Origin: an uncultured Candidatus Saccharibacteria bacterium
GTDB taxonomy: Bacteria > Patescibacteriota > Minisyncoccia > Sungbacterales > HO2-52-23
Reading direction: 5' to 3'
NCBI GenBank assembly: GCA_964358425.1
Contig: CAYHON010000003.1
Location: 1-42,325 of the forward strand
DNA length: 42,325 nucleotides
In this document: positions 1-42,325 of the stretch, in pieces
How positions within the stretch are numbered: position 1 is the stretch's first letter
Layout of the letters: every line of letters starts with the position of its first letter
Notes under the pieces: generated by a model
Databases searched by the model: none
What the model was told of the DNA's origin: nothing
What the model saw: only the letters and a program-made list of their open reading frames with translations
Made by a program: the position numbers and the translations under genes

Positions 1-47
1 ATACCTTTATAAAAGACCTAAAAATCACATAGAATCGCTGAAATTTA

Positions 48-76
48 TTGACTATTTTTTAAAGACATGTTACTTA
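48..76 (+). promoter_or_regulatory. Putative sigma70-type promoter for the Nudix gene
   Basis: TTGACT (48-53), 17-nt spacer ending in TGt, then TACTTA (71-76); SD-like AAGGGAG at 123-129 before GTG 135. Confidence 0.5.
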
Positions 77-134
77 GACGGGGTATGTTCGTTTAAAATA
101 CCGTGTCATAGATACCTTATGAAAGGGAGAGACA

Positions 135-665
135 GTGACCAGACAGCCGGAGAAAACCCAGCTGACTGAAGACGAATTGGCTCTTTATCTTCGTTTGCAG
201 GCAAAAGTAGGATACAGGCAGACAGGAAAAGTGGTATTTGAAAGCTTTTTCCCGATTTTACCCATGGTTCCGTATGAATTGGCTGTTGTCCGCAAGATAG
301 ATGGTTTAGACCACGTTTTGTTATGGTATCGTGAGGATGAACATTATATTGGATGGCATATGCCGGGAAGCTACTTGAGGTTTGGTGAATCTGACCGACA
401 AGTTATTGAAAGGACCTTGAGTAAAGAGGTTGGATTGACCCTTGTTTCTGCGGAATTTATTTGCCATTTCAATACCCCTCCAGAAACTGGTTGGGTGCCC
501 AACCATCAGATTGCTCAGTTTTTTCTTTGCGAAACCAGCGGCGAACCTACGACAGAGGAATTTTTTTTGATAGATGCATTACCAGAAAAGATACTGGATT
601 TTCACCGTATTTATATCAACCATCTGCACGCGTATCTTTTATGTAAAAAGTCCAGAGAAGTATAA
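135..665 (+). CDS. Nudix hydrolase, GDP-mannose mannosyl hydrolase (Gmm/NudD)-like
   Basis: Modified Nudix box PGSYLRFGESDRQVIERTLSKEVGL lacks the canonical RE/EE glutamates, as in Gmm; downstream His in NHQIAQ. Confidence 0.7.
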   Translation: MTRQPEKTQLTEDELALYLRLQAKVGYRQTGKVVFESFFPILPMVPYELAVVRKIDGLDHVLLWYREDEHYIGWHMPGSYLRFGESDRQVIERTLSKEVGLTLVSAEFICHFNTPPETGWVPNHQIAQFFLCETSGEPTTEEFFLIDALPEKILDFHRIYINHLHAYLLCKKSREV

Positions 666-671
666 AATTCG

Positions 672-697
672 AAAGGCGAGGTAGTTTCGCCTTTTTT
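672..697 (+). terminator. Intrinsic terminator
   Basis: AAAGGCGA(672-679)...TCGCCTTT(687-694) hairpin followed by a T-run. Confidence 0.8.
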
Positions 698-819
698 ATT
701 TACCCAACTTGTGAAGGATAATTTTTATTGCTAGGATAGTAATGTTATTTCTTAAGTAGTCAGCACTTTGGGTATAGTTTTAATATCAAAATATTAGACC
801 CTCTCCTTCTTAAATCAAT

Positions 820-1518
820 ATGAAACTTTCCATTATTATTCCGGCTTTTAATGAAGAGGAGGCCATTGAAAAAGTCGTGAGGGATATTTTTAGAGAAATT
901 AAAAAAAACGAACCGTCCTCGGAGATAGTTATAGTTGACAATGGATCTATAGACGACACCCCCCAAATAATATCCAGACTGCAGAAAGAATTTCATAATT
1001 TAAAAACAGTCAGGGTTTTTCCTAACAAAGGATATGGCAACGGCTTGTTACGGGGCGTCGCTGTTTCTTCCGGTGAAATTTTGGGTTGGATCCATGGCGA
1101 CAATCAAATCTCCGCCGAAGACCTATTTAGGGTTTGGCATGAATTAGTAGAAAAAAAGCTGGATTTATGCAAAGCCGTTCGTCAAACCAGGAGTGAATCT
1201 ATTTGGCGGAAAACACAAAGTCGTCTTTATAACTCTTTTTTTCGTATACTGTTTGGCGGAAAATTATCCGATATAAACGGCTCACCCAAGGTTTTTAAGC
1301 GAGCACTGTTTGATAGATTGCAAATTTTATCTCTCGATTGGTTTATCGATCCGGAAATAGTGATAAAAGCTCTTAGATCCGGAGCAAGGATAGGAGAAGT
1401 AGAAGTTTTTTGTCGGCCAAGATTGGGCGGTAGGTCAAAGACAAATTGGTTTGCGTCTTTTGAGTTTTTCAAAAATATGATTTTTTATAAGTTTGGAGTA
1501 AAACTAAAAAGAGAATAG
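820..1518 (+). CDS. GT2 glycosyltransferase, Dol-P-Man synthase-like
   Basis: LSIIIPAFNEE, VDNGSIDDT, NKGYGNGL, DINGSPKVF, FIDPEIV motifs; DxD appears as HGD. Confidence 0.9.
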   Translation: MKLSIIIPAFNEEEAIEKVVRDIFREIKKNEPSSEIVIVDNGSIDDTPQIISRLQKEFHNLKTVRVFPNKGYGNGLLRGVAVSSGEILGWIHGDNQISAEDLFRVWHELVEKKLDLCKAVRQTRSESIWRKTQSRLYNSFFRILFGGKLSDINGSPKVFKRALFDRLQILSLDWFIDPEIVIKALRSGARIGEVEVFCRPRLGGRSKTNWFASFEFFKNMIFYKFGVKLKRE

Positions 1519-1539
1519 ATAATTTACCCGATATTTAAA

Positions 1540-3093
1540 ATGAATATCTTAACTCACCGCCAAAAAATAAACAGAGCATACGATATTTTATTTAACCCCT
1601 TATTTTTTGTGATTCTTGGGTTTGTTTTACTTTTTATAGTCTCGTTTAAGACTCCCGTAGGTAATGACGAGGGTATGTGGGGATATATAGGTAGAATCTG
1701 GGTAGAAAACCAACAGCCGCCATATATTGGTGCTGTAGAAAACAAAACCCCCGGCATTATGATACTTTATGCGGCATCTTACGCTTTTTTTGGTGTCAAT
1801 GTTTGGTTTCCTCGTTTACTAGCTGCAATTTCGACGGTCATTAGCGCCCTACTTATTTACCAGCTTACTCTTAAAATGGCCAACTGCCGCGCGGCAATTT
1901 TTGCTATGGCCATATTCGTGTTGTTGATGATATCCCCTTATTTAAATGGTTCTAGTGCCGAGGTTGAGACCTTTATGAATCTGTTTATAATCTCTGCCTT
2001 TTATGTAGTATTTACCTCTAGTGAAAATAATAGGTATCGTTGTTGGTGGATGATTTTAAGTGGTTTTTGGTGGGGAATAGCCATAATTTTTAGACAAACT
2101 GCCATACTAAGTATCGTCCCTTTGGCCCTCCTAAGTGTGGCCACAACCAGAATTAAAATAAGAAGTATCGCTGTTAACGCGGCCTGGTTGGGCGTAGGCG
2201 CCCTGCTGGCTAATATGATAAGTATCTTACCCTTAATTTTTTCTGGGGCCACCATTATTGATTATATAAACGGAGCATGGTTGATTCTCTTGAGGGGAAA
2301 TATTGTCGTCAACAGCATTCTTAGCAGAGTATCGGGTTTTTATAGAAATTTTTTTACCCCAGATATTTATCTAATTTTTTTAGGAGTAGTTAGTTTTGTT
2401 CTTCTAAGAAAAAAAATAGGAACGATAAAATCCTTTGTAGGGTCTTCTATTGCTATATGGATATTAAGCGATTTTATCGTTTATAACATACAAGGCCAGT
2501 ATTTCCCCCATCATAATAAAGTTCTTCTGCTTTCCTGGTCTATCGCTTTTGGGGTGGTGTTTGACTTTATTATTAGTAGATTGAGTATCAGTAAACTGGC
2601 GGATAATAACACCGGTAATAAGGTTGCTGGTACAGACACGGTGGCTAACCCTCGGGGGGATGAATATGTTCAGAAAATATTATCCATCTGTGGAATAATT
2701 CTGCTTTTATTATTCTTGGTACCCTTTCAAAGGGATTATATCCTAAACCTACGGGATAGGACGAGGGGTCTGTATGACAATAATCCTCAAAAAATAGGTT
2801 TTCTGATCCAGCAGATGACTATCCCCGAAGAGTATGTTTACGTGTGGGGTATGAATGTCGGTCAAATATACTATTATTCCGGGCGCCAAGCCCCAAGCCG
2901 GTATTTTAGTAATATTTTTTTGGGTGTACCCGGGGCTGTTGAGGAAGTAAAAAATAGTCTATTTATGTCTAAATCTAGGCTGATAATAGTATCTATGGAT
3001 GAGTCAGTCCCATTGTGGCTGAACGGTATTATTCAAAACAATTATTACCTTGAGCAAACTATCTACGGATATTATTTCTATAAAAGAAAGTAA
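1540..3093 (+). CDS. GT-C superfamily membrane glycosyltransferase (ArnT/PMT-like)
   Basis: Many hydrophobic helices; NDEG motif after TM1; ENKTPG loop; follows a GT2. Confidence 0.75.
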   Translation: MNILTHRQKINRAYDILFNPLFFVILGFVLLFIVSFKTPVGNDEGMWGYIGRIWVENQQPPYIGAVENKTPGIMILYAASYAFFGVNVWFPRLLAAISTVISALLIYQLTLKMANCRAAIFAMAIFVLLMISPYLNGSSAEVETFMNLFIISAFYVVFTSSENNRYRCWWMILSGFWWGIAIIFRQTAILSIVPLALLSVATTRIKIRSIAVNAAWLGVGALLANMISILPLIFSGATIIDYINGAWLILLRGNIVVNSILSRVSGFYRNFFTPDIYLIFLGVVSFVLLRKKIGTIKSFVGSSIAIWILSDFIVYNIQGQYFPHHNKVLLLSWSIAFGVVFDFIISRLSISKLADNNTGNKVAGTDTVANPRGDEYVQKILSICGIILLLLFLVPFQRDYILNLRDRTRGLYDNNPQKIGFLIQQMTIPEEYVYVWGMNVGQIYYYSGRQAPSRYFSNIFLGVPGAVEEVKNSLFMSKSRLIIVSMDESVPLWLNGIIQNNYYLEQTIYGYYFYKRK

Positions 3094-3137
3094 TAACCTT
3101 AATGCAAATATTTTCCTTATTCTAAAGTAAAAGATAT

Positions 3138-4988
3138 ATGTGTGGCATAAACGGGTTTAATTTCAAAAACGAAAATCAAATAAGAAAGATGAACCTGCTG
3201 ACCTCTCACCGCGGACCGGATGGAACGAGGTTTTTTTGTGATGACGAAATTTCCCTGGGACATAATCGTCTAAGCATACTGGATTTGCGCGAGGAGGCCT
3301 CCCAGCCCATGTTTAGTGGAGACGGCAATTTGGTGATAGTTTTTAACGGGGAGATTTATAATTTTCTGGAGATAAAATCTGAATTGCAAAAAGACTATAA
3401 TTTCAAGACCGACAGCGATACAGAGGTAATCCTGGCGGCGTACCAAAAATGGGGCTCCCGGTGCCTGAACCGGCTTAACGGTATTTTTGCGTTTGCTATC
3501 TGGGATAAGGAAAAACAGGAATTGTTTATAGCTCGCGACCACCTGGGAGTTAAACCTTTTTATTATTATTTTGACGGGGATAAATTTATTTTTTCTTCTG
3601 AAATAAAATCCATTTTAGCCCATCCGGTAGAAAGACGGTTGGATCAAGAAGCTCTTAATATATATTTCCGTCTTCTGTATATACCGGAGCCGCATACTCC
3701 CTGGAAAAATATTTTTAAACTGCCGCCGGCTCATTTTGCTGTTTTAAAAAACGGTAAATTGGAGATAAAACAGTATTGGAAAATTTCTCACTTTGACTGT
3801 TTGTCGGACGAGCAAGAAATAAAAGGCTTAATAAAAGGACATTTTAAGGAGGCGGTATCTAGACAGCTTATCTCAGACCGCCCCCTGGGTATCTATTTGA
3901 GCGGTGGTATAGATTCTACGGCCATTTTGGGACGGGTATCCGAATTGCGGTCTAAACCCGCCCAGACCTTCACAGTTGGTTTTGAAGTTGAGTCGGAGCA
4001 TCGCGCTAAGTTTAACGCCGATTTTGAGCTGGCCCGGAAAACCAGCCGATTTTTCAAAAGCGAACACCACGAGGTAATGCTTAAGGCCCGCGCGGTGGCG
4101 GATAATTTTGAAAAAGTCGTCTGGCACGGAGACGACTTGGTATCCAATCATACCCAGACGGCTATGTATGTGCTGTCGGGGATGACCAAAAACCACGCTG
4201 ACGTGGTTTTGTCGGGAGACGGAGGGGACGAACTATTCGGGGGATACGATCGCTATTATCTAAATTACACCCTGGACCGCATACAGCGTCTGCCAAAAGC
4301 ATTGAGAGAAAATTTCTTAGCCAAGTTTTTGTTTAAATTATCCGGTAAACAAAATCTTTACGATAAGTTAAATATTGAGCCGGGGATAGACCGGTTTCTT
4401 TCCTTTATGTCCCAAAAAGAAGCCGACTTAAGTTTCCTGCAGAAAGATTTTAATCAGCCGGAAGCCACCCGAAACTTTATCGGAAAGAAGTTTTTTTCTT
4501 CCGGGGAAAAGTTAGATTTTACCAAAAAAATGCAATATCTGGATATAAAAACCTGGCTATTAGATGACGCACTCAACAGGTCTGATCGCATGAGCATGGC
4601 TCACGGGGTGGAGCAGAGGGTTCCTATTTTGGATAAAGAAATGGTAGAATTGTCCATGGCCATACCACCTTCTTTTGGTATGGACGGCCAAAAATCAGGC
4701 AAGAGAATATTCAAAGAATCCCTGCGGGAATACATACCGGATTTCGTGTACAATCAACCCAAAAGAGGGTGGTTTTCTCCCGTGGCCAAGTGGCTTAGGT
4801 CAGATTTGAAAGGCTGGGCATACGATATTTTGTCTCCGGGATATAATCCTGAAACCGAAGCTTACTTTGATTTTGCTAAAGTAAGAAAAATCCTTGACCG
4901 GCACATAAGCGGGGAAAAGTATGCCCTGAATCCTATCTGGCCGTTGCTTACTTTTCAGGCATGGTTTAAACTTTTTAAAAACAAATGA
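3138..4988 (+). CDS. asnB: Glutamine-hydrolysing asparagine synthase family amidotransferase, probably glycan-amidating
   Basis: N-terminal MCGI, HRGPD, GHNRLSILDL, FNGEIYN, LSGGIDS, SGDGGDELFGGY. Confidence 0.93.
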   Translation: MCGINGFNFKNENQIRKMNLLTSHRGPDGTRFFCDDEISLGHNRLSILDLREEASQPMFSGDGNLVIVFNGEIYNFLEIKSELQKDYNFKTDSDTEVILAAYQKWGSRCLNRLNGIFAFAIWDKEKQELFIARDHLGVKPFYYYFDGDKFIFSSEIKSILAHPVERRLDQEALNIYFRLLYIPEPHTPWKNIFKLPPAHFAVLKNGKLEIKQYWKISHFDCLSDEQEIKGLIKGHFKEAVSRQLISDRPLGIYLSGGIDSTAILGRVSELRSKPAQTFTVGFEVESEHRAKFNADFELARKTSRFFKSEHHEVMLKARAVADNFEKVVWHGDDLVSNHTQTAMYVLSGMTKNHADVVLSGDGGDELFGGYDRYYLNYTLDRIQRLPKALRENFLAKFLFKLSGKQNLYDKLNIEPGIDRFLSFMSQKEADLSFLQKDFNQPEATRNFIGKKFFSSGEKLDFTKKMQYLDIKTWLLDDALNRSDRMSMAHGVEQRVPILDKEMVELSMAIPPSFGMDGQKSGKRIFKESLREYIPDFVYNQPKRGWFSPVAKWLRSDLKGWAYDILSPGYNPETEAYFDFAKVRKILDRHISGEKYALNPIWPLLTFQAWFKLFKNK

Positions 4989-5013
4989 TAATCCTTTATA
5001 ATTATAAATCCCC

Positions 5014-5601
5014 ATGAAAAAAAGCAGACTTAATTTTTTACTTGAACACGTAAGACCAGGAAAGATTTTAGACGTGGGTAACTTGGATAAAAATGGCCAG
5101 ATTCATAGTCTATTGTTGAAAAAAATGACTGGTTCAGAAATCTACGGACTGGATATATTGGATCAAAGAGAATTTGGTTTAAACTTCCCCAATCAAAAGA
5201 TAGGCAGTTTTGAGGACCTGGGTTATCCCGATAATTTTTTTGACGTGATTTATGCCGGAGAAATAATAGAACATACCTGGAAACCGAAACAGACCATGGA
5301 CGGTTTTTATAGAGTTCTTAAACAGGGAGGAATCTTAATATTGGATACCCCAAACGTATATTCTTTATCCAGAATTTTAAGATACCTGTGCAAGGGGGAA
5401 GATGTTGTTTTGGGGAATCCTGAACACACCATGTTTTTCTCCAGGGCCATGATTGAGAACCTGCTAGGTTCAGCGGGGTTTAAAATTGAAACCTTAACCA
5501 CCGAAAGATTTACGACTATGAAGGGTAAGAGCATACCTCTACCCGGAATTTCTCCTTTTGGTTTTATGGGAGAATGTCTGTTGGTATCGGCCGAAAAGTA
5601 A
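5014..5601 (+). CDS. Class I SAM-dependent methyltransferase
   Basis: ILDVG, YGLDI, FDVIYAGEIIEH, RVLKQGGILILDTPN. Confidence 0.88.
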   Translation: MKKSRLNFLLEHVRPGKILDVGNLDKNGQIHSLLLKKMTGSEIYGLDILDQREFGLNFPNQKIGSFEDLGYPDNFFDVIYAGEIIEHTWKPKQTMDGFYRVLKQGGILILDTPNVYSLSRILRYLCKGEDVVLGNPEHTMFFSRAMIENLLGSAGFKIETLTTERFTTMKGKSIPLPGISPFGFMGECLLVSAEK

Positions 5602-5606
5602 AACAG

Positions 5607-6848
5607 ATGCCCCCCTTCAATTCTAAAAAAATTCTAGTTGTAACTCCAAGTTTTCCTTTTACCGTGCTCGGGGCCGAGCAATCTGACCGAGCTTTTGGCA
5701 TAAAACAACTTAGGAATCTAGGCTTTGAAGTCAGGGTGATTACTAAAACAACAGCCTGGCAATCTCCGGAAGATATCCAAAGGGCAGAAGATGATTTATC
5801 CATAAAACTCATCCCTGTTTCTTATAAATATAGCAACCGCCAACTTAGCCTGGTTGATAAAATTAATAAAGTTTTTTTAAAGATCAGAAATCCGCTATTG
5901 CTGGATGGGGCTGCCTTGGAATACTCCGACCCAGAAATTAAAAAAAAAGTTATTAAGGAAATCACTGACTGGAAACCCGATCTGGTTTGGTTTGATTATA
6001 CGTATCTGTGGCCTTTATACGGATTGGTTAAAAAATATAAAATACCCATAATTACCAGGTCGATAAACTTTGAACCCTCCCATTTTTTACAAGAGGACGG
6101 ATGGAGTATTATAAATTTATTTAAGTATATACCTAAGCTGATTAGCGAACTCCTAATCATTAAAAATAGCGATATTATTTTTGCCATTACGCCGAAAGAA
6201 GAAGGGTTGTATAAAAAACTTGGCGGAAGAGAAGTTTATACTTTACCTTTACGCGGGTTGCCGGCCTGTTTCCAGGAAGGTCTTTTCAAGGGAGAAACAA
6301 AACCCCTGGAAGTAATTTTTATGGGATCAACCTATAACGTAGCCCATAATCGCCGGGCTCTTGAGTTCATATTGCGGCAAATAGCCCCAGACATACATAG
6401 AAACTATCCCGGCGGGTTTAGGTTTAATATTATAGGACGAAAAATGCCGCCGGACTGTTCCCGCTACCTTAAAGACAACGTAAAATACCACGGCTATGTA
6501 GACAATCTTAAAGATTTTTTGGCTGGTATGGACATAGCTCTTGTTCCTTCATTTTTTGGGGCCGGGATGCAGCAGAAGATATTTGAGCCGCTTTGTCGGG
6601 GTATACCGACCATTACCTCCCGTAGGGGAACCGCCGGATATCCATTTGAACACAAAAAAGAAATATGGCTGGCGGATAATTTACAAGAATTTGTAGAGGG
6701 GCTTATTTATTTGGAAAATCCATATATAAGAAAAGATATGGGTTTGGCCGGTCGGCAGAAGGCAGAAAAAATATTTTCTAAAAAATCATTGGATAAAATA
6801 GTAATTTCTAGGTTGGAACAACTATTTTTATTCTCAAAAATACCGTGA
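5607..6848 (+). CDS. GT4 glycosyltransferase
   Basis: GT-B C-terminus DIALVPSFFGAGMQQKIFEPLCRGIPTIT; ATG 5607 preferred to 5574, which overlaps the upstream gene. Confidence 0.85.
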   Translation: MPPFNSKKILVVTPSFPFTVLGAEQSDRAFGIKQLRNLGFEVRVITKTTAWQSPEDIQRAEDDLSIKLIPVSYKYSNRQLSLVDKINKVFLKIRNPLLLDGAALEYSDPEIKKKVIKEITDWKPDLVWFDYTYLWPLYGLVKKYKIPIITRSINFEPSHFLQEDGWSIINLFKYIPKLISELLIIKNSDIIFAITPKEEGLYKKLGGREVYTLPLRGLPACFQEGLFKGETKPLEVIFMGSTYNVAHNRRALEFILRQIAPDIHRNYPGGFRFNIIGRKMPPDCSRYLKDNVKYHGYVDNLKDFLAGMDIALVPSFFGAGMQQKIFEPLCRGIPTITSRRGTAGYPFEHKKEIWLADNLQEFVEGLIYLENPYIRKDMGLAGRQKAEKIFSKKSLDKIVISRLEQLFLFSKIP

Positions 6849-7882
6849 TAAAAATTTATACAGAAAAACCATCCGGTTATGCGCACTTGCCGATTTTGTA
6901 TCCCAACCTTGGGGTCCAAAAATGGAAAAATCTCTACATGGGGGATGTTTTTAAGAAAATAAATAATCCTATTTTTACTTTGACCGAAAATCCGGCCGAG
7001 GCCGATTTTTTTCTTTTTCCGCATGATTATTTTTTGACATCAAATCAACCCGCCCAAGCCCTTGAGTTGGCTAAGAAAGCTCGAAAATACGGAAAGAAAA
7101 TAATTATCTTTGGGCACGGCGACTCTGACCAGGATATACCCATACCCGATTCTATTGTTTTTAGAACTTCTCAGTATCGATATAAGATAAAACCGAATGA
7201 AATAATTATGCCGGCTTACGTGGAGGACTTATCCGGATCCGATGGTATGCAATTGCGCTCCAAAAGCCGGAGACCCATAGTTGGCTTTTGTGGCTGGGCC
7301 GATTTTGAAAACTCTCGCCAAAAAATATTCTTTTATTTAAAACGAGCGGTTTTGGATGTGCAGAATTTGTTTTTCGGGCGGCCTGTTGTGGTGCGGAGAA
7401 GGGGATTATGGTTTAGGAAAAAGGTTTTGCATGCGCTCGAAAGTTCTTCTTTGGTGGAAGCTAATTTTATAATCAGGAACAGTTTTTCTGGGCATGTGGC
7501 CACTATTAAAAACTCTCCCGAAGAGGCGAGAAAAGAATATATAGACAATATAAGTAATTCTGATTTTACTTTGGCTGTAAAGGGATACGGCAATTTTTCC
7601 TTGCGTTTTTATGAAACCCTGTCCTTGGGGCGGATTCCCCTTTTTATAAACACCGATTGCGTTCTGCCGTTGGAGGACAGGATAGACTACCGAGATTTTG
7701 TAGTTTTTATTGATTATAAAAATCTGAATCAAGTCGATAAAATTGTCGCTGATTTTTATGAAAATATGACCGGAGAAAAATTTATAGAAATGCAAAAAAG
7801 GGCCCGGGAGGTTTTTGAAAAATATCTTCGTATTGACGCCTTTTTTGCGCTTATTCCGGATATGTTAAATAAGATGAAATGA
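6845..7882 (+). CDS. Exostosin-family (GT47) glycosyltransferase
   Basis: ENPAEADFFLFP and SDFTLAVKGYGNFSLRFYETLSLGRIPLFI match exostosin signatures; GTG start overlaps the upstream stop. Confidence 0.78.
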   Translation: MIKIYTEKPSGYAHLPILYPNLGVQKWKNLYMGDVFKKINNPIFTLTENPAEADFFLFPHDYFLTSNQPAQALELAKKARKYGKKIIIFGHGDSDQDIPIPDSIVFRTSQYRYKIKPNEIIMPAYVEDLSGSDGMQLRSKSRRPIVGFCGWADFENSRQKIFFYLKRAVLDVQNLFFGRPVVVRRRGLWFRKKVLHALESSSLVEANFIIRNSFSGHVATIKNSPEEARKEYIDNISNSDFTLAVKGYGNFSLRFYETLSLGRIPLFINTDCVLPLEDRIDYRDFVVFIDYKNLNQVDKIVADFYENMTGEKFIEMQKRAREVFEKYLRIDAFFALIPDMLNKMK

Positions 7883-9006
7883 AAATACTCTATGTGACCA
7901 ACCTGCGTCTTCCCACGGAGAAAGCCCACGGCAAGCAGATAATGGAGACCTGCAACGCCATGGCTGGGCAGGGAGTGGACATGACCCTGCTTATCCCCAG
8001 GAGAGTTAATCCTCTGAAAGAAAACGCCTTTTCTTTTTATGGCCTCCAGCCCTCTTTTTCAATCAGGAAAGTTTTTTGCGTGGACTTGCTGTTTCTACCG
8101 TTTTTAAAAAAGTTTTTCTTCGGGTTGGAAAACAGCAGTTTTACTATTTCTTCTTTTTTAAATGTTTTTTTGGGGTCGGGGAGGCAATATGAAATAATTT
8201 ATACCCGTGATTTGGCGGTTGCCTTTTTCTTATCCTGGTTGAAGCCCGTGGTCTACGAGATACACAATCTACCGGATAATCCGGGATTTTTTAGTCGCTG
8301 GGCTTGGCAGAGAGCCAGGCATATTATCGTCATAAGCCTTGGATTGCGGGGAGATCTGGTTGGTTTTGGAGTTGACGCCGATAAAATAATTCTTGCTCGC
8401 GATGCCGTGGATCTAAAAAAATTTGATATAAATATAAGCCGAGAAGATGCTAGAAAAAGATTGGATATGGGTTTTGAAGAGAGGGTGGTTTTGTACACGG
8501 GCCATCTTTTCCCCTGGAAGGGTGCGGATCTTTTAGCGGAGACGGCCTACTTACTGCCGGAAGCTCAATTGTATTTTGTTGGAGGCTCTGAAGAAGATAT
8601 AAAAAAATTCAGGAAGAAATATAAAGCGGATAACGTCCACATAATAGGATACCGCCCGGCGGACGAAGTGCCGGTGTGGCTAAAGGCCGCTGATTTGCTG
8701 GTCTTGCCCAACCGAGGACAATATAAAATATCCTCTAGGTATACTTCTCCTCTTAAACTATTTGAATATATGGCATCCGGTACGCCGATTGTCGCGGCTG
8801 GCTTGTCGTCTATCAGGGAGATTGTAAGTGAAGGTGAGGCTTTGTTTTTTAGAGATGGGGATGTGGCTTCGTTGGCGGAAGTTTTAAGTAAAACCTTTTC
8901 GGGGCAAATAGATTTGAAGTCACGAGCCGAAAAAGCTAAGATAAAAGCTGGTGAATTTACCTGGAACAAGAGGGCTCAAATAATATTAAACTCGATAAAA
9001 CCGTGA
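7879..9006 (+). CDS. GT4 glycosyltransferase
   Basis: YTGHLFPWKG, ADLLVLP, SPLKLFEYMASGTPIV. Confidence 0.92.
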   Translation: MKILYVTNLRLPTEKAHGKQIMETCNAMAGQGVDMTLLIPRRVNPLKENAFSFYGLQPSFSIRKVFCVDLLFLPFLKKFFFGLENSSFTISSFLNVFLGSGRQYEIIYTRDLAVAFFLSWLKPVVYEIHNLPDNPGFFSRWAWQRARHIIVISLGLRGDLVGFGVDADKIILARDAVDLKKFDINISREDARKRLDMGFEERVVLYTGHLFPWKGADLLAETAYLLPEAQLYFVGGSEEDIKKFRKKYKADNVHIIGYRPADEVPVWLKAADLLVLPNRGQYKISSRYTSPLKLFEYMASGTPIVAAGLSSIREIVSEGEALFFRDGDVASLAEVLSKTFSGQIDLKSRAEKAKIKAGEFTWNKRAQIILNSIKP

Positions 9007-11147
9007 AAAATATTTCGATTGTAATTCCGGTACATAACGAAGAAGAGATTATAGAAGGGGAGGTTAAGGGAATACTCACTAGTTTGGCCAAAGAATTACC
9101 CGCCTTAGATTATGAAATCTTACTCGTGGAAAACGGCAGTAAGGACCGTACCAAGCAAATCGCCGAAAAACTCAGCTCTGAAGTTCCCAGAATAAAAATT
9201 ATCTCCTTGCCGCTTCCAAGCTATGGTGGGGCACTGAAGACTGGTATTTTGCGGAGCCAGGGAGACGTGGTGGTCATTTTTAATATAGATTTTTGGGATA
9301 TCGTTTTCATTAAAAAAGCTTTAAATATTCACGAAAAATGGGATTTGGTAGTTGGTTCCAAGAATGCTCTCGGAGCCGAGGATTTGCGTTTAGTCACGAG
9401 GCGGCTACTTACCAAATTTTTTAATGTTTTTTTACGTGTCTTTTTTGGATTCCGGGGTACCGATACTCATGGAATGAAAGTTATGCGTCGCGATAAAGTA
9501 TCTTCTATCGCTGAACGATGTCGTCCAAATAAGATGCTTTTTGACACAGAACTGGTTCTGCGGGCCCAGCACAAGGGCCTGATTATTAAAGAAATTCCGG
9601 TCGTCTGTGAAGAAAAAAGACCCAGCACGCTGATACCCAGTAGCCCAATTAAAATTATAAAAACCGGGTTTAAGGTTTTAAAAGATTTAACGATTATCTT
9701 TTTTTCTTTATATCTTGGCACGGCTAGGCAAAGAATGGCTTGGGGGGCTTTGTTTTTTAGCATAGCCTTTGTTTTCTTTTTTTCTTGGCCGACCCTAACT
9801 ACTAAACCAGCGGTCTGGTATGACGAGGGGATAAATATAGAACTAGCTCGCAATTTTGCTGAATTTGGTAAGCTGGATTTAATAACCGAACCTCTCCAGT
9901 TTACCGGACAGGGATCTCTCATCGGATCTACTGGATATCCCGTTACTATACCTTTGGCCATCTTCTTTAAAATTTTTGGTTTTGGTTTTGCGCAAGCCAG
10001 GGCCTATATGCTTCTCTGGATGACAGCGGCATTAATAAGTATCTTTTGGTTTGTAAAAAAGATATGTGGAGAGGCCGAGGCTGCCATGGCGCTTTTATTG
10101 GTGGTTTCTTTTGCCTCCTTTTACGGTAATGGCCGGAGCGTGATGGGGGAGATACCCGGTCTCATTTTTATGATCCTGTCTCTGGGCTGGTTTATTTCGA
10201 AAAAAAGTTTAATGGTCTCAGGAATTTTTCTGGGGCTGGCGGTGGTAAGCAAGCCCTCTGTGTTTATTTCGCTCATCCCAGCCTGGATTATATTTTTAGC
10301 CTGGAATAAAAAAGATTTTTTAGTAAAAGTTACTAAACTGGGTATCGGTTCTTTTCTGCCCTTCTTAGTTTGGATTTTTATTTATTTCAATCAAGTTTTT
10401 TCTCTTGATATTTGGGAAAAATTACAAGATCATCTTTCTAACCCCTATAAAGAAGCCGGAATATCCTCTTGGTCTAATATTAAGAACAACCTAGTTGGTT
10501 TTTTCTATACTCCCACTCTGGTTTATTTCTTATTCTTTATGATTCTGATAGTTTTAGCCGTATTTTTTGACAGGGATTTTTATCGAAGAAATCGTTTTCT
10601 GTTTATGGTCTCCGGCTGGTATAGTCTTTCAGCTTTTTTATTTTTTTTGAAGAGCCTGGGTTATCTGCGATATTTAATCGCCGTGGAGTTGTTAATCCTA
10701 ATGTTGTTACCCGCCTCTTTAATAAAAATTGCGGAGTATATAAAAAAGCCCAAACTTCCGGTCGTCTGGGTTCCAATTACCCTTTTAGTTTTAGTAGTTT
10801 TTCAATTCGGATATTTATTCACCCGAGCTAAGCTTTTCTACTCGGATAGTCCGGAGAAGACGATTAAGTACATAGAGAATAATTTTCCTAACCACAGCAT
10901 TGGAGTTATAAATATACCGCCCGTGGCCGCTTTGGTTCCTCCGGAAAAAAGATATCAGACCATCTCTTCTTATGGTCTGATGGGTGTTGGTTTAAATCCG
11001 CTGTCTTTGGAAAAGGATAAATTGCCAGGAATTATAGTATTGGAAGACGTGGCCACGCTTGAAGATGATTATAAAATAATACTCTCTAAGTTCTATAAAC
11101 AGGTAAACATCCCAGGTAATAAAGATGTGGTGTATTATAAATTATAA
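9003..11147 (+). CDS. Fusion of an N-terminal GT2 (DPM-like) and a C-terminal GT-C (ArnT-like) membrane glycosyltransferase
   Basis: About aa 1-235: ISIVIPVHNEE, VENGSKDRT, DTHGMKV, FDTELV; from about aa 245: TM helix, WYDEG motif and multiple further TMs; one open frame. Confidence 0.82.
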   Translation: MKNISIVIPVHNEEEIIEGEVKGILTSLAKELPALDYEILLVENGSKDRTKQIAEKLSSEVPRIKIISLPLPSYGGALKTGILRSQGDVVVIFNIDFWDIVFIKKALNIHEKWDLVVGSKNALGAEDLRLVTRRLLTKFFNVFLRVFFGFRGTDTHGMKVMRRDKVSSIAERCRPNKMLFDTELVLRAQHKGLIIKEIPVVCEEKRPSTLIPSSPIKIIKTGFKVLKDLTIIFFSLYLGTARQRMAWGALFFSIAFVFFFSWPTLTTKPAVWYDEGINIELARNFAEFGKLDLITEPLQFTGQGSLIGSTGYPVTIPLAIFFKIFGFGFAQARAYMLLWMTAALISIFWFVKKICGEAEAAMALLLVVSFASFYGNGRSVMGEIPGLIFMILSLGWFISKKSLMVSGIFLGLAVVSKPSVFISLIPAWIIFLAWNKKDFLVKVTKLGIGSFLPFLVWIFIYFNQVFSLDIWEKLQDHLSNPYKEAGISSWSNIKNNLVGFFYTPTLVYFLFFMILIVLAVFFDRDFYRRNRFLFMVSGWYSLSAFLFFLKSLGYLRYLIAVELLILMLLPASLIKIAEYIKKPKLPVVWVPITLLVLVVFQFGYLFTRAKLFYSDSPEKTIKYIENNFPNHSIGVINIPPVAALVPPEKRYQTISSYGLMGVGLNPLSLEKDKLPGIIVLEDVATLEDDYKIILSKFYKQVNIPGNKDVVYYKL

Positions 11148-11179
11148 GAAAATTTTTGTTTTTATTTCAAGATTTAGTC

Positions 11180-11208
11180 TTGACATAATTTGAGCATAAT
11201 GATACAGT
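11180..11208 (+). promoter_or_regulatory. Sigma70-type promoter
   Basis: TTGACA (11180-11185), 17-nt spacer ending in TGa, TACAGT (11203-11208); GGAGGT at 11256-11261 before ATG 11267. Confidence 0.75.
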
Positions 11209-11266
11209 CATATAATAGTTATTCCTATACGACGGCTCTATTTCCTGGAAGAATTGGAGGTAATGA

Positions 11267-12091
11267 ATGCACTTTTACACATATGACTTTGCTGGACTAA
11301 AGACTCATGCGCGCGAGGCTGGTCTAAGATTCAACCGGCCATGGCAAAAGGAACTGGTCGTGGATGAGAAAAGTTGTCCTTTTTGCAAGCCAGACAACGG
11401 CCACCGAGTCTTGTTAAAAGATGATGAAATAAGATGGTATGTGATTGAAAACAAATTTCCAGCTTCTCCCGTACATTATATGGCACTTCCGGAAAAATGT
11501 TGGTCATCTGATCGTCTACGTATATTGGGCGGGGTGAAAGAAATAGAAAATGCCTTAGATTTACTTTTGAAAGTAATTGGGGGACAGTATTTTCGAGTAC
11601 CTATGCATATTGCAACTAATATTGGTACTATGGCGGGGCAAACTCAACCCCACCTCCATTATCATTTGGCTCAATATCCACTGATTAAAACCGAGTTTAG
11701 GAATACGAAAGAAAAATTATTGAAACTATATTCGCAACGATATAAAGATTTGATTTTGCGCGATAACGAAATGGTTATAGGAGTTGGGGGCGCAAGGGCT
11801 GGTCAGTGTTTTATTATTCCCCGGGATGATGAATTTGGTTCCTTGCCCACTGTTTTATCACAGGCCATATCTTGGTTAATCGAACTTTATAGTAGAAAAT
11901 TTAAGAGTACTGAAGGCTTAACCCCAGAGTTCTCTATTTGTCTCTATTTTAGAGAGGGATTCTCTTATGGGGTGTTTGTTCCTGTACTTGCTAACCATGG
12001 GGCAGCTACCGACGCTATGTGTTTACAAGAAGGGTGGCCCATTGTCTTACCTTGGCCGCACGAACTTACAGCAGAGTATCTAAAATCTTAA
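11267..12091 (+). CDS. HIT superfamily nucleotide hydrolase/transferase with a C-terminal extension
   Basis: CPFC, ENKFP, VHYMALP, AGQTQPHLHYHL (histidine triad). Confidence 0.78.
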   Translation: MHFYTYDFAGLKTHAREAGLRFNRPWQKELVVDEKSCPFCKPDNGHRVLLKDDEIRWYVIENKFPASPVHYMALPEKCWSSDRLRILGGVKEIENALDLLLKVIGGQYFRVPMHIATNIGTMAGQTQPHLHYHLAQYPLIKTEFRNTKEKLLKLYSQRYKDLILRDNEMVIGVGGARAGQCFIIPRDDEFGSLPTVLSQAISWLIELYSRKFKSTEGLTPEFSICLYFREGFSYGVFVPVLANHGAATDAMCLQEGWPIVLPWPHELTAEYLKS

Positions 12092-12116
12092 CTATCCAGA
12101 AAAAGGAGGTTTTGAA

Positions 12117-13115
12117 ATGAATACCGTTTTAACTCGCGTGCCAGTGCGCATACCACTGGCCGGTGGAGGCACGGACCTGCCTCTTTATTCTTCCCGTTTC
12201 GGAGGATTTCTCTTAAGCGCGGCGATTAACAAATATGTTTATGTCCTGGCCAATCGTCCCCAGATGACGGACACCATCAGAGTCAAAACTTCCGTTGAAC
12301 AGGAAGTTACCTGTCTGGATGAGATTAAATATGACGTTGCTCGGGAATCTCTTCGCTATTGCGGAATCAAAAATAATATCCAGGTCACCTTTGAAGGTGA
12401 TGTTCCTCACGGAACGGGTTTGGGAACATCTGGCTCATATACCGTGGGCCTGATAAAAGCCTTTTCTGCTCTAAAAGGTAAAATACTTACTTCGCAGGAG
12501 ATAGCCGAAGCGGCTTGCTATGTGGAGATGGAGATGCTCAAGCTTCCCGTAGGTAAGCAGGATCAGTATATGGCCGCTTTCGGCGGAGTGAGGATTCTTA
12601 AAATCAGCACTGAAGGCAGGGTTGACGTAGAAAATCCGCAAATTTCTTGGCATACGTTGGACAACTTGCGGGGAAGCATGCTGTTTTTCTTTACGGGTCA
12701 GAGACACGATAGCAACAAAATTCTCGGGGCCCAGAAAATCCTGGTTGATTCCGGCAATCAAGAATTATTGAATTATTACCACAAAATAAAAAGCATCGGC
12801 TTGGATATTTTAGAAGCTCTGCAAAGGGGAGATCTGATAGCTTTTGGAGAGTTACTCCACCAACATTGGCTGACCAAAAGAAACTTAGCCGGCGGGGTTA
12901 CCAATCCTGCCATAGACAGGCTTTACGACTTGGCTATGGCCGACGGAGCTTTGGGGGGAAAAATTATGGGATCCGGCGGCGGCGGATTCTTTATGTTTTT
13001 CTGCCGTCCCGGACGCCAAGAAGAACTCCGCGCGACTATGCAAAAGCAGGGTTTGCGGGAACTTTCTTTTGACTATGACTTCACCGGGGCAACGGTTGTT
13101 TATGCCAGCCAGTAA
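12117..13115 (+). CDS. hddA: GHMP kinase, D-glycero-alpha-D-manno-heptose-7-phosphate kinase-like
   Basis: PVRIPLAGGGTD, PHGTGLGTSGS, GKQDQYMAAFGG, GGKIMGSGGGGF; SD AAGGAGGT at 12103-12110. Confidence 0.85.
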   Translation: MNTVLTRVPVRIPLAGGGTDLPLYSSRFGGFLLSAAINKYVYVLANRPQMTDTIRVKTSVEQEVTCLDEIKYDVARESLRYCGIKNNIQVTFEGDVPHGTGLGTSGSYTVGLIKAFSALKGKILTSQEIAEAACYVEMEMLKLPVGKQDQYMAAFGGVRILKISTEGRVDVENPQISWHTLDNLRGSMLFFFTGQRHDSNKILGAQKILVDSGNQELLNYYHKIKSIGLDILEALQRGDLIAFGELLHQHWLTKRNLAGGVTNPAIDRLYDLAMADGALGGKIMGSGGGGFFMFFCRPGRQEELRATMQKQGLRELSFDYDFTGATVVYASQ

Positions 13116-13119
13116 ATAC

Positions 13120-13148
13120 AGCGGACAAGAAACTCTTGGCCGCTTTTT
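13120..13148 (+). terminator. Intrinsic terminator
   Basis: AGCGG-a-CAAGA-aac-TCTTG-g-CCGCT hairpin plus T-run just after the hddA stop. Confidence 0.75.
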
Positions 13149-13181
13149 ATTGTTCTAAAAATAGATGTTTAATAAGTAGGA

Positions 13182-13210
13182 TTGACCAATCGAATGTTCT
13201 AATATATAAG
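13182..13210 (+). promoter_or_regulatory. Putative sigma70-type promoter for gmhA-gmhB-tal
   Basis: TTGACC (13182-13187), 17 nt, TATAAG (13205-13210); SD AAGGAGG at 13251-13257. Confidence 0.55.
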
Positions 13211-13264
13211 TGTATCAGTTCCTTAAATCACTAACCGTCTTACTGACTATAAGGAGGAAATGCG

Positions 13265-13891
13265 ATGAGAGACAGTAATAAGGACTATATCTTCGGTTAT
13301 CTTCAAGAGGCCCAGGAAATAATTGAAAGGCTTAAGGTTCAGAAAGATGTAATTTCGGATGTGATAAAAATTCTCTTTCAGGCTTGGCTGGATAATCGCT
13401 GGGTGTTTATCATCGGCAACGGGGGGTCGGCTTCAACCGCGATTCACTTTGCGGCTGATCTGATTAAAACCACGATTGATTTGCCAGGCCAACGCGGTTT
13501 GAGAACTCTAGACCTGGTCGGCAATGTACCCCTGGCCAGCGCTACTACTAATGACTGGGGGTGGGATAAGGTTTATGACGCTCCCCTCATTACGTATTGG
13601 GAGCCGGGCAGTGTCCTGGTGGCTTTTAGTGTCCATGGCGGTTCGGGTCAGGACAGGGCTGGAGCGTGGTCCCAGAACCTTTTACGGGCAATTCAGTTTG
13701 CCAAAGACAACAAAGGCACAACCATTGGTTTCTCCGGGTTTGACGGGGGAGCCATGAAAACTCTCTGCGACAGGTGTGTAGTTATTCCCGCAGATTCTAC
13801 GCCCCAAGTGGAATCATTTCACGTTGTTTTGCACCACTTGATAGCTTTCCGCCTCAAGGAAATGATTTTTGCGCATTACCGGGGTGAATAA
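13265..13891 (+). CDS. gmhA: SIS-domain phosphoheptose isomerase (GmhA-like)
   Basis: GNGGSASTAIHFAADL, TNDWGW, GFSGFDGG, VESFHVVLHH. Confidence 0.8.
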   Translation: MRDSNKDYIFGYLQEAQEIIERLKVQKDVISDVIKILFQAWLDNRWVFIIGNGGSASTAIHFAADLIKTTIDLPGQRGLRTLDLVGNVPLASATTNDWGWDKVYDAPLITYWEPGSVLVAFSVHGGSGQDRAGAWSQNLLRAIQFAKDNKGTTIGFSGFDGGAMKTLCDRCVVIPADSTPQVESFHVVLHHLIAFRLKEMIFAHYRGE

Positions 13892-13892
13892 A

Positions 13893-14456
13893 ATGTCTCT
13901 CGCTTTGTGTCCGGCGGTCTTTATTGACCGTGACGGTGTGTTAAACGATATGGTGGAAAGAGGACCTAGTTTCTGGGTATACGGAAAAAAAGTGGCGAGA
14001 ACTGCTCCTTTCTCTTACGCGGAATTCCGGTTGAAAGATTGGGTAAAAGAAGCCTTGGAAATAATCAGCCAAGCGGGATTTTTAAGGATTCTGGCATCCA
14101 ATCAGCCGGATATCGCTTACGGCACGCTTCCGCAGAGTGAAAATGAGCGCATAATGTCGGCAATATCCGCTCTTCCTCTGGATGATATTTTTTTATGTCT
14201 TCATGGAAGAAATGACGGCTGTTCCTGCAAGAAGCCCAAACCAGGCTTGTTAATTCAGGCAGCCCAAAAGTGGGGAATTTCTCTGAAGGATTCTTTTATT
14301 GTTGGAGATGGTGAAGCTGATATGGAAGCTGGACGCTTAGCTGGTTGTCGGACGATTTTAATCAGAACCAATTACAATTCGGCAGTGATTTGTGATTATT
14401 CCGTAGATAGCTTGTTGGACGCGGCCATCTTCATAAGATCTCTGAAAGGAGAATGA
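13893..14456 (+). CDS. gmhB: HAD-IIIA heptose-1,7-bisphosphate phosphatase (GmhB-like)
   Basis: AVFIDRDGVLN, SNQPD, CLHGRNDGCSCKKPKPG, VGD; ATG 13893 directly after the gmhA stop, preceded by GGGGTGA. Confidence 0.85.
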   Translation: MSLALCPAVFIDRDGVLNDMVERGPSFWVYGKKVARTAPFSYAEFRLKDWVKEALEIISQAGFLRILASNQPDIAYGTLPQSENERIMSAISALPLDDIFLCLHGRNDGCSCKKPKPGLLIQAAQKWGISLKDSFIVGDGEADMEAGRLAGCRTILIRTNYNSAVICDYSVDSLLDAAIFIRSLKGE

Positions 14457-14457
14457 A

Positions 14458-15192
14458 ATGAGAATTTTTGCGGATACGGCGGATTTGGGAGAGATAGAAG
14501 AGGTTTTGAAACGCGGATTTGTGCGGGGGGTTACGACCAATCCTTCGCTCATCGCCAAACAGCAAGGTGGAGATTTCGAGGGGCACGTCAAAAAAATCGT
14601 GTCCCTCATTAATACCTATCAACCGGATGTGGACTTGAGTGTGGAAGTATTCTCACGCGATCTCAAAGAAATTTTAGTCCAGGCCACGCGTTTCAAAAAA
14701 ATATTTGAGTGTCAAAACTTGAGCATCAAAGTGCAAATCGGCTGGGATGAGCTGGAGGCCATTCGTTTATTGCGCAGGAACGAAATTCCCGTAAACTGCA
14801 CCTGTTGTATGACTGTCACTCAGGCGGTGATGGCGGCTGCGGCAGGGGCGCGATACGTTAGTCTGTTTGTAGGTAGAATCAGAGATGGGGGAGAACAGGA
14901 ACTATTCCTCAAAGAGAGAATAAAACTTCAGCAACGCGGGGCCTTGACCTCAGATGATTATGACCCGTTTAAGGTCATCATCTCAACACGAAAACTGCTT
15001 GATCGAGAATATCCCGGGGTGGAGATTATCGCCGGCAGTATGCGCACGGTCGCCGATATCAAAAGTTCGGCTCTCTCCGGCGCACACATTATAACTATCC
15101 CGCCGAAATTTTTCGCGGATATGGTGGGCCACTTCAAAACAGATGAAGTGATAAACCAGTTCTTTGCGGACTTTAAAAATTGGATTAAATAA
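14458..15192 (+). CDS. tal: Short (TalC/FSA-type fold) transaldolase
   Basis: GVTTNPSL, LSVEV (Glu), SIKV (Schiff-base Lys), YVSLFVGRI (Phe, transaldolase-type rather than the FSA Tyr), TIPP; SD AAAGGAG at 14445-14451. Confidence 0.82.
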   Translation: MRIFADTADLGEIEEVLKRGFVRGVTTNPSLIAKQQGGDFEGHVKKIVSLINTYQPDVDLSVEVFSRDLKEILVQATRFKKIFECQNLSIKVQIGWDELEAIRLLRRNEIPVNCTCCMTVTQAVMAAAAGARYVSLFVGRIRDGGEQELFLKERIKLQQRGALTSDDYDPFKVIISTRKLLDREYPGVEIIAGSMRTVADIKSSALSGAHIITIPPKFFADMVGHFKTDEVINQFFADFKNWIK

Positions 15193-15209
15193 ACTTTTTG
15201 GAAAAACAT

Positions 15210-15242
15210 AAATTCCTTACCGTCACGGAAGGAATTTTTTTT
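15210..15242. terminator. Intrinsic terminator, possibly bidirectional, between convergent genes
   Basis: AAATTCCTT-a-CCG-tca-CGG-AAGGAATTT plus T-run. Confidence 0.75.
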
Positions 15243-15254
15243 GGCTTTTATATA

Positions 15255-16130
15255 TTATTTCTTTTTTCCTATAAAATATATCACCGCCGAGGTTTCAACG
15301 GCACGTGGGAACAAGTCAAACAAAAGGTCAAATATTCTTAGGGGGGACAGTATCACCATAAATACATAAGTAGCAAAATTGTAAACTGTTTCTGAAAATA
15401 TGGAGAAAGGCAGAGCTAAAAAATACATCAAAAAAGTAATCAGGCCGGATACTGGTCCGCTCCTTGGCTTAACCTCCAAGGTCTCAAAACCAGAAAATTC
15501 AGTTTTCAGACCAACATGAGTCAGGCGGACATAATCATTTGGAGAGGCGTGGAAAGGCATGATGAAAGGAATGCTTGCGTATATAAAACCGCCGGGCTTT
15601 ATTACTCTGGTTATTTCAGCAATAGACCGGAAAACATTGGGTATATGTTCCAGGGTAGATTCAGTAACAATCATATCTACTGTATTGTCTTTAAAAGGCA
15701 ATGAACGGGCATCGGCGACAATATCCACGTTTTTGAAAGGAAATATATCTAAATTGATTATGTGGGGATTTATTCTTCGGGTTCCCGAACCGATATTTAT
15801 AATTATCCTATTTTTAATATCGTCGCCGAGCAATTCTCGGATGGCCCTTTGTGGGGGTTTGCCGAAGTAAGAAGCGCTGCCCACCGCATAAGTCAAAAAC
15901 TGAAAAAGCCAGGGCTGTTTTTTAATTAAAGATTTAAACTTATTTAAAGGGCTTTTAATTTCTTTTTCATATTGTTCAAAACTCTCGTGGTTTGCCACAA
16001 ACAAAGGTGAGCCGTTTTTAACGTGAAATTTTCTTTGGCATTTTAGGCAAATATATTGGTTATCTTTTTTTATCAGGTTGCCGTGATCGTTCGGACAGCC
16101 AAGTATATTGGTTTCGTCTGGAGGTAACAT
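15255..16130 (-). CDS. Class I SAM-dependent methyltransferase with an N-terminal Trm112-like Cys/His module
   Basis: GCPNDH...CLKC N-terminus; INIGSG, ESTLEH, RVIKPGG, PFHASPNDYVR. Confidence 0.85.
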   Translation of the reverse strand: MLPPDETNILGCPNDHGNLIKKDNQYICLKCQRKFHVKNGSPLFVANHESFEQYEKEIKSPLNKFKSLIKKQPWLFQFLTYAVGSASYFGKPPQRAIRELLGDDIKNRIIINIGSGTRRINPHIINLDIFPFKNVDIVADARSLPFKDNTVDMIVTESTLEHIPNVFRSIAEITRVIKPGGFIYASIPFIMPFHASPNDYVRLTHVGLKTEFSGFETLEVKPRSGPVSGLITFLMYFLALPFSIFSETVYNFATYVFMVILSPLRIFDLLFDLFPRAVETSAVIYFIGKKK

Positions 16131-16142
16131 ATAAATGTATTG

Positions 16143-16171
16143 TTTACAAATTATTTAGATTGTGTTATTTA
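16143..16171 (+). promoter_or_regulatory. Putative sigma70-type promoter for the radical SAM gene
   Basis: TTTACA (16143-16148), 17-nt spacer ending in TGt, TATTTA (16166-16171); SD AGGAG at 16216-16220. Confidence 0.45.
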
Positions 16172-16227
16172 TATATTACGTTCTTTTAGAATATTCTTCA
16201 ATGCCAGTCATAAACAGGAGACAGCAA

Positions 16228-17760
16228 ATGCGTATTCCAAAAGTTCTTTTAGTATATCCTCCAAACCAACTGATGGACGTAGAAGTTCCAAGACCCGATG
16301 GTTCTTTGGGCCTTCTTTACTTGGCGGGAGCTTTAAGAAAAGTGGGGGTGGAGGTAGATATTCTCGATGCTTCTGTTGGTGGTCCTGAAGATTTACTGAA
16401 CAGTACTTTTTATCGGCGTGTCTTACAATCAAACGGGTTAGTTCGTATAGGCATGTCGGTTGAAAGAATAGGGGAGTTTATTTCGCGTGGTGGATATGAT
16501 ATCGTCGGCGTAAACTCCAATTTTACACCGCAGACCAAAATGGCCTTGGAGGTGGCAAGAGCCGCCAAAGAAGTCGGAAATGATATCTTGGTTATGGCGG
16601 GTGGAGTAAATGCTCGTAATTTACCCGAAAAGTTTTTTAAATCGGGGATGGTTGATTTGATTTGTTCCACTGAAGGAGAGGGGGTGATAGTCAAGGCGGT
16701 ACAAAATTGGTCTAAGGGCATATCTTTGCGTGGTATACCGGGAACCATTTTTTCAGATAATGGAAACATTACCCATATCCCATTAGTACCAGACCCCGTT
16801 CTGACCAATCTTGATAACTTACCCTTTCCGGCCTGGGATTTGCTGCCTTTTGAGAAGTATGAAAAAATATCTGCTCCGCACGGGGATCCTTCGGTTCAAA
16901 AAGACGCGCGTTACGCACCTGTTATGACCTCTAGGGGTTGTCCTTTTGAATGTGTTTTTTGTCATATTTCTAAAGAAAAGGAGGGTTCCTCGGGTAATAT
17001 AGGATCTCTTCGTCTAAAATCGACTGATAGAGTCTTGGAAGAAATTCGTATATTACAATCATTGGGAGTCAAAAGACTGTTTTTTGAAGATGATAGTCTA
17101 TTGGCTAAGAAATCAAGAGTTAGACTGATTTTTGAGAAGGTTGCCAGTATGGGATTGAGTATTGCCAATGTAAACGGGGTTAATCTGGTGCATTTTTTAG
17201 TGAAGTCCGGAAGAAATTCTTACAGGATTGATAAAGATTATCTGATTATGCTAAAAGAAGCCGGATTTGATTGCATCGTTTTTCCAGTAGAATCGGCTTC
17301 ACAAAGGGTTTTGGACAAATATGCCACAGGAAAGCTTAATCACCAAAATATTGATGTGCTGGAGTTGGTGGGTATGGCCAATGAGGTAGGTATCGCCAGT
17401 CCTATCAATATAATGATGGGTTTTCCTGACGAAACGGAAGCCGAAATAATGTCCAGTATTGAGCTTGGCAAAAAATTAGTTGTAGCCGGCGCTCGTTATG
17501 TGACCTATTTCATACCGATTCCTTTCCCCGGTAGCCGACTCTTTGATATCGCTATGCGCGAGGGGCACCTGGAACCAGATTTTGACCCAGACATTATGAA
17601 TTGGAAGAGACCGGTGATGAAAAAAACTGTGGTGTCTCCAGAACGACTCATTGAACTCAGGGACTGGGCTTGGCACGAAACCAACAGACCCGACTATATT
17701 GAGCAGAGATTGAGGTCCAATATTGGATCCCGGACAGATTCTTTCAGCGCGGGACAATAA
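16228..17760 (+). CDS. Cobalamin-binding radical SAM protein
   Basis: KVLLVYPP...LGLLYLAGAL B12-domain start; TSRGCPFECVFC (CxxxCxxC); FEDD, VESAS, MMGFPDET, PFPGS; ATG 16228 chosen because it has an SD. Confidence 0.88.
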   Translation: MRIPKVLLVYPPNQLMDVEVPRPDGSLGLLYLAGALRKVGVEVDILDASVGGPEDLLNSTFYRRVLQSNGLVRIGMSVERIGEFISRGGYDIVGVNSNFTPQTKMALEVARAAKEVGNDILVMAGGVNARNLPEKFFKSGMVDLICSTEGEGVIVKAVQNWSKGISLRGIPGTIFSDNGNITHIPLVPDPVLTNLDNLPFPAWDLLPFEKYEKISAPHGDPSVQKDARYAPVMTSRGCPFECVFCHISKEKEGSSGNIGSLRLKSTDRVLEEIRILQSLGVKRLFFEDDSLLAKKSRVRLIFEKVASMGLSIANVNGVNLVHFLVKSGRNSYRIDKDYLIMLKEAGFDCIVFPVESASQRVLDKYATGKLNHQNIDVLELVGMANEVGIASPINIMMGFPDETEAEIMSSIELGKKLVVAGARYVTYFIPIPFPGSRLFDIAMREGHLEPDFDPDIMNWKRPVMKKTVVSPERLIELRDWAWHETNRPDYIEQRLRSNIGSRTDSFSAGQ

Positions 17761-17772
17761 TTTTTCCATTGT

Positions 17773-17799
17773 AAACGAGGTCCAGAATCCTCGTTTTTT
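17773..17799 (+). terminator. Intrinsic terminator
   Basis: AAACGAGG(17773-17780)...CCTCGTTT(17789-17796) plus T-run. Confidence 0.8.
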
Positions 17800-17857
17800 C
17801 TTGTCTAAAACCGTTATTTGAGTTAGTATTTTTATACCGAAATTAATAATCTAGCCG

Positions 17858-18604
17858 ATGAATAAAAATAACGAAAAAAGCATAGCGGTATTTTTACCTG
17901 CTTATAACGAAGAAGAAAACATCGGACAAATGGTTTTAGAAATAAATGATTTTTTGAAACCCAGATTTTCTGATTATGAAATACTAGTCATAAGCGAAGG
18001 CAGTACAGACAAAACCAACTCAATTGTTAGGGGGTTACAAGAGCGTATAAAAAATTTAAAATTGCTTACCAAGAACGAAAGTTTTGGCTACGCGGGAGCG
18101 CTAAGGTCCGGGTTTAGGAATTCCACCAAAAAACTTATTTTCTATACCGACGGAGATGGGCAATTTGATATTAAGGAACTAGATAAACTCCTGCCTCTTA
18201 TAGACAAATATGACGTAGTTACGGGCTATAAAATCAAGCGCAGTGATCCCTTAATGCGGGTCTGGATGTCCTGGCTATATAATTTTACCATGAGGATATT
18301 GTTTGGTCTGAAAGTTAAGGATGTCAATTGTGCTTTTAAACTCTTTAAAAAAGAAGTCATTGATAAGATAAACTTTCTGCCAAACCTTACTCAAGGAGTT
18401 ATAAATGCCGAAATATATCTATCTGCCTTGGAAAACGGATATACCATCGGAGAAGTTGGAGTTAATCACCTGCCCAGAAAAGGCGGCAAAACCAGCGCGG
18501 AATTCGGGATACGGGGCAAGATAATAGCCATGGTTAGACCCCGGGTTGTAAAAGGGTTTATACTTGATACTATTAATCTTTGGAGGAAAACCCATCGATG
18601 TTAA
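17858..18604 (+). CDS. GT2 glycosyltransferase, DPM-like
   Basis: LPAYNEEE, EGSTDKT, YTDGDGQF, KDVNCAFKLF. Confidence 0.9.
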   Translation: MNKNNEKSIAVFLPAYNEEENIGQMVLEINDFLKPRFSDYEILVISEGSTDKTNSIVRGLQERIKNLKLLTKNESFGYAGALRSGFRNSTKKLIFYTDGDGQFDIKELDKLLPLIDKYDVVTGYKIKRSDPLMRVWMSWLYNFTMRILFGLKVKDVNCAFKLFKKEVIDKINFLPNLTQGVINAEIYLSALENGYTIGEVGVNHLPRKGGKTSAEFGIRGKIIAMVRPRVVKGFILDTINLWRKTHRC

Positions 18605-18649
18605 AAACTTGTCCCAAGGTCAGAATAATAATTTGTAGAAAACAAAATT

Positions 18650-19369
18650 ATGGTTACAAAATCCGACCTTTCTATAATCATGAAAAAGACCCTGCGAGGA
18701 CTCGGGGTTATGCCTATTGCCAATAAGGTAAACAACTTCCGTTTTTTAGTTTTGAAGAAATATTGTGCTCTTTTTAACAAGAATCCCCTAGAAGCTGTTT
18801 ATAACGATAATTTTTTTGATGTTCAGCACCACGAAAACGTTCTTGGCGATACACCCAAGGCCTTAGCTGGAATCGTAAAAAATTTTTATAATCCAAGGTC
18901 TGTCGTAGATTTCGGATGCGGGATTGGCATCTATCTGCGCGAACTGGAAAAACTGGGTATGGATGTCTTTGGTATTGATGGCAGTCCAGCCGCCTCCAGA
19001 AATTTAGTTATCGATAAAGGCAGATTTTTAACCCAAGACTGCACTAAAGAATTTACTCTGCCGCGCAGATATGACGGCGCAATCTGCTTTGAGGTCGCCG
19101 AGCATATTCCGACAGAAAAGTCTCGGATACTGGTTGGAAATATAACCAGGGCCAGCGATTTAGTCTTTTTTACTGCAGCTCCAAAAGGCCAAGGGGGTCA
19201 TGATCATATTAATGAGCAGGAACCAAAATTTTGGCTTGACCTTTTTTCCGAAAAAGGGTATGAATTCTTAGAAGAAGATACCCGTATCATAAAGAAAGAA
19301 TTATTTGATAAAAAAGCTATTTTCTGGCTTGCTGAAAATTTTTTAGTTTTTAGTAAGAAAAAATCTTAA
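18650..19369 (+). CDS. Class I SAM-dependent methyltransferase
   Basis: VVDFGCGIG, CFEVAEH, GQGGHDHINEQ. Confidence 0.88.
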   Translation: MVTKSDLSIIMKKTLRGLGVMPIANKVNNFRFLVLKKYCALFNKNPLEAVYNDNFFDVQHHENVLGDTPKALAGIVKNFYNPRSVVDFGCGIGIYLRELEKLGMDVFGIDGSPAASRNLVIDKGRFLTQDCTKEFTLPRRYDGAICFEVAEHIPTEKSRILVGNITRASDLVFFTAAPKGQGGHDHINEQEPKFWLDLFSEKGYEFLEEDTRIIKKELFDKKAIFWLAENFLVFSKKKS

Positions 19370-19372
19370 TTA

Positions 19373-19421
19373 TATGAAAGTTTTAGTAACAGGGGGAGCA
19401 GGATTTATCGGTTCTAATTTA
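19373..19421 (+). repeat. 49-nt exact direct repeat, copy 1
   Basis: TATGAAAGTTTTAGTAACAGGGGGAGCAGGATTTATCGGTTCTAATTTA, identical to 20293-20341. Confidence 0.92.
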
Positions 19422-20297
19422 GTTAAACTTCTCTGCGACAAGGGATATAAAGTTACTGTTTTGGACGACTTGTCTTCCGGTTATAAAAGCTTGGTTGACC
19501 GGAGAGCTAAGTTTGTAAAAGGAGCGATAGGCACCCCCCAGCTTCTTGATAAATTGCTTCCAGGCCAGGAAGTTGTTTTCCACCTAGCGGCCACCTCTAC
19601 CGTTACTTATTCCCTGACCAACCCCAGAAAATATTTTGAAAATAATTTTATGGCTGGAGTCGCTCTTTTAGAAGGTATGAGAAGAAATAAAGTGAAAAAA
19701 ATAGTTTATTCTTCTTCTGCCTCTTCTTACGGGGAAAGCGGAGAAAAGTTTCTTAGGGAAACTGATTTAACTAACCCTCTAAGCCCGTACGGAGCGTCTA
19801 AATATGCGTTTGAACACGTGTTGAGCTCTTATTATCACTCATTTGGAATAAACAGCGTATCTTTAAGATATTTTAACGTCTATGGACCAAACGATGAACA
19901 ATTGGGCACCAGAGCCGTTCCCCGTTGGTGCCAGGCCGCCTTGGGGCATAAGCCGCTGACTCTCTATTGGAATGGAAGACAAAGAAGGGATTATGTTTTT
20001 GTGGGGGATATAGCTCGAGCTAATTTGTTGGCATCTCTCCATTGCCGGGGGTGTCGTGTTTACAATGCGGGAACGGGTCGGGGGGTTTGGATGATAGACA
20101 TCATCAAAAAAATGGAGAAAATCCTGGGCCAAAAATTGGATATTGACTATCAAGGAAAAAGAGAAGGGGATCCCAAGTTTGCCATGGCCGACATAACTAA
20201 AATAAAAAAACAGCTAAAGTGGAAACCGGAGGTAAATCTTGATCTGGGTCTTAAGCTTACCTTGGATTATTTTAAAAACAGACCTAAAAAACTATGA
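19374..20297 (+). CDS. NAD-dependent NDP-sugar epimerase/dehydratase (extended SDR), copy 1
   Basis: VTGGAGFIGS, SSSASSYG, PYGASK, LRYFNVYGP, RDYVFV. Confidence 0.92.
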   Translation: MKVLVTGGAGFIGSNLVKLLCDKGYKVTVLDDLSSGYKSLVDRRAKFVKGAIGTPQLLDKLLPGQEVVFHLAATSTVTYSLTNPRKYFENNFMAGVALLEGMRRNKVKKIVYSSSASSYGESGEKFLRETDLTNPLSPYGASKYAFEHVLSSYYHSFGINSVSLRYFNVYGPNDEQLGTRAVPRWCQAALGHKPLTLYWNGRQRRDYVFVGDIARANLLASLHCRGCRVYNAGTGRGVWMIDIIKKMEKILGQKLDIDYQGKREGDPKFAMADITKIKKQLKWKPEVNLDLGLKLTLDYFKNRPKKL

Positions 20298-20341
20298 AAG
20301 TTTTAGTAACAGGGGGAGCAGGATTTATCGGTTCTAATTTA
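20293..20341 (+). repeat. 49-nt exact direct repeat, copy 2
   Basis: Identical to 19373-19421; offset 920 nt. Confidence 0.92.
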
Positions 20342-21220
20342 ACAAAGGCTCTTTATAAACTAGGGCACGATGTTACGGTTCTGGACGATTTGTCGTCCAG
20401 TGGTCGAAAAAGGCCTGATATTAAAGTCCGATTCTTTAACGGTTCGATTGGAGATGTCGCCTTAATCAATAAACTTATCAAAGGAGTAGATGTAGTTTTT
20501 CATTTGGCCGCTGCCGGAATCATTCAACTTTCTCTAGAGAACCCCGTCTTATATTTTGAAAACAATGTTATGAACGGCATCACGCTTTTAGAAGCCATGC
20601 GTAGGAATGGTGTGAAAAAAATAGTTTATTCATCAAGTTCGGGTGTGTATGGAGAGCCGCAGCGAATTCCCATAAGGGAAGATGATCCCAAGAATCCAAT
20701 CAATCCTTACGGAGCGGCTAAGCTAGCTTTTGAAGATGTTCTCAGCTCTTATTATCATTCTTTTGGAATCAATAGTATTTCTTTGAGATATTATAATGTC
20801 TATGGTCCGGGGGATGAGCAAAAACCCGTTACGCGAGCCATACCCAAGTGGATCAAGGCTGCTCTGCAGAATCAACCCCTGGTTTTGTATTGGCGAGGAT
20901 TACAGAAAAAAGATTATGTCTTTGTAGGCGATGTCGTGAGGGCTAATCTGCTTGCGGCAGCCAACTGCCGCGGTTTCCGTGTCTATAATGTAGGTAGTGG
21001 CCAAGGTTTTTTAATAAAAGATCTGGCCAAGAAAATGGAAAAAGTATTCGGTAAAAAACTAAAGACTGTTTATAAAGGAAATAGACTTGGTGATCCCGGT
21101 GTTCTAATCGGAGACATAAGCCGAATAAAAAAAGAATTGGGATGGAAAGCCGAGGTTAGTCTAGAAGATGGCCTGAAAAAGACAGCGGAATATTATAAAG
21201 AGGCCGCCCTTAGATTATGA
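20294..21220 (+). CDS. NAD-dependent NDP-sugar epimerase/dehydratase (extended SDR), copy 2
   Basis: VTGGAGFIGS, SSSSGVYG, PYGAAK, LRYYNVYGP; paralogue of the upstream gene. Confidence 0.92.
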   Translation: MKVLVTGGAGFIGSNLTKALYKLGHDVTVLDDLSSSGRKRPDIKVRFFNGSIGDVALINKLIKGVDVVFHLAAAGIIQLSLENPVLYFENNVMNGITLLEAMRRNGVKKIVYSSSSGVYGEPQRIPIREDDPKNPINPYGAAKLAFEDVLSSYYHSFGINSISLRYYNVYGPGDEQKPVTRAIPKWIKAALQNQPLVLYWRGLQKKDYVFVGDVVRANLLAAANCRGFRVYNVGSGQGFLIKDLAKKMEKVFGKKLKTVYKGNRLGDPGVLIGDISRIKKELGWKAEVSLEDGLKKTAEYYKEAALRL

Positions 21221-21918
21221 GGGCCGTGATTCTTGCCGCTGGAAAAGGCCAAAGAATGTTGCCTCTTACTCTGTCGGTTCCTAAACCGCTTCTTCGCATT
21301 GCCGATAAAACTATTCTGGACTATATATTTGAATCTTTTCCGGAAGAGATAGATTCGGTAATAATCGTGGTGGGGTACTTGAAAAAGAAAATCCAGCAGT
21401 ATCTCGGGGCAAAATACCAAGGTCGGCCGATACACTATATTACTCAAGATGTTTTAGACGGATCGGCTACCGCCCTATTAACTTGCCGGGACCTTTTTAT
21501 GCCCAAGGAAAGACTTTTGGTGGTTTATGGGGATGAGCTTCCTAATCAAGAAGAAATTTTCGCCTGTCTAAACCATAAATATAGTTGGCTTTGTTGCCCG
21601 ACTGATAATCCTTCCCAGTCTGGCATCGCTACTATTGATGAAAAAGGATATATCACAGAAGTTGTAGAAAAACCGGAGAATCCCTCCTCTAAGATGTCGG
21701 CGGCAGGAATAATGGTGATAAATAGTGATATATTTAATTATGAACCCATCCAGCACTCCAACGGAGAATACTATCTATCTTCTCTGATGGGGAAGTTCTT
21801 AAAAGACTATCAAATCAAAGCTGTTTTTGGCAGAAAAAGACCGCCTTTTATTTCACCTGATGAAATTGAGAAGCTTACCATTGAACAATATCAAAAAGTA
21901 AATAAAAGCCAATTATGA
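21217..21918 (+). CDS. Sugar-1-phosphate nucleotidyltransferase
   Basis: AVILAAGKGQRMLPLT..PKPL, VYGD, VVEKP. Confidence 0.88.
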   Translation: MRAVILAAGKGQRMLPLTLSVPKPLLRIADKTILDYIFESFPEEIDSVIIVVGYLKKKIQQYLGAKYQGRPIHYITQDVLDGSATALLTCRDLFMPKERLLVVYGDELPNQEEIFACLNHKYSWLCCPTDNPSQSGIATIDEKGYITEVVEKPENPSSKMSAAGIMVINSDIFNYEPIQHSNGEYYLSSLMGKFLKDYQIKAVFGRKRPPFISPDEIEKLTIEQYQKVNKSQL

Positions 21919-22841
21919 TCTCGGTTATTATTCCGGTCTACAACAATGAGAAAGATTTGGAAAAAACACACTCTAAACTTGTAGAAGTTTTGTCTTTGTT
22001 CAAGGAGCCTTATGAAATAATTGCTGTAGATGACGGTTCCACCGATGGCTCCAGAAAAAAACTATCTTCGCTCTCTCCCATAACCGCCGTAATGCTATCT
22101 AAACATTTTGGGCATAACGCGGCTATGGACGCCGGTTTTCAAAAGGCCATTGGAGATTTGATAATAACCCTAAGTGGAGATCTTGATTATGAATTGAGTG
22201 ATATTACTTTATTAGTGGACAAACTCAAAGATGGTTATGGGGTAGCTGTAGGATGGCGAGAGGGCAGAACCATATCTTTTTCTAGAAATATTTTTTCCAA
22301 GTTGGCTAACTGGCTTATCGGCAAAGCTACTGGGATCAAACTTCACGATTTTAATTGTGGACTCAAGGGTTATCGCCGTGAATTTATTGATGGGGTGCAG
22401 CTTTTAGGAGAGAATTCCATGTTTATGCCCGTATTTGCCTGTGATCGCGGGGCTAAGGTGGCAGAAGTAAAAGTAATATACAAGACAGAGGGAAAAGAAG
22501 CGCTAAGATATAAGCCGAAAGACGTATTATTCACGTTTTTTGATTTATTGAGCGTGAAATTTTTACTTAATTATTTTGCTAAACCCTTAAGGTTTTTTGG
22601 CAGCTGGGCCTTGTTTTTTCTCTTCCTGTCTTTTTTGTCATTTATCACTTTTTTGCTGATAAAATTTCAGTATATAATCTCATTTAATCCTTATTCCTTT
22701 TTGCTGATGGGAGCAGTGCTGACCATACTTAGTTTTTTAATTTTTATTTTAGGATTTATCACGGAGATACTCTTGAGGGTATACTACATAAATAGAGACG
22801 CCTCTCAATATATGATTTATGAGATTATAAAAAATAAATAG
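21915..22841 (+). CDS. GT2 ArnC/GtrB-like polyprenol-phosphate glycosyltransferase with two C-terminal TMs
   Basis: SVIIPVYN, VDDGSTDGS, LHDFNCGLKGY, KPLRFFG; DxD appears as SGD. Confidence 0.85.
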   Translation: MISVIIPVYNNEKDLEKTHSKLVEVLSLFKEPYEIIAVDDGSTDGSRKKLSSLSPITAVMLSKHFGHNAAMDAGFQKAIGDLIITLSGDLDYELSDITLLVDKLKDGYGVAVGWREGRTISFSRNIFSKLANWLIGKATGIKLHDFNCGLKGYRREFIDGVQLLGENSMFMPVFACDRGAKVAEVKVIYKTEGKEALRYKPKDVLFTFFDLLSVKFLLNYFAKPLRFFGSWALFFLFLSFLSFITFLLIKFQYIISFNPYSFLLMGAVLTILSFLIFILGFITEILLRVYYINRDASQYMIYEIIKNK

Positions 22842-22850
22842 ACACCCCCT

Positions 22851-24680
22851 ATGTTATTTGAAAAAATACGATATTACTTAAAACGCCACTGGTTAAACTT
22901 AGCCCTTGCCGTTCTGGTGGGCCTTATTTATGTGGGACCGCAGCTTGTTTTTATTTTCTCTCTGGGCGGTGAATATCAGGGAATCCCTATGCTGCAGACG
23001 GCTAACGAGCAAGGTTATCTTGGAAGAATACGGGAAATTATTGACGGATATCCAAAGGTTTCATCTTATCCCTTCTATGAATATAAAGACCAATGGCCCT
23101 TAATGCCGCCTACCGGGGAAATGTTTTATGCTCTTCCCAGCTTGTTGTTGGGTATATCCTTGGTCACTGTGCTTATTGTCAGCAAGTTTATATTGCCACT
23201 CGTCTTATTTTTATTGATTTATTTTTTTATTCTGAAACTGATTGGTGACGTCAATTCTCCGGCTACCAAAATAAGTGCCACTGCTGGTTCTTTATTAATT
23301 CTGCTTGGGTATGATTTGGTAGATTATCACAGTTTGTGGAATTTTCTTTTCGGAGGAAAAAACTTAGGCGGATCATTTTTAATCTGGTCGCGACCGGTAA
23401 ACCCCATATTAGGGGCTATTTTTTTATTTTCTTTTTTATTATGTGTGTGGGCGATTATCCAGAAAACCAAGTATTTAAAAACAACGGTAGTCACCGCCGG
23501 ATTATTTCTGGCGCTTATGATAACCAGCTATTTTTTTAGCTGGGGGCTGGCGGTATCGATTCTGGGAATATTGTTTTTGGTATATTTATACAAACGCGAA
23601 TATCGGATTGTTTGGGCTTTTATATCAATTATCGCGATAGCTCTAGTTTTAACTACTCCTTATTGGTATTTTTCCTATCGCGCGAGTCAAAGCCCGGGGT
23701 ACAGCGAAGCTGTTTTAAGAAGCGGTTTGATATACACCCATTATCCGCTGGTAAACAAACTATTATTAGCGGTTTTGGGTGTTTATCTTATCCTCGTTTT
23801 TACCCCGATCTTGAAAAGGGTTTCTTGGTCAAACATGTTTGAATCATTAAGACAGAATATAAAAGCCGTCTGGCGAGACTGGCATTGGTTTTGTTTAATA
23901 TTAATTTTGGGGAGCTTTTGGGCCCTTAATCAACAGGTTATAACTGGGATAACCATCTGGCCCTATCACTTCGTTCAATATTCGATTCCGCTGGCGATGA
24001 TAGTTTTAGTCTTGTTGTGGCATCACTATATTAGGAAGAAATTTCGTATTTTTTGGATTTTTACAATTATATTCATAATCGGTTCGGCGTTGTTGTTTGG
24101 TCTATATTCTCAAACTTATGCTTATAATAAAAGTTATTCTTATTTTCGTCAATTGCAAATATATACTCATGTTTTCCAATGGCTAAACAAACAACCGAAA
24201 GACTGCGTAGTTTTAGTATACGATACCACGAATTTTTCGTTTAATGAATTAGTGTTGGCGTTTTCCCATTGTAATCTTTATGAGTCCAACGAATTTTTCC
24301 TGCTTATGCCGGAGGATAGGATTTATCACAACTACCTCGTACATCTACGTCTTAAGGGGGTCTCAGCGGATGAAATAGAAAATTATATTCAAGAAAATAA
24401 AGGCGAAATACATAATTATCTATTTAGTAACTGGGCGGGCGCTCATGGTCTTCCGGAATTTCCTGATTTTACCGACCCTAAGCTAGAAGAAAGAATAAAA
24501 AAACTGCCGCAGGACTATCGGCAATTTTTGCAGAAAGAATTCAGAACCGAGCTAAGTAAATACAAATTAGATTATATTCTATCGGCCGGACCCATACCAA
24601 AGAGCGTAATTACCCAATTAGGAAGGTTAAAACTGGAATATCAGCATCAGGATATATCTGTCTATTCTCTGGCGGATTGA
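22851..24680 (+). CDS. Polytopic membrane protein, probable GT-C glycosyltransferase
   Basis: Around a dozen hydrophobic segments; NEQGY after TM1; soluble C-terminal domain; follows a GtrB-like GT2. Confidence 0.6.
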   Translation: MLFEKIRYYLKRHWLNLALAVLVGLIYVGPQLVFIFSLGGEYQGIPMLQTANEQGYLGRIREIIDGYPKVSSYPFYEYKDQWPLMPPTGEMFYALPSLLLGISLVTVLIVSKFILPLVLFLLIYFFILKLIGDVNSPATKISATAGSLLILLGYDLVDYHSLWNFLFGGKNLGGSFLIWSRPVNPILGAIFLFSFLLCVWAIIQKTKYLKTTVVTAGLFLALMITSYFFSWGLAVSILGILFLVYLYKREYRIVWAFISIIAIALVLTTPYWYFSYRASQSPGYSEAVLRSGLIYTHYPLVNKLLLAVLGVYLILVFTPILKRVSWSNMFESLRQNIKAVWRDWHWFCLILILGSFWALNQQVITGITIWPYHFVQYSIPLAMIVLVLLWHHYIRKKFRIFWIFTIIFIIGSALLFGLYSQTYAYNKSYSYFRQLQIYTHVFQWLNKQPKDCVVLVYDTTNFSFNELVLAFSHCNLYESNEFFLLMPEDRIYHNYLVHLRLKGVSADEIENYIQENKGEIHNYLFSNWAGAHGLPEFPDFTDPKLEERIKKLPQDYRQFLQKEFRTELSKYKLDYILSAGPIPKSVITQLGRLKLEYQHQDISVYSLAD

Positions 24681-24716
24681 GTTTGTATGTTACAAATTAA
24701 AAGGATATGTGTAATC

Positions 24717-25805
24717 TCATTCGAAAAATGCTCGGATGTTCTGGCAGACTTTTAGTACCTCCCCGTCTTTCATAGAAAAGCATGACGGTAGCCAAAGGGC
24801 CTTTCGGCTTATTTTTATACTTTGTGGAAAATTAACATCAGGCAGTTTATATGGTTTTTGCTGATGAAGTGGTAACCAAAAAGCACGGCATTGGATATTA
24901 TATTTAGCTAAATACTTAATTAACTCATCGCGTCGGTCAGTTAAGGCATCGGTCCATTGGGATACCTCATCCTCCTTGGTATTAAATTTAATCACTGATA
25001 TTCCTTTAACCCCCTGCAGATTTTCTGTGTATAGCTTATTTATTTTTTTCATTCTTTCCGTTCTCTTTGTTAAGTAACCAAGCTGACCCAGTCCGATGGC
25101 CGCTTGCAAATTGGTAAGCCGAAAATTATATCCTCTAGAGTTATAAATATCGCCGCCTTCGGGGGGGCGGCCCTGGTTTTTTAATCCCCGAAGTTTGGTG
25201 GCCAGTTTGTTGTCATTGGTAACTATGGCCCCACCTTGGCCGGTAGTTATTGTTTTGTTGGGAGAGAAAGAAAAACAGCCGGCATTTCCCAGGGTTCCCA
25301 GATATCTTCCTTTATATTTTGAGAGCAGAGCTTCGGCAGCGTCTTCCACTACTACTAAATGATGTTTTTTAGCAATTTTTAAAATCTGATCCATCTTGGC
25401 CGCTCGACCGGAATAGTGGACTGGAACTATAGCTTTAGTTCGGCTGGTTATGGCCTTGGTGACAGTATCAGGACTTATATTTAAAGTCAGGGGGTCAATA
25501 TCAACCAAAATTGGTTTAGCGCCGCAGAGATCTACGGCGTTGGCGGTAGCTACGAAAGTAATGTCGGGCACGATTACTTCATCGCCAGGTCCGACCCCCA
25601 AAGCCTTTAGGGCCAGGAAAATGGCTACAGTCCCGCTGGTGGTGGCTATAACTTGCTTAACCCCAAGAAGTTTGGCAAGTTTTTCTTCAAACTCGGTGGT
25701 CAGCCCTCCTTCGTTGATATAGTTGTCATCCAATACTTGGTTTATGAGTCGGCGTTCAGTTTTTCCGATTTGCGGTTGCCACCATACTATCTTTTTGTCA
25801 GGCAT
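24717..25805 (-). CDS. DegT/DnrJ/EryC1/StrS PLP-dependent NDP-sugar aminotransferase
   Basis: TSGTVA, TFVATANA, VEDAAEA, FSFSPNKTITTGQGG, GYNFRL. Confidence 0.92.
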   Translation of the reverse strand: MPDKKIVWWQPQIGKTERRLINQVLDDNYINEGGLTTEFEEKLAKLLGVKQVIATTSGTVAIFLALKALGVGPGDEVIVPDITFVATANAVDLCGAKPILVDIDPLTLNISPDTVTKAITSRTKAIVPVHYSGRAAKMDQILKIAKKHHLVVVEDAAEALLSKYKGRYLGTLGNAGCFSFSPNKTITTGQGGAIVTNDNKLATKLRGLKNQGRPPEGGDIYNSRGYNFRLTNLQAAIGLGQLGYLTKRTERMKKINKLYTENLQGVKGISVIKFNTKEDEVSQWTDALTDRRDELIKYLAKYNIQCRAFWLPLHQQKPYKLPDVNFPQSIKISRKALWLPSCFSMKDGEVLKVCQNIRAFFE

Positions 25806-27075
25806 GGGTGTTTTTTATTTGGGTTATTATTTTTGGTTTAGGTAGGGGTATGATAAACTTTCCTTTATATCCTAAATCTCTTAACTTTCTCATCAATTCA
25901 TCTCCAATGTGCCATGAAAGTACCAGGGCGTAGTCAGGTTGGTCTTGAAATAAAACCTTTTCATCCACGACGGGGATATGCATGCCTGGAGAAAACAATC
26001 CTATCTTTGGTGACCCCTTTCTTTCGCAAGCATAATCTAAAATATCATTATCTATTTTTGTGAATCCGAGCAGAGAATTAGAACGGGCTGGTGACCCAAT
26101 CCCCACAATTTTTTTATTTTTCTTTTTTAAGCTGGATAACAAGGTTGAGAGCTCACTTTTTACTTGAACCGCCTGACGGGCAAACTCTTTTAATCTCTTA
26201 CTCTTGACGTCGTACAATCCAATTTTTTCTTCGGCGGCTAGGAGACTTTTTACTCGGTCGTGGCTGAGCTTATTACCGTTCACAGCATAAACTCGGATTG
26301 AGCCACCAGCGGCCGAGATTCTTTCGGCATCTATCACGCTCATGGAGGCCATAGAAAACATCTTTATCATTGGTTTCAGCGAATAATAGCGCAAGTGTTC
26401 GTGGTAGATGCAGTCAAACTGTAGTTTTTCAATTGTAGCGGCTAGATATTGAGACTCTGATATAAAAACTCCGTCCCTGTCTAAGAGTAGCTTGATACCG
26501 CTAATCGTATCGAAGAGCTCGTTGATGTGTGCAAAAGCATTGGTGGATATGATAACTCTTGCTTTCCCAAATTTCTTTAACACCCCTCTGGCTGTTTTTT
26601 TATTAAAAAACTTCTGGATAGTGGGTATTTTATTTCTATTAGCGACCTTGGCCGCATTGGTTGGTTCTATCCCCAACACCCTCATCCCAGCTTCCTTAAA
26701 TCCTCGCAATAGGGTTCCGTCATTAGAACCAATGTCAATGACCAAATTGCCTTTTCTCAATCCATAATCACGTATGGTTTTTTCAGCCAGCGAACGAAAA
26801 TTCCTTATCAGCATATTAGTCATGCCGGTATGGTAGGGATAGGCAGGATGGAAGGCGGCTTGGGGGTCGACGATATAATCAAGCTGTAAAAGTCCGCATC
26901 GGGGACAGCGACAGAAGTTTAGGGGGTAGATAACCTCTAACTCCTTTAGAGTCTCTGCCGTTAAGTAAGAAGAAATAAGCGCTTGGTGCCCAAGCGAAAG
27001 AATAGTCTCTAATTTTGGGTGAGAACAAATTTGACACAAGGCTAGATGGCCTATCCTGCCAGCCGGTTTTTTCAT
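25798..27075 (-). CDS. NDP-hexose C-methyltransferase (TylC3/TcaB9/NovU family)
   Basis: Zn-site CQIC...CPRC, IDIGSNDGTLL, FDCIYHEHLRYYS, GGSIRVY, SPGMHIPV, PDYALVLSWH, GKFIIPLP. Confidence 0.87.
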   Translation of the reverse strand: MKKPAGRIGHLALCQICSHPKLETILSLGHQALISSYLTAETLKELEVIYPLNFCRCPRCGLLQLDYIVDPQAAFHPAYPYHTGMTNMLIRNFRSLAEKTIRDYGLRKGNLVIDIGSNDGTLLRGFKEAGMRVLGIEPTNAAKVANRNKIPTIQKFFNKKTARGVLKKFGKARVIISTNAFAHINELFDTISGIKLLLDRDGVFISESQYLAATIEKLQFDCIYHEHLRYYSLKPMIKMFSMASMSVIDAERISAAGGSIRVYAVNGNKLSHDRVKSLLAAEEKIGLYDVKSKRLKEFARQAVQVKSELSTLLSSLKKKNKKIVGIGSPARSNSLLGFTKIDNDILDYACERKGSPKIGLFSPGMHIPVVDEKVLFQDQPDYALVLSWHIGDELMRKLRDLGYKGKFIIPLPKPKIITQIKNTHA

Positions 27076-27112
27076 AAATATCCGCTAAGGTTTAATAACT
27101 TTGATGTTGATT

Positions 27113-27141
27113 ATAATACTGTTTTAAATGTGTGAAGTCAA
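27113..27141 (-). promoter_or_regulatory. Putative promoter for the C-methyltransferase/aminotransferase pair
   Basis: Minus strand TTGACT, 17 nt, TATTAT. Confidence 0.55.
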
Positions 27142-27161
27142 CCAACGATTTGGAAAGAAAA

Positions 27162-27190
27162 TTGATGTTTGAAGCCATGAATGTTATATT
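27162..27190 (+). promoter_or_regulatory. Putative promoter for Nudix-GT4-gmd-cupin
   Basis: TTGATG, 17-nt spacer ending in TGt, TATATT. Confidence 0.5.
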
Positions 27191-27253
27191 TCCAAGTAAT
27201 TATTAAAACGGCAGGGAGGTAAGATTAAGTTTTAGCAATAGGGCAAAGAGCAG

Positions 27254-28138
27254 ATGAAAAACTTTTTTATTTTTTTGATCAAGGGTGAATTTGATCCCAA
27301 TAAAATTCAAATTAAGGAAGTTACCGGCACGCTTCATCGCAGCAAAAATTCTGAAGATTTTATAGAAAGAGAGTGGCAAAAAGCCATAACAGCGGGTCTG
27401 AAAATTTGGCCAGGCGATACTAAACCGTCACGCTATCGATATGTTAACTCTCGGGTTAACGGTCCGGTACTGGAAATTGAAGCTGATCCCTGTGTTTGTT
27501 ATCGTGACTATATCGGCTCTAGACCAGTTAAATTATTAAAACAGTTTGGCCGTGATTTTTCGGCAAATTCTGTTACGGTTAATACTCTTCTTTTGGCTAA
27601 AACAGAGTCTGGTCAAGAGCAGATAATGTTGACCATTAGGCGGGCTTCTCACGATTCTAAGGCTGGCGGCTACCACGCAAGTTTGGGGGGCTGTATAGCT
27701 TTGGGAGAAACGCCCAAAGAAGCTATCTTACGTGAAGTTGAGGAAGAAAGCGGGCTTAGTCCCGCAGAGATTAGAAAATTAGTGTGTCAAAATATTATTT
27801 ATGAACCATGGGAAAATACTTACGCTGTTAATTTTTATTCGGAAACAGATGTTGCAGTTGAAAAAATAAAAGAGCGAAAGCATGATTCAGAAAATGAAAT
27901 AATATTTATTGACGCCGACGTCTTTTTGAGGGATAAATTGTTTTTACCTACTGTCCATGCGCTGGTCACTGCTGGTCTGGCCAATATCCTCACTCTTGGC
28001 CGGAAACGATACGACCAAGAGTGGTTCGACGAAGTCGCAGATAATTTGGCCCGGAAGAGTATTGTTTATAATTTATCTCTGGTTCGCCGCTGGTTGGAGA
28101 ATAGGGATGCTAAGAGACTAAAAAATTTTTATTCTTAA
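27254..28138 (+). CDS. Nudix hydrolase with an N-terminal extension
   Basis: Canonical box GGCIALGETPKEAILREVEEESGL. Confidence 0.82.
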   Translation: MKNFFIFLIKGEFDPNKIQIKEVTGTLHRSKNSEDFIEREWQKAITAGLKIWPGDTKPSRYRYVNSRVNGPVLEIEADPCVCYRDYIGSRPVKLLKQFGRDFSANSVTVNTLLLAKTESGQEQIMLTIRRASHDSKAGGYHASLGGCIALGETPKEAILREVEEESGLSPAEIRKLVCQNIIYEPWENTYAVNFYSETDVAVEKIKERKHDSENEIIFIDADVFLRDKLFLPTVHALVTAGLANILTLGRKRYDQEWFDEVADNLARKSIVYNLSLVRRWLENRDAKRLKNFYS

Positions 28139-28148
28139 AAGATTTAAT

Positions 28149-29354
28149 ATGAAAGTTTTCTTTATTACTCCTAAGTTAAACTTTATAACAGCCGGCGGAA
28201 CAACGGATGAATATGATCTGACTTATAGGTCTTTGCAGGATTTAGGTTGCGAGGTGTCTGTGGTTACTGTTTTTTCACAGGCTAACAATATTCCGTTCGA
28301 ACTGCCTTATAAGGTTTTTGAGGAACATATAAATTCAGCCAGACAGCTGGGGATACAAAAAGGAGTTTTTAGTATTTTAAAAAAATATTCCAAGCAGGCG
28401 GACTTTTTTTTCGTAGATGGGCAGGTATTTTTATATGGGGCGGGAGCCTATCGAAAATTTGGAGGCAAGGTTCCTGTGGTGGCTTATTTTAACCGTGAAC
28501 TTACAGCTTGGCCAGAAAATGTCTCAACCTTATTCCCTCAAAAAAGGGATGGTATTTTGGCCCGCTTTAAAAAATATGTTCGCTACGCGGTGGAAAATAA
28601 ATTTCTGGTTCCCTTTACCGACTTTATAGATTTACTGGCCTTTACCAGTCCATTTCTGGAGCAAAGCTATCGGGACTTCGGTATGAAAACACAAGGTAGG
28701 AGCTTTGTCTTTGGTGACCCGTTTAATTTTAGGGGTCTGATGAAAAAATACGGAATAGAAGAGGAAACTTATCGTCAGAGGAATAAAAAAAGTGGTCCTT
28801 ATACGATTTTTTATTCCAGCCGGATGGTGTCGGGAAAGGGTTTTGATTTGTTACTGACGGCCTTTTCCAAGCTTAAAAATAAAGATGATTTTCGTCTGGT
28901 GCTGGGCGGTACCGGGCCGGAGGAAGGTTTTATAAAACAGATGGTTCGCGATCTACGCCTTGAGAAATATGTGGAAATGACGGGTTGGATGACTAAAGAA
29001 GAACTCTATCGGCGCCAAAAAGAAGAGGTGGATATATTTGTACAAGCCCGATGGAGACGGGATATGACTTCCATGTCTTTACAGACCGCAATGCTTTTTG
29101 GACTGCCGTCGATTTTACCCGCCGGAGGGGGTTTGGAGTGGGTGGGGCAGGGGAGCGCTATTTATTTTGAAGACAATAATATTGACGATTTGGCTCGTAA
29201 AATGGAGCAATTGGGGGGTGATCGGGAACTAAGGGAAAAACTTTCTCGCGCCTGTTACGTTAGAATGGATGAGCCCGAAATGAATCATAAAAATAGGATT
29301 ATGTTACTGGTTGAAAAAATGCGTGAGATTGTGGAATTTAAAAAAGATAATTAG
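28149..29354 (+). CDS. GT4 glycosyltransferase
   Basis: SSRMVSGKGFDLLL, GGTGPE, DIFVQA, AMLFGLPSI. Confidence 0.85.
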   Translation: MKVFFITPKLNFITAGGTTDEYDLTYRSLQDLGCEVSVVTVFSQANNIPFELPYKVFEEHINSARQLGIQKGVFSILKKYSKQADFFFVDGQVFLYGAGAYRKFGGKVPVVAYFNRELTAWPENVSTLFPQKRDGILARFKKYVRYAVENKFLVPFTDFIDLLAFTSPFLEQSYRDFGMKTQGRSFVFGDPFNFRGLMKKYGIEEETYRQRNKKSGPYTIFYSSRMVSGKGFDLLLTAFSKLKNKDDFRLVLGGTGPEEGFIKQMVRDLRLEKYVEMTGWMTKEELYRRQKEEVDIFVQARWRRDMTSMSLQTAMLFGLPSILPAGGGLEWVGQGSAIYFEDNNIDDLARKMEQLGGDRELREKLSRACYVRMDEPEMNHKNRIMLLVEKMREIVEFKKDN

Positions 29355-29359
29355 ACTAA

Positions 29360-30439
29360 ATGCCTAAAAAAGCGCTTATTACCGGAATAACCGGGCAAGA
29401 CGGGTCTTATCTCGCCGAGCTTTTGTTAGAAAAGGGATATAAGGTTTATGGTCTGCAGAGGAGAGGAAGCATGCCTAATACCTACCGGGTGGACCATTTG
29501 TTTGAGGATACCCAAAATCCTGTGTTTGAAATGACTTATGCTGACTTGGCGGATAGCTCTAATCTTGTTCGGGTAATAAACAAGATACGACCGGACGAAA
29601 TTTATAATCTCGGAGCCCAGAGCCACGTGGGGGTCAGTTTTGATGTTCCTGAATATACGGCCAACGTCAACGCTCTTGGCCCTCTCCGCATTTTGGAAGC
29701 AATCAGGATTTTGGATTTCCCGACTAAGTTTTACCAGGCAAGTTCTTCGGAAATGTTTGGTAAGGTGCTGGCTATTCCCCAGAATGAAAAAACCGTGTTT
29801 AATCCACAATCCCCATACGCTCTTTCTAAAATTTTCGCTTTTCATGCCACAAAAATTTTCCGCGACAGTTACAATATTTTTGCCTCTAACGGGATTTTAT
29901 TTAACCATGAATCTCCTCGGAGGGGCTTTAATTTTGTTACAAGGAAAATAACTTTGGGTCTTTCCAGAATTAAAATAGGAACTCAGCAGGTCTTGCGTCT
30001 TGGTAACCTAGAAGCCAAAAGGGATTGGGGATACGCCAAAGATTATGTGGAAGCAATATGGAAAATTTTACAACACAAAGAACCGGATGATTTTGTTATA
30101 GCGACAGGTGAGACGCATAGTGTGCGTGAATTCGTGGAAGAGGTTGCTAAAAATTTAGGGATGGAAATGGAGTGGGCGGGAAGGGGATTGAATGAGCGAG
30201 GGGTTGATCGCAAAACTGGGCGGGTTATTGTTGAGATAGATCCGATATATTTTAGACCGAGCGAGGTAGAATTTTTACAGGGTGATTATGCGCGCGCGAG
30301 AGAGATTTTGGGATGGAAACCCAAAACCACCTTTAAAGAATTGGCTAAAATAATGACCCAGACGGATCTGGAGTATGCCAAAAAGGAGGCCTCGCAAGGA
30401 CGTCCGATCGACAGCCAGCGCCGATTTTATATAAAGTAA
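29360..30439 (+). CDS. gmd: GDP-mannose 4,6-dehydratase
   Basis: ALITGITGQDGSYLAE, NLGAQSHV, QASSSEMFG, NGILFNHESPRRG, KRDWGYAKDYV. Confidence 0.95.
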   Translation: MPKKALITGITGQDGSYLAELLLEKGYKVYGLQRRGSMPNTYRVDHLFEDTQNPVFEMTYADLADSSNLVRVINKIRPDEIYNLGAQSHVGVSFDVPEYTANVNALGPLRILEAIRILDFPTKFYQASSSEMFGKVLAIPQNEKTVFNPQSPYALSKIFAFHATKIFRDSYNIFASNGILFNHESPRRGFNFVTRKITLGLSRIKIGTQQVLRLGNLEAKRDWGYAKDYVEAIWKILQHKEPDDFVIATGETHSVREFVEEVAKNLGMEMEWAGRGLNERGVDRKTGRVIVEIDPIYFRPSEVEFLQGDYARAREILGWKPKTTFKELAKIMTQTDLEYAKKEASQGRPIDSQRRFYIK

Positions 30440-30443
30440 TTTA

Positions 30444-30851
30444 TTGGAAAAGTTTTATTATAAAAAAATACTGGTTGGGTTCAGGGTTAAAACTCTTCCC
30501 GAGGGTTCCGTACCTCTGACCGATAGTAAAGAACCCTTGCAGGTTCTTGCCTTGTGTCATAAAAAAAACGGCCATAGGGTGGCTGCGCACTTTCATACTC
30601 CCAGCAAAAGAATTTCTAATCATCTGCAGGAATGCCTTATTGTCAAAAAGGGTAGGATTAAGATAAGCCTCTACGGTCCAGATCATAAATATTTTAAAAG
30701 TATTCAGCTTAAAAAAGGGGAATTGTTCATTCTCTTATGCGGAGGCTATGGGGTAGATTTTTTGGAGGACTCTGAAGTTTTTGAATTGAAAAACGGGCCG
30801 TTTAAAAATGATAAGGTTATTATTAAAGACGCGAAACAATCTGTTGTGTGA
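30444..30851 (+). CDS. Cupin-fold protein (WbuC-like)
   Basis: AHFH, LQECLIVKKG, GGYGV.FLED..VFELKNGPF; TTG start. Confidence 0.65.
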   Translation: MEKFYYKKILVGFRVKTLPEGSVPLTDSKEPLQVLALCHKKNGHRVAAHFHTPSKRISNHLQECLIVKKGRIKISLYGPDHKYFKSIQLKKGELFILLCGGYGVDFLEDSEVFELKNGPFKNDKVIIKDAKQSVV

Positions 30852-30874
30852 ATGTTTTGAATGTTTTGTTTATA

Positions 30875-31717
30875 TCAGTTTGGCTTGTCGTTTTTCGAGC
30901 AGTATAAATTAAGAAAACCTCTGTCTCCCATAAAGTTCCCCAATTGGGGAATATTTTTTATTTCATTGGGGCCGTTTTGATTTATGGCAAATATTTTTAA
31001 TCCCAAAGAATTCAGCTCTCTTAAGAAATCATCGTTAGTAAAACCGGCCAACTTTATATTTTCTGGACAATATTCAATAAACAAGACTATTTTGGGATTG
31101 GTTTCAATAATTCTTTTCATTCCCCGCAGGGCATATATTTCCCCACCCTCTATATCTATTTTTACAAGATCTATTTTGGGGATATTGTTGTCCTCAGCCC
31201 AGCAATCCAAGGAGATCGAAGATACTTTTATTTGTTCTTGGCGGTAGGTTGCGGGAATAGTACTGTGGCAACCAGCCTTATCGTTGCTGTGATAAAAATC
31301 TATAGCACTGTTTTTATCGGATACGGCGGCTGGTGATAATTTTATATTTTTAAAGCGTCTAGTGTTCGCTTGTAACAATTTAAAATTACTAAGATCTGGC
31401 TCGAAAGCATATACTATCCCAGCGGGCCCGACCAGTTTTGAGAATACTCTGGTAAAATAACCAACATGAGCCCCAATATCTATAACAATCATTCCTGCCC
31501 TGATGATTTTATTTGAAAGATCAGTGGTTTCTTTTTCATACAAATTATTAAGCATATCCAATTTCCATCGGCGGATGTAGTATTGTGGAAATGAATATCC
31601 TCTGACTCTGCTATAGATATTTATCGCAGTGTCTAAAACTCTATAAATAATCTTATCCAGCCACGGGAGATGGAAAATTTTTCTATAAATGTTTCGTATT
31701 GTTGTTATCGGCCGCAT
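30875..31717 (-). CDS. FkbM-family methyltransferase
   Basis: IDIGAHVGYF, YAFEPD, LVKIDIEGGE. Confidence 0.92.
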   Translation of the reverse strand: MRPITTIRNIYRKIFHLPWLDKIIYRVLDTAINIYSRVRGYSFPQYYIRRWKLDMLNNLYEKETTDLSNKIIRAGMIVIDIGAHVGYFTRVFSKLVGPAGIVYAFEPDLSNFKLLQANTRRFKNIKLSPAAVSDKNSAIDFYHSNDKAGCHSTIPATYRQEQIKVSSISLDCWAEDNNIPKIDLVKIDIEGGEIYALRGMKRIIETNPKIVLFIEYCPENIKLAGFTNDDFLRELNSLGLKIFAINQNGPNEIKNIPQLGNFMGDRGFLNLYCSKNDKPN

Positions 31718-31766
31718 ATTTTTATGGAAGTTATTAGCGGTAACTAGCTAGGGGGCATAATTAAAG

Positions 31767-32042
31767 CTAACTCTTTTGTTTTTTATAATAGTACCAAAAT
31801 ATAAAAAGGTAAATGACCGCTGTAATAATGGCGATGGCGTATTTTATAATAAGCGATAATTGATTTATTAAGAGGGCGTATATTAAGGCAATAATGTTTG
31901 CAGTCAGATATATGATAAATAAAAACAAGCTAACCCCACTGGTGTCTTTTAGTTTGATGGTTTTTATCATCTGCGGTATCAACATCACGGAAAATAAAAA
32001 AGTGGCCACCCACCCCAGCATTTGAGCTAAATCAATCTTCAT
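31767..32042 (-). CDS. SemiSWEET / PQ-loop small transporter
   Basis: 91 aa, three TMs, LIPQMIKTIKLKDTSGVS; start overlaps the upstream stop by 4 nt. Confidence 0.85.
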   Translation of the reverse strand: MKIDLAQMLGWVATFLFSVMLIPQMIKTIKLKDTSGVSLFLFIIYLTANIIALIYALLINQLSLIIKYAIAIITAVIYLFIFWYYYKKQKS

Positions 32043-34828
32043 AATTTATTTCCAGCTGTTAGATAGTCAATTATCTCATTAACATTATCTTCTAATCGTA
32101 TTCCCTCGGTTTTAATTTCGATGTCCGGATTAATCGGGACTTCGTACGGATTTGACGGGCTGATGCCAATAAAATTATTTATCTCTCCCCCCAGTGCTCT
32201 AGCGTATAATCCCTTTACGTCACGTTTTATACAGGTGTTTATATCGGTATTAACGTATACTATATGTATGTTATCCCCAATGATTGAACGAACCGCGTCA
32301 CGATCCTCCTGATACGGAGATATGACTGAAACCAAAACCAGATCATAATCTTTGGCCTTTTCCTTCGCCATATTGGCGATTACAATATTATTTTTTCGCA
32401 CATCTTCTCGTCCAAATCCAAGATGCAGGTGTTTATTATTTCGTATTTCATCCCCGTCTATAATGGTTATACTTTTGCCATTTATTTGTAAAACCCTTTT
32501 TAATTCATTGGCTATGGTTGTTTTTCCAGAACCACTCAAGCCCGTAAACCATATCACCGGCGTCGCCTTATTATCTTTAACAAAAACATCTTCCCCATTC
32601 TTTGCGGCTTGCAAAATTATATCCGAAATTTCCGGACGCATAAACCAATCTGGCGGTGTTTCTCCTTTTTTAAACATAGCGCGGGCTTGTGTCCCGCTGA
32701 TATGCATAGCCGTCTCTTCGACAGCTCCTGGATTTTCATCTTCGTGGACATAGCCGCCCCGTTGGGGAGAGAAAAATACCTTGCCGAATCTTATCGGCTT
32801 TATACCTAAATCGCTAAATTGGTCGAAAATTTCATGGGAGGCGCGTGGCTGATAGAAATCTCCTACGCCGGTATGATCGCGTCCGACAATAAAATGACTG
32901 CAGCCAAAGTTTTTTCTGCACAAGGCTGTAAAGATTGCTTCCCGTGGGCCGGCGTAGCGTGAAAAAGTAGCTAGGGTGGTAAATACAACCTTGTTCTTGG
33001 GATAAAAATCCTCGATCATTTTCATATAACTTCTTACAATAAAGGTTGACTGAAAATCACCGGTCTTTTTCTTGCCGATAACTGGTTGCACGAATAGACC
33101 GTCACAACCGCTTTGTTCCAAGGCCTTTAATTGAATGAATTCATGACTGCGGTGAATGACATTTCTGGTGTGGAAACCGACTACTCTATTCCAGCCCCTT
33201 TCTGAAAACAGCTTACGTACCTGACGGGGGGTCAATTCGTGTTCTTTAAAAACAGACGGTCTTCTCTTGATTAAATTTATTTTCCCTCCCAGCAGGTGTT
33301 CGTGTAGCGTATTCAGATGGCTTACGCCGGGGTGACGCGGGTCATTGGTGCCATATACTTTCAAGGCGAAATCTTTCTTGTTCAATCGATATTTATCCTC
33401 GACCAGCATGGTGGCGATGGTATCACCTAGCTCATTTACCAAGGCTATTTCATCGCCGACTCTAATTCGGTCGTTTTGTTGCGGATTGATGTCCAGGATG
33501 ATTGGAATAGTCCAAACTGTTCCATCAGCCAGGCGCATATTATCCAAAACACCCTGCAGGTCTTGGCTGTTCATAAAGCCTTCCAGCGGACTAAACGTTC
33601 CGACCGCGATCTGCTCTATGTCCATCTGTAAGTTTTGATTCAAGAAAATTTTTTCAAGCGAGTTCAAATAATCCTGGTTAGGAATTTTTTGAATCATTCT
33701 GTTAACCAACTTACCGCCATGGGGAGCAATCAAAGAAGTCGACTCAGCTGCTGCGGATAAATATTTTTCTTCCTCCAATTTTTGGACAATTTTTTCTCGC
33801 AGTTGATGCGTTTCTTCCATGTTGTCCAGTGTAGTCGCTTCTCTGACTACATTTTTCAACATGTTTATGCTTTCCAGGGGATATTTGCCGATAGCCGTTT
33901 CAGCCGACAAAGCCAGCCCCCCCGCCCCGTCTAAAATAGTATTAACGATATCATTGACTTCGGCACGGGTGGGACGTCGGTTATAAACCATACTTTCTAG
34001 AAAATTTGTGGCCACAAAAACTTCTTTACCAAATTTTCTAGCGCGGTTGATAATTATTTTTTGCACAAGCGGTATTTTTTCTATGGGAATTTCTTTACTC
34101 AAATCTCCCCGGTCTAATAATAGATAATCTGACTTAGTGATAATATCATCCAGATTATCCAGGGCTTCCAAGCATTCTATCTTGGAAATAATTTTCATTT
34201 TATTACCAGTTTTGTTTCTGACATAATCAACTGCCGATCCATTCCGCATAAAAGAAGCGGCGATGTGTTTTACCTTTTCTTGTAGACCCAGCTTTATTGA
34301 CTGCGCATCCTTGTCGGATAGGGTGGGTAGATTAATTTTATTTTTAAAGCCAGGATCGACGACAACCGCCTTATTTCTTCCCAGTTTACCTGGTGTAATA
34401 GCTTTGGCTGTAATATAGCCACTTGCAAGGGTTGAGGTGTCGCAAACCTGTAAAGTAAGGGCGGCAAAATCTACGTGCAATAAATCGCCACATTCCAACT
34501 CATTTACTACGTGGCCAGGCTTTAAAGATATTTTTTCTTCATTGCCTATGACCGGTTTGTTATAAATTTTAACAGCATGATTTTCTTCGATGGTGACAAA
34601 GTTTTTACTTAATTCTCCGGTTCTGACCTGGGACCCCTCCGTATCAATGATAAAAGGTATATCAACTTTTTTAGCCAGGCCGACAAAATATTTAAGATCG
34701 TCTATAGATGAATGAGACATGTTTACACGGACAAAATCTACGCCGCGACTTTTTATCTGGTGTAAAACTTTTTCTGAATTGGTAGCTGGGCCCAGGGTTA
34801 CAATAATTTTTATGTTTCCGGTCGACAT
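32039..34828 (-). CDS. Pyruvate kinase - ATP sulfurylase (Sat) - adenylylsulfate kinase (CysC) triple fusion
   Basis: PK about aa 1-330 (IIVTLGPA, RVNMSH, DTEGSQVRTG, ISKIE, DRGDL, PTRAEVND, LSAETAIGKYP); Sat about aa 365-745 (PHGGKL, FSPLEGFM, HTRNVIHRSH, AGPREA, IVGRDH); CysC about aa 755-929 (WFTGLSGSGKTT, DGDEIR, ISPY, RDVKGLY). Confidence 0.92.
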   Translation of the reverse strand: MSTGNIKIIVTLGPATNSEKVLHQIKSRGVDFVRVNMSHSSIDDLKYFVGLAKKVDIPFIIDTEGSQVRTGELSKNFVTIEENHAVKIYNKPVIGNEEKISLKPGHVVNELECGDLLHVDFAALTLQVCDTSTLASGYITAKAITPGKLGRNKAVVVDPGFKNKINLPTLSDKDAQSIKLGLQEKVKHIAASFMRNGSAVDYVRNKTGNKMKIISKIECLEALDNLDDIITKSDYLLLDRGDLSKEIPIEKIPLVQKIIINRARKFGKEVFVATNFLESMVYNRRPTRAEVNDIVNTILDGAGGLALSAETAIGKYPLESINMLKNVVREATTLDNMEETHQLREKIVQKLEEEKYLSAAAESTSLIAPHGGKLVNRMIQKIPNQDYLNSLEKIFLNQNLQMDIEQIAVGTFSPLEGFMNSQDLQGVLDNMRLADGTVWTIPIILDINPQQNDRIRVGDEIALVNELGDTIATMLVEDKYRLNKKDFALKVYGTNDPRHPGVSHLNTLHEHLLGGKINLIKRRPSVFKEHELTPRQVRKLFSERGWNRVVGFHTRNVIHRSHEFIQLKALEQSGCDGLFVQPVIGKKKTGDFQSTFIVRSYMKMIEDFYPKNKVVFTTLATFSRYAGPREAIFTALCRKNFGCSHFIVGRDHTGVGDFYQPRASHEIFDQFSDLGIKPIRFGKVFFSPQRGGYVHEDENPGAVEETAMHISGTQARAMFKKGETPPDWFMRPEISDIILQAAKNGEDVFVKDNKATPVIWFTGLSGSGKTTIANELKRVLQINGKSITIIDGDEIRNNKHLHLGFGREDVRKNNIVIANMAKEKAKDYDLVLVSVISPYQEDRDAVRSIIGDNIHIVYVNTDINTCIKRDVKGLYARALGGEINNFIGISPSNPYEVPINPDIEIKTEGIRLEDNVNEIIDYLTAGNKL

Positions 34829-34838
34829 ATTGATCGCA

Positions 34839-36350
34839 TTATTTAGCAGGTAGGTTTAGCTTCTGGGCGATATAGTTTACTAAAGGAGACAACTGATCCC
34901 CCTTTTTATCCATATTTGCCGCTCCTTCTACGTCCCACATCCTTACGATGTCCATTATGGCTGATTCTTGGCAGATGGCGGTAAGCATATTAAGTAGTTC
35001 CTTCTCGTTGTGTTTATGGTTAGTCAACTGGTCCCTAACAATAAAGGGAAGTATTTCCGGGTTAGAGCAGTGTTTTACCGCGGATAATTCGTTATAAAAT
35101 ACCTTGCCGAAAGTTATAACCGGCTTTTTAAAAAGAATACTTTCCCAACCGCCACTTCCGGTGGTAGTGATGGTTAGTTTTGTGCGCCTGATAAGGTCAA
35201 AACTTTTCAGAGTCGGTCTGACAATTTTTACATTAGGTATTTTTTTTAATTCTTTATAATACTTGTGAGTGCGAAAACCAAACATGGCCGGATGCTCCTT
35301 TATGTAAAGTTTGTAATTGGCGGGCAGGGAGCGGGCAAAAAGTTTGGCCAACCATAATTGGTCCGTATAAAAAGGCGCGTATAGCATACTAGCTTTTTCC
35401 GGCTCATACTGCAGGGGAAAAAAGGCGTAATCTTCCGTGTAGTCAGGCTCGTCATAGAATTTTTCAAAACCGACCAATATGCGCAGCTTTCTTCTTATTT
35501 TATCAATAAGATAGTGCCACGGTTTGACCGTATCATAGTCGTCACGATGTGGATTTAACAGATAATTTTTCCATACGGTAAAGATCCAAGATATTCCACG
35601 GATTAAATTATTAGGTATAAGGAATTTAAATTGCTTGCGCCTAGTTACCGGTTTCAAATCCGGGGTGTCTATATTACTATAGGGTGTGGGCTTATTCCTG
35701 AATTCATTAAGAAAGGTCTGGGCTTCTTGGTGGTATCTGGGGTCGGCATTTTGGCCGCTTTGTAGTTTTTTAAAAACATCTATAACATAACTGAACGTTC
35801 CATATTCCTGACTGACGGTCTGTCTGATACCGACCCGGGTTTGGTACAAAACTAGAGTTTTTATGCCCCTCTTGCGGGCTATTTCGTAAAGCAGCATATC
35901 GGCGATGCCGCCGACCAAAGAAAAAATAACCACCTCGGGCTTTTCCTCATCAAAGAACTTTATGATAGCTCGGGCTCTGATTTGTAGTATTTTCAACATT
36001 TCTTCGTGGGTGTAAGAAGGTGTATCATAAGGATATTCCCGTAAAAACATGTTGTAGCGGACGATTCTGTCGATATATATATATGGCCAGAGGTTGGGCA
36101 GTCCATAATTTTCTTCCAAAGAGCGCAGAAAATCTAAATCTAGTTTCTCAGTTTTATACTGTTTATGAATTTCTTCATCGTGCAGTAATTGAGTGTACTT
36201 TATATCCGTCTGTGATTTTAAGAAATTAAAGCTTGAGCGCATGTAAGAGTATCCGCAGAATTCTTTGACGCCATAATCTTCCTTCAGAATTTTGGCTATC
36301 TCATGGCCGATATAAGCAAACCTCCTCTGTAGCAAAAAACATATTTTCAT
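34839..36350 (-). CDS. Capsule polysaccharide biosynthesis/modification protein, KpsS-like; possible CMP-ulosonate transferase
   Basis: YAFFPLQYEPE, LYIKEHP, TTTGSGGWES.LFKKPVITFG..FY. Confidence 0.65.
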   Translation of the reverse strand: MKICFLLQRRFAYIGHEIAKILKEDYGVKEFCGYSYMRSSFNFLKSQTDIKYTQLLHDEEIHKQYKTEKLDLDFLRSLEENYGLPNLWPYIYIDRIVRYNMFLREYPYDTPSYTHEEMLKILQIRARAIIKFFDEEKPEVVIFSLVGGIADMLLYEIARKRGIKTLVLYQTRVGIRQTVSQEYGTFSYVIDVFKKLQSGQNADPRYHQEAQTFLNEFRNKPTPYSNIDTPDLKPVTRRKQFKFLIPNNLIRGISWIFTVWKNYLLNPHRDDYDTVKPWHYLIDKIRRKLRILVGFEKFYDEPDYTEDYAFFPLQYEPEKASMLYAPFYTDQLWLAKLFARSLPANYKLYIKEHPAMFGFRTHKYYKELKKIPNVKIVRPTLKSFDLIRRTKLTITTTGSGGWESILFKKPVITFGKVFYNELSAVKHCSNPEILPFIVRDQLTNHKHNEKELLNMLTAICQESAIMDIVRMWDVEGAANMDKKGDQLSPLVNYIAQKLNLPAK

Positions 36351-36379
36351 AAAGTCTATAATTACGATTAGAAAAAATT

Positions 36380-36408
36380 ATTATAGGCGGATTATTGTTT
36401 AAAATCAA
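36380..36408 (-). promoter_or_regulatory. Promoter for the leftward operon (KpsS-like, PK-Sat-CysC, SemiSWEET, FkbM)
   Basis: Minus strand TTGATT, 17 nt, TATAAT. Confidence 0.65.
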
Positions 36409-36426
36409 TTTTTCTTTAGGTATAAT
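36398..36426 (+). promoter_or_regulatory. Promoter for the rightward sulfotransferase-neu operon
   Basis: TTTAAA, 17 nt, TATAAT (36421-36426); overlaps the divergent promoter. Confidence 0.55.
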
Positions 36427-36599
36427 AGCGTCTTTATTCAGAATTTAAAAATATTTGTCTCAGTCCCCCGTAGATAACAGTTTATATAACTCTCAAAAAC
36501 CGTAAAAAGCTTCAAAATTAAAGGGTTGTTTGAGGGGTATCTAATAAGTTCGTTTTGGCAACCAAATCAAGTAAATCCGTGTTCTAATTAGAGACGCTA
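36426..36599. mobile_element. Candidate MITE / IS remnant with imperfect 18-bp inverted ends including outer TA
   Basis: Left TAGCGTCTTTATTCAGAA (36426-36443) versus reverse complement of the right end TAGCGTCTCTAATTAGAA (36582-36599): 15/18 match; no credible gene inside. Confidence 0.5.
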
Positions 36600-36613
36600 A
36601 AAAGGGGGTAATT

Positions 36614-37588
36614 ATGAAAAGAAAAAATAAAATTATTCTGTGGAAGCGTGGATACCTGGTCAAAAAACTGCTGCTTATAGATGGCATGGGTCGGGCTGGA
36701 AAATTCTTGGCCGCCAATATTTTAAACGGATTTGCCGATATTGAACCGGTCCAGCTTTGCAGTCTTTTGGAGCACTTGCCCTTTTTTGCCAAACTCGGCT
36801 TGATTCAACAACAGGTGGCTCAAGAATTAATTCACAATGAAATTGATATGCGTTGTTACGAAATGCTTATCGGCCGCAACCTAAACCATCGGCTTTTTGA
36901 CAAATCATCAATCTTTAACCTATCCAACCACCGGGATTTACTTTTGAGATCCAAGGAACCTGACCGGGACAAAGAACTTAAAAAATTTTATAAACGAGGA
37001 ACTTATAGTTTTTTTTTAGTACATGAGATTTTGTCGGAGATTCGGATTTATTTCAAAGCCTTTCCGCAGGTTAAGGTCATTACTTTAAAAAGAAGTCCGA
37101 TTGACCTGGTCTACTCGTGGTATAAGAACCAATCAATTACTCGCTGTGGGATTGATCCTAAATATTTTACTATTCCGCTGAAAGGATTTAAAGGACCGGT
37201 GCCATGGTATCATTATAAAAATTTTAAAGAATACGAATCCCTTAATAACATGGACCGTATTGTTGCCACTATAGAAAAATTGTTTCAAAGATATGAGAAG
37301 GCGGAGAAAGAGTTCTCCGTTGGTGAAAAGAAAAAAATATTGTTTTTGCGCTATGAAGATATTCTTGGTCGGACCGGAGAGGTTATAAAAAAGATACAAA
37401 AGTTTCTAAATAAAAAACCCCTAAAAGAAATGGGCCAGATTTTAAAGAGAGAAAAATTGCCTAATCGGGAGTATTCGGATGTTTCGTCTAAAAAACAAAA
37501 GATTGCGGTGATTAAAGCCCGAGCCTCAGCCCGTTATTTCAACAAACTAATGGTTTTAGAAAATAAATATTTTAAAGATGCCGACTAA
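36614..37588 (+). CDS. Sulfotransferase-fold (P-loop) protein
   Basis: LLIDGMGRAGKFL (5'-PSB-like loop), LKRSPIDLVYSWY (3'-PB motif), LRYED; near PAPS synthesis. Confidence 0.7.
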   Translation: MKRKNKIILWKRGYLVKKLLLIDGMGRAGKFLAANILNGFADIEPVQLCSLLEHLPFFAKLGLIQQQVAQELIHNEIDMRCYEMLIGRNLNHRLFDKSSIFNLSNHRDLLLRSKEPDRDKELKKFYKRGTYSFFLVHEILSEIRIYFKAFPQVKVITLKRSPIDLVYSWYKNQSITRCGIDPKYFTIPLKGFKGPVPWYHYKNFKEYESLNNMDRIVATIEKLFQRYEKAEKEFSVGEKKKILFLRYEDILGRTGEVIKKIQKFLNKKPLKEMGQILKREKLPNREYSDVSSKKQKIAVIKARASARYFNKLMVLENKYFKDAD

Positions 37589-38294
37589 AAGAAAAAAAAT
37601 ACTGGCTATTATTCCGGCTCGGGGCAATTCCAAGGGAATACCCCTAAAAGCTATAAAGAGTTTTTGTGGAAAACCGATGATTTATTATACTTTGAAAGAA
37701 GCTAAAAAATCAGGCGTTTTTGACAAAATAGCGGTTTCCACCGATTCATCTAAAATTGCCGCCTTGGCTAAAAAACTAGGAGCGGAGGTTCCCTATTTGC
37801 GCCCCGAACATCTTGCTCGGGACAATTCAAGAGTGGCGGATGCCGTGATTCACCTGCTTAAATTTTTACAAGCACGCGAAGGATACAAGCCGGATATAAT
37901 CTTTCTGCTCCAAGTTACTTCACCATTGAGAGATTCAACCGATATCCTTGAGAGTTATGAAATGTTTTGCAGAGAAAAAGCTGTGGCTCTAACCTCTGTT
38001 TGTAAAAAGAAAAACCAGATTTTGAATATTGGCGGGGGGCGGATAGAGACTATCAAGGGAGGGGTTTTAAACCGCGAAAGCAGTCCAGATGCCTTTGAAC
38101 AGGACGGAATGATTTATATAATTGACGCTCAATTTTTTTTGAAACATAAAATTTTTGAGCCAGAGGGTAAAACTATTGCCTATATTCCATCCAGATGGAA
38201 ATCAGTTGATATTGATGACAAGGAAGATTTTATTTTAGCCGAGGTTCTTTATAAGAACAGAACTATTTTAAAAAAATATGAAAAGCTGGGATAA
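37578..38294 (+). CDS. neuA: Acylneuraminate/nonulosonate cytidylyltransferase
   Basis: IIPARGNSKGIP, VSTDS, LRPEHLA, LLQVTSPLR, SVDIDD. Confidence 0.9.
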   Translation: MPTKRKKILAIIPARGNSKGIPLKAIKSFCGKPMIYYTLKEAKKSGVFDKIAVSTDSSKIAALAKKLGAEVPYLRPEHLARDNSRVADAVIHLLKFLQAREGYKPDIIFLLQVTSPLRDSTDILESYEMFCREKAVALTSVCKKKNQILNIGGGRIETIKGGVLNRESSPDAFEQDGMIYIIDAQFFLKHKIFEPEGKTIAYIPSRWKSVDIDDKEDFILAEVLYKNRTILKKYEKLG

Positions 38295-38871
38295 AAACTG
38301 GGAAAAGACTTTCCGAAACAAAGAATGGGGGAAATATCCTCCCGAGGAATTGATTCGTTTTATAGCCCGTAATTATTATTCTGTGTCCCAAAGAAGCAAG
38401 ATAAAGATTCTAGATTTGGGGTGTGGAACGGGGGCGGCGGTCTGGTATATGGCGCGCAAAGGGTTTGCGGTGGCGGGGGTTGATGGCTCTAAAACTGCCA
38501 TTAAGATTGCTCGTCAAAGATTTAGAGAGGAAAAATTTAAGGCTGACTTAAGGATTGGTGATGTTATTAAACTTGATTATTCGGATAGATATTTTGATGC
38601 CGTTACGGATATTGCTTGCATTCAATGTAATTTTCAACTAAGTAATGTAAAAAAAATAATTAGTGAGGTTTACCGGGTATTAAAACCCGGGGGCAAATTT
38701 TTTGGAACCATGATAGCCAAAGGAATTGAAGATTGGCCCAAACAATCGCACTTTTTTAAACGTGATGAAATAAGGCGTTTATTTTCTGGATTTAGTAATC
38801 TGAAAATTGAATATGTAATAAGAAGTCATCATAAAGCCGAAAAACTCTGGCTAGTGGAGGCCGTTAAGTAA
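38278..38871 (+). CDS. Class I SAM-dependent methyltransferase
   Basis: WGKYPPEELIRF, ILDLGCGTG, RVLKPGG. Confidence 0.88.
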   Translation: MKSWDKNWEKTFRNKEWGKYPPEELIRFIARNYYSVSQRSKIKILDLGCGTGAAVWYMARKGFAVAGVDGSKTAIKIARQRFREEKFKADLRIGDVIKLDYSDRYFDAVTDIACIQCNFQLSNVKKIISEVYRVLKPGGKFFGTMIAKGIEDWPKQSHFFKRDEIRRLFSGFSNLKIEYVIRSHHKAEKLWLVEAVK

Positions 38872-38874
38872 TTT

Positions 38875-39918
38875 ATGGTTAAATACAAAAATACTTTTGC
38901 TAAAGAAATTCATATTGGTCCTAAAACCGTGCGCGAGAACGGTCCTTGTTTTATCATTGCTGAGGCCGGGCTTAATCACAACGGAAACCTTGAGCTTGCC
39001 AAAAAACTAATTGATGTTGCCGTGGAAGCTGGAGCAGATGCGGTAAAATTCCAGACTTTTAAGGCGGAAGAGGAAAATACCAAAAAATTATCCGCCTATC
39101 TGGAGATGATTAAAAAAATGGAGTTTGGTGAGGAAGATCATAAGGTTTTGATTGATTATTGCCAAAAAAAAAATATTATATTTCTTTCTACCCCCTCGGA
39201 AGAAATTAGCGCGGACTTGTTACAAAAACTTAAGGTACCGGCGTTTAAAATTGCTTCTAATGATATAGTGACCACTCCAATGCTGGTCAAGATTGCTAAG
39301 TTTGGTAAACCCATGATTGTTTCTACGGGTATGGCCGAACTTGGGGAGATAGGAGAGGCTGTAGATGTGATTAGGTCTTCGGGCAATAGGGATTTAATTC
39401 TTCTACACTGTACTTCCAGTTATCCAACACCACTAAAAGACCTAAATCTTAGGGTGATGGAAACCCTAAAAAAGGAATTCGGTTCGCTGGTCGGATTTTC
39501 GGACCACAGTGAAGGTTTAGAAGCGGCGCCTTTGGCTGTTCTTTTGGGGGCGGTGATAATTGAAAAGCATTTTACGCTGGACAAAAATATGTCGGGACCA
39601 GATCACAAGATGTCCCTTTTGCCCAAGGAACTTAAAGAGTTGGTTAAAAGAATTCGCCACGCGGAGAAAATGCGGGTTATATTGGGAAGTTTTATCAAAA
39701 AACCGACAGCGATGGAATTGAAAGTACGAAAAATAACTCGCAAGGGGATTGTGGCGCGAAGAGCTATTAAAAAAGGGGAGGTGATAAAAATATCCATGTT
39801 AGCCTACAAGCGTCCCGCTTTGGGTATCTCCCCAAAATTTTACAGGCAGATATTGGGTCGTAAGACGAAAGTTGATTTAGCCAAGGATGAATTTATAGAA
39901 AAAAAATTCCTGTCATGA
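38875..39918 (+). CDS. neuB: Nonulosonic acid synthase (NeuB/LegI/PseI family) with a C-terminal SAF domain
   Basis: IIAEAGLNHNG, DAVKFQ, FKIAS, LHCTSSYP, GFSDHS, IEKHFTLD, KRP..GI. Confidence 0.93.
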   Translation: MVKYKNTFAKEIHIGPKTVRENGPCFIIAEAGLNHNGNLELAKKLIDVAVEAGADAVKFQTFKAEEENTKKLSAYLEMIKKMEFGEEDHKVLIDYCQKKNIIFLSTPSEEISADLLQKLKVPAFKIASNDIVTTPMLVKIAKFGKPMIVSTGMAELGEIGEAVDVIRSSGNRDLILLHCTSSYPTPLKDLNLRVMETLKKEFGSLVGFSDHSEGLEAAPLAVLLGAVIIEKHFTLDKNMSGPDHKMSLLPKELKELVKRIRHAEKMRVILGSFIKKPTAMELKVRKITRKGIVARRAIKKGEVIKISMLAYKRPALGISPKFYRQILGRKTKVDLAKDEFIEKKFLS

Positions 39919-41048
39919 AAAAAATAGTTTATGTCACGGGTTCACGCGCCGAGTATGGTCTGATGAAAGAATTGCTTTTTAAGATGCACAAAAGCGGTAA
40001 ATTTGATGTTTCTCTGATTGTAACCGGTATGCACCTAAGCCATAAGTATGGATGGACCTTGCAGCAAATAAAAAAAGATGGTTTACGGATAGCGGATGAA
40101 ATAGACATCCACATAGAAAAAAGTACAAATGCGGGCATGGCCGAATCGATAGGTTATGGGATTATTGGTATGACTAAGGCTCTTGTTAAAGATAAACCGG
40201 ATTTGGTTATGGTTACGGGGGATCGGGGGGAACTCTTGGCCGCAGCTATCGCCGCTGCTCATTTGAACATACCCGTTGCCCATATCTCAGGTGGAGATAT
40301 TACCACAGGAGCTAACATAGATGAACGTATCCGCCACGCTATTACTAAATTTTCTAGTGTACACTTCGCCGAAAGCGACAAGAGCGCGACCAATCTTATT
40401 CGTTGGGGCGAGAATAAAAAGTTTGTATTTGCCGTGGGAAACCCGGGGGTATCTTCGCTTCCCAAATTTAGTTTTCGGGAAAAATCAGCTTTGGCTAAAA
40501 AATACAAGCTTAATTTACGACAACCTATTTTATTGGCGGTACAACATCCGGTTACTACCCAAACAGATCAAGCCGGAGTACAGATGAAGGAGACGATGGA
40601 GGCTTTGAAAAAACTTGGAATGCAAACCGTACTAATATATCCAAACTCTGACGCCGGTAGCCGGGCTATGATCGCAATCATAAAAAAATATAGAAAATTA
40701 CCCTTCATCCGCATTTTTAAAAGTATTCCTCGTCATGATTTCCTGGGACTGATGAGTCTGGCTAGCGCTATGATAGGTAATTCCAGCAGCGCTCTTTTTG
40801 AGGCCCCGTCGTTTAATTTGCCGGCGATTAATCTGGGTTTAAGAGAAGAGGGGCGGGAACGGGCAGTCAATATAATTGACGCAGATCACAGTACCCCCAG
40901 CATTGTGACTGCTGTCCGTCGAGCTCTGAAACCCGAATTCAGGAAGAAAATGATAAGTGTCAAAAACCCTTACGCTAAACCGAACACCGATAAGAAAATA
41001 ATAAAAATATTATTGACCAGATGGAAAGATATAATTTCCGGGTATTGA
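39915..41048 (+). CDS. neuC: Hydrolysing NDP-N-acetylhexosamine 2-epimerase (NeuC/LegG)
   Basis: VTGSRAEYG, VTGMHL, GDRGE, IDERIRHAITK, QHPVT, YPNSD, GNSSS. Confidence 0.92.
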   Translation: MKKIVYVTGSRAEYGLMKELLFKMHKSGKFDVSLIVTGMHLSHKYGWTLQQIKKDGLRIADEIDIHIEKSTNAGMAESIGYGIIGMTKALVKDKPDLVMVTGDRGELLAAAIAAAHLNIPVAHISGGDITTGANIDERIRHAITKFSSVHFAESDKSATNLIRWGENKKFVFAVGNPGVSSLPKFSFREKSALAKKYKLNLRQPILLAVQHPVTTQTDQAGVQMKETMEALKKLGMQTVLIYPNSDAGSRAMIAIIKKYRKLPFIRIFKSIPRHDFLGLMSLASAMIGNSSSALFEAPSFNLPAINLGLREEGRERAVNIIDADHSTPSIVTAVRRALKPEFRKKMISVKNPYAKPNTDKKIIKILLTRWKDIISGY

Positions 41049-42091
41049 CCCTGGATGATAAAGCTGAAATAAAAAAAAATATAGCTGATTTTCCAAATAT
41101 TGATATATACAGTGATCCCCGTTTTTTGCGGGTATTTCAGAATTACACCGGTGAGCGAGCATTGATTTTTTGCTATAAAGGCGGCGGCGGAAAATTTATT
41201 TTACCTTTTTTTGAGCGGGCGCTTGGGCAAAATGGATTTAAAGATCTGTTTTCTCCATGGTATTACGGTGGGCCTGTTCATAATTTTAAAGATCCGTCGG
41301 AAGCGGGGAAAAACTTTCCCGATTTTCTGCGAGAATTTCGTAACTATTGTCTGTCCAATGGTGTAGTCAGTGAGTTTCAAAGGCTTAATCCAATATTAGA
41401 AAACCACCGACTTTATGAATTTGGCGGAGAAGGTAAAGAATTTAGATCTGTCAGAAAAGTCGTCTATCTGGATCTGACTCAAGATAAGGAATTGATACGC
41501 AAGGAATATTTGTATAATGTTAGAAAAAATATTGCAAAAGCTCTTCGTAATGGCCTTACGATAGTGCGGCAGAAAGACCCAAACAGTATCAAGCAATTTT
41601 TTGAAGTCTATACCGCCTCGCTTAACCGACGCGGGGAGAAAAGAAGTTTTTATTATTTTAGCCCAAAATTTTTTACAGACCTTTTTGAGAGTCTGCGGGA
41701 AAACATTCAGTTATTCACGGCTTATTATCACGACCAGCCCATCTCCTACGCCTTGGTCATCGGACAGGGCGATGTGCTTTATGATTACTTAAAGCCCTCC
41801 AAGCCTGAATATTTAAATTTAAGATCTAACGATCTTATGGTTGATGAAATTATGATTTGGGCCAAAAAAGCTGGTTATAAATATTATGACTTGGGCGGTG
41901 GACTTTCAGACGCCGAAGACGACAGTTTATTGAAATTTAAAAAAGGATTTTCTCGGCTGACAAAAGACTTTTACATGCTTAAAAAAATCTATAATCGACC
42001 TAAATATGAAGATTTATGTGTAAAGAGTGGCCAAGAAAAAAGCGCATTAATCTATGAGTCCGCTGATTTTTTTCCGGAATATACCAGATAA
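41021..42091 (+). CDS. GNAT / FemAB-like acyltransferase
   Basis: SPWYYGGP, VRKNIAKA, YYF...FF, YDLGGG, SLLKFKKGF, FFPEY. Confidence 0.8.
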   Translation: MERYNFRVLTLDDKAEIKKNIADFPNIDIYSDPRFLRVFQNYTGERALIFCYKGGGGKFILPFFERALGQNGFKDLFSPWYYGGPVHNFKDPSEAGKNFPDFLREFRNYCLSNGVVSEFQRLNPILENHRLYEFGGEGKEFRSVRKVVYLDLTQDKELIRKEYLYNVRKNIAKALRNGLTIVRQKDPNSIKQFFEVYTASLNRRGEKRSFYYFSPKFFTDLFESLRENIQLFTAYYHDQPISYALVIGQGDVLYDYLKPSKPEYLNLRSNDLMVDEIMIWAKKAGYKYYDLGGGLSDAEDDSLLKFKKGFSRLTKDFYMLKKIYNRPKYEDLCVKSGQEKSALIYESADFFPEYTR

Positions 42092-42188
42092 CTTTTATCG
42101 GGGAGACATAGTTAACTTTAATACGGCGTCCGAACAAGCGTGCTGTGGCAGAAGAGCCCTTAATTAATTTTTTTGTAAAATATTTATT

Positions 42189-42325
42189 ATGACTAAAAAA
42201 AACATTCCATTAGCTTTGCCCTGGTTTGACCAAAGAGAGGTTCTGGCCGCAGCTAAGGTTATCAAATCCGGCTGGCTTATTTCCGGACCAAGCGTGCAAA
42301 AATTCGAACAGGAATTCGCGAAAAA
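42189..42325 (+). CDS. DegT/DnrJ-family aminotransferase, 5' partial (runs off the window)
   Basis: Manual translation MTKKNIPLALPWFDQREVLAAAKVIKSGWLISGPSVQKFEQEFAK is a typical DegT N-terminus; not in the ORF track. Confidence 0.8.
   Translation, partial: MTKKNIPLALPWFDQREVLAAAKVIKSGWLISGPSVQKFEQEFAK

What the first reader, a model, noticed from the sequence alone, without database searches (positions are those of the whole stretch)
32039..34828. Pyruvate kinase-ATP sulfurylase-APS kinase triple fusion: a candidate ATP-regenerating PAPS synthase
Seen: one 929-aa frame has a PK catalytic barrel (about 34828-33840), a linker of about 35 aa, a Sat domain (from about 33735) and a CysC domain (from about 32567), each with recognisable motifs. 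Established: Sat-CysC fusions make PAPS, use two ATP and release ADP, and the Sat step is thermodynamically unfavourable; PK converts PEP + ADP to ATP. I do not recall a characterised PK-Sat-CysC protein. Inference: the PK domain recycles ADP from APS kinase, tying PEP directly to production of the sulfo donor for the nearby sulfotransferase. That would suit a fermentative, energy-limited organism.
Basis: partly seen in the sequence, partly recalled or inferred. Interest (0 to 1): 0.9.

Follow-up and report, generated by a model that had tools for sequence, protein, structure and literature searches.

The report
Pyruvate kinase fused to PAPS synthase
One gene joins a stripped-down pyruvate kinase to the two enzymes that make the cell's activated-sulfate donor, a combination found in many microbial phyla that probably lets phosphoenolpyruvate pay for part of the ATP cost of sulfation.

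Summary
Window 32039-34828 (-) is one intact 929-aa frame: pyruvate kinase barrel with lid but no C-terminal regulatory domain, helical linker, ATP sulfurylase, APS kinase. Independently assembled contigs bridge both junctions.

It is not unique. All 120 best protein clusters share PK+sulfurylase, and 82 also carry APS kinase. All 80 best genome loci share it, from CPR bacteria and DPANN archaea to Chloroflexota, Acidobacteriota and cultured rhizobia.

The PK belongs to its own clade, separate from housekeeping PKs (SH-aLRT 100). Catalytic residues are invariant and a private signature surrounds them.

This clade is joined to sulfate activation repeatedly: PK-Sat-CysC, PK-Sat with adjacent cysC, Sat-CysC-PK-Sat, PK-CysC, and stand-alone PK beside cysC.

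Best reading (about 0.6): PEP-driven ATP supply and ADP removal for PAPS synthesis, feeding the conserved neighbouring sulfotransferase. Bench PAPS synthesis needs the same PK/PEP trick. Activity is inferred, not shown.

Eight of my nine literature searches looked for the fusion and none found it. Novelty: new variant of a known kind. Interest about 0.6.

The parts
32039..34828 (-). Whole 929-aa ORF: PK - linker - ATP sulfurylase - APS kinase
   Evidence: ORF. (domains). (AlphaFold2 model, mean pLDDT 88.6, pTM 0.78).
33866..34813 (-). Pyruvate kinase barrel (A domain plus B lid), residues 6-321. No C-terminal regulatory domain.
   Evidence: PF00224, E 2e-72; same coordinates; best solved relatives are true pyruvate kinases, aligned over the A and B domains only; catalytic residues are invariant in 73 of 73 members of the clade.
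34319..34621 (-). PK lid (B) subdomain, about residues 70-170. Predicted contact surface with the sulfurylase.
   Evidence: all-beta stretch at 68-158; the predicted interface residues 82-83, 112-130, 144-146 and 158-162 lie here.
33731..33865 (-). Linker, residues 322-366, with a helix at 337-353 and a conserved L-E-x-x-N-Y-L element
   Evidence: secondary structure. (consensus; Y356 nearly invariant); the same motif ends the stand-alone PK P0125 and precedes CysC in P0160.
33263..33730 (-). PUA-like N-terminal domain of ATP sulfurylase, residues 367-522
   Evidence: PF14306, E 5.7e-47.
32609..33241 (-). ATP sulfurylase catalytic domain, residues 530-740
   Evidence: PF01747, E 3.5e-75. TIGR00339 scores 362 bits against a cut-off of 323. 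F552, H553, T554, R555, N556, H559, H562 and G649, R650, D651, H652 are invariant.
32111..32557 (-). APS kinase domain, residues 758-906
   Evidence: PF01583, E 2e-44. TIGR00455 scores 162 bits against a cut-off of 139; this is the only APS kinase found in the genome.
34839..36350 (-). Upstream gene of the same strand, 10 nt from the fusion's ATG: Capsule_synth-family protein, 503 aa
   Evidence: PF05159. (spacing); a homologue lies in the flanks of the fusion in 12 of 80 genome loci.
31767..32042 (-). Downstream 91-aa PQ-loop / SemiSWEET-like membrane protein. Its ATG overlaps the fusion's stop codon (ATGA).
   Evidence: PF04193. (overlap); a homologue lies in 6 of 80 loci, 3 of them within 10 nt.
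30875..31717 (-). FkbM-type methyltransferase, last gene of the minus-strand run
   Evidence: PF05050.
36614..37588 (+). Sulfotransferase, divergently transcribed. Presumed consumer of the PAPS.
   Evidence: PF00685, E 1.2e-11; the only Sulfotransfer_1 match in the genome; a homologue (34-61% identity) lies beside the fusion in 13 of 80 loci, 9 of them within 35 nt.
36351..36613 (.). Divergent intergenic region between the two gene runs, with the best promoter-like matches of the scanned stretch on both strands
   Evidence: 10-of-12 matches at 36408-36380 (-) and 36398-36426 (+). This is weak: 25 sites were found in the region against 19.1 +/- 4.1 in shuffles.

Best explanation
The ORF encodes a three-enzyme PAPS factory. 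Its C-terminal 563 residues are an ordinary bacterial-type ATP sulfurylase-APS kinase:
- sulfate + ATP -> APS + PPi
- APS + ATP -> PAPS + ADP

Its N-terminal 366 residues are a pyruvate kinase of a separate clade. This clade has lost the allosteric C domain and is found almost only with sulfate-activation genes.

Most likely the PK module turns ADP back into ATP at the expense of PEP. That ADP is the ADP released by APS kinase, plus ADP of the cell pool. The net reaction would be sulfate + ATP + PEP -> PAPS + PPi + pyruvate.

This would keep ATP high and ADP low wherever the enzyme is made. [quoted passage not shown] It would also spare the sulfurylase site, which binds ADP like APS.

The PAPS would serve the neighbouring sulfotransferase of a 42-kb surface-glycan locus. 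The PPi can be used by the genome's membrane proton-pumping pyrophosphatase.

Shown here: the architecture, intact catalytic residues, the separate clade, repeated independent fusions and gene adjacency, and a predicted docked arrangement.

Inferred: every enzyme activity, the ADP-to-ATP coupling, and the sulfated product.
For: Architecture and integrity.

The PK part aligns with solved pyruvate kinases at E 1e-56. Residues R34, N36, S38, H39, D62, G65, R69, K153, K216, E218, R240, D242 and E310 are kept in 73 of 73 clade members, and T274 in 70 of 73. Their catalytic roles are recalled from the PK literature.

The PK part is as conserved as the sulfurylase part across homologues: 37-67% against 42-67% identity. 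This argues for purifying selection.

Separate clade: 73 sulfate-associated PK domains split from 14 housekeeping PKs of the phylum and from the genome's own second PK, with SH-aLRT 100.

Repeated association with sulfate activation:
- All 120 of the 120 best clusters carry PK+PUA_2+sulfurylase, and 82 also carry APS kinase.
- Sat-CysC-PK-Sat order in P0005.
- Direct PK-CysC fusions in P0158, P0160 and P0223.
- Among 80 genome loci: 18 triple in one frame, 25 PK-Sat with cysC within 300 nt, 11 with cysC farther away in the flank.
- Among 39 stand-alone PKs of the clade: 14 have cysC within 300 nt.

The C-terminal part matches the solved bifunctional SAT/APS kinase 2gks over its whole length, E 1e-102.

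Biochemical rationale from papers (passages read):
- Without PK/PEP regeneration, human PAPSS1 gave an ADP peak and almost no PAPS (PMC9885120).

The genome can make PEP: enolase lies on contig 17.

Consumer: the sulfotransferase is adjacent here, and its homologue is adjacent in 13 of 80 loci.

Docking: complex prediction of PK (1-340) against Sat-CysC (367-929) scored 0.76, with the best of 3 controls at 0.00. That mark was reached by 58 of 80 solved complexes and 2 of 110 mismatched pairs. The runs agree in at least 98% of contacts, and the partner's pLDDT is at least 88. My own alignment was used, so the counts hold only roughly. The full-length AlphaFold2 model has pTM 0.78.
Against: No activity has been measured for any member.

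The commonest form is PK-Sat. In 26 of 80 genome loci no cysC was seen in the fetched flanks. Of 10 such genomes searched whole, 2 gave no APS kinase match and 1 gave only a weak one of 24 bits. These may be incomplete assemblies. ADP from CysC therefore cannot be the only reason for the fusion, because the sulfurylase step itself releases no ADP.

Small molecules diffuse fast. Fusion alone does not create a private ATP/ADP pool unless there is real channelling, which is untested.

The clade has private substitutions next to catalytic residues: E64, Q67, D239, S244, K/R245 and N275. Their effect is unknown and they could mean altered specificity or regulation.

The predicted contact uses the mobile lid domain. 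This could hinder rather than help PK turnover.

21 of 39 stand-alone clade members showed no sat or cysC in the fetched flanks, 8 of them with at least 2 kb on both sides.

No PAP phosphatase of the CysQ or DHH type was found in this genome, and no SulP sulfate carrier. The pathway around the enzyme is incomplete as seen.
Confidence: 0.6

Rival explanations
1. The selected partnership is PK with ATP sulfurylase, not with APS kinase. The unregulated PK is simply made in step with an ATP-hungry, thermodynamically uphill first step. It raises ATP and lowers competing ADP for APS synthesis in general, for assimilation as well as sulfation. The CysC fusion in this window is a secondary add-on.
For: PK-Sat is the form shared by all 80 genome loci, and 62 of them lack a fused CysC. 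38 of the 120 best clusters are PK-Sat only. The predicted contact of the PK lid is with the sulfurylase domain, residues 378-380, 409, 521-544 and 602-615, not with CysC. ADP binds the sulfurylase site like APS (PMC3734648 passage).
Against: Direct PK-CysC fusions without Sat exist. So do 14 stand-alone PK genes within 300 nt of cysC with no Sat hit nearby. 54 of 80 PK-Sat loci have cysC fused or in the flank. The sulfurylase reaction neither makes nor uses ADP, so PK has no direct product link to it.
Confidence: 0.18
2. The PK module is no longer a plain pyruvate kinase. It might be a PEP- or nucleotide-sensing regulatory or scaffolding domain, or an enzyme with changed acceptor or cation needs. 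It would control or organise the sulfurylase rather than regenerate ATP.
For: The clade lacks the C domain.

It carries a private signature beside the metal and substrate residues. D239 occurs in 73 of 73 members against A in 14 of 14 housekeeping PKs. S244, K/R245, N275, E64 and Q67 also differ.

The pattern T63/E64/Q67/T70 fits neither the K+-dependent signature (T113/K114/E117/T120) nor the K+-independent one (L113/Q114/K117) given in the abstracts of PMC8835810 and PMC4284704.

The mobile lid is predicted to be pinned to the sulfurylase.

Fungal ATP sulfurylase already shows that a kinase-like domain can become a regulatory module (recalled).
Against: Every residue known to bind PEP, Mg2+, K+ and the nucleotide phosphates is invariant or nearly so in 73 sequences from many phyla. 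This is not expected for a mere scaffold. The whole domain scores as a full-length PK barrel, profile 4-328 of 328.
Confidence: 0.12
3. The PK part is the organism's ordinary glycolytic pyruvate kinase that happens to be fused. There is no functional tie to sulfation.
For: The genome's other PK-like gene (contig 17) lacks the lid domain and three conserved residues: S38->F, H39->W, R69->Q. The fused one is therefore the only complete PK barrel found in this genome.
Against: The fused PK does not group with housekeeping PKs of the phylum. In a sample of 401 genomes of the phylum, only this genome and one other have a PK joined to Sat. Most of the other matching genomes are hit only by a PK at 30-39% identity. 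The same clade is fused or adjacent to sat or cysC in many unrelated phyla.
Confidence: 0.05
4. Assembly or gene-calling artefact: two or three neighbouring genes wrongly joined.
For: The genome is a draft of 83 contigs. In related loci the Sat|CysC boundary is often a real stop codon, for example a TAG directly followed by an ATG in L024.
Against: Contigs from three runs of two studies cross both junctions without a difference. 18 other genomes have the same single frame. 82 protein clusters carry all three families.
Confidence: 0.01

Closest known systems
Bacterial bifunctional ATP sulfurylase-APS kinase (Sat-CysC PAPS synthase; solved example 2gks, 'Bifunctional SAT/APS kinase')
   Same: Residues 388-923 align over the whole 2gks chain, E 1e-102. 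The domain order is the same: sulfurylase, then kinase. The domain models TIGR00339 and TIGR00455 are both passed.
   Different: This protein carries an extra 366-residue pyruvate kinase at the N-terminus. It scores below the cut-off of the full-length equivalog NF004040 (450 against 669 bits).
APS kinase-ATP sulfurylase-pyrophosphatase triple fusion of diatoms (Patron et al. 2008, as cited in PMC3734648)
   Same: It has the same logic: a third enzyme fused to the sulfate-activating pair that removes a by-product and pulls the pathway (passage read).
   Different: There the third enzyme is a pyrophosphatase, which removes PPi. Here it is a pyruvate kinase, which would remove ADP and give back ATP. 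No pyrophosphatase domain is present. The domain order and the lineage (eukaryotes) also differ.
Bench PAPS synthesis with PK/PEP ATP regeneration (for example PMC9885120)
   Same: It uses the same three activities in one pot. PK/PEP removed ADP and was reported to be necessary for PAPS formation by PAPSS1 (passages read).
   Different: That is an artificial mixture of separate, unrelated enzymes. Here one natural polypeptide carries all three, with a dedicated PK clade.
Canonical pyruvate kinase (EC 2.7.1.40; PykF/PykA, PKM)
   Same: Full-length match to the A+B barrel. Catalytic, Mg2+ and K+ site residues are conserved.
   Different: There is no C-terminal allosteric/tetramer domain. It scores below the TIGR01064 cut-off (294.9 against 306.4 bits). 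It forms a separate clade with private substitutions, and its lid is predicted to dock on another enzyme.
Metazoan PAPS synthase (PAPSS1/2)
   Same: It also makes PAPS from two fused activities. Its APS kinase domain is a relative (1x6v, E 1e-50).
   Different: The domain order is opposite (kinase first), and there is no PK.

Membership tests
Pyruvate kinase (Pfam PF00224 barrel; NCBIfam TIGR01064) | Full-length match to the A-domain TIM barrel with inserted B (lid) domain | tested here: met
   PF00224, E 2e-72, profile positions 4-328 of 328; aligned with solved PKs over residues 6-349.
Pyruvate kinase (Pfam PF00224 barrel; NCBIfam TIGR01064) | Residues that bind PEP, Mg2+, K+ and the nucleotide phosphates, and the catalytic lysine (roles recalled from the literature) | tested here: met
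   R34, N36, S38, H39, D62, R69, K153, K216, E218, D242 and E310 are invariant in 73 of 73 clade members, and T274 in 70 of 73.
Pyruvate kinase (Pfam PF00224 barrel; NCBIfam TIGR01064) | C-terminal alpha/beta domain (PF02887) and a score over the full-length equivalog cut-off | tested here: not met
   One search lists no PF02887. TIGR01064 scores 294.9 bits against a cut-off of 306.4, matching profile positions 3-365 of 476 only.
Pyruvate kinase (Pfam PF00224 barrel; NCBIfam TIGR01064) | Catalysis of PEP + ADP -> pyruvate + ATP | not testable with these tools
   This needs an enzyme assay.
ATP sulfurylase, Sat type (PF14306 + PF01747; TIGR00339) | PUA-like plus catalytic domain over the curated cut-off, with conserved active-site motifs | tested here: met
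   E 5.7e-47 and E 3.5e-75. TIGR00339 scores 362.2 against 322.95, and NF003166 scores 428.3 against 387; the H-T-R-N...H...H and G-R-D-H stretches are invariant.
APS kinase (PF01583; TIGR00455) | Full-length match over the cut-off, with a P-loop | tested here: met
   E 2e-44, profile positions 4-152 of 152. TIGR00455 scores 162.4 against 138.7. The P-loop G-L-S-G-S-G-K-T-T is seen in the translation and in the consensus.
Bifunctional Sat/CysC equivalog (NCBIfam NF004040) | Score over the equivalog cut-off | tested here: not met
   450.2 bits against a cut-off of 669. It has the same architecture as 2gks but is a divergent lineage.
APSK-ATPS-pyrophosphatase triple fusion (diatoms) | Inorganic pyrophosphatase domain in the same chain | tested here: not met
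   One search lists no pyrophosphatase family. One search finds no PF00719 anywhere in the genome.
Sulfate-activation-associated PK clade (proposed here) | Groups apart from housekeeping PKs; signature E64, Q67, D239, S244, K/R245, N275; no C domain | tested here: met
   one clade, SH-aLRT 100, and the window protein lies inside it; the window protein has all six signature residues.

The most novel reading that the evidence does not exclude
The PK is not just co-expressed but docked. Its lid domain would sit on the sulfurylase, so that the three active sites form one PEP-driven machine with real hand-over of nucleotide: ADP from APS kinase goes straight to PK, and ATP goes back. PK turnover would be gated by the state of the sulfurylase.

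That would make this widespread family the first natural biosynthetic enzyme with built-in substrate-level ATP regeneration. It could run the kinase step on catalytic amounts of adenylate.

A bolder variant: in lineages where PK-Sat sits beside the sulfotransferase and no APS kinase was found, the altered PK site might do chemistry on a sulfonucleotide itself.
Probability: 0.2. Interest if true: 0.8.

Novelty: new variant of a known kind. Interest (0 to 1): 0.6.

Why it matters
Sulfate activation is costly. It uses two ATP, has an uphill first step, and has a second step that is poisoned by its own product ADP.

If this reading is right, many microbes from at least a dozen phyla solved the problem with the same trick that chemists use at the bench, a PK/PEP regeneration module. 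They dedicated a separate, unregulated pyruvate kinase lineage to it.

Three consequences would follow:
1. A new functional class would be added to a textbook glycolytic enzyme family.
2. Annotation pipelines call these proteins 'pyruvate kinase' or 'sulfate adenylyltransferase'. This would be a warning against counting every PK hit as glycolysis in small-genome organisms.
3. It would offer a compact one-protein PAPS generator for enzymatic sulfation.

It is directly testable, because cultured organisms carry homologues: Ensifer sp. BR816, a Mesorhizobium strain and [Flexibacter] sp. ATCC 35103, and Ensifer adhaerens and Sinorhizobium chiapasense.

For this organism it points to a sulfated, methylated surface glycan that contains a nonulosonic acid.

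Tried and rejected
Misassembly was considered and rejected.

A housekeeping origin of the PK was considered and rejected by the tree.

Expression: no RNA holder was listed for the stretch, so nothing can be said about expression.

Promoters: the best promoter-like sites lie in the divergent gap at 36351-36613. The scan as a whole is barely above shuffles (25 against 19.1 +/- 4.1), so I give it little weight.

Interface check: I asked whether the predicted PK-Sat contact residues are more conserved in Sat-fused forms than in forms without Sat.
- Mean column entropy at contact positions: 1.87 against 2.31.
- Mean column entropy at other lid positions: 1.92 against 2.09.
The direction fits, but the effect is small and confounded by relatedness. 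It is inconclusive.

Public annotation: two rhizobial replicons hold a homologue, but the plasmid collection's feature table had no entry there. I could not see how RefSeq names it.

CysC-less genomes: I considered that the sulfotransferase might use APS directly. The window's sulfotransferase shows an R-S-P-x-D-x-x-x-S stretch like the 3'-phosphate-binding motif of PAPS-dependent enzymes (motif recalled; sequence). Missing cysC in incomplete assemblies therefore seems more likely. This is left open.

Classification bugs: a first classification of loci misfiled L025 because a tblastn hit ran past the stop codon. One search showed this. One search crashed on a script error. One search is the corrected count used here.

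Labels: some loci labelled PSC in the tree (for example L090 and L093) are in fact PK-Sat plus a separate adjacent cysC. The tree's count of label changes is therefore only rough.

Literature: of nine searches, sought only the PK K+-site signatures. The other eight found no paper that describes a PK joined to Sat or CysC. Subscription journals and supplements were not searchable.

Not used: the search of protein representatives, fold search, the protein-atlas search and the third homologue search.

Full report
THE OBSERVATION

Window 32039-34828 on the minus strand is a single ATG-started frame of 929 codons.

Pfam finds four domains:
- a full-length pyruvate kinase barrel (residues 6-321, E 2e-72, profile 4-328 of 328);
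- the PUA-like domain of ATP sulfurylase (367-522);
- the sulfurylase catalytic domain (530-740, E 3.5e-75);
- an APS kinase domain (758-906, E 2e-44).

NCBIfam agrees. The sulfurylase and APS kinase domain models are passed (362 against 323 bits, and 162 against 139). The full-length pyruvate kinase model is just missed (294.9 against 306.4), because only positions 3-365 of 476 are matched. The C-terminal allosteric domain of pyruvate kinase is absent.

The linker is about 45 residues. In the AlphaFold2 model it holds a helix at 337-353.

Both domain junctions are crossed, without a single difference, by contigs assembled independently from public runs:
- X1, 1758 nt, over the Sat/CysC junction;
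- X2, 933 nt, over the PK/Sat junction;
- X4, 171 nt, from a second study, also over the PK/Sat junction.
X1 and X2 may be the source samples. The holders are labelled groundwater metagenomes.

HOW COMMON IT IS

The protein is far from unique.
- A search of 5.8 billion proteins listed 120 best clusters (50-64% identity to the window protein apart from its own entry; the last still at about 1000 bits). All 120 carry PK + PUA_2 + ATP-sulfurylase, and 82 of them also carry APS kinase. Sources name them only 'sulfate adenylyltransferase' or 'pyruvate kinase'.
- A scan of one genome per prokaryote species found 547 relatives. The best 80 loci all hold PK joined to the sulfurylase.
- Record titles name many candidate-phyla-radiation groups (Falkow-, Komeili-, Pacei-, Yanofsky-, Sungii-, Giovannoni-, Harrison-, Staskawicz- and Magasanikbacteria) and DPANN archaea (Nanoarchaeia, Woese- and Pacearchaeota).
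- They also name Chloroflexota, Acidobacteriota, Planctomycetota, Omnitrophota, Gemmatimonadota, Myxococcota, Latescibacterota, Bdellovibrionota and Bacteroidota.
- Cultured isolates carry it too: [Flexibacter] sp. ATCC 35103, a Mesorhizobium strain and Ensifer sp. BR816. Two more rhizobial replicons turned up in the plasmid collection.

Within the window's own phylum it is patchy. In a sample of 401 genomes, only this genome (1-929) and one other (8-751) have PK joined to Sat among the listed matches. About ten others have Sat or Sat-CysC without PK. The patchiness, together with 55-64% identity to proteins of other phyla and of archaea, points to lateral spread.

WHAT FORMS IT TAKES

I checked reading frames in the 80 genome loci (correcting):
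- 18 have PK-Sat-CysC in one frame;
- 25 have PK-Sat with a separate cysC gene within 300 nt (in L024 the stop TAG is directly followed by the ATG of cysC);
- 11 have cysC farther away in the fetched flank;
- 26 show no cysC in the flank (3 of these frames run off the contig).

I searched ten of these last genomes whole. Seven have a strong APS kinase elsewhere, one has a weak match, and two small assemblies have none.

Other orders exist. P0005 (1341 aa) reads Sat-CysC-PK-Sat, and P0079 adds a nucleotidyltransferase in front of PK-Sat.

A search with the PK part alone brought up direct PK-CysC fusions without any sulfurylase: P0158, P0160 and P0223 (PK 2-318, APS kinase 359-509). It also brought up stand-alone PKs of 337-365 residues with the same sequence character.

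I fetched 80 metagenome loci around such stand-alone forms and classified them:
- 41 PK-Sat: 10 with cysC within 300 nt, 2 farther away;
- 39 stand-alone PK: 14 with cysC within 300 nt, 4 with sat or cysC farther away, 21 with none seen;
- of those 21, 13 have a flank under 2 kb.

THE PK IS ITS OWN LINEAGE

I built a tree of 88 PK domains (IQ-TREE, LG+G4, quick search, SH-aLRT only). All 73 sulfate-associated domains fall on one side of a branch with support 100. On the other side are 14 housekeeping PKs of the phylum and this genome's own second PK.

Architectures are interleaved in the tree, so fusion and fission happened repeatedly. The exact count is unreliable, because some locus rows were labelled triple when cysC is a separate gene.

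Residues known from the literature (recalled) to bind PEP, Mg2+, K+ and the nucleotide, and the catalytic lysine, are kept in 73 of 73 members, and T274 in 70 of 73.

The clade has a private signature next to them:

| Position | Sulfate-associated clade | Housekeeping PKs |
|---|---|---|
| 64 | E, 69 of 73 | mostly Q |
| 67 | Q, 70 of 73 | K, R or E |
| 239 | D, 73 of 73 | A, 14 of 14 |
| 244 | S, 69 of 73 | mostly G |
| 245 | K or R, 71 of 73 | V or I |
| 275 | N, 70 of 73 | mostly Q |

By motif alignment, positions 63, 64, 67 and 70 correspond to rabbit 113, 114, 117 and 120. The pattern T/E/Q/T fits neither the K+-dependent signature (T/K/E/T) nor the K+-independent one (L/Q/K) given in the abstracts found. 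What this does to the enzyme is unknown.

THE REST OF THE PROTEIN AND THE MODEL

Residues 368-929 match the solved bifunctional SAT/APS kinase 2gks along its whole chain, E 1e-102. The active-site stretches of the sulfurylase are invariant in the family alignment.

The full-length AlphaFold2 model is confident: mean pLDDT 88.6, pTM 0.78.

I split the protein into PK (1-340) and Sat-CysC (367-929), and the complex predictor supports binding:
- score 0.76, with the best of 3 controls at 0.00;
- this mark was reached by 58 of 80 solved complexes and 2 of 110 mismatched pairs;
- the runs agree in at least 98% of contacts, and the partner's pLDDT is at least 88;
- my own alignment was used, so the counts hold only roughly.

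The contact is between the PK lid domain (82-83, 112-130, 144-146, 158-162) and the sulfurylase (378-380, 409, 521-544, 602-615). No solved chain matched both parts, so the pass is unlikely to be from memory. It is still a model, not a measurement.

A conservation check of the contact was inconclusive.

CONTEXT

The fusion is the second gene of a minus-strand run:
- a Capsule_synth-family protein, whose stop lies 10 nt before the fusion's ATG;
- the fusion;
- a 91-aa PQ-loop membrane protein, whose ATG overlaps the fusion's stop;
- an FkbM methyltransferase.

Across a 263-nt gap, a sulfotransferase starts the opposite run. It is followed by a cytidylyltransferase, a methyltransferase, NeuB and a UDP-GlcNAc 2-epimerase, which is a nonulosonic-acid pathway.

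The whole window is a glycan-synthesis island.

The sulfotransferase is the only Sulfotransfer_1 match in the genome, and the fusion holds the only APS kinase.

Homologues of this same sulfotransferase lie beside the fusion in 13 of the 80 genome loci, 9 of them within 35 nt. The Capsule_synth homologue lies there in 12 loci, and the PQ-loop protein in 6. Part of this neighbourhood therefore travels as a cassette.

The genome has enolase, a source of PEP, and a membrane proton-pumping pyrophosphatase. I found no soluble pyrophosphatase, no CysQ- or DHH-type PAP phosphatase and no SulP carrier. Marker-gene completeness is 99%, in 83 contigs.

HOW IT MOST LIKELY WORKS

The three reactions add up to sulfate + ATP + PEP -> PAPS + PPi + pyruvate.

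Papers I read in passages give the rationale:
- In vitro, human PAPSS1 without a PK/PEP system gave an ADP peak and almost no PAPS. With the system, ADP vanished and PAPS rose (PMC9885120).

The genomic pattern says that evolution arrived at the same coupling several times with one dedicated PK lineage. The dominance of PK-Sat, and the predicted lid-sulfurylase contact, say that the sulfurylase is at least an equal partner.

I put about 0.6 on PEP-driven ATP supply and ADP removal for the whole activation pathway. I put about 0.18 on a Sat-centred version, and about 0.12 on an altered or regulatory PK module. The rest goes to trivial explanations.

None of the activities has been measured.

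COMPARISON AND NOVELTY

The closest known things are:
- the bacterial Sat-CysC enzyme (same body, no PK);
- the diatom APS kinase-sulfurylase-pyrophosphatase fusion (same logic, different helper enzyme);
- the bench cascade with PK/PEP (same chemistry, separate enzymes).

Eight of my nine full-text searches looked for a paper that describes a pyruvate kinase fused or linked to sulfate activation, and none found one. sought only the PK K+-site signatures. Subscription journals and supplementary files were outside reach.

I file it as a new variant of a known kind. It is interesting because it is widespread, unnamed and easy to test in cultured hosts.

Noticed in passing
Own genome, contig 17 (L002 1432-2886, minus strand); enolase at L002 183-1478: The genome's second PK-like gene is itself a fusion. 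A histidine-phosphatase/phosphoglycerate-mutase domain (residues 8-205) is joined to a PK barrel that lacks the whole lid domain and the C domain. It also has F, W and Q at three otherwise invariant positions (38, 39 and 69 of the window protein). It lies directly upstream of enolase. The full-length fusion was found only in this genome among 41 genomes of the class.
   Followed up: partly
window 31767-32042 (-): A 91-aa PQ-loop / SemiSWEET-like membrane protein is translationally coupled to the fusion (ATGA overlap). Homologues sit beside the fusion in 6 of 80 other loci, with up to 77% identity. No SulP sulfate carrier was found in the genome, so a role in sulfate uptake or pyruvate export is conceivable but untested.
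   Followed up: partly
window 37578-41048 (+): The genes for a CMP-sugar cytidylyltransferase, a methyltransferase, a NeuB-family synthase and a UDP-GlcNAc 2-epimerase form a nonulosonic (sialic-like) acid pathway next to the sulfotransferase. NeuB-type enzymes also consume PEP (recalled).
   Followed up: no
P0005 (1341 aa) and P0079 (1019 aa), proteins: Larger relatives exist. P0005 reads sulfurylase-APS kinase-PK-sulfurylase, with two sulfurylase copies. P0079 has an N-terminal MobA-like nucleotidyltransferase before PK-Sat. Loci L040, L047 and L050 also hold a second, 29-33% identical sulfurylase-like copy next to cysC.
   Followed up: partly
Own genome, contig 25, 1541-3511 (-): A membrane proton-pumping pyrophosphatase is present (869 bits). 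No soluble family-I pyrophosphatase, no DHH-family protein and no CysQ-type phosphatase was found. How PAP is removed after sulfotransfer is unexplained. A NUDIX protein lies at window 27254-28138.
   Followed up: partly
window 22851-24680 (+), 30444-30851 (+), 11267-12091 (+), 135-665 (+): Four ORFs of 609, 135, 274 and 176 aa inside the glycan island have no Pfam match at the thresholds used.
   Followed up: no
window 12117-17760: A GHMP kinase, a SIS-domain isomerase, a HAD phosphatase and a transaldolase-family gene lie in a row, which looks like a heptose or other sugar-phosphate route. They are followed by a B12-binding radical SAM enzyme in the same glycan island.
   Followed up: no
L069 and L075 (genomes G403, G404): Two small assemblies (0.8-0.9 Mb) have PK-Sat directly followed by the sulfotransferase homologue. 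No APS kinase match was found anywhere in these genomes. Either the assemblies are incomplete, or the route to the sulfo donor is different there.
   Followed up: partly
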